64,000 nt of DNA from Candidatus Nealsonbacteria bacterium (lineage in GTDB: Bacteria > Patescibacteriota > Minisyncoccia > Minisyncoccales > RBG-13-36-15). Below, in pieces: positions 1-64,000 of the stretch. The stretch lies in assembly GCA_011050465.1 (NCBI GenBank), contig DRFQ01000009.1, positions 334 through 64,333 of the forward strand, written 5' to 3'. Under the pieces are notes generated by a model, which saw nothing but the letters and a program-made list of their open reading frames with translations, did no database searches and was not told the origin of the DNA. Positions within the stretch are counted from its first letter, which is position 1; each line of letters begins with the position of its first letter. Made by a program: the position numbers and the translations under genes.

Positions 1-1160
1 ATATTGAGAATATTATTAGAAAAGAAATGAATAGTATCGGCGGGCAAGAAATTCTGATGCCGGTTTTACAACCAAGATTTCTTTGGGAAAAGACCGGCAG
101 ATGGTCAAAGGGGATAGGCAAGATTATGTACAAAACCCTTGATACCTCTGGTCAGGAATTAGCTTTGGGTCCCACTCATGAGGAAATATTAACCAATATA
201 ATTTCAAAACATATAAAGTCTTATACCGATCTTCCTTTGTATGTTTATCAGATTCAGGCCAAATTCAGGAAAGAACTAAGGGCAAAATCAGGTTTATTGA
301 GGTGCCGGGAATTCGGGATGAAAGATTTATACAGCTTCCATACTTCAGAAAAAGATTTTAAAAAATATTATGAAATTGTAAAAAAGTCCTATCTTAAGAT
401 TTTTAAGAGATGTGGGCTTAAGATAATTGTTACTGAAGCCTCGGGGGCTGGCTTTACAAAAGAATATACTCACGAGTTTCAAGTTCTGTCTGAGGACGGA
501 GAAGATAGTGTTATTTACTGTTCAAGACATCATTTCGCCCAAAACAAAGAGATAGCCAAGCTTAAAAAAATAGGTCATTGTCCAGTTTGTAAAAACAGCC
601 TTAAAGAAGGAAAATCTATTGAAGTTGGAAACATTTTCCCTTTAGGGACGAAATATTCCAAAGATTTCAATGCTCATTTTATTGATCAAGATGGCAAGAA
701 AAAATTAATTATTATGGGCTGTTACGGCATAGGATCTACCAGGATCATGGGAGCAATTGCTGAAGTGCATTATGATAACAAAGGAATTATTTGGCCAGAA
801 GAGGTAGCTCCCTTTAAGCTTCATTTAATTCCCGTTGAAGATTCGCCACAAGTTAGAAAAGCAGCTGAAAAGCTATATCGAGATTTATCCTCCTTCGCTC
901 CCAAGAAGATGAGCTACGGAGGATCCACCGAAGCCTCTGGCGTAGGTGGACAAAGACAAAAAATTGAAGTACTGTACGACGATAGGAAAGGAAGAAGAGT
1001 GGGGGAGAAATTTGCAGAAGCCGATTTAATCGGTATTCCTTACAGGATTGTAGTAAGTGAAAGAACGTTGAAGAGAAAAAGCATAGAGATAAAGAAAAGA
1101 GATGAAAAGAAAGTTCAATTGGTTAAGATAAAACAATTATCACAATTCTTAAATGACTAA
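1..1160 (+). CDS. proS: Prolyl-tRNA synthetase, 5-prime end cut by the window edge
   Basis: The frame is open from nt 3 (IENIIRKE before the first Met). Class II motifs are present: GPTHEE, FRKELRAKSGLLRCREFGMKD, and the C-terminal anticodon-binding LYDDR..GEKFAEADLIGIP. There is no INS editing domain. It contains a 63-nt GC-rich insert at 888-950. Confidence 0.9.
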   Translation, partial: IENIIRKEMNSIGGQEILMPVLQPRFLWEKTGRWSKGIGKIMYKTLDTSGQELALGPTHEEILTNIISKHIKSYTDLPLYVYQIQAKFRKELRAKSGLLRCREFGMKDLYSFHTSEKDFKKYYEIVKKSYLKIFKRCGLKIIVTEASGAGFTKEYTHEFQVLSEDGEDSVIYCSRHHFAQNKEIAKLKKIGHCPVCKNSLKEGKSIEVGNIFPLGTKYSKDFNAHFIDQDGKKKLIIMGCYGIGSTRIMGAIAEVHYDNKGIIWPEEVAPFKLHLIPVEDSPQVRKAAEKLYRDLSSFAPKKMSYGGSTEASGVGGQRQKIEVLYDDRKGRRVGEKFAEADLIGIPYRIVVSERTLKRKSIEIKKRDEKKVQLVKIKQLSQFLND

Positions 1161-1283
1161 TAACTAATTTCTAATGACCAATCAAATCCTAATAACTAAT
1201 GACCAATGACTAAAATTTTTAGAAATTATATATTTAAAAATTAGGCATTGATTAGAAATTAGGTTAATTAGAAATTTTCGAGT

Positions 1284-2336
1284 ATGCTTGAAAAATTTAT
1301 CTCCCGTTTCTTAGAAGATATAGCTATTGACCTAGGAACTGCCAATTCGCTGGTTTATGTTCGGGGACGAGGCATTGTTATAACAGAACCTTCAGTAGTA
1401 GCAGTTAATCAAAAAACCGGACAGATTTTAGCTATCGGAAGCGAAGCAAAAAAGATGGTTGGACGAACTCCGGCCCATATTATTGCTACTCGGCCTTTGG
1501 TTAATGGGGTTATTTCTGATTTTGAGGTTACAGAACAAATGTTGAGATATTTTATCGAGAAAGCTCAAAAGAAGAAAATGTTTATTGGTCCTCGACCAAG
1601 AGTAATTATCGGTATTCCTTGCGGAGTAACTGAAGTTGAGAAAAAATCTGTCCAAGACGCAGCTCAAAACGCTGGCGCCAGAAAAGTTTTCTTAATTGAA
1701 CAACCAATGGCAGCGGCTATCGGGGCGAAATTACCGGTCCAGGAAGCTGGAGGAAACTTTATTGTTGATATTGGAGGAGGAACAACCGAGGTGGCGGTAA
1801 TTTCATTGGGAGGAATGGTTCTCTCTAGAAGCTTAAGAATAGCTGGAGATAAACTCAATGAAGATATAATTCAGTTTGCAGAACAAGAGTATAAACTTTT
1901 AATTGGGGAGAGAACGGCAGAGGAAGTTAAAACAGGTATTGGGTCTGCTTATCCTATGAAAGAAAAGAGACAGTTACCATTAAGAGGGAGAAACCTGGTA
2001 ACGGGCTTGCCGGAAGAAATTACTATTTCTGATGAAGCGGTAAGGAGGGCAATGGAAAAATCGATAAGGCAGATTGTCGACAATATTAAAATAACCATCG
2101 AAGAAACTCCACCAGAACTGTTGGCTGATATTATGAAAAAAGGAATATATTTGGCTGGAGGAGGAAGTCTTTTACGGGGATTAGACACTTTAATTACAAA
2201 AGAGACAAAAATGCCAACAGTTATTGTAGATGATCCTTTGACTGCTGTTGTCCGAGGAGCCGGGCAAGTTTTAGAAAACCTTGATGAATTACAAGAAGTG
2301 GTGGTCGAAACCGACTATTCAGAATCACCCCGTTAA
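1284..2336 (+). CDS. mreB: Rod-shape protein MreB (actin-like ATPase)
   Basis: Motifs DLGTANSLVY, DIGGGTTEVAV and YLAGGGSLLRGLD are present. The length is about 350 aa. Confidence 0.93.
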   Translation: MLEKFISRFLEDIAIDLGTANSLVYVRGRGIVITEPSVVAVNQKTGQILAIGSEAKKMVGRTPAHIIATRPLVNGVISDFEVTEQMLRYFIEKAQKKKMFIGPRPRVIIGIPCGVTEVEKKSVQDAAQNAGARKVFLIEQPMAAAIGAKLPVQEAGGNFIVDIGGGTTEVAVISLGGMVLSRSLRIAGDKLNEDIIQFAEQEYKLLIGERTAEEVKTGIGSAYPMKEKRQLPLRGRNLVTGLPEEITISDEAVRRAMEKSIRQIVDNIKITIEETPPELLADIMKKGIYLAGGGSLLRGLDTLITKETKMPTVIVDDPLTAVVRGAGQVLENLDELQEVVVETDYSESPR

Positions 2337-2470
2337 GAAATCCTAAATTCGAAATTCGAAATCCTAAACAATATCAAATAACCAAAATCCAAAACAGTTT
2401 TGAGTTTCGAACATTTGAATTTTGAATTTGTTTAGGATTTAGATATTAGTGCTTAGAATTTTCATTAAAT

Positions 2471-2758
2471 ATGATTTCCAAAAAAGAAGTAGAACATATC
2501 GCCAAACTCGCCAGGCTTGGTTTGACCAAAAGGGAAGTTATTAAATTCCAGAAAGAATTATCGAAGATTTTAGATTACATTATTAAACTAGAAAAAGCAG
2601 ATGTTTCTGGGATTGAGCCAACTTCTTATTCAATTTTACTTGAGAATATAACAAGAGAAGATAAAATAAATCTCCAAAAAGCAGAAACTAAAGAAGGTTT
2701 GATTAAGGCCGTGCCAGAAGAGAAGGAGAGATATGTAAAAGTTAAAAGCATTTTGTAG
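2471..2758 (+). CDS. gatC: Asp/Glu-tRNA amidotransferase subunit C
   Basis: A 95-aa protein with the VEHIAKLARLGLT...ILDYI pattern, immediately upstream of gatA. Confidence 0.85.
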   Translation: MISKKEVEHIAKLARLGLTKREVIKFQKELSKILDYIIKLEKADVSGIEPTSYSILLENITREDKINLQKAETKEGLIKAVPEEKERYVKVKSIL

Positions 2759-2770
2759 ATACTAAATGTT

Positions 2771-4255
2771 ATGGAATTATATGAACTTACTATTACTAAA
2801 GCTCACGAGAAACTTGTCAAGAGAGAGATATCATCTTTTGAACTTACTAAAGCTTTTTTAGAAAGAACAGAGGATTTAAATAAAAAAATTTCTTCATATT
2901 TAACAGTTACTTTCGACTCAGCGCTATCTGAAGCAAAAAAGATTGATGATTTAATTCGTCAGAGGAAAAAAATTAGTATGTTGGCAGGAATTCCTCTGGC
3001 TATTAAGGACAATATTCTAGTCGAGGGCGTGAGATGTACAGCAGCTTCAAAAATTTTAGAGGCCTATATTGCTCCTTACGATGCTACCGTGGTAAAAAGA
3101 ATTAAAGAGCAAGGAGCAGTTATCTTAGGAAAGACTAATTTAGATGAATTTGCCATGGGTTCTTCGACTGAGAATTCGGCTTTTGGGACAACAAAGAATC
3201 CTTATGACTTAATGCGGGTCCCTGGTGGTTCTTCGGGAGGATCAACAGCTGCCGTAGCAGCCAATATGTGTTGTTATGCTTTAGGCTCTGATACAGGAGG
3301 TTCTATCCGTCAGCCAGCTTCTTTTTGCGGGGTAGTTGGTTTAAAGCCTACCTATGGAGCAGTTTCTCGTTATGGCTTAATTGCTATGGCTTCTTCTTTG
3401 GATCAGATAGGGTTAGCAACAAAGACAGTAGAGGATGCTAAAATTGTATTTGAGGCGATTGCAGGGAAAGACCCCCTCGATTCAACATCGGTTGAATTAC
3501 CAAAACTACCCGCCAGAGGCGAGGCTCGCCAGAGGCGGCAAACTACAAACTACAGCCCACAGACTTTAAAGATCGGTGTCCCTAAAGAGTACTTTATTCA
3601 AGGAATGGATCCAGAAGTAGAAAGAATAATCCGGGATTCGATTGAGAAGCTCGAAAGTTTAAAGATAAAAATTGAAGAAATTTCTCTTCCTCACACAGAT
3701 TACGCTTTAGCCAGTTATTATATTATTATGCCGTCTGAAGCTTCAGCAAACTTAGCCAGATACGATGGCATAAAGTACGGACATTCTATAACCAGAGACC
3801 GGAAGGCAGAGGTCAAAAATTTATTAGATGTCTATCTAAGATCGAGAGAAGGAGGTTTTGGAGAGGAGGTGAGACGAAGAATCATGTTGGGCACTTATGT
3901 ATTATCTGCGGGTTATTACGAAGCTTACTATTTGAGAGCGCAGAAAGTCAGGACTTTGATTAAGAAAGATTTTGAAAAAGCCTTTCAAAAAGTAGATTTA
4001 ATTTTAACTCCCGTTTCGCCAACGCCAGCCTTTAAAATCGGAGAAAAAATTACCGACCCTTTAACCATGTATCTTTCAGATGTTTTCACCATTGCGGTCA
4101 ATTTAGCTGGTTTGCCGGCAATATCTATTCCTGTTGGAAAGATAGGAAAGCTCCCGGTTGGTCTTCAGATAATCGGGAAGCCTTTTTCAGAGAATACGAT
4201 TTTAGAATTTGGTCAATTTTTTGAAGAAAACCAAATATTTTTTGAAAAAAATTAA
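2771..4255 (+). CDS. gatA: Asp/Glu-tRNA amidotransferase subunit A
   Basis: Amidase signature GGSSGGSTAAVAA and GSDTGGSIRQPASFCG. A GC-rich in-frame insert lies at about 3509-3560 (PARGEARQRRQTTNYSPQ). Confidence 0.93.
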   Translation: MELYELTITKAHEKLVKREISSFELTKAFLERTEDLNKKISSYLTVTFDSALSEAKKIDDLIRQRKKISMLAGIPLAIKDNILVEGVRCTAASKILEAYIAPYDATVVKRIKEQGAVILGKTNLDEFAMGSSTENSAFGTTKNPYDLMRVPGGSSGGSTAAVAANMCCYALGSDTGGSIRQPASFCGVVGLKPTYGAVSRYGLIAMASSLDQIGLATKTVEDAKIVFEAIAGKDPLDSTSVELPKLPARGEARQRRQTTNYSPQTLKIGVPKEYFIQGMDPEVERIIRDSIEKLESLKIKIEEISLPHTDYALASYYIIMPSEASANLARYDGIKYGHSITRDRKAEVKNLLDVYLRSREGGFGEEVRRRIMLGTYVLSAGYYEAYYLRAQKVRTLIKKDFEKAFQKVDLILTPVSPTPAFKIGEKITDPLTMYLSDVFTIAVNLAGLPAISIPVGKIGKLPVGLQIIGKPFSENTILEFGQFFEENQIFFEKN

Positions 4256-4264
4256 AATCAGAGT

Positions 4265-4759
4265 ATGGAATTTTTCTTATCCCCCAACCCCACAATTATT
4301 TTAGTTTTAAAAATTGTTTTTGGTTCAATCTCTTTGTTTTTAATTATTAGTATTATTTATTTTATCGTTAAAAGTAATTACTTGATAACTGTTTATTTGC
4401 GTGATGTAACCGAAGTGTTGTCTTATAAGCCTTATGGAACGAGAAAAATTGTTAAACAGTGGAATAAGATTAAAAGCAGGTTAGATTTGTCCTCTGAGGC
4501 TGAACATAAATTAGCAGTAATTGAGGCCGATAATCTTTTAAATGAAACCTTGGAAAGAATGGGTTACGATGGAGATACCGTGGGTGAGAAATTAAAACAA
4601 ATTACGTCTATTAGGCTTCCCAATATTGATCAGATTCTAGAGGCTCACAAGATCCGTAATAATATTGTTTATGACCCTGACTATCAACTTTCTTTAGATC
4701 AGGGCCAGAGGGCTTTAGAAATTTACGAAAAAACTCTTCAAGAGCTACAAGTGCTTTGA
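4265..4759 (+). CDS. Hypothetical membrane-anchored protein
   Basis: N-terminal hydrophobic helix (IILVLKIVFGSISLFLIISIIYFIV). No recognisable catalytic motif. Confidence 0.5.
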   Translation: MEFFLSPNPTIILVLKIVFGSISLFLIISIIYFIVKSNYLITVYLRDVTEVLSYKPYGTRKIVKQWNKIKSRLDLSSEAEHKLAVIEADNLLNETLERMGYDGDTVGEKLKQITSIRLPNIDQILEAHKIRNNIVYDPDYQLSLDQGQRALEIYEKTLQELQVL

Positions 4760-4767
4760 GACTTCAT

Positions 4768-4935
4768 CCCCCCACCTATTTTGCCAGTTGACATACTGGA
4801 GACACACGATGGGCGAATAGCCCAGTCCACCGAAGGTGGGCCTCACTATTCATGAGAGTGTGTCGCAGGAATTTAACCTCTATATTTTGTATATTTTGGT
4901 TAAACTTAAGATTGAGTAGTAAAATAGGTGGGGGG
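4768..4935. other. Structured GC-rich element enclosed by a perfect 15-bp inverted repeat (candidate ncRNA or palindromic element)
   Basis: ccccccacctatttt (4768-4782) pairs with aaaataggtgggggg (4921-4935). Inner stems are gacacac/gtgtgtc, tgggc-gaata-gccca and ccacc-gaa-ggtgg. Confidence 0.35.
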
Positions 4936-4965
4936 TTGACCCTCCCGTCTTTTTCGTAATATAAT
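4936..4965 (+). promoter_or_regulatory. Sigma70-like promoter of the tRNA operon
   Basis: TTGACC (4936-4941), an 18-nt spacer, then TATAAT (4960-4965). The first tRNA starts 7 nt downstream. Confidence 0.6.
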
Positions 4966-4971
4966 GAACGA

Positions 4972-5043
4972 CGCGCCGTGGAGAAACGGTTATCTCGCCT
5001 GTCTCATAAGCAGGAGCAGTAGGTTCAACTCCTACCGGCGCAA
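4972..5043 (+). tRNA. tRNA-Met (CAU), initiator-like
   Basis: A cloverleaf was folded by hand, with anticodon loop CTCATAA. C1xA72 mismatch and an A11:U24 pair are bacterial initiator hallmarks, but the three G:C pairs of the anticodon stem are absent. CCA is not encoded. Confidence 0.8.
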
Positions 5044-5095
5044 CAATATTGTAAAGCAAATTTGACCGATAACTATTTTGGTAGAATTGGAATTT

Positions 5096-5168
5096 GCCGG
5101 TGTAGCTCAGTGGTTAGAGCAGGGCCTTCATAAGGCCAAGGTCATAGGTTCAAATCCTGTCACCGGCA
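5096..5168 (+). tRNA. tRNA-Met (CAU), elongator type (Ile2/lysidine type not excluded)
   Basis: Acceptor GCCGGTG/CACCGGC, D arm GCTC-AGTGGTTA-GAGC, anticodon loop TTCATAA, T arm ATAGG-TTCAAAT-CCTGT. Confidence 0.85.
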
Positions 5169-5321
5169 TAACGCCGGGTTCGTCCCGTCATTCGACGAGG
5201 CGTCCAGTCGGATGGCTGGGCGAGTCCCACCCTCGGCATAAAATTCGAATAGACCCGTGGTGTAGCCCGTTCGGATACTACGGAGCAAGCACGTTTTTCT
5301 GTCAATTTCGTACCAAAATTT

Positions 5322-5397
5322 GGGCGCGTGGTGTAGCCTGGTTTAACGCGCTTCCCTGTCACGGAAGAGATCGCCGGTTCAAATCCGGTCGCGCCCG
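5322..5397 (+). tRNA. tRNA-Asp (GUC)
   Basis: Acceptor GGGCGCG/CGCGCCC, anticodon arm CTTCC-CTGTCAC-GGAAG, T arm GCCGG-TTCAAAT-CCGGT, discriminator G. Confidence 0.9.
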
Positions 5398-5434
5398 CAC
5401 TTCGACAAGCTCAGTGCAAGACAAAAATTCATCT

Positions 5435-5443
5435 TGATATAAT
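5435..5443 (+). promoter_or_regulatory. Extended -10 promoter (TGATATAAT) for the sigma factor gene
   Basis: A perfect TGnTATAAT lies about 45 nt upstream of ATG 5490. An SD-like GGGAGTGAGAG precedes the start. Confidence 0.4.
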
Positions 5444-5489
5444 AAAAAAAACGAACGGCAGTACAATACCACAAGAAAGGGAGTGAGAG

Positions 5490-6296
5490 ATGTCGGACAG
5501 CACCTTAACAAATAAGAATGATAGCACTTTGGTACAAGCAGCTGAAATTCCACAGAAACCTAATTTTAAAGAAGTGTATACTCAGTACTACAGGCGTATT
5601 CTACGCTATATACAGGCAAGAACTAATAGCCTTGAGATCGCCGAAGATCTGACAGGAAAAGTATTTCTTAAAGCCCTTGAGAGCTACAGAAGATTTAGAA
5701 TGAAAGAAGGCCCAGAATCGCCCAGATTTTGGCTTTTTCGCATAGCCCACAATATCGTTGTGAGTTGGCAAAGAAAAAACGTTATAAGGTTTATCAGGCT
5801 CGATGAAATTGATCTACATATTCCCGATAATCTCGTCGATATCATTGAGAAGAAAGTTAAACGCACTTGGCTCTTGCAGGCAATAAAGAATTTAATATCC
5901 GGGCAGCAATTAGTAATTGCTTTGATTATTTTCTTCGGTTTCAAACTAAAACAAATCGCTAAGATTTTAGACGTTACAGAGGGTTGTGTAAAAACAAGAA
6001 AGCATAAAGCCATCAAAGTTTTGAGGCTGGCAGTTTCAGCTGATAGACTCGACAATAACGAGAATAATAGAGGAACCCTTTCTATTATTGATGTAATTGA
6101 AGCTGCAAAGCATGTTTTGGACTCTGGGCTGCCGCAAACCTCAGCGCCATTACATCAAGTCTTTTCTCTTGAAGTGGCAAAGATCCTGGAAGAAAGAGGC
6201 TACCGATTTCCGGATATTCTTAAGGTTTTATCATCTTTACCGGAAGATTTTTTCAAAGAAATTATTAAAGAGAATCCATACACGCTGAAAATATAG
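5490..6296 (+). CDS. Sigma-70 family (ECF-like) RNA polymerase sigma factor with a C-terminal extension
   Basis: Region 2-like FWLFRIAHNIVVSWQRK. Region 4 HTH LKQIAKILDVTEGCVKTRKHKAIKVLR. An extra C-terminal tail of about 80 aa. Confidence 0.8.
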   Translation: MSDSTLTNKNDSTLVQAAEIPQKPNFKEVYTQYYRRILRYIQARTNSLEIAEDLTGKVFLKALESYRRFRMKEGPESPRFWLFRIAHNIVVSWQRKNVIRFIRLDEIDLHIPDNLVDIIEKKVKRTWLLQAIKNLISGQQLVIALIIFFGFKLKQIAKILDVTEGCVKTRKHKAIKVLRLAVSADRLDNNENNRGTLSIIDVIEAAKHVLDSGLPQTSAPLHQVFSLEVAKILEERGYRFPDILKVLSSLPEDFFKEIIKENPYTLKI

Positions 6297-6376
6297 AACG
6301 AGATTGTTCAATTTATTTTGTAACTAGCTGAGTTTCAGTTATTAAAATCGTATTCAATAAAAGTAACTGAAAGGTA

Positions 6377-6405
6377 GCTGCCGAGCATAACTTGGCGGCT
6401 TTTTA
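6377..6405 (+). terminator. Intrinsic terminator after the sigma factor gene
   Basis: gctgcc-N11-ggcggc stem followed by TTTTTATTTT. Confidence 0.55.
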
Positions 6406-6458
6406 TTTTATCCGTATCACTTTTTGTTTAGAGCAAATTCCATTACCCTTTCTAAAAT

Positions 6459-6486
6459 ACAAAAAGTGGCGGCAGCGGCCGCCACT
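6459..6486 (-). terminator. Intrinsic terminator of the Xer-like gene
   Basis: The minus strand reads agtggcgg-ccgctg-ccgccact followed by TTTTTG. Confidence 0.55.
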
Positions 6487-6506
6487 TTGACTTCAGTGGC
6501 TTAGTT

Positions 6507-7382
6507 TTAGATTTGAAGTCTTTCCCGGAAACGATCTACAGAGTGTTGGTGAGTATGACCAAGTAATTGCTGGAGTTTCTCAGAAGAAACCCCAAGGGCT
6601 AATTGTCGAGCAGCAAAGTTGTATCTTAAGGCCCGTGGAGTTACTTCATTTTTTAGGTTAGCTGAATGAGCGCATTCTCGGATTATCCACCAGACACCAT
6701 TACGGGTCAGTCTCTCGCCGCGTTGATTAAGAAAAAGGGCCTTTTCTTTGAGTGCTTTTTCGGATCGGCCACTAATCAGTTTTAGCCTTGCTTTCTGTAT
6801 ATATTCAGATAGAGCCAAAACTACCCGGAAAGGAAGAGAAATTTTTCTTATATTTCCCCGGTGGCAGATTTTGATTTCGGGATATTCTGCACCTAAATCA
6901 GCCATTTCTAAGTCTAGCGATACTAATTCCGAAGGCTGTATTCCAGTAGCCAGGAATAGTTCTATCATTGCCGAATCTCTAATTCCTTTTGGAGTAGCAC
7001 GTTTGGCTAAAATTTCCAGAAGTTTTTTTATTTTTTTATCGGTTAAAACCTCAAAAATTGTTTTTGGGCTTTCTCTATAAAAAGCCATTTCTTCCACAAG
7101 ATTCTCTTTTATCAGTTTTTTGGCTTTCAAATACCCAAGGAAAGACCTTAGAGCGGCAAGCCTTCGATTTATTGTTGCGCTAGCTATATTCTGTTCCTTC
7201 AGCCATTCGTTATAATCCCTAATGATTTTTGAGTCCATTGTCTTTACGGTTGGCTGTCCTGGATGATTGGCGCAGAATCTTAGGAACTCACTTAAGTCCC
7301 GTCGATAGCTCAAGAGTGTATTATTAGCTGCTGCTTTTTTTGTTTGCATAAAGACGAGAAATTCCTTGATCAGCGTTTCCAT
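6507..7382 (-). CDS. XerC/XerD-like tyrosine recombinase homologue with degenerate active site
   Basis: N-terminal core-binding pattern (NTLLSYRRDLSEFLRF) and C-terminal LRYNFA and LLGH boxes. The Arg-I context reads ATGIQPSEL (Q where R is expected). No Tyr follows LLGH (THQHSVDRFRERLQI-stop). Confidence 0.75.
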   Translation of the reverse strand: METLIKEFLVFMQTKKAAANNTLLSYRRDLSEFLRFCANHPGQPTVKTMDSKIIRDYNEWLKEQNIASATINRRLAALRSFLGYLKAKKLIKENLVEEMAFYRESPKTIFEVLTDKKIKKLLEILAKRATPKGIRDSAMIELFLATGIQPSELVSLDLEMADLGAEYPEIKICHRGNIRKISLPFRVVLALSEYIQKARLKLISGRSEKALKEKALFLNQRGERLTRNGVWWIIRECAHSANLKNEVTPRALRYNFAARQLALGVSSEKLQQLLGHTHQHSVDRFRERLQI

Positions 7383-7480
7383 TGGATTTCACCTCCTATT
7401 AAGTTGTTCAAGAGCAATTCTTTTCTCAAGTTTATATTGATAGAAAAATCCTAAATTGTCAAATTTTCTAAAAGGGGAGC

Positions 7481-7510
7481 TTGACAGAGGTTCTTGAAAA
7501 AGGATATATA
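7481..7510 (+). promoter_or_regulatory. Sigma70-like promoter of a candidate small RNA
   Basis: TTGACA (7481-7486), a 17-18 nt spacer, then ATATAT/TATATA. Confidence 0.5.
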
Positions 7511-7517
7511 GATATAA

Positions 7518-7708
7518 GGGTGGTCCTCGAGACGTTTCGTCGTCGCACCTCCTGGGAACGCATTTCCCTCTAGCACCCCCTAGGGGCATACGTTCCTTTG
7601 TGGCGAGTCACGAGCTAGTTGCTTTCTTGAGGGTCACCCGACAGCTCTTATCATTTATTGCTCTTTTCGTAGTGTAATGGCCTTTCTCTTGCTGAGAGGT
7701 CATTTTTT
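7518..7708 (+). ncRNA. Candidate stand-alone structured small RNA (about 190 nt), identity unknown
   Basis: Own promoter. A GC-rich body with an 11-bp closing helix, gggtggtcctc (7518-7528) pairing with gagggtcaccc (7629-7639), and inner hairpins (ggaacg/cgttcc). Intrinsic terminator at 7678-7708. The ORF on the opposite strand (7389-7589) looks spurious. Confidence 0.4.
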
Positions 7709-7713
7709 CTTGA

Positions 7714-7741
7714 CCCTTCACCTTTAGCTAAAGGTGAAGGG
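7714..7741. promoter_or_regulatory. Perfect 28-bp palindrome (candidate operator) flanked by two TTGACC boxes
   Basis: cccttcacctttagctaaaggtgaaggg is its own reverse complement. It sits just upstream of the -35 of the pyrE-like promoter. Confidence 0.5.
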
Positions 7742-7770
7742 TTGACCATATCCTTCTAATCTGATAGAAA
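7742..7770 (+). promoter_or_regulatory. Promoter of the pyrE-like/pyrF-like operon
   Basis: TTGACC (7742-7747), a 17-nt spacer, then TGATAGAAA (extended -10 type). Confidence 0.4.
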
Positions 7771-7847
7771 CAAGAACAGGAGGCATTTCTTTAACAATTG
7801 AATAAGGGAAGATAAAGAGGACGCGATCAAGCAAGGAGGTAGACGGA

Positions 7848-8594
7848 ATGGGAATCGAGAATAACGCTTTGAATATTTTAGAGGCAGGGGCGGTAGAAAT
7901 TAGAAATGTTCCCCTGAAAGTAACGAATGAGGAAGTAGAAACGCTTCCTCGAGGAAAACAGCCCTTTCTCTACGCCTCAGGTAATTGGGGTCCCGGTTAT
8001 GTGATGATTAAAGACCTGGTTGGACGAAAAAAGACAATAAAGCTTCTCATCAAACAGTTAGCCATTAAGGTGGCAAGGGAAATTCCTCGCCTGGATTTTG
8101 TTGCCGGTAATGTTACCGGAGGAATAATCCCTGGCTGGCAACTTAGCGAAGAACTAGAACTGTTGCTTGGAAAGACCATACCCTTTGTTTACATCCGGGA
8201 AGCTCGGAAAAAGGGCGGACAGAAAGAGTTGATTACTGGGATTGCTGGCAATCCAGAGATTCCGCCAGGAGCCAATGGTTTGGTCGTAGAAGAATTGGTC
8301 AATTTCGCCCAGACTACTTGCAATAGTGCCGATATATTAAGAGAAGCAGGACATGTGGTTAATTACGCAGCAACTATTCTTTTTTATGATAATCCTGAGG
8401 CAATCAGAATTCTTCAAGAGCGTGGGATTGAGATGATATATCTTTTGACTCTACCAGAGCTCTTGACGGTGGCAGAAAAGCATCTGATTTTTTCTCAGCA
8501 AGCTATTGAGAGTTACCGGACATTTCTTACCAATCCGTTAGAATGGCAGATGACCAAAGGCCTAAGGCCAATCGAAAGAGGAGGAACTCTTTGA
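7848..8594 (+). CDS. Type I phosphoribosyltransferase, orotate PRTase-like
   Basis: PRPP-loop-like GLVVEELVNFAQTT (EE in place of the usual DD) and REARKKGGQKE. The SD AAGGAGG lies upstream. Confidence 0.65.
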   Translation: MGIENNALNILEAGAVEIRNVPLKVTNEEVETLPRGKQPFLYASGNWGPGYVMIKDLVGRKKTIKLLIKQLAIKVAREIPRLDFVAGNVTGGIIPGWQLSEELELLLGKTIPFVYIREARKKGGQKELITGIAGNPEIPPGANGLVVEELVNFAQTTCNSADILREAGHVVNYAATILFYDNPEAIRILQERGIEMIYLLTLPELLTVAEKHLIFSQQAIESYRTFLTNPLEWQMTKGLRPIERGGTL

Positions 8595-9307
8595 TGAATC
8601 AACCACTTTTTCTTGTAGCCCTAGACGGCTTAGCCGACAACGAAGAAGAAACCTTTAATATCGCTGATAGATTTTTATTGCATATAGAAGGACATTTCGG
8701 CTTCAAGGTTAACCTGGATTATCTGTTGAGCCCGAATAAGGATTTAAGAACAAAGATTAGAAATATTCAAAATTGGGGCAGACCATTATTCGTCGATCTA
8801 AAGATGTGGAATGGTTCAAGAACTATGACGTCAGTTCTTGAGACTTTAGTTGAGATGGGAGTAGAGTATACAAATATCTATGCTTTAGCCGACGATCTTC
8901 TTAAGAAAGCTCTTAGAGTAACCGAAGGAAGCAATACTAAAGTACTGGGTCTTACTGTATTGACCCACTATAATGATGCCTATTGCCGAAGACACTTCAG
9001 GAGGCCGTTCAAAGAGACGGTAAGGCATTTTGCTGAAGTTGCTATTGAGGCTGGTTGCCACGGGATAATTGTGCCAGGCACCACATTAGAGGTAGTTCGA
9101 GACCTTAACACAACAACATTGGTGTCGGGAGTTCGGCCCAGGTGGTATTCAGATACAAGGCATGAACAAGAAGTCACCCCAGGAGAGGCTGTAGATAAAG
9201 GTGCTGATATTTTAGTCTGCTGTAGCCCCATTTTTAAGAGCTTGGATCAAGTTGGAGCTCTTCAAAAAATTCTCGATGAAATAGCAGGACACTCCGTCTT
9301 GTTTTGA
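8594..9307 (+). CDS. Orotidine-5-phosphate decarboxylase-like protein
   Basis: LFLVALD, FKVNLD and FVDLKMWN resemble the OMPdecase Asp/Lys network. The start was chosen at the TGATG overlap (MNQPLF), with GAGGAGG 10 nt upstream. The track ORF starts earlier, at 8543. Confidence 0.6.
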   Translation: MNQPLFLVALDGLADNEEETFNIADRFLLHIEGHFGFKVNLDYLLSPNKDLRTKIRNIQNWGRPLFVDLKMWNGSRTMTSVLETLVEMGVEYTNIYALADDLLKKALRVTEGSNTKVLGLTVLTHYNDAYCRRHFRRPFKETVRHFAEVAIEAGCHGIIVPGTTLEVVRDLNTTTLVSGVRPRWYSDTRHEQEVTPGEAVDKGADILVCCSPIFKSLDQVGALQKILDEIAGHSVLF

Positions 9308-9379
9308 AGCCTAGGTGAAAGGCTAAAAACTCACTGGAAAAAACTGGTCGGAAAACAATAATTATACTATAATTTTAAA

Positions 9380-9405
9380 GTCGCTGGATTCAGCGACCTT
9401 TTTAT
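9380..9405 (+). terminator. Intrinsic terminator
   Basis: gtcgctg-gatt-cagcgac followed by CTTTTTATTT. Confidence 0.6.
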
Positions 9406-9563
9406 TTGTTTTCGAGTTATTCACAGTTTGATTTTTGCTTAATTTCAAGGTAAAATAAGAGTATAAAAGAGTTTTTTAATGCCCGGTAGAGAAATTTCGA
9501 AATTTCTTTCGGGCAGAAAGAAAATTTCAAAGAAATTTTTCATTCAAAATTCTTCTACGGGGT

Positions 9564-10613
9564 ATGCCAAATCTAAAATTGCTTCAAAAAAAGATTGAAA
9601 AAGATCTAAAAGAAGCTAAAAAATTGAGACAACTTGAAAACGTTTTCCAAAAATATTTAGGTAAAAAAGGCGAAATTACCGGGATTTTACGTTCTTTAAA
9701 AAACCTGTCTCAAACAAAAAGGATTAAAACTGGAAAAGAGGCGAATGAGCTTAAAAGCATTATCAAACAAAAAATAGAAGTTAAAACAAAAAAAATACGT
9801 TCCATTGAAAGGGTCGCCAAAGAAACAGGATGGATTGATATTACTATTCCCGGCAAAAAACCCTTGGCTGGCCATTTGCACCCTTTAACTTTAGTCAAAA
9901 GACAAGTTGAGGAGATATTTCAAGCAATGGGCTTTTCGGTGGTTGATGGGCCAGAAATTGAAACCGAATGGTATAATTTCGATGCCTTAAATATTCCCAA
10001 GGATCATCCGGCTCGCGACATGTGGGATACTTTTTGGCTAAAAGACAGTAAATTACTTTTAAGAACTCATACCTCTCCGGTCCAGATTAGATATATGGAA
10101 AAAAATAATCCTCCTATAAAAATTATTGTGCCCGGAAGAATTTTTCGTCACGAAGCAACTGACGCCTCCCACGAAACTAATTTCTATCACGTCGAAGGAT
10201 TAGTGGTTGATCAAGAAACTTCAACTGCCCATTTTAAATCTATAATCCAGGAGTTTTTCAAAAGATTTTTTTCTGGATCCTCCGAAGCTTTACGCAAAGG
10301 AGGACAAAAAGAAACTAAGATACGCATGAGGCCGAGCTATTTTCCGTTCACTGAACCTTCTTTTGAAATAGATATGAGTTGTTCGAATTGCCAGGGCAAA
10401 GGATGTTCAGCTTGTTCCCAGACCGGCTGGATGGAAATGATGGGAGCTGGAATGGTTCATCCTAATGTCCTCAAAGCCGCTGGTCTGAATCCTAAAAACT
10501 GGCAAGGTTTTGCCTTTGGGATGGGTTTAGACAGATTGGCAATGATGAAATATAAAATCAACGACATCCGCCTTTTTTATGGCGGTGACCTAAGATTTTT
10601 AAATCAATTTTAA
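9564..10613 (+). CDS. pheS: Phenylalanyl-tRNA synthetase alpha subunit
   Basis: FRHEATDASHETNFYHVEG, PSYFPFTEPSFE and GFAFGMGLDRLAMM. A GC-rich in-frame insert lies at about 10275-10312. Confidence 0.93.
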   Translation: MPNLKLLQKKIEKDLKEAKKLRQLENVFQKYLGKKGEITGILRSLKNLSQTKRIKTGKEANELKSIIKQKIEVKTKKIRSIERVAKETGWIDITIPGKKPLAGHLHPLTLVKRQVEEIFQAMGFSVVDGPEIETEWYNFDALNIPKDHPARDMWDTFWLKDSKLLLRTHTSPVQIRYMEKNNPPIKIIVPGRIFRHEATDASHETNFYHVEGLVVDQETSTAHFKSIIQEFFKRFFSGSSEALRKGGQKETKIRMRPSYFPFTEPSFEIDMSCSNCQGKGCSACSQTGWMEMMGAGMVHPNVLKAAGLNPKNWQGFAFGMGLDRLAMMKYKINDIRLFYGGDLRFLNQF

Positions 10614-10618
10614 AAATT

Positions 10619-11563
10619 ATGAAAATAAAAGAAATTTACAATCTGGCGATTAGAATGGGAATAGATAGTGATTTTCGGGGAAAAGAGGGGATCGAGAGAT
10701 TATTGAAAAGACTAAAAGAAAAATATGAGAAAATGGACGAGAATCAGAAAGAAGACTTTGATAAAGAGAGGTTAACTGTTCCTTTTTCTGATACTCGGAT
10801 TCTATTTGGAGATCCGGATAAAGAAATTAAAAAGATTTTAGTAGGTATTGACATTGATGGGGGAGAGCTTTTATTGGCCAAAGACCTGGGCGATATTGAT
10901 TTAGTATTGTCTCATCATCCAAGAGGAAAGGCTCTAGCCGGACTGGATGATGTGATGCAGCTTCAGGTTGATGTGCTTGTTCAATATGGCGTGCCAGTCA
11001 ATATTGCTGAAAAACTTTTAAGAAAAAGAATTGAGGAAGTGGCAAGAGGCATAGCTCCTGTTAATCATAACCGAGCAGTGGATATGGCTAAAATCTTGAA
11101 TATCTCTTTTTTGTGCATTCACACTCCTTCTGATAATTTGGTGGCAAGATTTATTGAAGAAAAATTAAAAAAAGACGATCCTCAAACTTTGGGAGAAATC
11201 ATTAAATCTCTCAGAGAAGTTCCAGAATACAGAGAAGCTATTAGAATTGGGGCCGGCCCCAGAATTTTCGTTGGAGATGAAGAGAATCGGACAGGGAAAA
11301 TTGTTCTTACCGAACTGACAGGGGGAACAGAGGGAGCAGCTGAAATTTATGAGAAATTGGCTCAGGCAGGAGCAGGAACGGTGATTGGCATGCATATATC
11401 AGAAAAGCATAGAGAGGAGGCAGAAAAAGCCCACATTAATGTGGTTATTGCCGGCCATATGTCTTCAGATTCCATTGGCCTGAATTTGTTTTTAGATGAA
11501 TTAGAAAAAAAGGGAATCGAAATCGTTCCCTGTTCAGGATTAATTAGGGTAAAAAGGGTGTAA
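10619..11563 (+). CDS. NIF3-family (dinuclear metal centre) protein, tentative
   Basis: DLVLSHHP and a C-terminal VIAGHMSSD resemble NIF3/YqfO metal-binding motifs. Confidence 0.5.
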   Translation: MKIKEIYNLAIRMGIDSDFRGKEGIERLLKRLKEKYEKMDENQKEDFDKERLTVPFSDTRILFGDPDKEIKKILVGIDIDGGELLLAKDLGDIDLVLSHHPRGKALAGLDDVMQLQVDVLVQYGVPVNIAEKLLRKRIEEVARGIAPVNHNRAVDMAKILNISFLCIHTPSDNLVARFIEEKLKKDDPQTLGEIIKSLREVPEYREAIRIGAGPRIFVGDEENRTGKIVLTELTGGTEGAAEIYEKLAQAGAGTVIGMHISEKHREEAEKAHINVVIAGHMSSDSIGLNLFLDELEKKGIEIVPCSGLIRVKRV

Positions 11564-11576
11564 CCGCTCGGCAACG

Positions 11577-11694
11577 AAGCTTCAAAGTACCGACCCTCAA
11601 AATCCCAGCGAGATTTTGGGGTCTGCGTTCTCGGCTCGTCGTCCGCCCTCGGCGGAACCATGCCGTCGAGCCTCCGAAAGCTACTTTGAAGCTT
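11577..11694. other. GC-rich structured element between the NIF3-like gene and pheT
   Basis: A 13-bp perfect outer stem, aagcttcaaagta (11577-11589) with tactttgaagctt (11682-11694), encloses three hairpins, including ccgcc-ctc-ggcgg. Confidence 0.4.
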
Positions 11695-11729
11695 GCTACC
11701 TCGCTTTTTAAGAAAAATGAGAGAGAATT

Positions 11730-13835
11730 ATGAAATTTTCTTATAATTGGTTAAAAGACCTTATTTCGGGCAAACTGCCAGAGCCTGTCAAACTGGCAGA
11801 TCTTTTAAATATGCATAGTTTTGAGGTTAATGAAATAAAAAGAGCGGGTTCAGATTGGATGATAGATATTGATGTTTTGCCGAATAGGGGACCGGATTGT
11901 TTTTCTCATACAGGAATAGCCCGAGAAGTAGCTGTCATAACCAGCACGAAACTAAAAATTAACCCTTCGACAAGGCTCAGGGTTAATGCTGAGCAGCGTC
12001 GAAGCATTAAAGAAGAAAAATTTATTGAAGACAGAAATTCCAAAATTAAAGACTTTATGGGCGTAGATGTCAAATATCTGCGGGCTTGTCCTCGCTATAC
12101 TGCCAGGATTTTGCATGGAATAACAGTTGGTCCTTCACCAAAATTTATCCAAGAAAGATTAAAAGTTTGTGGACTGAGGCCAATTAATAACATAGTTGAT
12201 ATTACAAATTATGTAATGCTGGAGACTGGCCAGCCCCTTCATGCTTTTGACGGCGAAAAATTGGAAGGCCAAAAAATCATTGTTCGCTTTGCCAGAAATA
12301 ACGAGAAAATTACTACATTAGATGGGGAGAAATATGATTTAGATAGAAATATTTTAGTTATTGCAGACGATAGAAAACCTATAGCAATTGCTGGTATCAA
12401 GGGAGGAAAGATTCCGGAAGTTACCAAGAGAACAAAAATCATTATAATTGAATCAGCTAATTTTAACCCTCAGATTATTAGAAAGGGATCCCAAAGATTG
12501 AATTTAAAGACCGATGCTTCCTTGCGTTTTGAACACGGTATTGATCCCAACCTGACAGAGATAGCTGTTGATCAAGCAGCTTCTCTTATACAGAAAATTA
12601 CCGGCGGGAGAATACAGAAAGATTTGATTGATTTTTATCCAAAAAAAGTTTTATCGAAAAAAGTAAATTTAGACTTAAATTATGTCGAAAGATTATTAGG
12701 TGTAAAGATTTCGAAGAACGAAATAACCAAGATATTAAGAGATCTTGGGTTCAAAATCTCTCAACTCTCAAAACTTAAACTCCAGGTTGAAATTCCGACC
12801 AGAAGACTGGATATTTCTTTACCGGAAGATCTAATAGAAGAAATTAGTCGAATTTACGGCTACAAAAATATTCCTGCAACTTTTCCTTTAACTGTTTTGT
12901 CACCCCCAAGAAGAAATAATTTAATTTTCTGGGAAGATTTTTCAAAGAGAATTCTCAAAGAACTTAGCCTTACCGAAGTTTATAATTATTCTTTTTTAGG
13001 AGAAGAATTAAGAGAAACTTTCGGTTATAAAGTTAAAGAATTAATTGAGATAGAAAATCCAGCCAGCGTCAAACAAAAATATTTAAGGCCAAGCTTAATT
13101 CCCAATTTATTGGTTAATCTTAAAACAAACCTGAAGTATTTCGACAATATTAGAATTTTTGAATTAGGAAAAATATATAGAAAAAGGAGAATGACAGAGA
13201 AAAGAATGCTTAGCGTTGCTATTTTAAAAAAAGAAGGTGGTTCTCGTTCTCAATCAGAAATATTTCTTGAATTAAAAGGAATCATTGATGCTTTGTTAAA
13301 TCAATTAGGGATAAGTAATATCTGGTATGATTTCTACAAACCCGCCCCAACGGAAAGCAGGACATTTTTTTGGCAACTAAAAAAATCGGCTGAAATTAAG
13401 ATTGACCGAAAAGAAATCGGGTTTTTGGGTACAATTTCTCCCAAGATTTTAGACAAGCTAAAGATTACTGAGAATTTGGTCTTTTTCGAGATTGATTTTG
13501 ATGAATTAGCTCAATTATGTTCAGAAGAGCACGAGTTTAGGCCGTTATCTCGTTATCCTGCAGCGGTTAGAGACTTAGCTGTCTTGGTGCCCGGAGGAAT
13601 TTTGGTTGAGGAGGTTTTAAATATAATTAATGTGGTTGGCGGCAGGGTAGTCCGGGATGTAGATCTTTTTGATATTTACGAAGGGCAAGAACTGCCGGAA
13701 GGTAAGAAGAATTTAGCTTTCCATATTATTTATCAAGCCCAAGATAAGACTTTGAAATCATCCGAAATTGATAAAATTCATCAAAAAATAATAAAAGCCC
13801 TAGAAAAAAAGCCAGAATGGCAAGTTAGACAATAA
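11730..13835 (+). CDS. pheT: Phenylalanyl-tRNA synthetase beta subunit
   Basis: B3/4 domain (GQPLHAFD), B5 region, and a C-terminal FDX-ACB-like DLFDIYEG...LAFHI. A GC-rich in-frame insert lies at about 11959-12005. Confidence 0.92.
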   Translation: MKFSYNWLKDLISGKLPEPVKLADLLNMHSFEVNEIKRAGSDWMIDIDVLPNRGPDCFSHTGIAREVAVITSTKLKINPSTRLRVNAEQRRSIKEEKFIEDRNSKIKDFMGVDVKYLRACPRYTARILHGITVGPSPKFIQERLKVCGLRPINNIVDITNYVMLETGQPLHAFDGEKLEGQKIIVRFARNNEKITTLDGEKYDLDRNILVIADDRKPIAIAGIKGGKIPEVTKRTKIIIIESANFNPQIIRKGSQRLNLKTDASLRFEHGIDPNLTEIAVDQAASLIQKITGGRIQKDLIDFYPKKVLSKKVNLDLNYVERLLGVKISKNEITKILRDLGFKISQLSKLKLQVEIPTRRLDISLPEDLIEEISRIYGYKNIPATFPLTVLSPPRRNNLIFWEDFSKRILKELSLTEVYNYSFLGEELRETFGYKVKELIEIENPASVKQKYLRPSLIPNLLVNLKTNLKYFDNIRIFELGKIYRKRRMTEKRMLSVAILKKEGGSRSQSEIFLELKGIIDALLNQLGISNIWYDFYKPAPTESRTFFWQLKKSAEIKIDRKEIGFLGTISPKILDKLKITENLVFFEIDFDELAQLCSEEHEFRPLSRYPAAVRDLAVLVPGGILVEEVLNIINVVGGRVVRDVDLFDIYEGQELPEGKKNLAFHIIYQAQDKTLKSSEIDKIHQKIIKALEKKPEWQVRQ

Positions 13836-13939
13836 ATCAGAAATTCTAAATTCGAAATCGGAAACCCCAGAACTATAAATCTTTCGGATTTAAGTTCAGG
13901 GCAGGCAAATTCTAAATTTAGGTATTGCTTGCCCCGTAG

Positions 13940-16042
<2,103 letters not shown>

Positions 16043-16101
16043 AATTATGAAATATTAACGTTTTAACAGGTCCACTGCTAGCTCTGGATAGAGCAGAAAG
16101 G

Positions 16102-16131
16102 TTGACACCTAAGGTCAAGGGGGGCTATAAT
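16102..16131 (+). promoter_or_regulatory. Sigma70-like promoter upstream of secE
   Basis: TTGACA (16102-16107), an 18-nt spacer, then TATAAT (16126-16131). A hairpin aagccc-aaggt-gggctt plus a T-run follows at 16138-16156. Confidence 0.45.
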
Positions 16132-16197
16132 ATAAGAAAGCCCAAGGTGGGCTTTTTAAGATAATTTATTAATTATAGCCTTTTTTTTAATAAAAAT

Positions 16198-16383
16198 ATG
16201 CTCAGAAAAATTATAACTTTCCTAAAAGAAGTCAGATTAGAGATGAGAAAGATTAATTGGCCGACCAAACAGGAGACTTTAAGGTATACCATCATTGTCA
16301 TTGGTATATCGACAGCTGTGGCAATTTTCTTGGGAAGTTTAGATTTTATTTTCACAACTTTCTTAAGTAAATTTATCTTATAA
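16198..16383 (+). CDS. secE: Preprotein translocase subunit SecE
   Basis: A 61-aa protein with KEVRLEMRKINWPTKQE plus a single TM helix. It sits in the conserved position upstream of nusG. Confidence 0.8.
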   Translation: MLRKIITFLKEVRLEMRKINWPTKQETLRYTIIVIGISTAVAIFLGSLDFIFTTFLSKFIL

Positions 16384-16499
16384 AGAATAACCGAGCATAT
16401 AGTTTGGTTTTCGAAATAAAGTTAGATTTTAGAAAATTTGAGCGAAAACCAAATTATAGTCGATAAGAATACTATGTGCTCGGTGTTCACTTCGTTCGC

Positions 16500-17045
16500 A
16501 TGCCAAAACAAGAATTAACCCAACAAAAAAACTGGTATGTTTTGCACACTTATTCTGGATACGAAGACGCAGTCGCAAAAAGTCTAAGACAGCGGATCGA
16601 GTCTTTGGGCATGGAAGACAAAATTTTTAATGTCTTGGTTCCCAAAGAAAAAAAGATTAAAATAAAAAATGGGAAAAGAAAAGTGATAGAAGAGAAAATT
16701 TATCCAGGTTATGTCTTAGTCGAAATGGTTGTTACAGATGATTCTTGGTATATTGTTCGGAATACTCCCAATGTTACAGGTTTTGTCGGAGCGGGAACTG
16801 TCCCCGTCCCTGTTTCTTTTCAGGAGATAGAGATCTTAAAGAAAAGAATAGGAGTAGACACCCCTCATTTTCAAATTGATTTTAAAGTCGGGGATTCAAT
16901 TAAAATCACCGATGGTCCTTTTAAAGATTTTGATGGTCGAGTTTCTGAAATCGACGAAGAAAAAGGAAAAGTTAAAGTCTTTGTCAATATGTTCGGAAGA
17001 GACACATTGGTAGAATTAGATTCTTTACAGATCAAAAAATTATAA
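16500..17045 (+). CDS. nusG: Transcription antitermination factor NusG
   Basis: NGN domain NWYVLHTYSGYE and KOW motif GDSIKITDGPFKDFDGRVSEID. ATG 16500 is preferred over the GTG 16476 track start, which lies in a long intergenic hairpin. Confidence 0.92.
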   Translation: MPKQELTQQKNWYVLHTYSGYEDAVAKSLRQRIESLGMEDKIFNVLVPKEKKIKIKNGKRKVIEEKIYPGYVLVEMVVTDDSWYIVRNTPNVTGFVGAGTVPVPVSFQEIEILKKRIGVDTPHFQIDFKVGDSIKITDGPFKDFDGRVSEIDEEKGKVKVFVNMFGRDTLVELDSLQIKKL

Positions 17046-17048
17046 AAG

Positions 17049-17471
17049 ATGAAAAAAATAAAAGCCATCGTAAAGTTACAAATTCCTGCTGGCAAAGCTA
17101 CTCCAGCGCCTCCTGTCGGGCCGGCCCTGGCTCCACACGGTTTGAACATTTCTGAATTCTGTCAGAAGTTTAATGAATCCTCAAAGAATCAACAGGGATG
17201 GAAGTTGCCAGTTGAAATTACTGTTTACGAAGACAGAACCTATAATTTTGAGATAAAACAACCTCTGGCTTCCGAGCTTTTGAAGAAAGCAGCTGCTGTG
17301 GAGAAGGGATCGGGGGAACCCAATAAAAAAAAGGTAGGGAAGATTACTGAACTCCAACTGGAGGAAATTGCTAAGAAAAAAATGCCAGATCTGAATACAG
17401 ATGATCTTAAACAAGCCAAGAAGATTATTGAAGGCACCGCAAAAAATATGGGAATTGAAATAGAAAAGTAA
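17049..17471 (+). CDS. rplK: Ribosomal protein L11
   Basis: [26 protein letters not shown] is the L11 N-terminal signature. Confidence 0.95.
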
Positions 17472-17482
17472 CACCTCATACC

Positions 17483-18079
17483 ATGATTTTATCTGATTGT
17501 GATATCAAAAAATACATAAAAGAAGGAAGAATTAGAATTACCCCAAAACCTAATTTTCAAGACCAACTCGGCCCTTGTTCTTTAGATTTACGGCTAGGAA
17601 AGGTTTTCAAGACTTTCAAACGAGCTGAATTTCCTTTCATCGACCTAAAGGCAAAATTCCCTATTGAGAAAATAATGTTTGAGATTAGACCATCTCCGGG
17701 AAAACCATTGATTATGCAACCCGGGGATTTTATTATCGCTTCAACAGAAGAATCTATTGAAATTCCATCCGACTTAGTTGCTAGAATTGACGGCAGGTCA
17801 TCTCTGGGAAGATTGGGGATAGTTATTCATATCACTGCCGCCCGCTTTGACCCTGGCTGGAAAGGGAAAGCGGTAATTGAACTCGGTAACCTAGGCATTA
17901 TGCCGGTGGCTTTATATCCTGGAATGAGAATTTGCGCTATAACCTTTGAGACTCTTTCTAGTCCCGTTGAGGTGCCTTATTTAAAACAAAAGGATCACAA
18001 ATATGCTTACCAGAAATCTCCTCGTGCAAGCAGGCTAAATCAGGAAGAAGAATTCAAAAAAAAGAAAAAATCAATATAA
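17483..18079 (+). CDS. dcd: dCTP deaminase
   Basis: It aligns by eye along the whole length of E. coli Dcd: MILSDCDI..EGRI, LDLRLG, DGRSSLGRLGI, DPGWKG..IELGN with the catalytic Glu retained. Confidence 0.88.
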   Translation: MILSDCDIKKYIKEGRIRITPKPNFQDQLGPCSLDLRLGKVFKTFKRAEFPFIDLKAKFPIEKIMFEIRPSPGKPLIMQPGDFIIASTEESIEIPSDLVARIDGRSSLGRLGIVIHITAARFDPGWKGKAVIELGNLGIMPVALYPGMRICAITFETLSSPVEVPYLKQKDHKYAYQKSPRASRLNQEEEFKKKKKSI

Positions 18080-18160
18080 GCGATGTCACGGAGCGTGAAT
18101 CGCTTGAATTTCCGTCACTCGTCCCAGATGAAAATAAATTTTCACCCGTGGACATAAACT

Positions 18161-18856
18161 ATGGATAAGTGGAAAGACTTAAGGAAAAACTTGTTTCGGG
18201 CAGTAGAACCCAAGATTAAACTTGTTGCCATGACTCAACCGGTCGGTGAGTACAGGCATCTTTGTACTCCAGAAACTCTTCCTGCCTTTACAGCCAGGGC
18301 TTCTTATGAATCAAAAGGAACAAAAGAAGACGATATAAGGCTTAATAGAACCCTGATAAAGCTTGGCCACGACACTCCATTGCAAGCTGTCCAATTTGTT
18401 TTTTATTTTTCTGGGACAACCAAATCCCTACAGGCTCAGTGGACAAGACATAAAGTCGGAGTTGGCTGGACCTTTAGAAGTACTCGTTATATTTCGGCAG
18501 GTCAAAATTGTTTTGTTTATAATACTTATGATTACATAAATGAGGAAGAAAAAGTAAAAGAACTTTTGAAAATAGATGAAACAGTTGCCAAACAATCCAT
18601 TGATCTATATGAAAAAAAGAGAACCCTAGGGTCTACGAAACAAGATGCCAGAAAAATAATGCCAGTTTTTTGGGCAACTTCCTGTTATTTTTATGTTAAT
18701 GCCAGAGCTTTGCGTCATCTTTTTAAACTAAGACTGGACAAGGCTGCGGAATGGGAGATTAGAAGAATGGTCTCAATTCTTTTCGATATTTGCATGCAGT
18801 GGACACCTTCATTCTTCGAAGATTTTAAAGAATTAAGAAATAAATCAGAATTTTAG
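18161..18856 (+). CDS. ThyX-like (flavin-dependent thymidylate synthase family) protein, divergent copy 1
   Basis: The ThyX-motif region reads TRHKVGVGWTFRSTRY, compared with the consensus RHRxxSxxxxSxRY. Length about 230 aa. Confidence 0.55.
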   Translation: MDKWKDLRKNLFRAVEPKIKLVAMTQPVGEYRHLCTPETLPAFTARASYESKGTKEDDIRLNRTLIKLGHDTPLQAVQFVFYFSGTTKSLQAQWTRHKVGVGWTFRSTRYISAGQNCFVYNTYDYINEEEKVKELLKIDETVAKQSIDLYEKKRTLGSTKQDARKIMPVFWATSCYFYVNARALRHLFKLRLDKAAEWEIRRMVSILFDICMQWTPSFFEDFKELRNKSEF

Positions 18857-18871
18857 GCAATTCAACAAACT

Positions 18872-19411
18872 ATGATATTAGGGGTGGATAAATTATTAAA
18901 ATTAGTTAAGGAAAAAAAGTTGGTGGAAAATCTTTCAGAGAGAGAACTTAAAAGCCCCGAGGGGGCTGGTTTTGACTTAAGATTGGGAGAAATTTATGAA
19001 ATTTCAGGAAATGGATTTTTGGGCCGGGAAGAACGAAAGACGCCGAAAGCGGAGTTGTTGGCCAAATATAACCCTAAAAAGAAACAAAGCTTTATTTTTA
19101 AACCCGGTAAATATTATTTAATGAAGACTATTGAGAAAGTTAACACGCCAGGGAATATTTTAATTTTATTTAGACCAAGAACAACACTTTTCAGATCTGG
19201 ATTAATGCTTTTTACCGGCAATGTTTCGCCGGGCTATCAAGGAGAATTGACTTTTGGCATTGCTAATTTTAGTTCTTGTGAAATAAAAATTGAACTCGGG
19301 GCCCGAGTTGTTCACGCTATGTTTTATGAAGTGAGAGGAAAGACAAATTTATACCGGGGTCAGTGGCAGGGCGGCCGGGTCTCGACAAAGAAGAAAGAAA
19401 AACAGATATAG
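18872..19411 (+). CDS. Dcd/dUTPase-superfamily protein, divergent (dUTPase-like motif, no deaminase Glu)
   Basis: FDLRLGE, RTTLFRSGL and GNVSPGYQGELTFGIAN match the Dcd/Dut fold. The position of the Dcd catalytic Glu is Gly. Confidence 0.6.
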   Translation: MILGVDKLLKLVKEKKLVENLSERELKSPEGAGFDLRLGEIYEISGNGFLGREERKTPKAELLAKYNPKKKQSFIFKPGKYYLMKTIEKVNTPGNILILFRPRTTLFRSGLMLFTGNVSPGYQGELTFGIANFSSCEIKIELGARVVHAMFYEVRGKTNLYRGQWQGGRVSTKKKEKQI

Positions 19412-19441
19412 AAAAATTTGGAGATTTTTGTCTTCATACCT

Positions 19442-19470
19442 TTGACAAAAAACATGAGGGTTTATATTAT
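19442..19470 (+). promoter_or_regulatory. Sigma70-like promoter for the second thyX-like unit
   Basis: TTGACA (19442-19447), a 17-nt spacer, then TATTAT (19465-19470). The strong SD AAGGAGGG precedes ATG 19561. Confidence 0.5.
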
Positions 19471-19560
19471 ATAACCAGAGGAAAAGAATCAATAGAGGAG
19501 GTCTTTTCTTGAATTAAAGCTCTTTTATACGCCAAACTGGACCTCTGAAAGGAGGGTAAG

Positions 19561-20277
19561 ATGGAGATTCTTCAGAATGCGGGTTCTCACCGAATTTTAG
19601 CAATTATGGCGGGGTCAGCCGGAGAAAGTCCTCTTGAGTTAATTGAACTTGCCGGTCGAACCTCATATCAGTCCAGAAATAGGATAACCAAGGGATCTGC
19701 GACTAAGTTTGTACGGATGTTGCGAAAGATTGGCCATGAAAGCGTTCTTGAACATTCATCAATGACTGTCGAATTTAATAATGTCTCGAGGGGTTTTACC
19801 CACGAATTGGTGCGTCATCGATTGGTGGCTTACACCCAAGAGTCGACCCGCCGGGTGGACGAAAGTGATTTCGGGGTGGTTATTCCGCCGGATAGAGATC
19901 CCGATGAGAAATTGGTGACATTACAGATATTCGACCAGATAGGAGTAGTATCCATTCCTCATATATTTACTGTTTCTTTTGGTGAATGGATGAAATTAAA
20001 TGAACAGATGTACCGTGGTTTGAGGAAAGCAAGCTGGAAACCAGAAGATGCAAGACAAGTCTTGCCTATTGGCATAAAATCTCAAATCGTGGATACCTGT
20101 AATTTGAGGGAATGGCGGCATATCTTCAGGTTGAGATGTGCCAAGGATGCCCATTGGGAGATTAGACGAGTGATGGTTAATCTCTTGCGGGAAGTTCAAA
20201 AAAGAATACCGGTAATTTTCGATGATTTTGTTATCGCAAAAGATGGAAAAAGCGCCATACTGAGAGGAGGGGATTAA
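19561..20277 (+). CDS. thyX: ThyX-like flavin-dependent thymidylate synthase, copy 2
   Basis: RHRLVAYTQESTRRV is close to the ThyX motif but has Ala at the first Ser position. HWEIRR is shared with copy 1 (EWEIRR). Confidence 0.65.
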   Translation: MEILQNAGSHRILAIMAGSAGESPLELIELAGRTSYQSRNRITKGSATKFVRMLRKIGHESVLEHSSMTVEFNNVSRGFTHELVRHRLVAYTQESTRRVDESDFGVVIPPDRDPDEKLVTLQIFDQIGVVSIPHIFTVSFGEWMKLNEQMYRGLRKASWKPEDARQVLPIGIKSQIVDTCNLREWRHIFRLRCAKDAHWEIRRVMVNLLREVQKRIPVIFDDFVIAKDGKSAILRGGD

Positions 20278-20549
20278 TGGATACGTTTAAAGGCAGTCCC
20301 CAAGACACAGCTTTCCAGGAATGGTGTAATCGTTTAATAAGAAACAAGAGAATGATAGTAGCGGTTGCGACAGATGAGATTTCTTGCTATAAGGCCAGGA
20401 CAACTCTAAAAGAAGTATCTTCTTTTCAATTTTCTCATACCTTAGAAAACCTTAAGGAGGCAGTAGTTCATGTGACTACTTGCTGGGATCAGGGATGTAA
20501 GGTAATCTTTTCCCGATTTCTAGAAGGTAAGCAGTTGAAAGTCTCCTGA
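20277..20549 (+). CDS. Hypothetical protein (90 aa), translationally coupled to thyX copy 2
   Basis: TAATG overlap with the upstream gene. No recognisable motif. Confidence 0.4.
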   Translation: MDTFKGSPQDTAFQEWCNRLIRNKRMIVAVATDEISCYKARTTLKEVSSFQFSHTLENLKEAVVHVTTCWDQGCKVIFSRFLEGKQLKVS

Positions 20550-20565
20550 ATTTTTCAGGAGCCAT

Positions 20566-20605
20566 ACCCCGAACTGAGTTTTGCTCTGGTTTGGGGCTTT
20601 TTATT
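20566..20605 (+). terminator. Intrinsic terminator
   Basis: ccccgaac...ggtttgggg stem followed by CTTTTTATTTT. Confidence 0.5.
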
Positions 20606-20634
20606 TTCCTAAAATTTGTTAAGATAAAAAGAAG

Positions 20635-21039
20635 ATGAAAAAAGAGCTATTAATAGTTACAGCAGCGATAATTAAAAGGAGAGGAAGATATTTAATTACT
20701 CAAAGACTCGAAGGGAAACATCTGGCTAAAAAATGGGAATTCCCGGGTGGGGCCATAGAATTTGGAGAAGATCCTAAAAGATGCTTAAAAAGAGAAATTA
20801 AAGAAGAGATAGATATAAATATAAAAGTAGGAAAGTTTTTCGATTATTCTTCCTTTGTTTATGATGATCAAAGACATATAATATTATTGGCTTTTTTATG
20901 TGATTTCCTCTCGGGAAAGATAAAAAATTTCGTTATCAGAGATTATAAATGGATTACGCCCAAAGAGATGACTAATTATGATTTTTGTAAGGCCGACATA
21001 CCATTTATTAAAAAAATACAAAAACATGAACATTGCTAA
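20635..21039 (+). CDS. Nudix hydrolase (MutT/NudG-like)
   Basis: Nudix box GGAIEFGEDPKRCLKREIKEEIDI. Confidence 0.85.
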   Translation: MKKELLIVTAAIIKRRGRYLITQRLEGKHLAKKWEFPGGAIEFGEDPKRCLKREIKEEIDINIKVGKFFDYSSFVYDDQRHIILLAFLCDFLSGKIKNFVIRDYKWITPKEMTNYDFCKADIPFIKKIQKHEHC

Positions 21040-21682
21040 AATTATCGATCATACTAATATAAGGCCCGAGGCCACCGAAGAAGATATAAAGAAAACCTGC
21101 CAGGAAGCTAAAAAATATGGCTTTCGGGGAGTCTGTATTAATCCAGAATGGATAAAATTGGTCAGCGAAGAATTGAAAGGAACAGACATTAAGACCATTG
21201 TTTTGATTGATTCACCAATTGGTGATAGTCCGTATCCAGAAAGATTAAAAATTTGTCAAAAAGCTAAAACTGAGGGAGCTGATGAGTTGGATATCGTAAT
21301 TAATGTCCCCGCTGTAAAACACGAGAGATATGGCGAGATTTTAGAAGATTTGAAAGAAATTTCAAAAATTTTACCCACCAAAGTAATTATTGGTTCCGGG
21401 TATTTAACAGACCAAGAGATAAGAAAGGCTTCAGAAATTGTTAAAGAGGCGGGAGCTGTTTGCGTTAAAACTTCAACAGCTAAAGATCCTTTGGATCAGC
21501 TTGAATTAAAAGAAAAAGCAAAACACCTAAAAATAATGAGAGAGTCTGCTCCTGGCCTCGAAATTAAAGCTGCCGGAAACATTAGGAACCATCAAGACCT
21601 CAAAATGATGGTAGAAGCCGGCGCGGACATTATCGGAACAAGTTCGGGAATAGAGATTATTAGAGAAGCTAAAGAAGAATAA
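21026..21682 (+). CDS. deoC: Deoxyribose-phosphate aldolase
   Basis: IIDHTNIRPEAT, GVCINP, ADELDIVIN and CVKTSTA (Schiff-base Lys region). ATG 21026 (MNIAKIIDHT) is preferred over the track start 20978. Confidence 0.8.
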   Translation: MNIAKIIDHTNIRPEATEEDIKKTCQEAKKYGFRGVCINPEWIKLVSEELKGTDIKTIVLIDSPIGDSPYPERLKICQKAKTEGADELDIVINVPAVKHERYGEILEDLKEISKILPTKVIIGSGYLTDQEIRKASEIVKEAGAVCVKTSTAKDPLDQLELKEKAKHLKIMRESAPGLEIKAAGNIRNHQDLKMMVEAGADIIGTSSGIEIIREAKEE

Positions 21683-21684
21683 TT

Positions 21685-23235
21685 ATGACCTATACGCCAA
21701 TAGTTGGCCTGGAAATTCATGTTGAGCTGAAGACTCGATCAAAGATGTTTTGCGGTTGCGCGAATGATCAAAACGAAAAACATCCTAATAATAATATTTG
21801 CCCGATTTGCATGGGGCATCCCGGTACCCTGCCGGTGATTAACCGAGAAGCAGTTAGAAAAGTAATAAAAACAGGTCTTGCTTTACATTGCCAAATTTTA
21901 GAAAATTCTAAATTTGACCGGAAAAATTATTTTTATCCAGACTTACCCAAAGGATATCAAATTTCTCAATATAATCTTCCTCTTTGTAAAGAAGGCTATC
22001 TCCAAGTGACCCTAGGCAATTTCATCCCGCCCCGTTTACAAGAGGGGCGAGGCAGGCAATCGAAAGTCAGAATTAGAAGAATTCATTTAGAGGAAGATAC
22101 TGGAAAACTTTTACATCCAGAAGGCACTGATTATTCTTTGGTCGATTTTAATAGAGCTGGCATTCCTTTAATGGAATTGGTGACTGAACCCGATATAAGA
22201 TCAGCAAAAGAAGCCAGGAGGTTTTCAGAAGAATTGAGATTAATTTTAAGATATTTAGGAGTCTCTGATGTTAATATGGAAAAGGGGCAGATGAGAGTAG
22301 AAGTTAATTTAAGCCTACTCCCGGCCGAAAAAGCAAAACAAAGAATAAAAAGCGATAAAGAATTAGGAACAAAAGTAGAAATTAAAAATTTGAACTCATT
22401 TCGGGCAGTAGAAGGAGCCCTAAAGTATGAAACTAAGAGGCAGACTGAAGTTTTAGAATCTGGCAAGAAAGTTATTCAAGAAACGCGGGGTTGGTCCAAA
22501 AGCAGAGGAGTAACATTATCTCAGAGAGAGAAAGAGGAGGCTTATGATTACCGATATTTTCCAGAGCCCGACTTACCCCCTCTTCATATTACAGGGAAAG
22601 AAATTTCAGAGATTAAATCAGAGATTCCCGAGCTTCCTCAACAAAAAAGAGAAAGATTTGCCAAAGAATATAATTTGGACGAGAGAGATGTAGAAGTTTT
22701 TGTTCAAAACAAAGACCTTGGCGCATATTTTGAGAAAGTTATATCGGAACTTAAGGATTGGATAAAGTCGATAGAACTTAAAACCAAACTATCTGATAGA
22801 GAAATCAAGAGATTCGTTAAGTTAGCGGCAAATTATGTATTGACGGATCTTCAAAGGCTTTTAAAAAAGGCTTCGGTGGCGGGTGATGATTTTCCAATTA
22901 CCCCAGAGAATTTCGCTGAGTTTATAGCTTTGATTTATGAAGGAAAAATATCAAGCAAAATTGCCAAGCAGGTTCTTTTAGAAATGTTTAAAACAGGAGC
23001 CGATCCATCCCATATTATTAAAGAGAAAAAACTTAGCTTAATTACTGATGAATCAGAGATTGAGAAAATTATAAAAAACGTTTTAAATAAAAATCAGACG
23101 GCAATTAATGATTTCAAGGATGGCAAAGGAAACGCTTTACAATTTTTAGTTGGTCAGGTAATGCAGGAGACAAGGGGCCGGGCTAATCCCCAAACAGTAA
23201 AAGATATTTTAGAAAAAGAGTTGACAAAAACTTAA
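21685..23235 (+). CDS. gatB: Asp/Glu-tRNA amidotransferase subunit B
   Basis: GLEIHVELKT, CPICMGHPGTLP, IHLEEDTGK and a C-terminal YqeY-like tail. A GC-rich in-frame insert lies at about 22022-22060. Confidence 0.93.
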   Translation: MTYTPIVGLEIHVELKTRSKMFCGCANDQNEKHPNNNICPICMGHPGTLPVINREAVRKVIKTGLALHCQILENSKFDRKNYFYPDLPKGYQISQYNLPLCKEGYLQVTLGNFIPPRLQEGRGRQSKVRIRRIHLEEDTGKLLHPEGTDYSLVDFNRAGIPLMELVTEPDIRSAKEARRFSEELRLILRYLGVSDVNMEKGQMRVEVNLSLLPAEKAKQRIKSDKELGTKVEIKNLNSFRAVEGALKYETKRQTEVLESGKKVIQETRGWSKSRGVTLSQREKEEAYDYRYFPEPDLPPLHITGKEISEIKSEIPELPQQKRERFAKEYNLDERDVEVFVQNKDLGAYFEKVISELKDWIKSIELKTKLSDREIKRFVKLAANYVLTDLQRLLKKASVAGDDFPITPENFAEFIALIYEGKISSKIAKQVLLEMFKTGADPSHIIKEKKLSLITDESEIEKIIKNVLNKNQTAINDFKDGKGNALQFLVGQVMQETRGRANPQTVKDILEKELTKT

Positions 23236-23293
23236 TAAGATTTATACTAATTTTAGTACTCTGACTTGAACCTTAACAAAAGGAGGGGGGGGC

Positions 23294-23530
23294 ATGCTCA
23301 TCTGTCCGCGTAACGGAGAAAGACAAGTGATGGTTGATTATGATTATTTTACCTGTCTGACGTGTGGTTGGTCTGCACATGAAGATCAAGTAATGATTGA
23401 GGGAGATAAGATAATTGTTTGTGAGAATCCATTACTTATTCAAGAAAAAAATAACAACCAACAGAAGGTTTCAGCTGAACCAAAGAGAGCTAGACAAAGC
23501 AATCCTCGACATGGTAAATATCCGTTGTAG
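23294..23530 (+). CDS. Hypothetical small Cys-containing protein (possible zinc ribbon)
   Basis: A strong SD (AAGGAGGGGGG) lies upstream. CPRNG...CLTCG pattern. GC-richer than its neighbours. Confidence 0.4.
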   Translation: MLICPRNGERQVMVDYDYFTCLTCGWSAHEDQVMIEGDKIIVCENPLLIQEKNNNQQKVSAEPKRARQSNPRHGKYPL

Positions 23531-23572
23531 GAGAGGAAAACGGATAAGGTTCTCTCGAAAGGAGGAAGGACA

Positions 23573-23821
23573 ATGAGAGAGACAGTGATCAATGATGAAG
23601 GGATTTGGAGGGATGAGCCGCCGTTGTTCGGATCACCGCGCTATCCCATTCTATTTCCTTTTGTTATTTTTTGGGTTTCGGTAGCCGAGAGCTTCGTCGC
23701 CTGGGCAGCTTTGTTTGGGCATTGGCGAGTAAGACAGACGGAAATTCTCTTTGGCTCTTGCCGCCCAGGGAGTATGGAACAAGACCTTGATGCCGTAGAT
23801 GATTTGGTAAGCCGATTCTAA
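23573..23821 (+). CDS. Hypothetical small membrane protein
   Basis: SD AAGGAGGAAGG lies upstream. One hydrophobic helix (YPILFPFVIFWVSVAESFVAWAALF). GC-rich. The coding status is uncertain. Confidence 0.35.
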   Translation: MRETVINDEGIWRDEPPLFGSPRYPILFPFVIFWVSVAESFVAWAALFGHWRVRQTEILFGSCRPGSMEQDLDAVDDLVSRF

Positions 23822-23851
23822 AGATAGACGTTCTCGGAAGAAGCACATTGG

Positions 23852-23888
23852 AATAAGAGGTCCCCTAGGGATCTCTTATTTATTTTTT
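23852..23888 (+). terminator. Hairpin terminator between convergent genes
   Basis: aataagag-gtcccctagggat-ctcttatt followed by a T-run. It overlaps the miaA stop codon. Confidence 0.5.
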
Positions 23889-24794
23889 CAGAAATTCTTC
23901 AATTAATCTTTCTGCTTCTTCTAATTTTTCCAACCAATGGATTCTCTTGTCTTTTTTGAACCAAGTCATTTGACGTTTGGCAAAATGTTCAATTTCTTTC
24001 TCTAATCTTTTTAGCATCTGCTGATAATCTAATTTCCTCTGTAGATATAAAGATATGTATCTATATTCCAGACCAAATTCTTCTAATCTTCTCCAGGAAA
24101 GACCGGCCTTTTTCAGCCTTCTAGTTTCAGCTATCATTCCTTGTTTTAATCTCTTCAATAGCCTTTTTTTAATTAATTTTTTTATTTCTTGAGAGGACTT
24201 TTTAATCCCAATAATTAAAATCTCAAATTGAGGAGGTTTTTTCAATAGAGGCGGTACGGGTTTTTCTGTTTTAACTAAAATTTCCAACGCTCTAATTAGC
24301 TTTCTTTTATTTTGTCTGTCAATATTTCTGGCTCTCTGTGGGTCTATTTTTTTTAACAGTCCAAAGAGATCTTTGGCTTCTTCCTTTTCCAATTTTTTTC
24401 TTAATTTCCAATCAGGTTTTACTCTAGGTATCGAAATTTGATCAACGATAGCCTGAATATAGAATCCTGCCCCCCCAACCAAAAATGGATTTTTTCTCTT
24501 CTTTAAGATTTTTTTGATTGCACTCTGAGCTAATTTTTGATATTGAACGACTGTAAATCTTTTTTTTGGATAAGCAACATCCAAAAGATAATGGGGAATA
24601 CCTTTCATTTCTTTTTTCGTTATTTTTCCTGTACCAATATCCATTCCTCGATAAATCTGTCGGGAATCAGCAGAGACAACTTCGCCGTTGAACTTTTTGG
24701 CCAGCTCTATTGCCCAATGACTTTTTCCAGAAGCCGTTGGTCCCAGAATAACTATCAATTTATTTTTCATATCATTTCTCCTTTTAACCTCCAA
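23880..24794 (-). CDS. miaA: tRNA dimethylallyltransferase
   Basis: P-loop GPTASGKS, SADSRQIYRGMDIGTGK and GGAGFY. Confidence 0.92.
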   Translation of the reverse strand: MEVKRRNDMKNKLIVILGPTASGKSHWAIELAKKFNGEVVSADSRQIYRGMDIGTGKITKKEMKGIPHYLLDVAYPKKRFTVVQYQKLAQSAIKKILKKRKNPFLVGGAGFYIQAIVDQISIPRVKPDWKLRKKLEKEEAKDLFGLLKKIDPQRARNIDRQNKRKLIRALEILVKTEKPVPPLLKKPPQFEILIIGIKKSSQEIKKLIKKRLLKRLKQGMIAETRRLKKAGLSWRRLEEFGLEYRYISLYLQRKLDYQQMLKRLEKEIEHFAKRQMTWFKKDKRIHWLEKLEEAERLIEEFLKK

Positions 24795-26095
24795 GGAAAC
24801 GCATCAACAATTTTTATTTTAGTGAATTTGCCGATTAGGTTTTTTGGACCTTTAAATTCTATAGTTTTATAGTTCCGTGTTTTTCCATATAAATATCCGT
24901 GCCTGTCCCGCACCGAACCTGCCTGCCCCACACTTCTGGTGCGGGGTCGTTCCGTTTCTATTAATACATCTAATGTTTTTCCAAGGTATTTTTTATTTTT
25001 CTCTAAGGCAGTTTTTCTCAAAATATTGGTCAAAATCTTCCACCTTCTTTCTTTTTCTAAGCGAGGGATATCATCTTTGAAATTAGCAGCTTTTGTTCCT
25101 GACCTTGGAGAATATTGAGAGATATAAGCCATATCATATTTTATTTCTTTAAAAAGCTTAACTGTATTCTCAAATGCTTTTTCTTTCTCTCCCGGGAAAC
25201 CAATAATAACATCGGTAGATAGAGTAATATTAGGAATTTTTTTTCGGATTTTCCTAATTATATTTTTGTATATTTCCATAGTATATGGTCGGTTCATTTT
25301 TTTTAGAATTTCATCATCACCGGACTGGACAGGTAAATTTAAATATTCAGTCACTTTTTCGCAACTGGCCATAATATTGATTAATTCTGCCGAGAAGTCT
25401 TTGGGGTGAGAGCTGGTAAAGCGAATCCAAAAATCGCCCCCAATATCATTTACCATATTCAAAAGTTTCGGAAAATTAGCCCCTTTAAATTTATAGCTGT
25501 TTACATTTTGCCCTAATAGCCAGATTTCTTTGTATCCTCGTTTAATTAGATTTTGAACCTCGCAAATAATTTCTTTGGCTGGCCGGGAGATTTCGCGACC
25601 TCGAGTATAAGGGACAACGCAAAAAGTGCAGAAATTATTACAGCCTGTCATTATTGGTACGTAGGCAGAAAAATTATCGGAATGTTCGGGTTCAATCCTC
25701 AAATAAGACTCATTCTGTAATGCGCTGTCTTTAATCGTTAAATTGCTAAATTGCTTTATTGTTAAGAGTTTTTCTGGTAATTCTGGTAAATCATTGATAT
25801 CTAAAACTAAATTGAAATTCTTGGCAAATTTTCCTTTATCTTTTTTCAAGACGCAGCCTGTTATCACAGTCCTTAGCTCAGAATTTTTAGTTTTTAATTT
25901 TTGGAATTTTTTAGTTTGGCCCCAAATTCTATCAATAGCTGACTGCCTGACCGAGCAAGCATTAACCAGGATTAAATCGGCCTCATTCATATTTAAAGCT
26001 GGCTGATATTTAATATTTTCCAAAACAGTAGCAATTCTCTCACTATCTGAATGATTCATCTGGCATCCGAATGTAATAATCCAATATTTTTTCAT
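24767..26095 (-). CDS. miaB: tRNA-i6A37 methylthiotransferase (radical SAM)
   Basis: N-terminal FGCQMN, radical-SAM CNNFCTFCVVP and a C-terminal TRAM domain. The start is taken at MKKYWIITFGCQMN; the track ORF extends to 26125. A GC-rich in-frame insert lies at about 24895-24955. Confidence 0.9.
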   Translation of the reverse strand: MKKYWIITFGCQMNHSDSERIATVLENIKYQPALNMNEADLILVNACSVRQSAIDRIWGQTKKFQKLKTKNSELRTVITGCVLKKDKGKFAKNFNLVLDINDLPELPEKLLTIKQFSNLTIKDSALQNESYLRIEPEHSDNFSAYVPIMTGCNNFCTFCVVPYTRGREISRPAKEIICEVQNLIKRGYKEIWLLGQNVNSYKFKGANFPKLLNMVNDIGGDFWIRFTSSHPKDFSAELINIMASCEKVTEYLNLPVQSGDDEILKKMNRPYTMEIYKNIIRKIRKKIPNITLSTDVIIGFPGEKEKAFENTVKLFKEIKYDMAYISQYSPRSGTKAANFKDDIPRLEKERRWKILTNILRKTALEKNKKYLGKTLDVLIETERPRTRSVGQAGSVRDRHGYLYGKTRNYKTIEFKGPKNLIGKFTKIKIVDAFPWRLKGEMI

Positions 26096-26295
26096 AATTT
26101 GTTCATTCTTGCCCCGTAGCTCCACTGAAAGCGGATGGTATCGGGGTGACCGTAAGTGATGATGTGTATTTCATACAAGTCATTCTAAAACAGAAAAGCG
26201 GCCCTTTCAAGACCGTTTTTCTTAAGAACATTGTCCGGTAACCTTACTTGCTCCGCAAGAACAATCAGAACCTGTTTCACAATAAGATTCGCTTT

Positions 26296-27591
26296 TCACC
26301 TCATTATCTCAGGCCTTACTTCAAGAATTTTCCCACATATTCCTCTATGCTCTACCTCTATTCCTGCTATTTTAGCAAAACATCCATTACTGTAAGTGTT
26401 GCCATCTTTACCGCAGACCGGATCCCACAAAGCAATACAAGCTTCCTTTTCAAGAAATGGTGGTACTTCTGGTGCTGGGATGGGTAAGGGTCGAGTTTCC
26501 ACTTCTCCTGGAATTACACATTTTGGAGGCAGGGGACAGCCTTTGACATCTTTTTCAATAATAATTCTTCCTTTCTCACAGGGACCTGGATCAGTCCAGA
26601 CGAATTTAGGACATAGGGGAATACTTGATCTTTCTAATCCCTCTTTTACTTTCTCTAATATATTAACCTTGCTTTCGTCTAATCTTTTCTTTAATTCTAG
26701 GAGCCGGGGTGTTTCAGGGATTGCCCGGATTCCCGATCTAAGATTCTCTAAAATTTCAAGATGTTTTTCTTTTGCTCCAGAGATTTTTTCTAAATATTCT
26801 TTAAATCTCTCTTGATCTTCGGGCGACATTTTTTCTAAATTCCCCTGTAATCTTTTCAGAGAATTTTCCTGAGCCCTTCTTATTGCATCTTTTGCTTCCT
26901 CTGGCACTTTTTCCTCTAATTCTGATAAAATCTCCAGATTCTTAAAGTGCTTAAATTGACTTCCTTTTTGTGCTTCTAAAATATCTGTCAATTTTTCACC
27001 AATTTTTTCTCTTCTATCTTCTAATTTTAACATCACATCCCCGAATTTTTCTAAATGCATTTCTCTGGCTTCTTTTATTTTTTCAAAAGCTTGTTCTGGC
27101 ACTTGATTTTCTAATTTTTGTAAAAGTTTTTGGTGCAAGATTTGCTGGTGAATAAATTTATCTAAGAATTTATCAACTTTCGGATTTTCCTTTGCTTTTT
27201 CTCTTATTTTTTCAGTCTCTGATTTAACTCTTTCTATCTCTTTTTGATAATTACCCGTGGCTCTTTTAATTGCTTCAGGGTTTTTCTTTCTTTCTATCAT
27301 CTTTTTTACTTCTATCAATTTCTCATTGGCAAATCGAGATCTTAATTCAGACTTGGCTACCGAGTTGAAAGTAAGAAGAGATCGAATATCCCTGGCCCAG
27401 TTTTTTAGAAAATACAGAGGGTGATCTGGTAGAATCCGAGGGTCTCCCACGCCTAAATCTTGAGGTTGAATATCTTCGTCAAGATTAACCTCTTCAGTTA
27501 CATCAACAGGCGCTTCTTGGGCGAAAGCGATTGAACCTCCGACAAAGACAAAAAAAGCGCTAATTACTATTATTCCAATCAGTTTAGTCAT
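26296..27591 (-). CDS. Secreted coiled-coil protein (DUF5667-like N-terminal region) with C-terminal Kazal-like Cys-rich domain
   Basis: Signal peptide ending AFAQEA, LPDHPLYFLKNW, a long K/E-rich helical region, and a C-terminal CIALWDPVCGKDGNTYSNGC...HRGIC. Confidence 0.6.
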   Translation of the reverse strand: MTKLIGIIVISAFFVFVGGSIAFAQEAPVDVTEEVNLDEDIQPQDLGVGDPRILPDHPLYFLKNWARDIRSLLTFNSVAKSELRSRFANEKLIEVKKMIERKKNPEAIKRATGNYQKEIERVKSETEKIREKAKENPKVDKFLDKFIHQQILHQKLLQKLENQVPEQAFEKIKEAREMHLEKFGDVMLKLEDRREKIGEKLTDILEAQKGSQFKHFKNLEILSELEEKVPEEAKDAIRRAQENSLKRLQGNLEKMSPEDQERFKEYLEKISGAKEKHLEILENLRSGIRAIPETPRLLELKKRLDESKVNILEKVKEGLERSSIPLCPKFVWTDPGPCEKGRIIIEKDVKGCPLPPKCVIPGEVETRPLPIPAPEVPPFLEKEACIALWDPVCGKDGNTYSNGCFAKIAGIEVEHRGICGKILEVRPEIMR

Positions 27592-27664
27592 ATTAAAACG
27601 TAAATTAGTTTTTAAGATTATTTATTAACTCGACTTTTATTGTATTACAATACAAAATTTAATT

Positions 27665-29269
27665 TTAATGTATTTCTTCTTTTTTCTCTTTTAGGAAATA
27701 CCTCCATTGCTCTAAGAATTCGATGAAAAACTGGAACGGAAGCTCAATCAAAATGTTAAATACAATCATCAGAACGCTAACCCTTTCCCACTGCGAAGAC
27801 AGCCATTTTCCGACTTGGACAAGGGGAAGAGTTAAGAAATCAAGAGCCGAAGTTATTATTGTCTCTTTTTCCTCCTCAACCTGAAGCTCTTTGGCTCTGT
27901 GCCTGATTCTCGTTCCGGCAAAAAGAATTAACGACAAGAAAACAATAAATATTATAATTGACAGAATTCCAAAGTCTAATTTTTGGAGTCCCCAAATAAT
28001 AATGCCAAAAGAAACAAAAAAACTCAGCAGATAAAAAACAAGCAGAATTCCTTTCATAATGAGACCCCTTTTCGGGGATGGTCTTATTGGATAGATGTCT
28101 TTCTTTTTACCCTCATAAGCAATCTTCATAACCTCCCATATTACTTTTTGGAGATTTTCTTTAGAGGGCGGCCGGACGGTTAAAATCATTAAAAACATAA
28201 GCAGGGGAGGAATTAGAATATTTAAGCCCAAAGCAGAATAATTGAATTGGTGGGTTATGTATCTCTCAAAAGGAATCTCAATGAGCAGGACTATAAGCAT
28301 TTTTGTAGCAAAAATAGAAATAATACTATAGAGGGCGGCTCGAAAAAGCTTTTCTTTTAATCTCAAAGACCGTTTACCGTATGCCTCTTTCACTGAATCC
28401 TCTAAAGTTTCCGGCTGAGATATCTTCTCTCTGGCAGTTATTGGATTTTTAGTTAGAATATCACCCAGAATTAAATAAAGCGTATCATATTTTTCGCAGA
28501 CTTGATAGAATTTTTCACCTAAAGAGCTTTTTAGATCTTTTTCAATTCTCCTCCAGATTGAATAAATATCTTTGGCTATTTCTTCCAATTGTTCCTGAGG
28601 AAGATTCTGCCACAGGGGATAATAAAATTCCAAGAGATGATAGCTGATAATAGGAGAGTCTAATTTAAAAAGGGCTCTCTGGGCAGCAATATAAATTTGC
28701 TTTTGCTTTTCTTTCTCAGATATTCCTTTAATTACAAAAATTCCTTCTTTTACTTCTATCTTTTCCTTCATAAGCTCTGTCATATAGTCAATCAAAGCTC
28801 TTTCTCTCTGGGGAGGGTCAAGAACTTCTTCAATTTCACAAGCAGTAATTCCCAAAAGCCAACTAGAAAGCCGGGTTTTTATTTTTTCTTTATCAGGAGA
28901 AGGGCTGTTTCTTATGATAAAGATATACTTTTGAATTAGCTTCTGGACAATCTCAACTTTTTTTTCTTCAATGCTATCATTTAGAAAATGTCCGCCTCTA
29001 ATCAGTTCTAACACTAGAGGTCCGGCAATTTTTTCCCCATCTTCCATTAAAAAAAATCTTCTCTTCAGCACTCTCTCAATGGCCGTTTTCCTTAAAAGAT
29101 GTTCTTCTCTCCATTCAATAACTCCTCTTATTTTTTCGTAGAAAGCTGCTACCTTCGAGGCTATTTCATCAACATGCAAGACAGAAACTCCCTCTTTTTG
29201 TTGCAGAGATTGATGCCAACTTTGGTATTTTTGGATGAGTTCTTGGGTTTGCCGAGAAATTATTGCCAT
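27665..29269 (-). CDS. Hypothetical polytopic membrane protein
   Basis: A soluble N-terminal half with at least four hydrophobic helices in the C-terminal half. No motif recognised. Confidence 0.5.
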   Translation of the reverse strand: MAIISRQTQELIQKYQSWHQSLQQKEGVSVLHVDEIASKVAAFYEKIRGVIEWREEHLLRKTAIERVLKRRFFLMEDGEKIAGPLVLELIRGGHFLNDSIEEKKVEIVQKLIQKYIFIIRNSPSPDKEKIKTRLSSWLLGITACEIEEVLDPPQRERALIDYMTELMKEKIEVKEGIFVIKGISEKEKQKQIYIAAQRALFKLDSPIISYHLLEFYYPLWQNLPQEQLEEIAKDIYSIWRRIEKDLKSSLGEKFYQVCEKYDTLYLILGDILTKNPITAREKISQPETLEDSVKEAYGKRSLRLKEKLFRAALYSIISIFATKMLIVLLIEIPFERYITHQFNYSALGLNILIPPLLMFLMILTVRPPSKENLQKVIWEVMKIAYEGKKKDIYPIRPSPKRGLIMKGILLVFYLLSFFVSFGIIIWGLQKLDFGILSIIIFIVFLSLILFAGTRIRHRAKELQVEEEKETIITSALDFLTLPLVQVGKWLSSQWERVSVLMIVFNILIELPFQFFIEFLEQWRYFLKEKKEEIH

Positions 29270-29318
29270 ATAAACGCGTTAGTATTTAAACATTTTTCAT
29301 CCGGATTTATTAAGACAT

Positions 29319-31076
29319 TCAGATGTTAATATGTTTGAATGTCTTTTTTTTTATTTCTATCTTGACTTTTTCTAAAAATTTATTTAATTCTATCTGTCCG
29401 ATATCGCCTCTATTTCTTTCTCTGACTCTTACTGATTTTGATTTTTTTTCTTTATCACCAACAACCAATAAATAAGGAATTTTTTGAATTTCTCCCTCTC
29501 TTATTTTTTTAGAAACGGTTTCGGCCGTATCCCTGATTTCATATCTTAAATCCAAGGTCTCAAACTTCTTGCCAATTTCTTGTGCATATTTTCGGTGGCG
29601 AGATCCTACTGGAATTACCCAGGCCTGAACAGGGGAGAGCCACAAAGGAAAAGATCCCGCATAATACTCAATTAATATACCTATAAATCTTTCCAGAGCT
29701 CCTAAAATAGCTCTATGAATCATAAATGGCTTTTGTTTTTTACCCTTTTTATTTATATAAGAGATATTGAATTTTTCTGGTAGGTTAAAGTCAAGTTGGA
29801 CTGTTGTACATTGCCAGGGTCTTCCCAGAGAATCTTCTATTTTGATATCAATTTTTGGTCCGTAGAAAACTCCTTCGCCAGGATCTATCTGGTATTTCAA
29901 TTTTGTTTTTTTCAGGGCGTATTTCAAACTGTTGATGGCTTTTTCCCAATTTTTTAACTCTCCAGTATATTTTTTAGGGCGGGTGGAAAGATAAACCTCA
30001 TACTTTTTAAATCCGAATGTTTTTAATATTTTTAGAGTTAGACGTAAAACAGAAATTAATTCAGTTCCCAGTTGCTCTGGTGTGCAAAATATATGAGCAT
30101 CATCTTGGGTAAAGCCTCTAACTCGAACCAGACCGTGCAAAACTCCGGATTTTTCGTATCTGTAAACTGTTCCGAACTCAGAAAATTTAATCGGTAAATC
30201 TTTGTAGCTTCTAATCTTAGATTTATAAATCTTAATGTGAAAAGGACAGTTCATTGGCCTTAAATAATATTTCTCTTTTTCAATCTCAAAAGGGGAATAC
30301 ATGTTTTCTTTGTAAAAATCTAGATGGCCAGAGGTTTTAAATAAGCTTTCTTTTCCAATGTGAGGAGAACTAACCAACTGATAACCTGTTTTCAATAGTT
30401 CTTGATTAATAAAGTCTTCAATGATTTTCCTCAGTATTGTTCCTTTCGGATGCCATAAAGGCAACCCTGCTCCTACTTCAGGATCAAAAGAAAATAAATC
30501 TAATTTTTGGCCTAAAAGTCGATGGTCTCTTTTTTTAGCTTCTTCTTGCTTCCTGTGATAATCATCGAGTTCTTTTTTTGTTTTAAAGGCTACTCCGTAG
30601 ATCCTGGTGAGCATTGTCCTTGTTTCAGATCCACGCCAATACGCTCCGGCAATTTTGGTCAATTTAAAAGCGTCTGGAATCTCTTTCGCCTGCCCCGAAC
30701 GAAGTTGAAGGGTCGATTTAACATGAGGGCCCTTGCAAAGATCTACAAAATCGCCTGATTCATAAACAGACACTCTGTCGTCTTTTATTTCATTTATTAA
30801 CTCTAATTTATAAGACTGATTTTTGAATATCTTTCTTGCTTCAGTTTTTGGAATTAACCTTTTTTTGAAGGTAATATTTTGCTGAAGGAGGCTCCTCATT
30901 TTTTTCTCGATTTTCGGTAGATCGGCGGGGGTTAAACTTTTTGGCAGGTCAAAATCATAATAAAAACCATTCTCAATTATGGGGCCGATACCAAGCTTCA
31001 CTTCCGGATAGAACTGTTGAACAGAATGAGCCATTATATGAGCCAAAGAATGTCTGATTATCTCTATATTTTTCAT
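29319..31076 (-). CDS. thrS: Threonyl-tRNA synthetase (no TGS domain)
   Basis: HSLAHIMA (editing/SAD), RPMNCPFH, FGTVYRYEKSG, GFTQDDAHIF and an anticodon-binding C-terminus. Confidence 0.93.
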   Translation of the reverse strand: MKNIEIIRHSLAHIMAHSVQQFYPEVKLGIGPIIENGFYYDFDLPKSLTPADLPKIEKKMRSLLQQNITFKKRLIPKTEARKIFKNQSYKLELINEIKDDRVSVYESGDFVDLCKGPHVKSTLQLRSGQAKEIPDAFKLTKIAGAYWRGSETRTMLTRIYGVAFKTKKELDDYHRKQEEAKKRDHRLLGQKLDLFSFDPEVGAGLPLWHPKGTILRKIIEDFINQELLKTGYQLVSSPHIGKESLFKTSGHLDFYKENMYSPFEIEKEKYYLRPMNCPFHIKIYKSKIRSYKDLPIKFSEFGTVYRYEKSGVLHGLVRVRGFTQDDAHIFCTPEQLGTELISVLRLTLKILKTFGFKKYEVYLSTRPKKYTGELKNWEKAINSLKYALKKTKLKYQIDPGEGVFYGPKIDIKIEDSLGRPWQCTTVQLDFNLPEKFNISYINKKGKKQKPFMIHRAILGALERFIGILIEYYAGSFPLWLSPVQAWVIPVGSRHRKYAQEIGKKFETLDLRYEIRDTAETVSKKIREGEIQKIPYLLVVGDKEKKSKSVRVRERNRGDIGQIELNKFLEKVKIEIKKKTFKHINI

Positions 31077-31107
31077 ATTCTTATTTTATCACGAATGTAA
31101 AGAAAGT

Positions 31108-31132
31108 AAAAAAAACCGAGAACCGTTCTCGG
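31108..31132 (-). terminator. Intrinsic terminator of dnaE
   Basis: The minus strand reads ccgagaa-cgg-ttctcgg followed by TTTTTTTT. Confidence 0.65.
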
Positions 31133-31179
31133 AATTCATATCGCAATATAACAATTTAACAATGTAGCGATGTAACCAT

Positions 31180-34100
31180 TTAACTGGTTTCTATAATCTC
31201 TTCAATTTCCTCGCAGATTATTTTAGGGGTGCCTCCCCGGTTGTCTATTCTTCCCGAAATCAGAACAATTTTATTTTCCTGGAAAATAGTGGGATTTTTT
31301 TCAATGACTCTAGGAAAAGCAATAACCTCAATTCTATCGTGTTGGTCTTCTAAGTTTATAAAAAGCATCGGCTTCCCCATTTTGGTGATAACCTTTTTAA
31401 TTTTAGAAATGACTCCCCCCGTTTTTATAAATCTTCCAGCTAGACCCTTAGAGACCTTGGAAAGAGGCGAGACGTTTTCAAAGACTTTTTTGAAACCCTC
31501 TAAAGGATGGGAGGTGACGAAAAGACCCAAAAGCTCTTTTTCCCAGGTAAGTTTTTCTGCTTGAGAAAGCGGAGAAGCTTCTGAAAGGACAAAATTAGAG
31601 TTAGAATTAAAACTATGCCCTTCTCCAAACAGGCTTTTTTGTCCTTGATTTTTAGCTCTTCTGATCTCTCGATTATGTTCAAGTAACTTCTCTAAATTAG
31701 AAAGCAATTTATTCCTTTCTTCAAATTGATCAAAAGCTCCGGTTTTAATTAAACTCTCCAGAGATTTTTTATTTAAATCCTTAGAGTCGATTCTGGAGAT
31801 AAAATCTTGGATCGATTTAAAAGTTCCTCCTTTTTCTCTATCCTTGATAATTGCATCGACAACATTATGGCCAACATTTTTGATGGTCAAAAGTCCAAAC
31901 CTTATCTTATTTTCTTTTGGTACGACGCTGAAATTTCTAAAACTTTCATTTATATCAGGGGGAAGAATCTGAATGCCCATTTTCTTACATTCTGTGATTA
32001 AAAAGCCAATTCTCTCAATATCGGATTTTTCAGACGTTAGAAGAGCAGCCATAAACTCAATGGGATAATGGGCCTTAAGATAGGCTGTTTGGTAAGCAAT
32101 AGCAGCGTAAGCTGTGCTATGAGATTTATTAAAACCATAACGAGCGAAAGGTAAAATCCATCTCCAAATTTCTCGAGCAACTTCTTCTCTTATTCCGTTA
32201 TTTTTCATTCCTCTCATCATTTTTTCTTTCTGGGCAACCAATAAAGACTTAATTTTTTTACCAATTGCTTTTCTTAAAATGTCAGCTTCGGCCAAACTGA
32301 AACCTGCTAATTTCTGGACAATCTGCATTAATTGTTCCTGGAAAATACAAATTCCATAAGTAGATTTTAAGATTGGCTTTAAATCAGGATGTAAATATTC
32401 TACTTTTCTCTTTTTGTGTTTCCCCTTGATATAGTCTGGGATAAGTTCTATGGGGCCTGGTCTATATAGAGCTATCATGGCAATTATATCTTCAAATTCA
32501 GTTGGTTTCAGCTCTTTTAAATATCTTTTCATTCCGTCGCTCTCAAGTTGAAAGATGCCCGTGCTGTCTCCATGTTGTAAAAGTTTGTAAGTTTTTCTGT
32601 CATTTTGGGGAATGTTTTCGATATCTATCTTGGTATCTCGTATCACATAAATTCGGGCCAGACAGTCTTCAATAATGGTTAGATTTTTTAACCCCAGAAG
32701 ATCCATCTTCAAAAGACCAAGACTTTCAATAGACCCCATTTCGTATTGGGTAACAACAATTTTTTCGTTCTGGGTCGGGTGTTGTAAAGGCACAATATTT
32801 TCTAAGGGTTCTTTTGAGATTACCACTCCGCAAGCATGGGTTGAAGCGTGCCTGGCCACACCTTCTAATTTTTTGGCAGCATCTATTAGTTTTCTTGCCT
32901 GAGAATCTGTTTCATAGATTTGTTTGAATTCTGCCACTTTTTCCATGGTTTCTTTGAGGGTAAAAGAGAGGGGAATCATCTTGGCGATTCGGTCACAGTA
33001 AATATAAGGATAATTCATTGCTCTTCCTACGTCCCTGATGACGGCTTTCGCCGCCATTGTTCCAAAAGTGATAATTTGGGCAACTTTGTTTCGACCATAT
33101 TTTTGGGCAACATATTCTATTACTTCGTCTCTTCTTCGGTCGGCAAAATCAAGGTCTATGTCGGGAAGAGAGATTCTCTCTGGATTTAAAAATCTTTCAA
33201 ATAAAAGATTATATTTCAGAGGATCGACAGTGGTAATATCTAATAAGTAAGAAACCAGAGAACCGGGAGCTGATCCTCGTCCAGGGCCCACAATAATTCT
33301 GTTTCCTTTTGCCCATTTAACAAAATCCTGAACAATTAAAAAGTAAGAAGCAAAACCCATTTGTTTAATTATTGAAAGTTCATATTCTAAACGTTCAATT
33401 GTTTCTTTGGGCAACTTCTTATAACGTTTTTCTAGTCCTTGATGGCAAAGTTCTTTTAAATATTCATCTGCTGTCTTGTCTGCAGGAAGAGGGAACTGGG
33501 GAAGCTTTGTTTTTCCTAATTCAAATTGGAAGTTGCATAAATCGGCTATCTTCTGAGTATTTTCGATTGCTTCCGGCTTTGATTTGAAGGCAGCTGCCAT
33601 TTCGGTCTGGCTTTTTAAAGAGAAATCATCAGTCTTTAGCGTTAATCTTTCGGGATCATTAGAGTTAGCCCCGGTATTGATTAACATTAAAATATCTTGG
33701 GCTTCGGCATCTTCTGGTTTTAAATAATGGACATCCTGGGTGGCTACCAAAGGAATTTTTGTTTTCTTTGAAAGCGCTATTAAACCTTTATTGACAATTC
33801 CCTGTTCTTTTATTTTAGGGTGGTGTTGAATTTCCAGATAAAAGCTATCTTGGTCAAAAATCTCTTTGAACTTGAAAGCCAACTCTTCAGCTTCTTTTGT
33901 CTTTTTAGCTAAAATTAATCTGGAAATTTTACCCTGAAGACAGCCGGACAGACAAATTAATCCTTTTCCGTATTCTTTCAGTAAATCCATATCGACTCTT
34001 GGTTTATAATAAAAGCCTTCCAGGTGGGCTTTGGTAATAAGCTTTACCAGATTTTTGTAACCTTCAGCATTTTTCACCAAGAGAGTCAAATGATATCTTT

Positions 34101-34356
34101 TATCATCAATATTAGGTCTTTTCTGATCCATTCTTTCATAGGCCAGATAGGCTTCTACCCCCAGGATGGGTTTTAAACCTCGTTCTTTGGCTTTCTGATA
34201 GAATTCAACCGCTCCATATAGAGTTCCATGATCAGTTAAAGCAATCGAGTCCATTCCCAACTCTTTTACCCGATCTAAAAGCTCGTCGATCTTTGGCAGA
34301 CCATCGAGCAGTGAGTAGTGACTATGAACATGGAGGTGGGTAAACCTTTGAGTCAT
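31180..34356 (-). CDS. dnaE: DNA polymerase III alpha subunit
   Basis: PHP domain FTHLHVHSHYSLLDG, PDIDLDF, GLLKMDLLGL and a C-terminal OB fold. Length 1058 aa. Confidence 0.95.
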   Translation of the reverse strand: MTQRFTHLHVHSHYSLLDGLPKIDELLDRVKELGMDSIALTDHGTLYGAVEFYQKAKERGLKPILGVEAYLAYERMDQKRPNIDDKRYHLTLLVKNAEGYKNLVKLITKAHLEGFYYKPRVDMDLLKEYGKGLICLSGCLQGKISRLILAKKTKEAEELAFKFKEIFDQDSFYLEIQHHPKIKEQGIVNKGLIALSKKTKIPLVATQDVHYLKPEDAEAQDILMLINTGANSNDPERLTLKTDDFSLKSQTEMAAAFKSKPEAIENTQKIADLCNFQFELGKTKLPQFPLPADKTADEYLKELCHQGLEKRYKKLPKETIERLEYELSIIKQMGFASYFLIVQDFVKWAKGNRIIVGPGRGSAPGSLVSYLLDITTVDPLKYNLLFERFLNPERISLPDIDLDFADRRRDEVIEYVAQKYGRNKVAQIITFGTMAAKAVIRDVGRAMNYPYIYCDRIAKMIPLSFTLKETMEKVAEFKQIYETDSQARKLIDAAKKLEGVARHASTHACGVVISKEPLENIVPLQHPTQNEKIVVTQYEMGSIESLGLLKMDLLGLKNLTIIEDCLARIYVIRDTKIDIENIPQNDRKTYKLLQHGDSTGIFQLESDGMKRYLKELKPTEFEDIIAMIALYRPGPIELIPDYIKGKHKKRKVEYLHPDLKPILKSTYGICIFQEQLMQIVQKLAGFSLAEADILRKAIGKKIKSLLVAQKEKMMRGMKNNGIREEVAREIWRWILPFARYGFNKSHSTAYAAIAYQTAYLKAHYPIEFMAALLTSEKSDIERIGFLITECKKMGIQILPPDINESFRNFSVVPKENKIRFGLLTIKNVGHNVVDAIIKDREKGGTFKSIQDFISRIDSKDLNKKSLESLIKTGAFDQFEERNKLLSNLEKLLEHNREIRRAKNQGQKSLFGEGHSFNSNSNFVLSEASPLSQAEKLTWEKELLGLFVTSHPLEGFKKVFENVSPLSKVSKGLAGRFIKTGGVISKIKKVITKMGKPMLFINLEDQHDRIEVIAFPRVIEKNPTIFQENKIVLISGRIDNRGGTPKIICEEIEEIIETS

Positions 34357-34506
34357 ATTCTAATGGCTGATTCTAGAGATTATCCTATTATATAAAGTTT
34401 TTGGGCAAAAGAAAAGCCAATCTTTATATTGAACCAGAAATAATCTCTAATTGTTGCAGGGATTTACTTTCCCTAAAAATTTGCTAAAATGAGGCTGAAA
34501 AGAAAA

Positions 34507-35668
34507 ATGCCCAACACATCTTCCAGACTAAACGAACTTCAAGATAAACTCCATCATTTGATGGACTGTCTTTGAATTAGAGAAAAAGAAAGAGAAAATT
34601 AAAGAGCTGGAAAAAGAAAGAGAAAATCCTGATTTTTGGCAAAACCAGAAAAGAGCAGTCAGAATTAATCAAGACATCGCCCTTTTGAAAGAGGAAACAG
34701 AAAGACTCGAGAGTTTCAGAAAGGAACTGGACGATTTGGAAGAATTGAATAAATTAATTAAAGGAGAGGAGGTAAAAGACATTGAGAGCAAGATTGAATC
34801 TCTGGAAACAAAAATTAAAGAAGAAGAATTCAAAACTTTTCTCTCCGGAAAGTATGATAAATCTTCAGCTGTTCTTTCTATTTATGCAGGGGCCGGCGGA
34901 CAGGATTCTCAGGACTGGGCAACGATGCTGTTGAGAATGTATGAGAGATTTTGCTATGGCAGGGGATTTAGAACCAAAATTTTACATCAGTCTTTTGGCG
35001 AAGGCGGAGGGCCGGACGGAAGAATTGGGACGAAATCCGTAACCTTAGAAATTCAAGGGCACTATGCTTTCGGCTTTTTAAAAAAAGAATCAGGAGTTCA
35101 TAGGTTGGTTAGAATTTCGCCTTTTTCTCCCCAGCAACTTCGTCATACCTCTTTTGTTTTAGTTGAAGTTTTGCCGGAAATTGAAAAGGAGACAGAAGAT
35201 GAAATCAAAATCAAACCAGAAGATTTGAGAATTGATTTTTATCGAGCTTCGGGGCCCGGCGGCCAACATGTTAATCGTCGGGAAACAGCTGTCAGAATTA
35301 CCCATTTGCCAACCAACCTTGTGGCCTCTTGCCAGGCAGAAAGATCGCAGGGACAGAACAGAGAGAGAGCAATGAAGATGATTTATTCAAAACTTTATCA
35401 ATTGAAAGAGGCTGAACAGCAAGAAAAAATATCTCAGATAAAAGCCGCCGAACGGCAAGCTTCCCGCCTAAAGCGAGGTTCGCCCGAGGCGACGTCCGGA
35501 GGGCAGGGAAAAGCTATTTCAGCCAGCTGGGGAAATCAAATCAGGTCTTATGTCCTTCATCCATATAAATTAGTTAAAGATTTGAGAACCAATCTTGAAA
35601 CTTCAGACGTAGAAGGAGTATTAGACGGTAATCTGGGCCAATTCATTGAAGCCGGAATTAAAATATAA
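34507..35668 (+). CDS. prfB: Peptide chain release factor 2, with programmed +1 frameshift at 34570-34575 (CTT TGA)
   Basis: Frame 0 reads MPNTSSRLNELQDKLHHLMDCL then TGA. The +1 frame continues ELEKKKEKIKELEKERENPDFWQN..., then GGQHVNRRETAVRITH (GGQ) and WGNQIRSYV. A GC-rich in-frame insert lies at about 35444-35512. Confidence 0.9.
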
Positions 35669-35746
35669 TCTGAATATCACGCATTCCTTGGGTGTACATC
35701 TTATCCGGAGCATTCGGATGAGATTCGTAGATTCGGATCATACTTT

Positions 35747-36427
35747 ATGATTAATTTTCAAAATATTGCCAAAATTTATTCCTCAACCATTGTCGCCTTA
35801 GAAGACGTTTCTTTTAAGATAGAAAAAAAAGAGTTTGTTTCTATTGTTGGAAAATCAGGAGCCGGGAAAACAACCCTGCTTAAATTGCTTCTGGCCCAAG
35901 AGAAACCCTCTCGGGGAAAAGTTTTTTTTGATAATCAAGATGTTCATAAAATTCCTTCTTCAAAGATTCCCCAATATCGCCGGAGAATCGGCTCTATTTT
36001 CCAGGATTATAAGCTTTTCCCAAATAAAACCGCCTATGAAAATGTAGCTTACGTTTTAGAGGTTACCGGAGCTTCTGATTTGGAAATTTCGCAAAATGTT
36101 CCCCAGGTGCTGGAAATAGTCGGCCTGAGCCACAGATATTCTAATTTTCCTCCAGAGCTTTCAGGGGGTGAGCGTCAAAGAGTGGCTATTGCCAGAGCCT
36201 TGATTCATCGGCCGGACGTTATTTTAGCTGACGAGCCAACCGGAAACTTAGACCCATATCATACCCGGGAGATTATTCATCTATTGTCAAGGATTAATGA
36301 AATGGGAACAACAATCATTTTGGCTACCCACAATAAAGAGGTTGTAAACACCTTGTCAAAAAGGGTGATCACTATTGAGAAAGGTACGATACTTAGAGAC
36401 GATAAAATAGGAAGGTTTACTCTTTAA
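35747..36427 (+). CDS. ftsE: Cell-division ABC ATPase FtsE
   Basis: Walker A GKSGAGKTT, signature LSGGERQR and Walker B ILADEPTGNLD. It is followed by ftsX. Confidence 0.9.
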   Translation: MINFQNIAKIYSSTIVALEDVSFKIEKKEFVSIVGKSGAGKTTLLKLLLAQEKPSRGKVFFDNQDVHKIPSSKIPQYRRRIGSIFQDYKLFPNKTAYENVAYVLEVTGASDLEISQNVPQVLEIVGLSHRYSNFPPELSGGERQRVAIARALIHRPDVILADEPTGNLDPYHTREIIHLLSRINEMGTTIILATHNKEVVNTLSKRVITIEKGTILRDDKIGRFTL

Positions 36428-36440
36428 ATTAAAATTCCTT

Positions 36441-37349
36441 ATGTTTACTTCTTTAAAAAGGATTATTAAAGCAGGTTTCCTGAATTTTCGCCGTCAGGGC
36501 GGTTTTACCTTTGCTACGGTTTCTATTATGGTAATGACTATTTCCTTGATTACTTTTCTCTATTTTTTCCAGGGGATTGTTCAATATCTAGTTTTAAATC
36601 TTCAAGAAAAAGTTGACGTTTCAGTTTATTTTAAAAAAGACTCTCTTGAAATAGAGATTTTGGAGGCAAAAGAAGAAATTAGCAGGATTCCAGAAGTAAA
36701 GAGCATCGAATATGTATCACAGGAAGAAGCCTTGGATCGTTTCACCCAGAAACACAAAGACAATTCTCTCTTAATGGAAGCATTGGCTGAAGTAGGAGAT
36801 AATCCTTTATTGGCTTCTTTAAATATTAAAGCTTGGCAGGTAGATCAATATGAAGCTTTAGCTAATTTTTTAGAAGGCGCCCCTTTCCAGGATTTAATTG
36901 AGAAAGTAGATTATCACCAGAATAAAATTGTTATTGGGAAAATTTTTGATATTTCTTCTAATATTAGATTTGCCGGAATTATTTTTAGTTTAATTTTGGG
37001 AATAATTGCGATTGTTGTTGCTTTCAATACCACCAGATTAGCAATTTATAGTTCAGAAGAGGAAATTGCAACAATGAGATTGGTGGGCGCTTCCAACTGG
37101 TTTATCAGGGGGCCATTTCTGGCTCAAGGGATAATGGTAGGAATGATAGCCATTTTTATTACCATTTTGCTTGTTGCTTCAATAAATTTATTTTTGAGTC
37201 CAAAACTCGAAACCATTTTATCAGGATTCAGTCTTTTCGGTTATTTTATTAATAATTTTTGGACCTTATTCTTAATCCAGCTTACTGCTGGCATCGGCCT
37301 TAGTATAATTTCTAGTATGATAGCCATCAGGAAATATCTGAAAGTTTAA
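36441..37349 (+). CDS. ftsX: Cell-division permease-like protein FtsX
   Basis: One N-terminal TM helix, a periplasmic domain and three C-terminal TM helices. MRLVGASNWFIRGPF motif. Confidence 0.85.
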   Translation: MFTSLKRIIKAGFLNFRRQGGFTFATVSIMVMTISLITFLYFFQGIVQYLVLNLQEKVDVSVYFKKDSLEIEILEAKEEISRIPEVKSIEYVSQEEALDRFTQKHKDNSLLMEALAEVGDNPLLASLNIKAWQVDQYEALANFLEGAPFQDLIEKVDYHQNKIVIGKIFDISSNIRFAGIIFSLILGIIAIVVAFNTTRLAIYSSEEEIATMRLVGASNWFIRGPFLAQGIMVGMIAIFITILLVASINLFLSPKLETILSGFSLFGYFINNFWTLFLIQLTAGIGLSIISSMIAIRKYLKV

Positions 37350-37387
37350 ACATTCTGCCTCTTCGGTAGATACGCCGAGGAGGCGTA

Positions 37388-37461
37388 TGCGGGGTCGTCT
37401 AACGGTAGGACGGATGCCTCTGGAGCATTTAATCTAGGTTCGAATCCTAGCCCCGCAGCCA
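37388..37461 (+). tRNA. tRNA-Gln (CUG), CCA encoded
   Basis: U1-A72 acceptor TGCGGGG/CCCCGCA, D arm GTCT-AACGGTA-GGAC, anticodon arm GATGC-CTCTGGA-GCATT, T arm CTAGG-TTCGAAT-CCTAG, then GCCA. Confidence 0.9.
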
Positions 37462-37487
37462 TCATATGCTAAGTCAGGTGACCGAGA
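37456..37487 (+). repeat. Left direct repeat (att-like): cagccatcatatgctaagtcaggtgaccgaga
   Basis: It matches 46194-46225 at 30 of 32 positions and overlaps the tRNA-Gln 3-prime end. Confidence 0.85.
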
Positions 37488-37489
37488 TG

Positions 37490-37511
37490 CCCGGCATTGC
37501 CGGGTGTTTTT
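37490..37511 (+). terminator. Hairpin plus T-run downstream of tRNA-Gln
   Basis: cccggc-att-gccggg followed by TGTTTTT. Confidence 0.5.
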
Positions 37512-37581
37512 AGTTATTGACTTTTTTTGAAAATAGAACAGAATTAAGGATGAATTATTATTTATAAAAAGAAATTTATAT

Positions 37582-38043
37582 ATGAATTTCGAAAGCATTA
37601 TTAAGGGAAGAATTGCCAGTATTATTACTAGCTTAATGTTTCAAGACGCTGATTATTTAGTCGTAAATTACGGACATGAAAGTATCCCTGATCGCCTTGT
37701 ACAATTAGGCGTCTCAAAAGACGGTAAGGCCGCGGAAGTATTACTCACTAGCCCATCTTTTATTGTCATGAATAAAAAGGATCGTTCCGTTAATTTGCTC
37801 CAAATCAGATACCAAGGTGAGGGCGCTAGTGGTAGAAATATTATTTGGAGATATGAAAAAATGCAGAGATATTGGCCTGGTAGTCATTTATTATTAGTTC
37901 GTCCCAGAAAGCCTTACTTTTTTATAATGACCGTAACAAAAAATGGGCCTAAGCCCATTCCATTAATAGATTCTAAAATTTTCAATGTAGATAAGGGAAT
38001 AGTTTTGAAATTTGGGCAATTCGTTAAGAAGTTTCTTTCATAA
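37582..38043 (+). CDS. Hypothetical protein (153 aa), first gene of the element
   Basis: An intact ORF with no confident motif. Confidence 0.4.
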   Translation: MNFESIIKGRIASIITSLMFQDADYLVVNYGHESIPDRLVQLGVSKDGKAAEVLLTSPSFIVMNKKDRSVNLLQIRYQGEGASGRNIIWRYEKMQRYWPGSHLLLVRPRKPYFFIMTVTKNGPKPIPLIDSKIFNVDKGIVLKFGQFVKKFLS

Positions 38044-38066
38044 AAAAGCCCAAGATTAACGCGGTG

Positions 38067-38102
38067 CTTTGACTACACTGCCTACAGGCAGTGTAGTCAA
38101 AG
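38067..38102. repeat. Perfect palindrome, 17-bp arms with a 2-nt centre
   Basis: ctttgactacactgcct-ac-aggcagtgtagtcaaag. Confidence 0.9.
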
Positions 38103-38263
38103 AGGAGACATTTGTCAATACCAAATCCGTAGTCATTATGAATAACATCAATGAAACTGATATCGATAGCAATGATTTTTTGGAAGGAATAAGAGTCATG
38201 CTCAATTATATTTTATCAGAAAATAGGAGAAAGCGCAAGCGCAAAAATAGTTAGAAAGCAAAT

Positions 38264-38291
38264 AAAAACCGCTTTATAATAGGCGGTTTTT
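38264..38291. terminator. Bidirectional hairpin terminator
   Basis: aaaaaccgc-N10-gcggttttt, with A/T runs on both sides. It lies just past the recombinase stop. Confidence 0.55.
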
Positions 38292-38298
38292 ATTTTTA

Positions 38299-39615
38299 CT
38301 ATTTTTCCAGCAGGATTTTTTTGTCTTTTAGAATTAGTTTGCTTTTCAGAAAGAAGAGGAATTCTCTTTTTTCAACCAGCGTTCCTTCTCTGAGAAGATA
38401 CTTTGCGTAATTTCGTATATCGATATCAACGTTATTATTTTCTTTTTTATGGCCCAGTACTCCGATCCTGAATTTATTGAATCTTGTGATTTCCTGTTCT
38501 ATTCTTGATTTTACCCCTAACTCATCTAAATCAATTCTATCCATCAATTCTATCAACTCGTTGATTAAATTTGGTTCATTGACAGCAGGATTTTTACAAT
38601 CAATATTTCTGGCTTTCGTGCAGAAATAATAGACGTGGCGGTTTACACCACCATCTTTTAATTTTTTGAACTTTTCATCAGCTGATATTCCCGAACCGCA
38701 ATAGCCGCATTTAATCAGTTTCGTGAAAGCGAATTCTTTGCTCTCGGTTTTTGGAATAAAGTTTTCATTAAGCGTCGTCTGAACCCTATCAAATAATTCC
38801 TTATTTATAATCGGCGTGTGCTTGCCAATATACCACTTGTTACTTCCCACTGGATATTCAAACTCTCCGTAATAGAAGTGATTTCGGAGAATGAGATAAA
38901 TGTTGGCAAGCACAAGCAGCTTGCCGTTTTTAGTTTTGAATTTTATCTCTCTCAGCCAACGATATACCTTACGTCCGCTCCATTGTTCGCTTGCCACTCT
39001 TTCAAACATCTGCTTTATAACCGGAGCTCTCTTTGGGTCAATCCTCGCCTGGCACTTTTTATCAGCGTGTTTTTCGTTGAGGTAGCCTGTAGGAGCGACT
39101 CCCGGCCTAAGTCCCATCTCGCATCTGGTTCGCAGCCCTCGCTTCACATTTACCGCTTTGTTGTCATTCTCGAGCTTAGCTTGAGATCCCAATATCATAA
39201 GCATGAACTTTTCGTTCGGGTTATTAGTGAATCTTTGCCCGAATGTCCTTATTTCCAATAGAAGCTTTTTATCCATCAAATCTACGATAGAACCTAAGTC
39301 TCCGGCATTTCTGCTCAGCCGGTCTGGAGCCCAAGTTAAAATACCATTGTATTTTCCTTCTTTTATTTCAGCCAGCATTTGATTAAAAATCTCTCTTTGG
39401 CCGACTTCCTTTGAAGAATGAGATTCGCGCTTGATATCTACAACTTTGAGGTTGTCTTTTTCTGCCAAAACCAACATCTCTTTTACCTGCGATTCTATAG
39501 AAAGAGTTTGTTTATCTTCTGCTTCAGTTGATTTTCTGGCATACAGGCAGTAACGTATATCAACCTTAACAGGGGATTGAAAATTATTAAGTCGTTCTTT
39601 TGTCGCTTGTTCCAT
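38299..39615 (-). CDS. Large serine recombinase
   Basis: N-terminal resolvase domain (CLYARKSTEAEDKQTLSIESQ), a recombinase domain, and a zinc-ribbon CGYCGSG...YYFCTK. Length 438 aa. Confidence 0.9.
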   Translation of the reverse strand: MEQATKERLNNFQSPVKVDIRYCLYARKSTEAEDKQTLSIESQVKEMLVLAEKDNLKVVDIKRESHSSKEVGQREIFNQMLAEIKEGKYNGILTWAPDRLSRNAGDLGSIVDLMDKKLLLEIRTFGQRFTNNPNEKFMLMILGSQAKLENDNKAVNVKRGLRTRCEMGLRPGVAPTGYLNEKHADKKCQARIDPKRAPVIKQMFERVASEQWSGRKVYRWLREIKFKTKNGKLLVLANIYLILRNHFYYGEFEYPVGSNKWYIGKHTPIINKELFDRVQTTLNENFIPKTESKEFAFTKLIKCGYCGSGISADEKFKKLKDGGVNRHVYYFCTKARNIDCKNPAVNEPNLINELIELMDRIDLDELGVKSRIEQEITRFNKFRIGVLGHKKENNNVDIDIRNYAKYLLREGTLVEKREFLFFLKSKLILKDKKILLEK

Positions 39616-39753
39616 ATCCTTGAATAGTCCTTAATTATTATAATTCGACCTTTCAAGGAGAGGATGCCGCAACGGCTCTGATGAGTCCAGGCCCCATCAG
39701 TTGACAACTTTTCAACCCAAAATTCTTCACTAATTTCATGGATAGACAAAAAA

Positions 39754-39768
39754 CTGCCAAAATGGCAG
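39754..39768. promoter_or_regulatory. Palindrome ctgccaaaatggcag (candidate operator O1) in the divergent control region
   Basis: 6-bp arms. It shares the CCAAA(A)TGG core with the palindrome at 39823-39840. Confidence 0.4.
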
Positions 39769-39816
39769 AATTAAGGTAGTTTTAAGAGAAATCAAACTTA
39801 TTCACAGGTTAATCTC

Positions 39817-39846
39817 TTGACACCCGACCAAATGGTCGGGTATTAT
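39817..39846 (+). promoter_or_regulatory. Promoter of the lexA-like/hsdM operon with an embedded palindromic operator (cccgaccaaatggtcggg, 39823-39840)
   Basis: TTGACA (39817-39822), an 18-nt spacer made up of the 18-bp palindrome, then TATTAT (39841-39846). ATG 39853 lies 6 nt after the -10 box. Confidence 0.5.
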
Positions 39847-39852
39847 AATATA

Positions 39853-40500
39853 ATGACTATAAAAAAAGAAATTATTACCAGAAGACAAAAAGAGTTATTA
39901 TCTATTATTTACGAATATATTAAGGACACTGGATATCCGCCAACCTTTGAAGAAATGAGAAAAAGATTAAATGTGTCCTCAAACCAATCGATTATCGATC
40001 TTTTGGTAAAATTAGAAAAACAGGGAGTTATTAAACGAAATGAGTCTTCGGCTCGAGGTTTAGCAATGTTGCCTTTAGGATATAGGATGCTTGGCCAACC
40101 GTCACTTGCTGCTTTTTTAGGCATTACAAGTGCAGGAGCACCCATTGAGGCTATAGAAATATCGGGAGAATGGCAATCAGTTTCTTCGGATATTAAAAAA
40201 CTTAAGGACGAAGTTTTTCTTTTGAAAATTTCCGGTGATTCAATGATTAATGCCGGTATTGAAGACGGCGATGTTGTTTTAGTAAAGGATCAAAAAGAAT
40301 TTTCCTCTCGCGATATTGTCTTAGCTCAAGTAGGGGACGACTCGACTATCAAGCGTTTTATTTCAGAAGATACACCACCATATGTTTATCTTAAGCCGGA
40401 AAATCCAAAATATAATATTATTCTTTTTACCGAAGAAAGTCGACTTATAGGAAAGGTTATTTCTGTTTTTAAAAATGGCTATTGGAAGCCGGTTAAATAA
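39853..40500 (+). CDS. LexA-like S24-peptidase repressor
   Basis: N-terminal winged-helix region (LLSIIYEYIKDTGYPPTFEEM..SNQSIIDLLVKLEKQGVI), an Ala-Gly cleavage-site context (SAGAP), Ser in GDSM and Lys in TIKRF. Confidence 0.85.
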   Translation: MTIKKEIITRRQKELLSIIYEYIKDTGYPPTFEEMRKRLNVSSNQSIIDLLVKLEKQGVIKRNESSARGLAMLPLGYRMLGQPSLAAFLGITSAGAPIEAIEISGEWQSVSSDIKKLKDEVFLLKISGDSMINAGIEDGDVVLVKDQKEFSSRDIVLAQVGDDSTIKRFISEDTPPYVYLKPENPKYNIILFTEESRLIGKVISVFKNGYWKPVK

Positions 40501-40509
40501 TTAAAATCT

Positions 40510-42465
40510 ATGCCAACTAAAAAACTCAATAAAACCAAAGAAATAATTGATAAAATTTTTCGCGACCCAGAAATAACCTATGGTTTAAAAGAATTCGAAG
40601 AAATTGACTTCGAAAAAGTTTTAGAAATTACCGAGGAAAGTCGAGATAAATTTTACATTAAAGACATTAAATCAAAAAAACTAAAACTTGTTTTTGATGA
40701 ATCAAAAAAGCAGGGTAAACCCGAAGAAATTATTCGACAACTTTGGCTCTACAAACTTAATACTCAGTATAAATATCCTTTTGATCGTATAGATACAGAA
40801 AAAAGTATTCACTTTGGTCGAGAGATTCACGCCAAAGCTGCTGACATCGTTGTTTATAAAAAAGATAAAATCACGCCGTTTATTATCCTAGAGATTAAAA
40901 GTCCAACCGAAAAGAAAGGAATTGAACAACTTAAAAGCTATCTTTCTGCCGAAGGTTCAGAAATAGGGGTTTGGTCAAATGGTAAAGAGCGAGTAATATT
41001 ATATAGACCATATCCAAAAGAGTTTCAAGATTCTTTAAGTGATATACCTCGAGCCGATCAAACCATCGACGATTTATTTGAAATCAAAAAAACTTGGTCC
41101 GAATTAAATCCAAAATTTGATTTTGTTAGAATTATCAAACGTATAGAAGAATTAGCTCTCGCTGGTTCTGGAGCAAATGTTTTTGAAGAAATCTTTAAAA
41201 TAATTTATGCCAAACTCTATGATGAAAAACTGGCACGTGAGCGGCGCGAGAACCAAGAAGTGCTTTTTAGGAAATATCGTGATCCCGAGAAAACATTTGA
41301 GGTGATCAACGACCAGCTTTTTAAAAATGCAATTAAAGAATGGCCAGATACTTTTGAAGAGTCAGATCGTATTAAGCTTTCTTCAGCAAGGCTTAATATC
41401 TGTGTGCCATTTTTGGAAAATGTTCGTCTTTTTGAATTAGGGAAAGGCGAACTGGAAATTATTGATAGTGCGTTTGAATATTTAATCACGGAAGTTTCAA
41501 AAGGTAAAAAAGGACAGTATTTTACACCTCGGCATGTCATCAAAATGTGTGTAAAGATGACGAATCCTAAAGCTGACGAATATATTATTGATCCCGCCTG
41601 TGGCTCCGGCGGTTTTCTTTTACATACAATGTATTATGTTTGGGAGAAATTAACCACAGAGGCAGCAAAAAATGATTATGCAGCAAAGTACCTCTTTGGG
41701 TTGGATTTTGACGAGAATATGCGTCGTATTTCCCAGGCTTTAATGCTTATTGCAGGTGATGGTAGACATCATATTTTTAAACGTGATTCACTTGATGCTC
41801 GGGACTGGCAAGGAGTAGAAAGCGAGGAGGCACGAGTAGCGTTGAAGCCGCTTTTATTAAAATTGGAAAATCCATCTGAAGCAAAAGAAAATCAACTTAC
41901 TTATAGGTATTTGAATTTTGACATTTTATTGACCAATCCGCCTTTTGCCGGAGAAAATCCCGAGTCAGGATTGTTGCGCCAATATGAACTTGCTAAAAAA
42001 GATGGCAAATTAAAGAATAATGTTGAGAGGCACATTCTTTTTATTGAGCGTTCTCTTGACGTCATTCGTCCTGGCGGCCGAATGGCAATCGTCTTGCCGC
42101 AAGGCGTCTTAAATAATACTAATATGGAGTTTGTCCGAGAATATGTTCTTAGTAAAGCAAGGATTTTAGCCGTAGTCGGACTCCATGTTAACACATTTAA
42201 ACCTCATGCTGGAACCAAAACTTCTATTTTATTTTTACAAAAATGGAATGAAAAAGAAAAACCACCTAAAAATTATCAAATTTTTATGGCGGTTTCAAAA
42301 AAGCCAGGCAAAGATAATTCCGGAGATTATGTGTATAAAAAAGATGATAAAGGAAATTATATTCACGATGCCAAAGGCCGTAAAGTTTTAGACCACGACC
42401 TCGGTGAGATCGCCGAAGCATTTGTTGATTTTGCCAAAAAACAAAAATTTAGTTTTTGGGAATAG
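40510..42465 (+). CDS. hsdM: Type I-like N6-adenine DNA methyltransferase (HsdM) fused to an N-terminal HsdR_N/PD-(D/E)xK-like domain
   Basis: Motif I DPACGSGGFL and motif IV NPPFAG. The N-terminal region AADIVVYKKDKITPFIILEIKSP...QLKSYL...WSNG resembles the HSDR_N nuclease-like fold (D...ExK). Confidence 0.85.
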   Translation: MPTKKLNKTKEIIDKIFRDPEITYGLKEFEEIDFEKVLEITEESRDKFYIKDIKSKKLKLVFDESKKQGKPEEIIRQLWLYKLNTQYKYPFDRIDTEKSIHFGREIHAKAADIVVYKKDKITPFIILEIKSPTEKKGIEQLKSYLSAEGSEIGVWSNGKERVILYRPYPKEFQDSLSDIPRADQTIDDLFEIKKTWSELNPKFDFVRIIKRIEELALAGSGANVFEEIFKIIYAKLYDEKLARERRENQEVLFRKYRDPEKTFEVINDQLFKNAIKEWPDTFEESDRIKLSSARLNICVPFLENVRLFELGKGELEIIDSAFEYLITEVSKGKKGQYFTPRHVIKMCVKMTNPKADEYIIDPACGSGGFLLHTMYYVWEKLTTEAAKNDYAAKYLFGLDFDENMRRISQALMLIAGDGRHHIFKRDSLDARDWQGVESEEARVALKPLLLKLENPSEAKENQLTYRYLNFDILLTNPPFAGENPESGLLRQYELAKKDGKLKNNVERHILFIERSLDVIRPGGRMAIVLPQGVLNNTNMEFVREYVLSKARILAVVGLHVNTFKPHAGTKTSILFLQKWNEKEKPPKNYQIFMAVSKKPGKDNSGDYVYKKDDKGNYIHDAKGRKVLDHDLGEIAEAFVDFAKKQKFSFWE

Positions 42466-42470
42466 AAATT

Positions 42471-44369
42471 ATGAAATTATTTCTTAAAGCAATTGAATTC
42501 GAAGATTACAGAAATATAAAAAATGGCTCAAGACTAATTTTTGAGCCTATTACTACTTTAGTTGGAGCAAATGAGAGCGGGAAGAGTAATATAATTAGAG
42601 CCATACAATTGTTATCCGAGGATTTTAATGAAAATGACACGAAAATGGGCAGTATTAGGGCATCAAGAAACGAAATGCCATTACTTAGGTATTTTTTTGA
42701 ACTTAAAAGTAAAGACCTGTTCGGATATTTTAAACAAAGTATTAAAAATTTCAGGGATAAAAATCTGATTTGTTTAATCGTAAGTGGTGAAACAAATGAA
42801 TTAATGTTATCAGATCAACGTTTTTCATTAAGGGAAATTGAATATAGAAATCAATGGAAGAATACTAGTGGTCAGCCCATGAAATTTAAGGCTCGCAAAG
42901 GAAAAGAGATAGAATTACAACAAAACGAAAAAATTTTTGGGGATAATGATAATAAATTTGCTATAGCGAAACTAGCTAGAGAGAATAAAATAACGAAACT
43001 TACGACTGAAGAAATAGACTCAGATGTTATAGATAAAATTTTTAAAGATTTTCTTCCAGAAATAGAATACTGGGAATATGACCAAGATAAACATTATCTT
43101 CCAGACCATGTATTCTGGGATAAATTTTTAACAGCGCCAGATAACTTTTTACCAGTTAAAAATTTATTTTTAATTGCTTGCTCCGAAGGAAATCTAACAG
43201 ATTTTAATACTGCCTTATCTAGTTTTAAAGGTAAAGATCATGAGATTCAAAAATATCTTGATGATGTTAGTAAGTCGCTTAACAAAATTATCAAAAAAAC
43301 ATGGAAGCAAAGCAATATAGAACTACAACTTTTTTATCAAACAGATAAATTGAGATTTGATATATACGAAGGAGGTCGCAGAACTCCTCCAAGCGTAAGA
43401 AGCGATGGTTTAAAATGGTTTCTTTCCTTTTTGCTTGATTTTAGATCAAGAGGTGAGTTGCAAAATAAGATTATTTTATTTGATCAACCGGGTGAGAAAT
43501 TACACCCCGGTGGTCAAAAAGAGTTACGAGAGCGTTTTACAGAAATTGCTTTAAAAAATCAAGTGATTTTTGCAACCCAATCTCCATTTTTAATTGATCG
43601 TAATTCTTGGTCAAAAGTAAAATTTTTACAAAGAAAAAATGGAGACCCTGAAATTAAGCAACCTACTAAATATGATGTAAAGAACGATGAATTACTTCGG
43701 CATTCACTTGGGTATTCACTGGCAGATGTGGGACAAGCCAATGACTTTAATATTGTCGTAGAGGGTTATACCGACCAGTTTTTATTATTAGATATAGGAA
43801 GAAGACTTAATGAAATAGCGTCTTATTTAGAAAAGAAACCGATTATTAATTTAAATAAGATAGCTATCTTTGATTCGCGTGGATTTACCACAATTAAAAA
43901 AAGGGTTGATGAATTACTACAAGCTAATTTGCATGCCATCGGCCTTTATGATGGCGATGATGTTAGTAAAAAACGGTTCTCTCAAGATCGTAAATCTAAG
44001 AGATTTAGAAATCTTCTATTTTCCTTAGATGAAATAGTTGATCAGAATAATTATAAAACGATTGAGGATTTAGTCCCTGAAAGATTATGGGAGAAATCAT
44101 GCAAGGAATATTTTAAAAAGAATCGGTCTAAATTAACTAAGAAAAACTTTTGTCATCCTCGTTGGGGAAAAATTAAGGAATGGTACAAGAATAACTATAA
44201 TACCGAAATTACCCGAAAAGAGAAAGAGAGTCTATGGGAAGTTATTTTTGATAATTGGGATCAATATTTTGATAGCGTAAAAGATATTTCAAAAATTTCT
44301 GAGATTAATATAACAAAACAGGCATTAGAAAGTTTAGCTAAAAAAGTTGCTCGTGGAAAGAATAAATAA
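42471..44369 (+). CDS. OLD-family protein: ABC-type ATPase fused to a C-terminal TOPRIM nuclease domain
   Basis: Walker A GANESGKS, SDGLKWFLSF (signature-like), ILFDQPGEKLHP (Walker B region), and TOPRIM VVEGYTDQ ... GLYDGDD. The start is taken at ATG 42471 (MKLFLK). Confidence 0.75.
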   Translation: MKLFLKAIEFEDYRNIKNGSRLIFEPITTLVGANESGKSNIIRAIQLLSEDFNENDTKMGSIRASRNEMPLLRYFFELKSKDLFGYFKQSIKNFRDKNLICLIVSGETNELMLSDQRFSLREIEYRNQWKNTSGQPMKFKARKGKEIELQQNEKIFGDNDNKFAIAKLARENKITKLTTEEIDSDVIDKIFKDFLPEIEYWEYDQDKHYLPDHVFWDKFLTAPDNFLPVKNLFLIACSEGNLTDFNTALSSFKGKDHEIQKYLDDVSKSLNKIIKKTWKQSNIELQLFYQTDKLRFDIYEGGRRTPPSVRSDGLKWFLSFLLDFRSRGELQNKIILFDQPGEKLHPGGQKELRERFTEIALKNQVIFATQSPFLIDRNSWSKVKFLQRKNGDPEIKQPTKYDVKNDELLRHSLGYSLADVGQANDFNIVVEGYTDQFLLLDIGRRLNEIASYLEKKPIINLNKIAIFDSRGFTTIKKRVDELLQANLHAIGLYDGDDVSKKRFSQDRKSKRFRNLLFSLDEIVDQNNYKTIEDLVPERLWEKSCKEYFKKNRSKLTKKNFCHPRWGKIKEWYKNNYNTEITRKEKESLWEVIFDNWDQYFDSVKDISKISEINITKQALESLAKKVARGKNK

Positions 44370-44375
44370 CTACTT

Positions 44376-45737
44376 ATGGTTACTCATCTCATAATCCAAA
44401 AATCACAACTAGAAGGCGGTTTGCGTCTTGATGCGGAATATTATCAACCGGAATATTTAGAGTTAAAAAATAGATTGTGTAAAACCGAATCATATAAATT
44501 CTGGAAAGATATTAAAGGAAACTTTATTACGGGACCCTTTGGCTCAGAATTTAATGTTGAAAACTATGTTTTAAACGGGAAATATCGGTATGTTCGTGGA
44601 AAAGACGTTAAAGAATTTTTCCTTTCTGACGATGATAACGTATATATACCCCAAAAAGACTTTGAAAGACTTAAAAAATATTCATTAAAAGAAAATGATA
44701 TTTTAATTTCAGTTGTTGGAACGCTTGGAAATGCTGCTATTATTGATAATTCTGTTCCTCCAGCAATTTTTAGCTGTAAGAGTACAGTTTTTCGTAGCGA
44801 ATCGATAAATCCTTACTATTTTATTAGTTATCTTAATTCGCTTTATGGTCGAAAATTATTAGGCCGTAATGTACGCGGCGCAGTTCAGACAGGACTTAAT
44901 ATTGATGATTTGAGATTATTGCCAGTATTTATTCCACCAAAACAACAACAGGAATTGATTGGTTCGTTGGTCTCGAAGGCAAAGGAGGAATATGAAAATA
45001 CTAAATTATTTTATTCTCAAGCTGAAGATTTACTTTTAGAAGAATTGGGTTTAAAAGATTTTGAAGTCGGGGATGATTTGTCTTATGTTGTTAATCTTTC
45101 AGATTTAAAATTAGTTAACCGTATTGATGCCGAGTACTTTCAGCCGAAACACGAGAAATTAATATCAAAAATTAAAAACCAAAATATAAAAAAACTTGCT
45201 GATTTAGTTTCAATAAAAAAGGGGATTGAGATAGGAAGTGAGAAATATCAAAAAGAGGGAAAGTTATTTGTTCGAGTGAGCAATCTTTCAAAACAGGGGA
45301 TTATTGATAAGGATCAGAAATATTTAAGCGAAGAATTATATCAGAAACTAAAAAAAGATTTTGAGCCAAAAGCAGGAGAAATTTTACTAACTAAAGATGC
45401 AACTCCGGGCATGGCTTATTTATTAAAAGAATCAATTGAGGGAATAATTGCCGGCGGAATTTTAAGATTAAAACCCGAAACAAAAATCGAACCAGAATAT
45501 TTAGCTTTAGTGATAAATTCTATTGTTGGTCAATCACAAGTAGAACGAGATACCGGTGGTTCAGTAATTATCCACTGGCGACCAGAACAAATTAAAAATT
45601 GTTCAATTCCAATTTTACCTAAATCTACCCAGCAAAAAATTGCTGATTTGGTTCGCCAATCCCACGAAGCTCGCAAAAAAGCAAAAGAATCATTAGAACA
45701 AGCCAAACAAAAAGTCGAAGAATTAATTGAGAAATAA
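44376..45737 (+). CDS. hsdS: Type I restriction-modification specificity subunit (two target-recognition domains)
   Basis: Duplicated TRD openings RLDAEYYQPEY and RIDAEYFQPKHEKL. Conserved helical spacers (QQQELIGSLV, QQKIADLVRQ). Confidence 0.85.
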   Translation: MVTHLIIQKSQLEGGLRLDAEYYQPEYLELKNRLCKTESYKFWKDIKGNFITGPFGSEFNVENYVLNGKYRYVRGKDVKEFFLSDDDNVYIPQKDFERLKKYSLKENDILISVVGTLGNAAIIDNSVPPAIFSCKSTVFRSESINPYYFISYLNSLYGRKLLGRNVRGAVQTGLNIDDLRLLPVFIPPKQQQELIGSLVSKAKEEYENTKLFYSQAEDLLLEELGLKDFEVGDDLSYVVNLSDLKLVNRIDAEYFQPKHEKLISKIKNQNIKKLADLVSIKKGIEIGSEKYQKEGKLFVRVSNLSKQGIIDKDQKYLSEELYQKLKKDFEPKAGEILLTKDATPGMAYLLKESIEGIIAGGILRLKPETKIEPEYLALVINSIVGQSQVERDTGGSVIIHWRPEQIKNCSIPILPKSTQQKIADLVRQSHEARKKAKESLEQAKQKVEELIEK

Positions 45738-45748
45738 TCAAAAATATT

Positions 45749-46018
45749 ATGACAAAAATTAAAGTTAAAAAAATAACAGATGGTGACACCTTTCAGGGCA
45801 CAAGGGGTGGATTTTACCGCTTAGCTAATGTTGATGCTCCCGAAAAAAGAGAGCGGGGGTATCAAAAGGCCAAAGAAACCTTAAAAGAACTTATTGAAGG
45901 CGAAAAGCTTATTGTTAAAGTTGAGGGCACATCTTATGGTAGAAAAGTTGCAACCGTCAGAATACCAGGCGAAAAAACGAGTATTAATGAAAAAATGAGG
46001 CGTAGGGGTTATAAATAG
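45749..46018 (+). CDS. Small staphylococcal-nuclease-like (SNase/thermonuclease fold) protein
   Basis: ITDGDTF, YRLANVDAPE and SYGRKVATV match the SNase Ca-binding and catalytic residues. At 89 aa it is shorter than typical SNases. Confidence 0.65.
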   Translation: MTKIKVKKITDGDTFQGTRGGFYRLANVDAPEKRERGYQKAKETLKELIEGEKLIVKVEGTSYGRKVATVRIPGEKTSINEKMRRRGYK

Positions 46019-46193
46019 AATTTCCTCAGGTCGTTTTTAAAATGGTACGTCATACTATCCCAAATGGAACACCCCCTTTCTGTGTCCCATTTGTCCCATT
46101 TTAGCTTAAAAAGCCCCGACCGAGACGCCTAAATGGAACACGGCCAAAATCGCCCAAAACACCCTTAAAACTGGGGTTCAGAACTGAGGTACA

Positions 46194-46225
46194 CAGCCAT
46201 CCTATGCTAAGTCAAGTGACCGAGA
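46194..46225 (+). repeat. Right direct repeat (att-like): cagccatcctatgctaagtcaagtgaccgaga
   Basis: 30/32 match to 37456-37487. Confidence 0.85.
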
Positions 46226-46258
46226 CTTGTTCGATTTGAGTCCTGAGCCAGCAATATA

Positions 46259-47224
46259 ATGATTGATCAACTATCCAATTTAATAGTTAATCTGGACCTT
46301 GTCTTTCTGGCTATTTCGCCAATGGTTTTTGTGTTTAGCGTTACCTTGTTGGGCGACGCTATTGGACATGCGCAACAAGAGGAAAAAGCTGCCAGAGACA
46401 ATGATAAAATCACCATACAAAAAGATATAACAGAGGTGGAAACAGCCTTAGAAGAAACTAAAAGGAAGGGATATATCACCGACAAACTTGATGAAAATTT
46501 AACACGATTACAAAGTAGACGGCAGCAAACTGAAAAGAAAATTAGGGATATAAAAATTAAATATAGCGCTATTGATCTTAGAAATACTGTTGTATATCCT
46601 TGTTTTTCTTTTCTACTCTCTATTTTAATTGACCCGCTTAGAAATCTATCGGGAAATTTTGATATATCTTATTATTTAATTTTCTTTTCACAAACACTTT
46701 TATTTTTATACGGTTTTATAAAAATTTATAAAAGTCTTCAACTCGTACAACAGACAACCACCAAGAAAAAATCTGGAGAATACTTTAGGCATATAAAAAC
46801 AGCTTTTAAAGATGCGCTGGAAGAATATTATCAAAGCACAAAAGAAGAGGTTTCTGTAGAGTTTAAAGATATAGCTTTTCCGTTAAATATAGCGCCGTCA
46901 ACAGAATTAAATATTTTTCTAAGGACGGAGCTAATAAAAGGCTCTCTTCTAAGAAACGCATCTGTATGGTTTTATGTCGCTGATGGCTTAGAGTTAATTG
47001 ATCCTCCCGAAACTAGTAGTTGGAGGCAATCGGCAGACTATAACCCACCAAACATCCGAACAGTTAAAGTTGATCTTGGTGATTTAAGTATAGGTCAATA
47101 TATTCCAAGGACTCTAAAACTTAAAATGCCAACAATTCCAGGAAAATACTTACTTAGATATGTAGTCAAGGGGGATGGTTATTCTGGACCATCAAAAGAT
47201 TTAACATTATTGGTGACTGGATAA
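46259..47224 (+). CDS. Hypothetical membrane protein with coiled-coil and a C-terminal beta-rich domain
   Basis: One N-terminal TM helix, a charged helical segment, two to three TM helices and a C-terminal region of about 120 aa. No motif recognised. Confidence 0.45.
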   Translation: MIDQLSNLIVNLDLVFLAISPMVFVFSVTLLGDAIGHAQQEEKAARDNDKITIQKDITEVETALEETKRKGYITDKLDENLTRLQSRRQQTEKKIRDIKIKYSAIDLRNTVVYPCFSFLLSILIDPLRNLSGNFDISYYLIFFSQTLLFLYGFIKIYKSLQLVQQTTTKKKSGEYFRHIKTAFKDALEEYYQSTKEEVSVEFKDIAFPLNIAPSTELNIFLRTELIKGSLLRNASVWFYVADGLELIDPPETSSWRQSADYNPPNIRTVKVDLGDLSIGQYIPRTLKLKMPTIPGKYLLRYVVKGDGYSGPSKDLTLLVTG

Positions 47225-47352
47225 ATTCGTCCCTGACCGAGACGCGTCAATGAGACACGCCTCAAACCCCCTAATTTCCCCTTAAAACACAGGTTCTAGA
47301 CTAAGGATGTCAGCAACAGTCAGCGCAGTATCGAGGCCGACCGAGAGGCCTC

Positions 47353-47404
47353 AAAATCGCCAACCTGTCCGCCTCTGGAGGAGAAGGCGGTTTTTTGATA
47401 GAAT
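47353..47404 (+). repeat. 52-nt junction module (hairpin terminator plus TGATAGAAT extended -10)
   Basis: aaaatcgccaacctgtccgcctctggaggagaaggcggttttttgatagaat. A 50/52 identical copy lies at 61900-61951. Shorter variants lie at 48873-48903 and 62572-62600. Confidence 0.85.
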
Positions 47405-47410
47405 AGAAAA

Positions 47411-48001
47411 ATGAAACGAGTAAAAATTAACCCACCATATATTCCCTTAACTCAACAGAAATTATGTTGCGTGCCTTGTGCTATTCAGTGGATTTTGTTA
47501 AGAAGGGGTTTGAAATTAGTTGACCAAGAAACAATAGGAAATGCATTAGGTTTAATGGTGCCTAAAAAACACAAGAATTTATTTATTAGTAAGGTAAAAG
47601 TAGGAAAGAAAACTCCAAAAAGAGGCTGGGGAACTAATGAAACAGATGGTTCAAAAATGAACAGGTTTTTCAAAAAACACAGAATTCCGTTACGGGCCAA
47701 GAAGGTTTTTTATTCAGAAATTAAAGACGCGGCAAAGTTGATTATAGAAAGCCTGAAAAAGGGCAATGATTTAATGCCGGTTACTTATATGTCAATAATA
47801 GAACCTAAAGAGAAATATGGACACGCATTATTGATTAGTGAAATTATTTTAAGCAAGAAGCCGAAAGTTATTGTTGGTGACCCTCGTTTTCTTTCAAAAA
47901 AATTCTGGGAAGTTGACTTAGATAGGCTCATTAAAGGAATGAGCAAGAAGTTTGACGGAGAAGAAAGGGGAATATATATTTTTACCAAGCATAAAATATG
48001 A
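47411..48001 (+). CDS. Hypothetical protein, possible papain-like cysteine peptidase fold
   Basis: The Q..CC...C...W near the N-terminus and GHALLI later suggest a Gln/Cys...His arrangement. The evidence is weak. Confidence 0.35.
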   Translation: MKRVKINPPYIPLTQQKLCCVPCAIQWILLRRGLKLVDQETIGNALGLMVPKKHKNLFISKVKVGKKTPKRGWGTNETDGSKMNRFFKKHRIPLRAKKVFYSEIKDAAKLIIESLKKGNDLMPVTYMSIIEPKEKYGHALLISEIILSKKPKVIVGDPRFLSKKFWEVDLDRLIKGMSKKFDGEERGIYIFTKHKI

Positions 48002-48522
48002 AAATATATTTCGCTGCTCACGCAACATCAAAAGATAATGAAGCTGAAATTGCTTCTGGCTGGAAAGATGTTGAGTTGTCTGAATTGGGTATCCAACAAG
48101 CAAAAGAATTAGGCGAGAGGTTTAAAGATATAAAGATAGATTTAATCTGTTGTTCAGATTTAAAAAGGGCTGTAGATACAGTGAAAATAGCGTTTAATGA
48201 CAAATATCCCGTTATTGCAGATAAAAGGCTAAGAGAGCTTAATTACGGTGATCTCAATGGCAAGCCAAGCGAAGTTGTAGGTTATATGAAAAAAGAAAGG
48301 ATAAAAGAGTCCTTTCCTAATGGAGAAAGTTATGAGTTGGCAATGGTTAGAATTCACGAGTTTTATAAAGAGCTAAAAGAAAACCATCCAGAAAAGACAG
48401 TTTTAGTTGTTGGTCATCGTGCTACCCAATTCGGTTTAGATACGCTTGCTGGCGGTAAAACCCTTGAAGATTGCTTAAGCGTGCCATTTAAATGGCAGCC
48501 ATACTGGAAATACGAGTTTTAA
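47998..48522 (+). CDS. Histidine phosphatase (phosphoglycerate mutase) family protein
   Basis: YFAAHATSKDN (AHA in place of the canonical RHG), LSELGIQQA and VVGHRAT. ATGA overlap with the upstream gene. Confidence 0.7.
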   Translation: MKIYFAAHATSKDNEAEIASGWKDVELSELGIQQAKELGERFKDIKIDLICCSDLKRAVDTVKIAFNDKYPVIADKRLRELNYGDLNGKPSEVVGYMKKERIKESFPNGESYELAMVRIHEFYKELKENHPEKTVLVVGHRATQFGLDTLAGGKTLEDCLSVPFKWQPYWKYEF

Positions 48523-48535
48523 TTAAATAAAAAAT

Positions 48536-48856
48536 ATGAAGAAATTTAAAATTAGTAAGATTATTAGAAAAATTAAGAAATCTTGGAAGCCTATTGATGT
48601 AGTTGATTTTAACAACTATACATTAAGAATAGCGTTATTCAAAGGAGAATATCATTGGCATAAGCACGATAAGGAAGATGAATTTTTCTATGTTTATCAG
48701 GGTAAAATTTTAATTGAGACAGAATTAGGGAATATGATACTAAATAAAGGAGAAGGTTGCGTAATTCCCAAAAGAATAAAACATAAACCTTCGTCTAAAG
48801 TGAAATCATATGTGTTTATGATTGAACCAAAGAAATTAGCAAGTAGGGGAGACTAA
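48536..48856 (+). CDS. Cupin-domain protein
   Basis: HWHKHDKEDEFFYVYQGK ... IPKRIKHKP matches the two cupin motifs. Confidence 0.7.
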   Translation: MKKFKISKIIRKIKKSWKPIDVVDFNNYTLRIALFKGEYHWHKHDKEDEFFYVYQGKILIETELGNMILNKGEGCVIPKRIKHKPSSKVKSYVFMIEPKKLASRGD

Positions 48857-48925
48857 TTAAGCATAAGGCAATAAAAATCGCCAAGAAGGCGGTTTTTTGA
48901 TATTCGTCCGAGAGTTGCCTTGGGC

Positions 48926-48954
48926 TTGACTTATTTGCGGCAAATTGATAGATT
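48926..48954 (+). promoter_or_regulatory. Sigma70-like promoter
   Basis: TTGACT (48926-48931), a 17-nt spacer, then TGATAGATT. The SD AAGGAGG precedes ATG 48996. Confidence 0.45.
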
Positions 48955-48995
48955 ATTCTTAGCATCATTTCCAACAAAGAGGTAAGGAGGGTTAA

Positions 48996-49556
48996 ATGAT
49001 GAAGCCTCAAACAATAAAGAGAAGCTCGTTCCTTTATAGATACACAAAATGGCTTTGGGGAAGCTTTATTACTGATACAAACGTTGAAAACACCAAGAAT
49101 GCCTGCAACTTTCTTTGGGGTAGGTTAATTGGTGGAACTTTAATCTTGATATTCGGAAGCATCGTGCTCTTTGGGATAGTAGTTCCCATAGTCTGGTTTC
49201 TCGGCTACCATTTTATCCGCAAAGAAGACAAAAACAAATATACCAAAGACAGGATGTGCTACAATTATAAATTCAACGGGAAGACTTATCAAAGATTCGC
49301 CCCTTGGGAGATAGCAATAGCTATTAGCGTCCTAGGCGCGATTATCTACCTCTCTGCTTTCAATCAGTCTTTGGGAACTGACATTGGTAAGATAACAGGT
49401 CTCGCTGTTGCCTCACTAATCGGCCTCATTCTGATTCTAGCCTTGCTACTTACTGTTTTTTCCAGGGGTTGGAGAAGCACAATTGGCAAAGCCATCAGAG
49501 AAACGACCGCGACAAGACTCAAGAATGCCTGTCCTCCAATTAAATATGTAGATTAA
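48996..49556 (+). CDS. Hypothetical membrane protein
   Basis: Three or four hydrophobic helices. No motif recognised. Confidence 0.45.
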   Translation: MMKPQTIKRSSFLYRYTKWLWGSFITDTNVENTKNACNFLWGRLIGGTLILIFGSIVLFGIVVPIVWFLGYHFIRKEDKNKYTKDRMCYNYKFNGKTYQRFAPWEIAIAISVLGAIIYLSAFNQSLGTDIGKITGLAVASLIGLILILALLLTVFSRGWRSTIGKAIRETTATRLKNACPPIKYVD

Positions 49557-49712
49557 CAAATAGAAAATTACGCGAGCTTATCCTAAAAGCGGTGCGACAT
49601 CAAGTCAAACCGCCTTTTTGTTACTAAACACCCAACAATTCCCTTGATTGTTTCAACACAAGCTCCGGATATTGAACTAATTCTGCCCAGCTAATGGTTC
49701 TAACGTCGTCCA

Positions 49713-49725
49713 AGCCCCGCAGCCA
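49713..49725 (+). repeat. Exact 13-nt copy of the tRNA-Gln 3-prime end (agccccgcagcca)
   Basis: Identical to 37449-37461. It abuts the start of the 147-nt repeat. Confidence 0.8.
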
Positions 49726-49866
49726 AGCACAACTCGGTATCGAGGGCGACCGATTCCCGTACAAAATTGGTTCGAGTCCAGGTGCCGTCGCGGTACTAGA
49801 CCGAGGCGGTTCGAGTCGCAGCCCCCCAGCACCAGTCAGCGCAGTATCGAGGCCGACCGAGAGGCC
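49720..49866 (+). repeat. 147-nt direct repeat, copy A
   Basis: It differs from 51151-51297 at 5 positions by eye. It contains two degenerate tRNA T-arm-like segments (ggttcgagtcc, ggttcgagtcg) and ends in gaccgagaggcc. Confidence 0.9.
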
Positions 49867-50032
49867 TATTTTGAAGCTATTTTCTTGACGGGTCTAGGAC
49901 GTCCTAAACCCGTACCCGTCTAGGAATAGAACTCTACGAACAAAAAAGGAGCAGTTCGAGTAGTAGCGCCAGAGCATTTCTACGGATTTCTTCGGATTTT
50001 AAACTTTCAATTCTTTAATATAATTTATGTAA

Positions 50033-51091
50033 ATGGACAAATTAACTTTTAGAAAAAAGTTGGAAGGTCAATTAGAGCAATTCTACTCTGATGAAATACA
50101 AATCGCACCAACCCCGCAATTTACAAAACTATTGGAAAGGATGAAGTCTTTAACTCTAGCAGGTGGGAAACGATTTCGCCCTTATGTCGCTTTCTTAACC
50201 TACTCTTCATATGGTGGAAAAGATTTCGATAAATTACTACGAGTTGCCCTTTCTTCAGAGCTTCTACATAATTATATATTGATTCACGATGATATCATTG
50301 ATAATGACCTAGAGCGTTATGGGGTGCTAAACATAACCGGGCAATACCTCAAAGATTTTACCTCACTAGAAAATGATTCGGACAGATTAAGACTTGCAGA
50401 AGGAATGGCAATAATAGCGGGTGATATTGGACACTCACTCGCATACAAGAACTTATTAAGTATCGATTCTCTTGATGATAGGGAGAAAAAACAATTATGC
50501 AAGCTCTTAACTAACTGCAACATTGACCTGTTGGCTGGACAACAAATGGATACTCTTAATATTGAATTATTGATTGATGATTTTACATTAGATCGGTTAA
50601 TAACCACCTGCATGCTTAAATCCTCTTCATACTCGACGATAATTCCTATGAAAATGGCTGCGATTCTACTTGATTTAAATAATAGAGAAGTTAAACTAAT
50701 AGAAAAATTTGCCGTTCAGTTCGGAATACTTTACCAACTTGTCGATGACTACTCTGACTATTTTATTAATAAGACCGATTTCAATATAAAGGCCAAATAT
50801 AGAGATTTTAGACAAGGGAAAATAACTCATCCATATTTTGTGGCGCTAGAACTCGCAAGCGAACAGGAACGAGATTTTCTTAAAGAAAATTTTGGAAATA
50901 AAAAAATACCTCAAGACCAATTAGAAAGAGTTACAAATATCTTGCTAAATTGTGGAGCAAAAGACAAGGCGATAGAATTAATTTCCAAATATGCAGTGGA
51001 ATCTCAAAATTGCCTTAACAAATTGAATATTTCTAAGGAAGGAAAAAATCAAATGCTAGGGCTGATTGAGCACTATAAAACTGTTGTTTAA
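50033..51091 (+). CDS. Polyprenyl diphosphate synthase (trans-isoprenyl diphosphate synthase family)
   Basis: First Asp-rich motif LIHDDIIDND and second motif VDDYSD. Confidence 0.8.
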   Translation: MDKLTFRKKLEGQLEQFYSDEIQIAPTPQFTKLLERMKSLTLAGGKRFRPYVAFLTYSSYGGKDFDKLLRVALSSELLHNYILIHDDIIDNDLERYGVLNITGQYLKDFTSLENDSDRLRLAEGMAIIAGDIGHSLAYKNLLSIDSLDDREKKQLCKLLTNCNIDLLAGQQMDTLNIELLIDDFTLDRLITTCMLKSSSYSTIIPMKMAAILLDLNNREVKLIEKFAVQFGILYQLVDDYSDYFINKTDFNIKAKYRDFRQGKITHPYFVALELASEQERDFLKENFGNKKIPQDQLERVTNILLNCGAKDKAIELISKYAVESQNCLNKLNISKEGKNQMLGLIEHYKTVV

Positions 51092-51150
51092 CTTTTTTAG
51101 TATAGGTTACGGTATTTTATTGGTCCGAAATAATTCTCCGAAAATCGTCC

Positions 51151-51297
51151 CAGCCAAGCACAACTCAGTATCGAGGGAGACCGATTCCCGTACAAAATTG
51201 GTTCGAGTCCAGGTGCCGTCACGGTACTAGACCGAGGCGGTTCGAGTCGCAGCCCCGCAGCAACAGTCAGCGCAGTATCGAGGCCGACCGAGAGGCC
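51151..51297 (+). repeat. 147-nt direct repeat, copy B
   Basis: See copy A. Confidence 0.9.
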
Positions 51298-51359
51298 CTT
51301 TGTCTGAGGCGTACAGCCTCGGGGTTTTGTTTCTGTTTTTAGTTTGGTAAAATGAAATA

Positions 51360-54300
51360 ATGGCTAAAATTGTTAAAAATAAATTAGGGAATTTTTTGGC
51401 GATTTGCCTTATCCTTTTGATGGTGGCGGGTTGGATTTTTTCTGGCTGGCCACAAGTGTGGCACGATCCTCCTTTTCCTCCAAAAGTTGAAGACGTACAT
51501 GCTACAACAAGAACAATTGAGCAGCAGATAAATATTATTGACCAGGAGTATGAGTCGGAGGTGCTGGGTTCTTATAAGCCAACCGATAATAGTCTTGGCC
51601 TGATCCGTTGGGATAGTGCCAAATATCCTGGCGCTGTGGTTTATTTTGAAGCAGTAGCAATGGTGTTTGCCGAGACCGATACTGTCAAGGTAGCTCTTTT
51701 TAGCTCTGACGGAACACAAGTTGCAAATAGTGAAGTAACCCATTCTAGCGCTGGTAATTATACAAGAGTAAGATCTAGCGCCCTTACTTTGGGTACGCTC
51801 CCCAATTTGCAGAGCAATACCGATTATTCTGTAAGGGTAAAAGCCGTGAATGATTGGGTTTCGCTCAAAGCCGCCCGCCTCATAATTGTCCAGTCCGACG
51901 GCACAAAAATTACAGATACCGTTACTCAAATTGAAGCTGGGGATAATCAGTCTACGACGGCAACCTCAGGAAGTCCGAGCACCCTTGCAAACCCAAATTA
52001 TTATATGTTTGACAAGGATATGTTTTCAGGAACATACGGGACAGACATTAACGCTTATTTTGAGGCGTCTCTTAAAGCTTCAGCAATACTCTCCGCTGCC
52101 GCTTATTATTTCAACGCCTACGACAGCGGTACCGCCTGGACCAACGCCCCAGCGCAGATGGTTGACGGTTCAACGAGCAACTTCGCGGTAACCGGCGGCT
52201 CCGATGAAAATCAACGCAACACCGCAAGCACGTGCGACGCCACATGCGGTGCAAAAAGCGAGACAATCACAAAAGTGGAATTAAGAGTTTATGCTTGCCA
52301 AGATAACGCTGATAACGGATGGATTACCTTAACCCCGTATTTTTCCGGTTCATCGCAGGGAGACGGGCACACTTGGTCGGCGGTTCCCGACGGGAATAGC
52401 TGTGAAACCGGGGTTGCCGCCTGGAGCCCTTATTTTGACATTACAAGCGATACAAATGCTCCGGGCACTTGGGGATGGAGCGATGTAGAAAACCTTGATG
52501 TTAATGTGTTCGGTGACAGACAGGGAGGAGCCGATGTTATCCACGCGGCGCAAGTCGATATTCAAGTAACGTATGAACCGGGTACAACATCTACCGCATA
52601 CGCAGAGCTTTATAACCGCACCAATAGCGCAGTAGTTGGTAATAGTACTATTTCTGTGAATAGCACTAGTTGGACGCGAGTTCGTGGCGCAAGTGCTTTG
52701 AACTCGTCAGACAACTGGGATATAACCAATGATGATGAATATGAAGTGCGCATTTATTCTTCAAGCGGTTCTGACGCCGCCTATATTGCTAATGCTAAAA
52801 TTGTTATTGAACAGAGTATTTCAGGGGGTATAGATAAACTGGAGACGGTGCATCAGTATAATAATACGTTGGTAAGTCTCGGAGGTGATGTGGTAACTGT
52901 TTATGCTCAATTAACTATTTCAGGAGGTGCTGCCATCTCTGGTAGTAAGCAAAGTACTGGTAGTGGCAGTTATACGCGGTTGAGAAGCAGTGGTTTAACA
53001 TTATCTACTAATGATTTTGATGTTGAGTTAAGCGTGAACGATTCAGCATATACGGAACAAGGATTTATGAACAAATATGATTCTACTAATTGGGTGGGTG
53101 GAACTTTTGTATATTTATTTGAAACAATACTTAAAAATGTTGTTACAGTTAGAGAGGACTCCTCAACTTCCTGGCTTATCATTCAGATATCTGGGCTTGC
53201 TTCTATTATCGCAACTACTACCATTGGTGATGGTACTGACCCCAGTGATTCAACGGTTGCACCGGAAAGCGGGATTACTGATCTTGATGCAGTCACTTTC
53301 GTTACCAACACCGGCACTGATTCCATTACTGCCGTAACCGTTACTCTTGGGGCAGGTGATTCAGATAATTTGAGCGAGGTGCGGATTACAAACGATAATG
53401 GATTAACGACATATTTTTCCGCAATTTCCAGTCCCTCAAGTGACACACTCAATTTTAGCGGTGGCACACCAATACCGGTTACAGCTTCATCAACGCAGTT
53501 TAAGGTCAGAATCACTCCAGAAACTCACGCCAACATGCCAGCTCCCCAGGGAGCAGAATATGCTATAACCGGAACCATTACCGCTTTTACCAGTACCAAC
53601 ACCCAGGCAGGAACAGATACCGGCAGTGCCATGATAACCATTGACAACTTATCGCCCAATAACGCCACATCCACAAGTGGTAGTGTTACTTCAGATACTG
53701 AAATAACAATCAACTGGACGACTTCCAACAGTACCGATTACAATCGCTCAATCGTACTGCGGTGGCAAGCCTCCCTTCCTGGGGCCGATGTGCCAGCAGA
53801 AGGTACTAATTATAGTCTTGATGATACCATTGGCGGAGCAAAGGTGGCTTGTGTAGAGAATACCGGTACTTCTTCTACGGCCTACAGCGGGGTTGATGGT
53901 TCTGGTGCAGATGAGTGTAGCACTACCGCTTTGTCTGTCGGTACGCAATATTCATATAAACATTTTGAGAAGGATGATAACGGAAACTGGAATACAGGAT
54001 TTACGAACGCCAGCTCTCCTTTAACGACAACCGGCGGCGCAACTTTAACCTTTAGTATTTCCGACAACGATATATTCTTTGGTGATTTGAGCGCTTCGGC
54101 GTCTAAATGGGCAGATAATACCGCAGACGGAAGCACTACAGCAGTGGTTGCCCATACGCTCGCCGCCTCAACAAACGTCACCAACGGATACACCATAACC
54201 GTAAACGGAACCACGCTTACTTCGGGTGGTGATACCATTATTGCCATGGCTTCTGAAGCTATTCTTACCACCGGGCAAGAAGAGTTTGGTCTGCGCATTA

Positions 54301-54527
54301 CGGCTTCTGGCGGAAACGGTACGGTTGATGCTGATTATGACAATAGTCCAGCTGACAGCTATGCCCTCATTACTGGTAACTTTCCGGATGTGATTGCAAC
54401 AGACGCAGACGGCGATGACGTGAGCACCACATATTCGCTCTACTATGCAGCAAACATTACCGCAAACACCGAGGCCCACACCGACTACACTTCCAGCCTA
54501 ACCTACGTTGCAACCGGAAACTTTTAG
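51360..54527 (+). CDS. Large (1055 aa) Thr/Ser/Asn/Gly-rich cell-surface protein with N-terminal membrane anchor, internal repeats, FN3-like module and a C-terminal domain shared with the next gene
   Basis: TM helix LAICLILLMVAGWIF. A motif repeated three times (YTRVRSSALTL / WTRVRGASAL / YTRLRSSGLTL). ITINWTT...YSYKHF is FN3-like. The last 190 aa or so are paralogous to 54678-55817. It is GC-richer than the core genes. Confidence 0.7.
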   Translation: MAKIVKNKLGNFLAICLILLMVAGWIFSGWPQVWHDPPFPPKVEDVHATTRTIEQQINIIDQEYESEVLGSYKPTDNSLGLIRWDSAKYPGAVVYFEAVAMVFAETDTVKVALFSSDGTQVANSEVTHSSAGNYTRVRSSALTLGTLPNLQSNTDYSVRVKAVNDWVSLKAARLIIVQSDGTKITDTVTQIEAGDNQSTTATSGSPSTLANPNYYMFDKDMFSGTYGTDINAYFEASLKASAILSAAAYYFNAYDSGTAWTNAPAQMVDGSTSNFAVTGGSDENQRNTASTCDATCGAKSETITKVELRVYACQDNADNGWITLTPYFSGSSQGDGHTWSAVPDGNSCETGVAAWSPYFDITSDTNAPGTWGWSDVENLDVNVFGDRQGGADVIHAAQVDIQVTYEPGTTSTAYAELYNRTNSAVVGNSTISVNSTSWTRVRGASALNSSDNWDITNDDEYEVRIYSSSGSDAAYIANAKIVIEQSISGGIDKLETVHQYNNTLVSLGGDVVTVYAQLTISGGAAISGSKQSTGSGSYTRLRSSGLTLSTNDFDVELSVNDSAYTEQGFMNKYDSTNWVGGTFVYLFETILKNVVTVREDSSTSWLIIQISGLASIIATTTIGDGTDPSDSTVAPESGITDLDAVTFVTNTGTDSITAVTVTLGAGDSDNLSEVRITNDNGLTTYFSAISSPSSDTLNFSGGTPIPVTASSTQFKVRITPETHANMPAPQGAEYAITGTITAFTSTNTQAGTDTGSAMITIDNLSPNNATSTSGSVTSDTEITINWTTSNSTDYNRSIVLRWQASLPGADVPAEGTNYSLDDTIGGAKVACVENTGTSSTAYSGVDGSGADECSTTALSVGTQYSYKHFEKDDNGNWNTGFTNASSPLTTTGGATLTFSISDNDIFFGDLSASASKWADNTADGSTTAVVAHTLAASTNVTNGYTITVNGTTLTSGGDTIIAMASEAILTTGQEEFGLRITASGGNGTVDADYDNSPADSYALITGNFPDVIATDADGDDVSTTYSLYYAANITANTEAHTDYTSSLTYVATGNF

Positions 54528-54677
54528 TTTATAGGTTTTCCACAACCAGCTTATTGATGTTGTTGCTTGATACTGGTATTCTGTTATAATAAATAAAAAC
54601 CATAAAAAGGTTACGTTTCGTATCAGCCAATATAACTATTCCTTTCCCTTGGTCGATAAGGAATACAAAAACTGCCA

Positions 54678-55817
54678 ATGAACCAACTATATTTTATAAG
54701 AAGAAACATAGATATAAAAAAAGTCCTTACCAGCTTGGGGCTTATTGTCGCAGTGCTGGTGTTGTTGATAGCGCCGCCCGTGCAGATTGCAAGGGCAGCT
54801 ACCTTGCTGAACATGAGAGACACTCTCACTACCGTGAAGGCAAGTACCGTAACTGACCATGAGATTATATTCCGCACGCCAACGGGAGCTGATGAGTCCA
54901 CAGACACCATCATCATTGACATTGGAGCTACCGATACCTCGTGGAATACCAGCAGCTTAGCGATTGGTGACGTGGATTTGGCGCACTCAGCCGGTGCCCA
55001 GAGCGACTGCGACGCTCCAACATTCAGCAACGAGGAGACACTTGCAGCTTCCGCTACCGCCACCGATTGGCAACTGGACTTTGACACCACAAACGATATC
55101 CTTACCTTCACTGCCCCAACAGACGGCGTGGGAGCCGCTGCTATTGCAACTAACGCCTGTGTGCAGATACAGATTGGTACCAATGCTAGTGGAGGATCAA
55201 ACCAGATTACCAACAGCACTGCGGGCAGCAAGAATATAGACATTTTGGGTACCTTTAACGACACCGGTACCATAGTGGTAACGCTCATAGCTGACGATAT
55301 AGTAGTGACAACTGCCACGGTCGTTGCTTCTCTAACGTTTACCGTTGATGATAATGATATCTTTTTTGGCACCTTGGGCGCTGGGGCAGCAAAATGGGCA
55401 GATAATACCGCAGACGGAAGCACTTCGTCAGTCGTTGGCCACACCATGACCGTAGGTACCAACAGTACATCCGGCTACAGTGTTACTTACAACGGTACCG
55501 CGCTCACGTCTGGTTCAGATAAAATTTCCGATAGCGGCAACACCACCATTACCGGAGATGCGGACGGAACTCCCGGCTCAGAGGAGTTTGCCATTGGGGT
55601 TACCGTGAGCGACAACGCGACTATTGCTTCTGGATATGAGCAGGCCTCCAACAACTTCAAGTTTGTTGAAAGCACCACTGCCACACTTGTCTCTGAAACT
55701 ATTCAAACCGCCGCAGAAACAATCTCTGTCTACTACATAACCAACATTGCCGCAAACACCGAGGCCCACATCGACTACACTTCCAACATAACCTACATTG
55801 CAACCGGGAACTTCTAG
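54678..55817 (+). CDS. Secreted surface/fibre-subunit-like protein, paralogous C-terminal domain
   Basis: Signal peptide ending IARA-ATLL. The C-terminal domain (DNDIFFG..KWADNTADGST...TEAHIDYTSNITYIATGNF) aligns with the C-terminus of the 1055-aa protein. Confidence 0.7.
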   Translation: MNQLYFIRRNIDIKKVLTSLGLIVAVLVLLIAPPVQIARAATLLNMRDTLTTVKASTVTDHEIIFRTPTGADESTDTIIIDIGATDTSWNTSSLAIGDVDLAHSAGAQSDCDAPTFSNEETLAASATATDWQLDFDTTNDILTFTAPTDGVGAAAIATNACVQIQIGTNASGGSNQITNSTAGSKNIDILGTFNDTGTIVVTLIADDIVVTTATVVASLTFTVDDNDIFFGTLGAGAAKWADNTADGSTSSVVGHTMTVGTNSTSGYSVTYNGTALTSGSDKISDSGNTTITGDADGTPGSEEFAIGVTVSDNATIASGYEQASNNFKFVESTTATLVSETIQTAAETISVYYITNIAANTEAHIDYTSNITYIATGNF

Positions 55818-55861
55818 GAGCTCTCTTGCTCGATGCCGTGCTGGCGTGATAGCATAACATC

Positions 55862-56959
55862 ATGAAATTTTGGGTACTCATTGGCTTTTTTTTGGCTATT
55901 GGGGTAATGCTTTTACCTCAAGGAGCACAGGCTCTCACCGTTTCCCCGGTGCGGGTGGAACTTGCTGCCGACCCCGGAGCAAACGTGAAAGGCGTGATTT
56001 TGCTTATTAATGAACAGGAAGGAACCAGAACTTTTTATTCTTCTCTTGAAAATTTTGAAGCTCTGGGAGAAACAGGCACACCAACATTTATTGAAAGCGC
56101 AGAAGGACTGGCAACGTGGATTGAAACTGCTTCTCAAGTAACCATAGAGCAAGGAGAGAAAAAAGAAGTTCCCTACACCATTATAGTACCCCAGGACGCT
56201 GACCCCGGAGGCCACTTTGCAGCCATTTTCTGGAGCACTTCTCCTCCCCGAGCAGAAGAGGAAGGAGGGGTTTCTATTGGGGTTAAACTCGGTGTTCTCA
56301 TATTGCTCCGCGTAAGCGGAGAAATAGAAGAGGAAGGAGGACTTCTAGAATTTAACGCTCAAGATAAACAAAGCTTTTTCAGTTCGTTACCCATAACGCT
56401 TACCTACCGTTTTCAAAACGGTGGGGGTGACCGCGTGAAGCCAGAGGGAGAGATAACGATAAAGAATATATTTGGCAGAATCTCAGCTGTTCTCCCAGCA
56501 AACGAATCTGAGGGAAATGTATTGCCCCAGTCTATTCGGAAGTTTCAGGTGACCTGGGATATAACCCAGAAGGAGGGCGAGCTCAATACGAGGCAGGCAC
56601 AAAAGGATGATGAGAAAGTTGGATTTTTTGGAGCAGTCAAAAGACAATGGAGCGATTTTCATTTTGGTAGATATACTACTCAGCTAAACTTAAATTATGG
56701 GGCGGAAAATGAAAAAGCTGAAGCTGGCTTCAGCTTTTTTGTTATTCCCTGGCAGCTTCTGAGTATTATACTTTTTGTGGTGATGGTTGTTGGTCTTCTT
56801 AGTAAAATAGCAATAAAGAGATATAACCAATGGATTATCGCAAGGGCCGTACAGATGCAAGTACCTAAAGAAATCAACACAACCAAAGCGAGGAAGAAAA
56901 TAAAAACAAACCTTCGTAAAAACAAAAGAAGCCAAGTAAAACGAAGTATTAAAAGATGA
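55862..56959 (+). CDS. Signal-peptide protein with two beta-sandwich-like halves, a C-terminal TM helix and a basic tail (DUF916/DUF3324-like, chaperone-like)
   Basis: AQA-LTVSPVRVEL start, PGGHFAAIFW, then a C-terminal TM helix (LLSIILFVVMVVGLL) and a K/R-rich tail. The architecture resembles CscA-type partners of WxL proteins. This is an inference. Confidence 0.55.
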   Translation: MKFWVLIGFFLAIGVMLLPQGAQALTVSPVRVELAADPGANVKGVILLINEQEGTRTFYSSLENFEALGETGTPTFIESAEGLATWIETASQVTIEQGEKKEVPYTIIVPQDADPGGHFAAIFWSTSPPRAEEEGGVSIGVKLGVLILLRVSGEIEEEGGLLEFNAQDKQSFFSSLPITLTYRFQNGGGDRVKPEGEITIKNIFGRISAVLPANESEGNVLPQSIRKFQVTWDITQKEGELNTRQAQKDDEKVGFFGAVKRQWSDFHFGRYTTQLNLNYGAENEKAEAGFSFFVIPWQLLSIILFVVMVVGLLSKIAIKRYNQWIIARAVQMQVPKEINTTKARKKIKTNLRKNKRSQVKRSIKR

Positions 56960-57997
56960 ATGAAGCCTTTTATCAATTACTTTTTATCGCTAATAATTAT
57001 TCTCATTTTCTTAGGTGTAACATCTTTTTTCCATATTCACGCTGCTGAAGAAACTGTTACTATTTCAGCCACCGTAGAAGATTGCGGTAATGACGTTAAA
57101 GGAGGAGATGAACAATGCGATGGCTCTGATTTAAATGGGGAAACTTGTGTGAGCCGTGGTTTTACTGGTGGCACTTTAAGTTGTAACGATAATTGTACTT
57201 TTAATACTTTTGGTTGTAGCTCAGGCGGAGGAGGTGGCGGAGGAGCCTATATTCCGCCTCCGCCGCAAACTGCAGTAAATTTTAGTGGTAGGGCCTATCC
57301 ACTAAGCAAAGTTACCGTTTTAAAGGACGGCCAAGTAGCAATAACCACCATAGCAGGTCCTGATGCAAATTTTTATATTTCATTATCCGGTTTGTCTTCC
57401 GGTAATTATATATTTTCGGTTTATGGTGAGGATAATAAACAAAGACGCTCTAGTTTATTTACATTTCCAGTATTTGTTACCAGAGGTGCCATTACAACTA
57501 TCAGTGGTATTTTTCTTGCACCCACAATTGATGTTGATAAAAGCGAAGTGAAGCGAGGCGACAATATCGCTATTTTCGGGCAGAGCGCGCCTCAAGGCGA
57601 AATTACTATTTCTATTAATTCAGAAGAGGAAATTTTTGTAAAAACTAATACTGATGCAGACGGTATTTATTTATATAATTTCGACACTAGTCCATTAGCG
57701 ATAAGACAACATCTTACCAAATCAAAAGTTGCTGCAGATGGGATTATTAGTTCTTTTAGTAAAACGGTAACTTTTAATGTTGGAACCAAGACAGTTTTCA
57801 AAGAAAAACCAGAATTTTTAAAAGGCGATTTGAATAATGACGGTAGAGTAAACCTTGTTGATTTTTCTATTGCGGCCTATTGGTATAAACGGTCGATCAG
57901 CGCTGAATTTGCCCGAAAGGAAGCCGAGAGGTTAAATAACGACGGCAAAATTGATTTAGTGGATTTTAGTATTATGGCATTTTATTGGACAGGATAA
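56960..57997 (+). CDS. Secreted protein with Cys-rich module, poly-Gly/Pro linker, Ig-like region and C-terminal dockerin-like repeats
   Basis: CGNDVKGGDEQCDGSDLNGETC...C..NC.F..C; GGGGGGGAYIPPPP; GDLNNDGRVNLVDFSI and LNNDGKIDLVDFSI (two EF-hand-like dockerin segments, about 57818-57994). Confidence 0.65.
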   Translation: MKPFINYFLSLIIILIFLGVTSFFHIHAAEETVTISATVEDCGNDVKGGDEQCDGSDLNGETCVSRGFTGGTLSCNDNCTFNTFGCSSGGGGGGGAYIPPPPQTAVNFSGRAYPLSKVTVLKDGQVAITTIAGPDANFYISLSGLSSGNYIFSVYGEDNKQRRSSLFTFPVFVTRGAITTISGIFLAPTIDVDKSEVKRGDNIAIFGQSAPQGEITISINSEEEIFVKTNTDADGIYLYNFDTSPLAIRQHLTKSKVAADGIISSFSKTVTFNVGTKTVFKEKPEFLKGDLNNDGRVNLVDFSIAAYWYKRSISAEFARKEAERLNNDGKIDLVDFSIMAFYWTG

Positions 57998-58023
57998 GAA
58001 CTTCATTTGATTAATATTTCAAT

Positions 58024-58947
58024 ATGCAAAAACCAATAAAATTAAAAACCCCAAATTATTTCCTAATAATATTGCTAGTTTCGGTACTACTTTTTGTTGC
58101 CGGGCAGGTTTTTGCAGCTAGGGTCTTTATAGATTCTAAGAGTCAAGAAATGAAGATAGATGCTCAATTTGAAGCGAGTATTTTTCTCGATACAGAGGAA
58201 GCATATATTAATGCGATAGAAGGAAAGATTATATTTCCAGCAGATTTATTAGAATTAAAAGAAATAAGAGACGGCAATTCTATTGTTAATTTTTGGATTG
58301 AAAGGGCAAGAGTTGAATCTGCGGGACAAGTTATTTTTTCAGGAATTACTCCCGGCGGTTATATAGGAGAGAGGGGTTTAATTTTTTCTATTATCTTTGA
58401 ATCGAAAAAAGAAGGTAGGGGCATAATTGAGATTCATAGCGCCAAAACATTACTTAATGACGGAAAGGGCACAGAGGCGACGGTAACAACTTCTGATTTG
58501 CAATTTCTTATATCTGGGCAAATGTCACCTTCTGAAATTTCAATTCCTGAGATTGTAGATAGCGATTCGCCAGAACCATTTGAGCTAACTATTGCTCAAG
58601 ACTCAGAAATATTTGATGGAAAGTATTTTTTAGTATTTACTGCTCAAGATAAAGGAGCAGGGATAGATCATTACGAAATCTTAGAAGCTAGTCAGCGCGG
58701 TTCTCTGCAAGGCTTAATAAAAAAAGAAGAATGGCAAGGTGGAGAGAGTCCGTACGTTTTGCGGGATCAAAAACTCAAAAGCTATATCTATGTGAAGGCG
58801 ATTGACAGAGCGGGGAACGAAAGGATTGCCACATTGCATCCTCAAAATTCGCTAAAATGGTATGAAAATTATTTCGTTTATATTATAATCATAGTAGGCT
58901 TCGTCGTTATCTATATGCTATGGCGGATTCTAAGAAAAAGAAAATAA
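58024..58947 (+). CDS. Membrane-anchored protein with cohesin-like domain
   Basis: N-terminal signal/TM. A cohesin-like beta domain (FEASIFLDTEEAYINAIEGKIIFPADLLEL). GIDHYEI...AIDRAGNE module. C-terminal TM plus RKRK. Confidence 0.55.
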   Translation: MQKPIKLKTPNYFLIILLVSVLLFVAGQVFAARVFIDSKSQEMKIDAQFEASIFLDTEEAYINAIEGKIIFPADLLELKEIRDGNSIVNFWIERARVESAGQVIFSGITPGGYIGERGLIFSIIFESKKEGRGIIEIHSAKTLLNDGKGTEATVTTSDLQFLISGQMSPSEISIPEIVDSDSPEPFELTIAQDSEIFDGKYFLVFTAQDKGAGIDHYEILEASQRGSLQGLIKKEEWQGGESPYVLRDQKLKSYIYVKAIDRAGNERIATLHPQNSLKWYENYFVYIIIIVGFVVIYMLWRILRKRK

Positions 58948-60722
58948 ATATAGAACAAGGGCATCATTATAAACCCAATAAAAGCACTGAAAAATTTGGC
59001 TTAGGCTTCATTTTTTTATTGGGTATGGTTTTAACGATTATTAATTTGACACTGCCTAATTTTGTATTAGCGGCAGATCTGTATTTTTATCCTTCCGTTG
59101 ATTCTTATAATGTTGGCCAGATTTTTTCTGTTATTGTGTATGTTTCGAGTACTGACCAAACAATGAATGCGGCTTCTGGTGTCGTCTCTTTTCCTAAAGA
59201 CAAATTAAATGTTATTTCTATTTCTAAAAGCGAATCTATCTTTAGCTTATGGGTACAGGAACCAATTTTTTCCAACAGTATCGGCACAATTAATTTTGAG
59301 GGTATAGTGTTGAACCCCGGCTTTATAGGATTAACCGGGAAAATCCTTGCCATAAATTTTAAAGCAAAAAATACTGGAAATGCATCTTTAGCTTTTTCTT
59401 CCGGTTCAGTATTAGCTAATGATGGTAGGGGAACAAGCATATTAGAAGCTATGGATTCTGCAAGCTATACTCTAAACTCAGAAGAAGTTACCTCTCAAGA
59501 TGAGGAAGAAAAAGAGTATATTCCGCCTAAAATTGGAGTACCGATTGCTCCAACGGTTTCTTCATCTACCCATCCCGATTCTGAAAAATGGTATTCAAAT
59601 AATGACCCTGAATTCTACTGGAAACTGCCGTCTGATGTCACTGGGGTAAGCTTCTTGCTTTATAAGAGTTCCATTGCTAACCCAGGACCAATTTCCGATG
59701 GCATAATGGAATCTAAAAAATTTGAAGATATTGATGATGGCGTGTGGTATTTCCATATCCAACTTAAAAATAAATATGGTTGGGGAGAAATTACGCACAG
59801 GAAAGTTTTAATTGATACTGTTCCTCCAGAGTTGTTCGAGATTGAAACCCAAAAAGATGACCCACTAGATCCTCGACCAAAATTTCTTTTTACATCTACA
59901 GATAATACTTCGGGAATTAGTTATTATGAGGTAAAAATTGGCAAGGAATATTCAGAAACAGTATCAGCAGCTGATATAAAAGAAAAACCCTATCAAGTAC
60001 CGCCACAGTCCCCAGGAAAACATTTGATTGAAGTTAAGGCATTCGATAGGGCAGGAAATTTTAGTTCAGATTCGATTGAAATCGAAATTTTACCAATTGA
60101 AGAACCAAGTATTTTGAATTATCCCGAAAGAATTAGAATTGGGGAGATTTTAGAGATTGAAGGAAGGTCGTTACCTGAAACTTCGGTAATAATTTTTATT
60201 CAAAGAGAAGAGAAGGTGCCAATTTTAGAAGAAGTTAAGACTGATTCTCAAGGAGATTGGAAATTTGTTTATGAGAAAGCTTTAGTCCAAGGTAGATATA
60301 GTTTCTGGGCTCAGGCTAAAGACGGGAGAGAAGCATTAAGCTACCCTACTCAAAAATATTTTTTTGAAATTGGCTTACCTCCTTTTTTAAAACTTGGGAA
60401 AATAACAATAGAATATTTAACTACCGTGGTTACTCTATTTATTTTAATCGTTGCAACCGTCGTTATTATCTTTTATGCTTGGTATCGAATTTTACTCTGG
60501 AGGAAAAAACTTAAAACGGAAACTACGGAAGCGGAGAAGGCCCTCCGTAAAGCCTTTAGTTTTTTGAGGAAAAGAATTAACGAACAGATTAGAATGTTCG
60601 ATTCTCGGCCTGGTCTAAGCGGAAAAGAAAGAAGAATTCGAGATAGCTTAGAGGATAGCCTAAAGATTGCCAAAGAAATTGTTGCCAAAGAAATTAAAGA
60701 TATAGAAAAGGAATTAGAGTAA
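58920..60722 (+). CDS. Membrane-anchored protein with cohesin-like domain, Ig-like modules, C-terminal TM and a cytoplasmic coiled-coil tail
   Basis: FSVIVYVSSTDQTMNAASGVVSFPKDKLNV is cohesin-like. GISYYEV...AFDRAGN is the same module as in the previous gene. TM helix VVTLFILIVATVVIIFYAW. It overlaps the previous gene by 28 nt, and the start is uncertain. Confidence 0.55.
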   Translation: MADSKKKKINIEQGHHYKPNKSTEKFGLGFIFLLGMVLTIINLTLPNFVLAADLYFYPSVDSYNVGQIFSVIVYVSSTDQTMNAASGVVSFPKDKLNVISISKSESIFSLWVQEPIFSNSIGTINFEGIVLNPGFIGLTGKILAINFKAKNTGNASLAFSSGSVLANDGRGTSILEAMDSASYTLNSEEVTSQDEEEKEYIPPKIGVPIAPTVSSSTHPDSEKWYSNNDPEFYWKLPSDVTGVSFLLYKSSIANPGPISDGIMESKKFEDIDDGVWYFHIQLKNKYGWGEITHRKVLIDTVPPELFEIETQKDDPLDPRPKFLFTSTDNTSGISYYEVKIGKEYSETVSAADIKEKPYQVPPQSPGKHLIEVKAFDRAGNFSSDSIEIEILPIEEPSILNYPERIRIGEILEIEGRSLPETSVIIFIQREEKVPILEEVKTDSQGDWKFVYEKALVQGRYSFWAQAKDGREALSYPTQKYFFEIGLPPFLKLGKITIEYLTTVVTLFILIVATVVIIFYAWYRILLWRKKLKTETTEAEKALRKAFSFLRKRINEQIRMFDSRPGLSGKERRIRDSLEDSLKIAKEIVAKEIKDIEKELE

Positions 60723-60857
60723 ATTAGGATCTGAAGCCAACATCATATAGTTTGCCAAAATTAAACCTGCTATAATCAAAGCAGGTTTAAAGTCTACCTG
60801 AAATGTTAATTATATGCCAAAACCGGCACCTCAAAATACTCTTTGGTATTCATAAAA

Positions 60858-60888
60858 TAGGTTCGAACAGCGTTCACGCCCCGCAGCA
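60858..60888 (+). pseudogene. Degenerate copy of the tRNA-Gln 3-prime half (taggttcgaa...gccccgcagca)
   Basis: It shares taggttcgaa and gccccgcagc with tRNA-Gln 37438-37461, but the T stem is disrupted. It marks the far end of the accessory region. Confidence 0.55.
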
Positions 60889-60993
60889 CTTCGACAAGCT
60901 CAGTGCAGGCCACCTTGAGCGCAGTATCGAGGCCGACCGTGAGGGCTTCCCGTTAGGGCGACCGAGATGGATATAAGTAAAAAAAATCGCTAG

Positions 60994-61767
60994 ATGAACG
61001 ATTTTTTGTTAGGATTAAGATATATGGCAGACGAAGAAATTGAGAAACATAAAATAGCAGCCAAAAAATTAGAATTGGTTAAAAATGAAGCGCTTCGGTT
61101 TATTAAAAGGAACCTTGGCCAGGTTTCTGAATATGATGTTCACGAATTTATTCTTTCAGAGTTTAGAAAGAAAAATTTAATAACCGATAGAAATAATCCC
61201 ATTCAGATCGTGGCCGTTGATCAAGATACAGCAATTGTTCATTATTTTCCGCCAAAAAGAAAATCAAAAATTATCAAAAAGAATAATTTAATTTTAATCG
61301 ATATTTGGGCAAAATTAAAAGAGAAAAACGCTCCCTTCGCTGATATCACTTGGATAGCTTATTCTGGAACAGATATACCAAAAGCTATTGAGAAGATTTT
61401 CAATAAAGTGATTACTGCCCAAGATGTCGCTTTAAATTTTATTAAGGAAACTTTAAAGAACAAAAAACTTCCCAAAACAAAGAATGTTGATGAAGCGGCA
61501 AGGAATTATTTTAAGAAATTTGCTTTAGAAAAATATTTTCTTCACGGCTTAGGCCATAGTTTGGGAATTACCGAGTGTCATGGAAAATATTTCCGTTTTG
61601 GGGAGAAAAGTAAGGCTAAATTAAAATCAGGTATTCCGTTTACTATTGAGCCTGGGCTTTATTTTAAAAATAAGTTCGGAATTAGAAGCGAAATCGATTG
61701 TTATATAACTAAAGATTTTAAGCTAATTATAACTACCGAAGTCCAAAAAAAGATAGTCAAAATTTAA
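60994..61767 (+). CDS. M24-family metallopeptidase (Xaa-Pro/creatinase fold), short form
   Basis: HGLGHSLG, FTIEPGLY and the SEIDCYIT region are pita-bread fold metal ligand motifs. Confidence 0.7.
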   Translation: MNDFLLGLRYMADEEIEKHKIAAKKLELVKNEALRFIKRNLGQVSEYDVHEFILSEFRKKNLITDRNNPIQIVAVDQDTAIVHYFPPKRKSKIIKKNNLILIDIWAKLKEKNAPFADITWIAYSGTDIPKAIEKIFNKVITAQDVALNFIKETLKNKKLPKTKNVDEAARNYFKKFALEKYFLHGLGHSLGITECHGKYFRFGEKSKAKLKSGIPFTIEPGLYFKNKFGIRSEIDCYITKDFKLIITTEVQKKIVKI

Positions 61768-61899
61768 CCCAAAATGAGATACCAAAATATACCCTTAAGG
61801 ACTGTTTCATTTGTCTCATCCCGGCCCTCTATGCTGTATGTTTATCTATTTGCTTAGAGGGCGGGACACCCCGGCCGAGCCGCGTTATTTACGAACTTT

Positions 61900-61951
61900 A
61901 AAATCGCCAACCTGTCCGCCTGTGGAGGAAAAGGCGGTTTTTTGATAGAAT
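61900..61951 (+). repeat. 52-nt junction module, second copy
   Basis: 50/52 identical to 47353-47404. Confidence 0.85.
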
Positions 61952-61962
61952 TAAATAGAATT

Positions 61963-62538
61963 ATGAAAATATCAAAGGCAGAATTTGTTAAAGGTGTTAT
62001 AGGGAACGATTACAGCCTGGAAGGCAATTTACCGCACGTCGCTTTTTTTGGCCGTTCCAATACGGGGAAATCAAGCGTGATTAACTCTTTAGTCGGCAAA
62101 AAAGATCTTGTAAGAACAAGCAAGATGCCGGGGAAAACACGAGAAGCGAATTTTTTCCGCATCAATGATTCTTTCTATTTTGTGGATTTTCCCGGATATG
62201 GATATGCAATGCGTTCGAAACTGGAGCGCAACAAAATAATCAAAAGGATTTTTTGGTATGTGGAGTTTTCCAATACGAGGCCCAAAGCAGTTTTCTTAAT
62301 TATTGACGCTCAGGTTGGTTTGACTGATTTCGATCGGGATATGATAAAAATTCTCGAGGCAAATAAACATCAAATTGTCATCATTGCAAACAAAATTGAT
62401 AAATTAACTAAAGACGCCGCGGGAGAACAGCTTTCCTCGATTCAAAAAGAAGTGCGAGATATACCGGTTTTGGGATATTCGGCCAAAACAAACGAAGGGA
62501 AAAACGAATTAACTAAAAAAATTGCGAGTTTTGTATAA
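61963..62538 (+). CDS. engB: Ribosome-biogenesis GTPase EngB/YsxC
   Basis: G1 GRSNTGKSS, TSKMPGKTR, DFPGYGY and NKIDK. ATG 61963 is preferred over the track start 61942. Confidence 0.88.
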   Translation: MKISKAEFVKGVIGNDYSLEGNLPHVAFFGRSNTGKSSVINSLVGKKDLVRTSKMPGKTREANFFRINDSFYFVDFPGYGYAMRSKLERNKIIKRIFWYVEFSNTRPKAVFLIIDAQVGLTDFDRDMIKILEANKHQIVIIANKIDKLTKDAAGEQLSSIQKEVRDIPVLGYSAKTNEGKNELTKKIASFV

Positions 62539-62609
62539 AATAAGCTGACCGAGCCGCGATTTACGAATTTTAAAATCGTCAATCTGGCGATTTTTTGATA
62601 TCCAAAAAC

Positions 62610-62638
62610 TTGACAAATTCAGAGAGATATGCTATGGT
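62610..62638 (+). promoter_or_regulatory. Sigma70-like promoter
   Basis: TTGACA (62610-62615), a 17-nt spacer, then TATGGT. Confidence 0.35.
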
Positions 62639-62842
62639 GTAGATGTAAGAGAGAGCGGGTATTTTAATATTAAATTTGTCATAGACGGCTCTCTCCAGGG
62701 CCGTTTCTTGTTTAGAGAATAGAACTTTGGAAAATAAATAAGGATTGTAACAATTGAGACGCTAGTCCTTCCGAAATTTCTCTTATCAAAAGAGAAGGGA
62801 AGTTTCGGACGGAAAGTAGCAAAAGAATGAAGGAGAGATTAG

Positions 62843-63100
62843 GTGAAATTCTTTGAGATATGGATGAGGACGGCGGATCGATTCGCCTCGGACACGAGAC
62901 AAGCTATCCGAGATAATGTCAAGATGAGGGGGACGGCAATAGTAGGATCTATGCTAGTCTTCCTCGTAGGTGCCGGTGGAATTATGATGGCACGAGGCTT
63001 CGACAGCTCTATGGTTGCATCAGTGTTCTCGATCATCAGCATTCTTGGACTCATGTCCATCGTCATCCTCGTCCTTTTGCCAGGCAAGCAAGGGAGGTAG
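62843..63100 (+). CDS. Hypothetical small membrane protein (GTG start)
   Basis: SD AAGGAGAG. Two hydrophobic helices. It lies in a GC-rich patch. Confidence 0.35.
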   Translation: MKFFEIWMRTADRFASDTRQAIRDNVKMRGTAIVGSMLVFLVGAGGIMMARGFDSSMVASVFSIISILGLMSIVILVLLPGKQGR

Positions 63101-63294
63101 CGGTGCTAGCCCGAAATCCTGGGCATTATGCTTCGCTCCGGCGAAGCAGGGTAATTGTTAAGGAGGACCACACCAACATCATCAGGTCCTCCTCCACTCA
63201 GAATTCATTAAACCTTAGTGGGTTGTGAGTGGAGAAAAGAACGAGTTTCCGCAGAAATGCGGACTCCGAGTAATCTTGGAGAGAGAGGAAAAAA

Positions 63295-63510
63295 GTGAGA
63301 ATCAGAGAGTCACGCACCTTCAAGGTTTTGGAGGGACTAAACCGAGAAATCGGGAACCTCCATGCCCTCGTCATACTAACCGTCTTCTTGTTCTTTTACG
63401 GGCTTGGATGGTGGTTGTTTGGCGAGAATGGCATGCTTCTGGGGCTTGTAGTCCTTCCATATGCGGCATATGTTATGCACAGTGCCGTACGGAGAGTGCG
63501 TCAGCGCTAA
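63295..63510 (+). CDS. Hypothetical small membrane protein (GTG start)
   Basis: Two hydrophobic helices, followed by the hairpin agagctcgc-ttcg-gcgggctct. It competes with the overlapping ORF 63225-63635. Confidence 0.3.
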   Translation: MRIRESRTFKVLEGLNREIGNLHALVILTVFLFFYGLGWWLFGENGMLLGLVVLPYAAYVMHSAVRRVRQR

Positions 63511-63765
63511 GGGCTTCGGCTCAAAAACAAGAGCTCGCTTCGGCGGGCTCTTCATGTTTCTATCTATCTTTTAGATGGGTTTTTGTTTTCAATCTGTCAA
63601 CAGACTTGTTATCCGCCTTTATTTTTTTAGGTTGACTAATTGTTTTTTAAATGTTAATCTTATATATAAGATAGTTGCCTAATGAAAATTTAGTCGAGTT
63701 TATTCGGGAAACTAAACTTTAGGATAAAACCTTAAAACATTAATTAAATTAATTTATATCTAATT

Positions 63766-63963
63766 ATGGAAGGAACAATTAAAACTCTTACAGAAAGAGG
63801 ATTTGGATTTATTACTGTTGATGGCGAAGAGAAAGATCTCTTTTTTCACGGTAATGAACTTAAGGATGTAAAATACGAAGAGTTGAAAGTAGGTGACAAG
63901 GTATCTTTTGAGAAGGCTACTTCTGACAAAGGACCCAACGCAGTAAACGTAACTCGTATTTAA
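63766..63963 (+). CDS. cspA: Cold-shock domain protein
   Basis: GFGFI (RNP1) and LFFHG (RNP2-like). Length 65 aa. Confidence 0.9.
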   Translation: MEGTIKTLTERGFGFITVDGEEKDLFFHGNELKDVKYEELKVGDKVSFEKATSDKGPNAVNVTRI

Positions 63964-64000
63964 GAATCGATACTTCGGCAGACTCAGTATCAACCCTGAG

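Follow-up and report, generated by a model that had tools for sequence, protein, structure and literature searches.

A dockerin-bearing adaptor and two membrane-anchored cohesins form a likely cognate, non-cellulosomal pair at the 3' end of a Pam-like pilus operon in a Patescibacterium

The window, i.e. the whole 64-kb stretch of DNA analysed here, comes from an ultrasmall bacterium of the Patescibacteria and contains three consecutive genes for a secreted protein of 345 aa (the adaptor) and two membrane-anchored proteins of 307 and 600 aa. Exactly one dockerin module and two cohesin modules are found in the window, and all three lie in this trio. A Pam-like pilus operon, of a type discovered only recently, begins at 51360 and closes with the trio at its 3' end; its gene order is large pilin, small pilin, WxLIP-like membrane chaperone, dockerin adaptor, cohesin, cohesin. 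According to the ORF list, the start of the dockerin gene abuts the stop codon of the chaperone gene, and the 600-aa gene overlaps the preceding 307-aa gene by 28 nt. The features are as follows.

51360..54527, + strand: large Pam-like pilin or adhesin, 1055 aa (NF058581, pilin-C profile)
54120-54524, + strand: its C-terminal Pam pilin domain (aa 921-1055)
54678..55817, + strand: small Pam-like pilin, 379 aa (NF058581 below cutoff, common C-terminal motif)
55410-55814, + strand: its C-terminal pilin domain (aa 245-379)
55862..56959, + strand: membrane-anchored WxLIP-like (DUF916-type) putative pilus chaperone, 365 aa
56960..57997, + strand: secreted adaptor with C-terminal dockerin, 345 aa (ORF list)
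Adaptor aa 1-28, + strand: predicted signal peptide (sequence)
57044-57082, + strand: adaptor alternating beta-strand TVTISATV, conserved (aa 29-41; N-terminal strand conservation)
57083-57217, + strand: adaptor six-Cys module (aa 42-86)
Adaptor aa 87-103, + strand: Gly/Pro linker
57269-57793, + strand: two Ig-like domains of the adaptor (aa 104-278; AF2, Foldseek)
57821..57994, + strand: type-I dockerin module, two duplicated Ca-loop and helix segments (aa 288-345; Pfam, PDB, AF2)
58024..58947, + strand: cohesin membrane anchor 1, 307 aa (ORF list)
Anchor 1 aa 1-31, + strand: probable signal peptide (sequence)
58117-58518, + strand: anchor 1 cohesin (aa 32-165; AF2, Foldseek)
58576-58839, + strand: anchor 1 FN3/Ig-like domain (aa 185-272)
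58870-58941, + strand: anchor 1 TM helix, then an RKRK tail (aa 283-306)
58920..60722, + strand: cohesin membrane anchor 2, 600 aa (ORF list)
Anchor 2 up to about aa 51, + strand: probable signal peptide (sequence)
59073-59477, + strand: anchor 2 cohesin (aa 52-186; orthologue Pfam matches, hhalign)
Anchor 2 aa 205-296, + strand: extra beta domain
Anchor 2 aa 297-390, + strand: FN3-like domain
60102-60380, + strand: anchor 2 Big_13 Ig domain (aa 395-487; orthologue Pfam matches)
60408-60488, + strand: anchor 2 TM helix (aa 497-523)
60498-60719, + strand: anchor 2 cytoplasmic helical tail (aa 527-600; orthologue conservation)

Judged by its sequence, the C-terminus of the 345-aa protein, which reads ...KGDLNNDGRVNLVDFSIAAYWYKR...ERLNNDGKIDLVDFSIMAFYWTG, is a true type-I dockerin, in agreement with the signature recognised in an earlier note on this DNA. 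Pfam Dockerin_1 (PF00404) matches aa 288-339 with 23.1 bits (E 8.6e-5), just above the cutoff of 22.9 bits, and adaptor orthologues reach dockerin scores of up to 44 bits. A phmmer search against PDB retrieves 2y3n_B, a dockerin of B. cellulosolvens, at E 2.6e-5, and after it some ten other dockerins. In the AF2 monomer model, the dockerin helices are at aa 299-308, 315-324 and 333-344 with pLDDT 86-95. Of the two EF-hand-like segments described earlier, the duplicated Ca-loop and helix is confirmed; however, position 1 of loop 2 is R in place of D. Across 55 orthologues the Ca-loop residues are invariant apart from this position, which is D in 22, R in 19 and K in 6 sequences. Conservation within the adaptor is 0.79 for the dockerin versus 0.78 for the two Ig domains, and both dockerin helices are nearly invariant. 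A public protein 100% identical to the adaptor, LCGC14_0103030, is annotated as 'Dockerin domain-containing protein'. With the AF2 monomer model of the adaptor (pLDDT 76.6) as query, Foldseek retrieves adhesin stalks built of tandem Ig/FN3 domains, RbmA (4be5) among them.

Both anchors, the 307-aa and the 600-aa protein, are type-I membrane proteins and paralogues of each other, and each has a cohesin at its N-terminus. Some 135 aa of N-terminal sequence are common to the two (31% identity, E 6e-15), as is the GI(D/S)(H/Y)YE...DRAGN module, which had been pointed out before and is seen in the sequence comparison. Their family profiles align with an hhalign probability of 99.9 (E 3e-36). The 50 best Foldseek matches in PDB to the AF2 monomer model of the 307-aa protein (pLDDT 89) are all cohesins, with target-normalised TM-scores up to 0.82; the best is the cohesin-FN3 construct 2w1n (E 1.2e-10). 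Pfam Cohesin has no match at E<=1 on either window protein; it does match orthologues, 8/56 in the 307-aa family and 30/46 in the 600-aa family (best E 2e-10), where Big_13 is found in 41/46. The cohesin fold is unambiguous despite the Pfam miss, and the cohesin-like modules of about 120 aa proposed in the earlier note hold. For that note, a lack of HMM support would count against its assignments; such a lack is found only literally, and for cohesin, while Dockerin_1 is above its cutoff.

All partners carry predicted signal peptides, and both anchors have a C-terminal TM helix followed by basic residues (sequence reading, hydropathy scan); the scan places the helix at aa 285-303 in the 307-aa protein and at aa 500-518 in the 600-aa protein. 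Thus, the dockerin and the cohesins would share the outer face of the membrane. Anchors had earlier been placed at both ends of the two proteins. The C-terminal TM helix is present in both; however, the hydrophobic stretches at the N-termini have VFA|A and VLA|A at their ends and are therefore most likely cleavable signal peptides. The charged helical tail of the 600-aa protein, previously estimated at about 70 aa and here at about 75 aa, is cytoplasmic and kept in 60/60 orthologues.

The pilus genes upstream of the trio, starting at 51360, had been missed by the earlier note. The NCBIfam profile NF058581 (CPR_Pam_pilin_C) matches the 1055-aa protein with 59.2 bits against a cutoff of 55, and a pilin-C profile made from related loci matches it as well. 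The 379-aa protein scores 39 bits (E 8e-10), under the cutoff, and has in common with the 1055-aa protein the C-terminal motif ...TEAH.DYTS..TY(I/V)ATGNF. In the 365-aa chaperone, a signal peptide precedes two beta domains, a TM helix that the hydropathy scan places at aa 300-318, and a basic tail. Pfam PF06030 (WxLIP_PGBD) matches 22/27 chaperone orthologues, and the family profile aligns to EfmWxLIP1 (9i25_C, 9i1y_A) with E 6e-5.

At least 283 Patescibacteria species, counted by their representatives, keep the trio in the same gene order, and so do 326 metagenomic stretches. Within our comparison set of more than 100 related gene clusters, the dockerin-cohesin-cohesin order is found in 76/81 loci retrieved via the cohesin, the other loci ending at contig ends. 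An independent sample of 80 loci was collected via the chaperone gene, and in 30 of the 31 with at least 4.2 kb downstream the dockerin gene is present together with one or more cohesin genes. In these chaperone-sampled operons dockerin and cohesin genes are both present in 39, both absent in 4 and discordant in 0 (Fisher p 8e-6, a statistic that ignores phylogeny, the four exceptions representing about three independent events). This supports the proposal of a cognate pair encoded side by side. In the four exceptions the adaptor ends in its own TM helix or in a peptidoglycan-binding domain. Cohesin genes are absent from L108 and L109, where the adaptor homologue (44% identity over 183 aa, E 1e-47) has PG_binding_1 at its C-terminus. 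In L133 and L160, an adaptor with the same N-terminal strand has its own TM helix at the end and is followed by housekeeping genes; in L160 the Cys-rich N-terminus is likewise there, at 41% identity to the window protein (E 5e-20).

The evidence supports a likely cognate, non-cellulosomal pair. Because the co-occurrence is perfect and the exceptions have built-in anchors, the pair is most likely a split, non-covalent envelope anchor, and we consider it reasonably likely that, through putative binding, it serves a pilus-proximal adaptor. Sec would export the adaptor, consisting of the strand, six-Cys knob, Gly/Pro linker, two Ig-like domains and dockerin. The anchors would each comprise a signal peptide, cohesin, FN3/Ig stalk and single C-terminal TM helix, to which the 600-aa protein adds its cytoplasmic helical tail. 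The dockerin would plug into the cohesin of either anchor, presumably with calcium, and the adaptor would thereby be held a few nanometres above the cytoplasmic membrane. The N-terminal strand may engage a pilin, and the adaptor would most likely be the cell-proximal tether or terminator of a Pam/WxL-type fibre.

Cell-surface anchoring scaffoldins of cellulosomes include SdbA, OlpB and Orf2p of C. thermocellum and ScaE of R. flavefaciens, with type I/II cohesin-dockerin pairs. As there, an envelope-fixed cohesin is here predicted to take up the dockerin of a secreted protein; the cohesin fold matches at target-normalised TM-scores of 0.7-0.82, and the dockerin has the duplicated type-I Ca-loop and helix. 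However, the trio uses a single C-terminal TM helix instead of SLH repeats or sortase, has one cohesin per protein and no CBM, carries a non-enzymatic Ig-rich adaptor as cargo and lies within a pilus operon of a tiny-genome Patescibacterium. Non-cellulosomal examples are the Archaeoglobus fulgidus cohesin 2xdh and, in Clostridium perfringens, the GH84C cohesin-FN3 2w1n and toxin-complex dockerins. They give the best structural matches: the 307-aa protein has the same cohesin-FN3 tandem as 2w1n, and its model has a target-normalised TM-score of 0.78 to 2xdh; both of these systems are protein-protein assemblies unrelated to cellulose. Their modules are on soluble enzymes or isolated proteins, whereas in the window they are on two paralogous membrane anchors, of which one has a conserved cytoplasmic tail, and a dedicated adaptor completes a fixed three-gene cassette.

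The role suggested for the adaptor is the one ascribed to PamR of Ca. Mycosynbacter amalyticus, a proposed, TM-anchored tether of the Pam pilus that is described as an N-terminal beta-strand, two tandem FnIII/RbmA-like domains and a TM helix (Troman et al., bioRxiv 10.64898/2026.03.03.709456). By this described architecture the window adaptor is similar, with an N-terminal strand, two Ig/FN3 domains (RbmA match) and a putative anchor function, and both operons hold Pam-type pilins and C-terminally TM-anchored chaperones. Operons related to the window even contain a directly TM-anchored version, as in PamR. In the window, however, the adaptor has an extra Cys-rich module and a dockerin in place of the TM helix, with two cohesin proteins providing the anchor in trans; cohesins and dockerins go unmentioned in the preprint. 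WxL clusters of Firmicutes encode a small WxL, a large WxL and WxLIP (DUF916-DUF3324-TM; Hassan et al. 2023, PMC10599100), and the summary of that work reports no cohesin-dockerin trio for them. Like these clusters, the upstream operon half has a small and a large protein with a common C-terminal domain and a two-domain protein of the DUF916 type, which carries a TM helix at its C-terminus and is homologous to EfmWxLIP1. However, this common domain is the CPR Pam pilin domain, and the Pfam scan gives no WxL match on the window pilins.

The pair could also serve generic surface display: it would anchor an adhesin that works independently and uses its Cys-rich knob to bind a ligand of a host or substrate, the pilus adjacency reflecting only co-regulation of surface structures. 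Of the 43 cohesin-sampled loci that extend at least 6 kb upstream, 16 indeed lack pilus genes ahead of the trio; the dockerin protein there bears a different N-terminal module, so the cohesin-dockerin device is more general than pilus anchoring. However, upstream pilus genes accompany the strand-type adaptor N-terminus in 18/20 loci and the alternative N-terminal class in 0/17 (p 1e-8), and the adaptor gene both abuts the chaperone gene and is found in nearly all chaperone-sampled operons. The Ig-Ig stalk, likened by Foldseek to the adhesin stalks of Bap, SiiE and intimin, would suit display, as would an N-terminal strand whose sequence similarity to pilin strands is statistically unconvincing (4/15). 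A mean column identity of 54% in the adaptor family, the pilins being far less conserved, is on the other hand unusual for a host-specific adhesin, and the TM-anchored variants are built as PamR is described to be. Overall, we regard generic display as rather unlikely and prefer the split anchor of a pilus-proximal adaptor.

It is improbable that the cohesin-fold modules instead bind pilin subunits, glycans or peptidoglycan and that the dockerin-like repeat is a calcium-stabilised structural cap. To our knowledge, dockerins are the sole partners of cohesins, and here the two genes are lost together upon gain of a TM helix or peptidoglycan-binding domain by the adaptor. The Pfam Cohesin misses, the partly degenerate loop 2 and the presumed 8-3-6-5 binding face, where conservation enrichment is not significant (p 0.09), would fit such a partner; however, the dockerin, with its helices, is among the most conserved parts of the adaptor.

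The trio is not a cellulosome-like polysaccharide-degrading complex, a very remote reading that has cohesin and dockerin as its hallmarks and was given to such CPR proteins in a metaproteomic study, as the dockerin protein has only Big_6 and Dockerin_1 as Pfam domains and no catalytic or carbohydrate-binding domain (Pfam scan, Foldseek), the anchors lack a CBM and have only one cohesin apiece (Pfam scans of window proteins and orthologues), the window has one dockerin only and the surrounding genes are a pilus operon. Nor is a role as mobile-element cargo supported, an equally far-fetched reading in line with the mobile region assumed earlier: a type I restriction-modification system and an AAA_21 ATPase do lie at 40510-45737, some 6 kb ahead of the operon, but the nearest tRNA gene (37388-37461) is about 14 kb upstream of the operon, ten flanking proteins scanned include no integrase or transposase family, the gene order recurs across the species representatives and metagenomic stretches counted above, and the direct flanks are housekeeping genes for a histidine phosphatase, a polyprenyl synthetase, an M24 peptidase and an EngB-like GTPase.

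The three open reading frames described in the earlier note are present. They are a gene for a secreted 345-aa dockerin protein, here called the adaptor together with its orthologues, and two genes for cohesin proteins, the anchors. This trio follows two pilin genes and a chaperone gene, as listed here.

51360-54527, first operon gene, 1055-aa pilin with the NCBIfam 'CPR Pam pilus system pilin' C-terminal domain
54678-55817, second operon gene, 379-aa pilin with the same domain
55862-56959, chaperone gene between the pilins and the dockerin gene, 365-aa WxLIP-like membrane protein: signal peptide, two beta domains, TM helix (residues 300-318)
56960-57997, dockerin gene, 345-aa adaptor
58024-58947, cohesin gene, 307-aa anchor
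58920-60722, cohesin gene, 600-aa anchor
60498-60719, cytoplasmic tail of the 600-aa anchor (aa 527-600), of conserved length and sequence (60/60 orthologues)

The start codon of the dockerin gene directly abuts the chaperone stop codon. Of 81 related loci collected via the cohesin, 76 have a dockerin gene followed by two cohesin genes, and contig ends cut the others. A second, independent sample consists of 80 metagenomic loci retrieved via the chaperone gene, using a closer orthologue set as the query. Among those with at least 4.2 kb downstream (n = 31), a dockerin gene is present in 30, at least one cohesin gene in 30 and two cohesin genes in 26.

The C-terminal module of the 345-aa protein is a genuine member of the dockerin superfamily. 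The proposed Dockerin_1 assignment holds, as residues 288-339 match Pfam PF00404 with 23.1 bits (curated gathering cutoff 22.9, E 8.6e-5), while adaptor orthologues score between 22.7 and 44.1 bits. A phmmer search against PDB sequences finds mostly dockerins, with 2y3n_B on top (E 2.6e-5), and UniRef lists a public protein of identical sequence (LCGC14_0103030), which comes from a marine-sediment metagenome, as 'Dockerin domain-containing protein'. A type I dockerin contains a 12-residue calcium-binding loop, D-x-N-x-D-G-x-x-N/D-x-x-D, followed by a helix, twice. Both duplicated loop and helix segments are present here, as the protein ends with two near-identical segments, DLNNDGRVNLVDFSIAAYWY and RLNNDGKIDLVDFSIMAFYW. 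The ligands D, N, D, N and D of the first loop, DLNNDGRVNLVD, are invariant or nearly so across 55 orthologues. In the second loop, RLNNDGKIDLVD, four of the five ligand positions are conserved; its position 1 is R in the window protein and, in the family, D in 22, R in 19 and K in 6 of the 55. An FSI(A/M)A(Y/F)(W/Y) helix comes after each loop, and both helices are (near-)invariant in the same set. The AF2 model predicts a compact three-helix fold (helices 299-308, 315-324 and 333-344, pLDDT 86-95).

Roughly 20-22 of the 55 orthologues in the adaptor family alignment (A3) have Cys instead of Gly at position 6 of loop 1 (window residue 295), where the window protein has G. The same orthologues contain a second Cys about ten residues upstream (window residues 285/286), and the pair suggests a disulphide-stapled dockerin subtype.

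The two anchors are bona fide cohesin proteins, the 307-aa protein by its fold, while the HMM evidence comes from the orthologues alone. Pfam Cohesin (PF00963), the check proposed earlier, has no match at E<=1 in either window protein; it does match 8 of 56 orthologues of the 307-aa protein (best E 1.2e-5) and 30 of 46 of the 600-aa protein (best E 2e-10), several orthologues being named 'cohesin domain-containing protein' by NCBI. Searched against PDB sequences, the 307-aa family profile finds two weak matches only, both R. flavefaciens cohesins (E 0.3-0.6). For the 307-aa protein, AF2 with 56 orthologues gives a model (mean pLDDT 89) that contains nine strands within residues 32-164. In a Foldseek search of this model against the PDB the best 50 matches are all cohesins, with E down to 1.2e-10, rmsd of 2.5-3.5 A and target-normalised TM-scores up to 0.82. 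The top match is 2w1n, a cohesin-FN3 tandem from C. perfringens (E 1.2e-10). As modelled, the 307-aa protein thus unambiguously adopts the nine-stranded beta-sandwich (jelly-roll) fold of cohesins. The two anchors are paralogous (BLASTP E 6e-15 over the cohesin, hhalign probability 99.9), and the cohesin of the 600-aa protein is assigned by its homology to the modelled paralogue. With strands numbered from the AF2 model, the 8-3-6-5 face (strands 3, 5, 6 and 8) has a mean conservation of 0.72 versus 0.65 for the other sheet, a weak trend (Mann-Whitney p 0.09) on which we do not rely.

The earlier note had placed a membrane anchor at the N-terminus of each cohesin protein. These hydrophobic starts end in VFA|A and VLA|A, and we read them as signal peptides instead. 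Both proteins have one C-terminal TM helix followed by basic residues. Given the signal peptides and the C-terminal TM helices, the cohesins and the dockerin would therefore all be extracytoplasmic. Beyond its paralogue, the 600-aa protein has an inserted beta domain, a Big_13 Ig domain and the cytoplasmic tail, whose consensus is EAE.ALHKAFDLLKEDI..QIK.LEK...KR.LT.EEE.... A weak match of its TM helix and tail to ATP synthase subunit b (E about 0.01) was judged to be probably compositional.

The most telling loci are those in which the adaptor ends in another anchor. Counting loci with a complete adaptor gene and at least 1 kb after it, 39 contain both dockerin and cohesin genes, four contain neither and none is discordant (Fisher p 8e-6, kinship ignored); the four loci with neither represent about three independent events. 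Adaptors with other anchors are the following.

L108 2883-3902 and L109 3332-4351, peptidoglycan-binding adaptors, the gene after the chaperone, PG_binding_1 with 30 bits (cutoff 23)
L133 1363-2274, L142 1501-2859 and L160 1541-2536, TM-anchored adaptors, with their own C-terminal TM helix in place of the dockerin

Over the N-terminal strand and first domain, the L108 and L109 adaptors are 44% identical (E 1e-47) to a dockerin protein of another locus, and no cohesin gene is found within 7 kb downstream. The L133 and L160 proteins keep the N-terminal strand and end with their own TM helix and a basic tail, and housekeeping genes come next. In L160 the Cys-rich module is retained too, and identity to the window protein is 41% (E 5e-20). 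The L142 adaptor is built in the same way, with a TM anchor, and its contig ends soon after the gene. Together, the co-occurrence and the anchor swaps show that dockerin and cohesin genes are gained and lost jointly and that a covalent TM anchor or a domain binding the wall can take their place, as would be expected if the pair is a split envelope anchor. That the dockerin with its cohesins is replaced in nature by a TM helix or a peptidoglycan-binding domain makes an unusually clean comparative argument for the function of the module.

The genes upstream of the trio connect it to a pilus. The NF058581 CPR Pam pilin C-terminal domain scores 59.2 bits in the 1055-aa protein (cutoff 55) and 39 bits (E 8e-10) in the 379-aa protein, which is under the cutoff. 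The Pam pilus was first described in 2026, in Ca. Mycosynbacter amalyticus, with donor-strand pilins and the PapD/FimC-like chaperones PamC and PamD, which are retained by a C-terminal TM helix (Troman et al., bioRxiv 10.64898/2026.03.03.709456). The 365-aa window protein, with its signal peptide, two beta domains and TM helix, is a putative chaperone of this kind. Among its orthologues, 22 of 27 match PF06030 (WxLIP_PGBD/DUF916, best E 5.6e-8), while the window protein alone has no match, and the family profile matches the solved EfmWxLIP1 (E 6e-5, about 230 residues). Judged from its family, the 365-aa protein carries both marks of a WxLIP, a DUF916-type domain and a C-terminal TM helix. The operon also follows the logic of WxL clusters, with a small and a large protein sharing a C-terminal domain plus a TM-anchored WxLIP. 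Compared with a WxL cluster, the chaperone family is of the same DUF916-type with a TM helix, whereas neither pilin matches the Pfam WxL domain at E<=1 and the Pam pilin domain is found there instead. The Pam preprint makes no mention of WxL (bioRxiv 10.64898/2026.03.03.709456), and Pam pili may be related in evolution to WxL clusters.

In the AF2 model of the adaptor (pLDDT 76.6), the signal peptide is followed by a disordered N-terminal stretch, then the six-Cys module, a Gly/Pro linker, a pair of Ig-like domains and, at the end, the confidently predicted three-helix dockerin. Across loci, the linker, the Ig domains and the dockerin are constant and the N-terminal part is modular. The mature N-terminus of the family is a conserved alternating beta-strand, such as TVTISATV, SVNITATV or ATIKITV. 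Upstream pilus genes are found in 18 of 20 loci with this strand-type N-terminus and in none of 17 with an alternative module (p 1e-8), therefore the strand-type adaptor is linked to the pilus genes. In the Pam system, the proposed fibre terminator and tether is PamR (WP_260763282.1), in which a strand at the N-terminus precedes two FnIII domains and a TM helix, and the anchoring of the pilus was left as an open point, with neither cohesin nor dockerin mentioned (bioRxiv 10.64898/2026.03.03.709456). Compared with PamR, which we know by its description, the window adaptor has a strand and two Ig/FN3 domains, and the dockerin replaces the TM helix; the TM-anchored adaptors of L133 and L160 have the very architecture described for PamR. 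By this analogy, the pilus link of the strand-type adaptor would fit the donor-strand terminator role proposed for PamR. We also compared the N-terminal strand with the pilin strands. The best match is at the expected strand in 4 of 15 pilins, small pilins throughout and at one same offset, and, with a Thr/Ser/Val-rich composition, we find this similarity unconvincing as support for such a role.

Of the explanations considered, the one with the most support is that the trio forms a split, non-covalent membrane anchor. The secreted adaptor would dock via its type-I dockerin to the cohesin of either of the two paralogous type-I membrane proteins, and in this operon type it would be the cell-proximal tether of a Pam/WxL-like fibre. 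Taken as a whole, the anchor with the adaptor as tether is probably correct. Of its parts, the putative pairing of cohesin and dockerin as cognate partners is the one in which we have high confidence, while a tethering of the fibre through the N-terminal strand falls somewhat short of probable. A 1:2 complex, with one dockerin bridging both cohesins, was rejected as the default because both binding modes of the known dual-binding type-I dockerins use the same face. It can further be speculated that, by donor-strand exchange, the adaptor strand TVTISATV supplies what is missing from the Ig-like C-domain of the last pilin, and that the fibre is held solely by a reversible, calcium-dependent cohesin-dockerin bond to the two anchors. 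This version is rather doubtful. If true, pilus biogenesis would here use a cohesin-dockerin pair for the first time, with a built-in release or exchange point for the fibre, and the conserved cytoplasmic tail of the 600-aa anchor would couple the fibre base to a cytoplasmic partner.

The fold matches of the adaptor are tandem Ig/FN3 adhesin stalks, RbmA included, and the cohesin-dockerin pair could instead display an independent adhesin, which we regard as unlikely. A second class of dockerin proteins, of 430-470 aa, occurs in L031 (8612-9946), L048 (8589-9941), L077 (7301-8656) and 14 other loci. Its N-terminal module, SS.NF.L..P....GGG.S.S.NF....GQ...G.S.S..F....GF.YFP, is followed by FN3, matches no Pfam family and has no pilus genes upstream in any of the 17 loci. 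Binding of another ligand by the cohesin-fold modules is improbable. The cellulosome, as which one metaproteomic paper interpreted such CPR proteins, can be dismissed, as its defining features, CAZyme-borne dockerins and a multi-cohesin scaffoldin with a CBM, are absent: the dockerin protein contains Big_6 and Dockerin_1 only, with Ig-like folds, each anchor has one cohesin and no CBM, and there is one dockerin in the whole 64-kb window. Cohesin and dockerin matches in CPR genomes should hence not be taken as cellulosomes.

The membrane anchor that we propose also differs from the known anchoring scaffoldins. Its anchors use a TM helix whereas scaffoldins use SLH repeats or sortase, there are two single-cohesin paralogues of which one has a conserved cytoplasmic tail, the cargo is non-enzymatic and the genes are part of a pilus operon. 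We found no description in the literature of the conserved trio, its placement in Pam-like operons or the anchor swaps; gene-level labels already existed, as database pipelines call individual genes 'cohesin domain-containing' or 'dockerin'.

The trio had been placed in a mobile region, and its being cargo of a mobile element is as negligible as the cellulosome. The sole mobile-like feature is a restriction-modification system some 6 kb before the first gene of the operon, while the genes immediately beside the operon are housekeeping genes (histidine phosphatase, polyprenyl synthetase, M24 peptidase and EngB-like GTPase), so the designation is unsupported.

40510-45737, type I restriction-modification system, HsdM-like N6_Mtase with an HSDR_N domain, and HsdS

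An AAA_21/AbiEii-like ATPase gene is inserted between the M and S genes of this system. The GC content rises to 0.46-0.49 at 52000-56000, versus about 0.37 elsewhere; since the rise falls on the pilin genes, which are Thr/Ala/Gly/Ser-rich, it reflects coding composition and is no evidence of foreign DNA. When 50900-61100 was scanned for promoters and terminators, the counts were the same as in shuffled sequence; the one feature of use is a hairpin resembling a terminator, which precedes the first pilin gene at 51303-51323.

A large part of all bacterial diversity belongs to the Patescibacteria, which live attached to other cells, and to our knowledge little is known about how their surface structures are fastened to the envelope. 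The cassette, present in hundreds of species, offers a specific candidate for such an anchor, one amenable to expression and testing. In a one-genome-per-species scan, relatives of the 307-aa protein are found in 283 species representatives, essentially all Patescibacteria MAGs, and a profile search of 1.84 billion cluster representatives gives 2429 clusters at E<=1e-30. The cassette is also present in Ca. Microsyncoccus archaeolyticus PMX.50, a cultured parasite of archaea (L026 8155-12537). A few of the 283 representatives bear obviously wrong bin labels. Likewise, the gene clusters L002, L012, L035, L041, L049, L053 and L073 are deposited as Methylomirabilis, Deferribacteres, Gammaproteobacteria or Planctomycetia, and these contigs are probably from mis-binned or mislabelled MAGs.

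The trio can be duplicated and expanded, because some genomes contain tandem double trios and others a third cohesin-anchor gene (L123; also L050, L051, L064, L069, L118 and L122). In L123 the trios are at 2-6610 and 6680-14260, and one dockerin protein is longer than 1300 aa and runs off the contig. In some loci small four-helix ORFs, bAvd-like or annotated as '23S rRNA-intervening sequence protein', are found just upstream of the trio genes, and in some they have been fused to trio genes by gene callers (L020 7378-7746; proteins P0014 and P0054).
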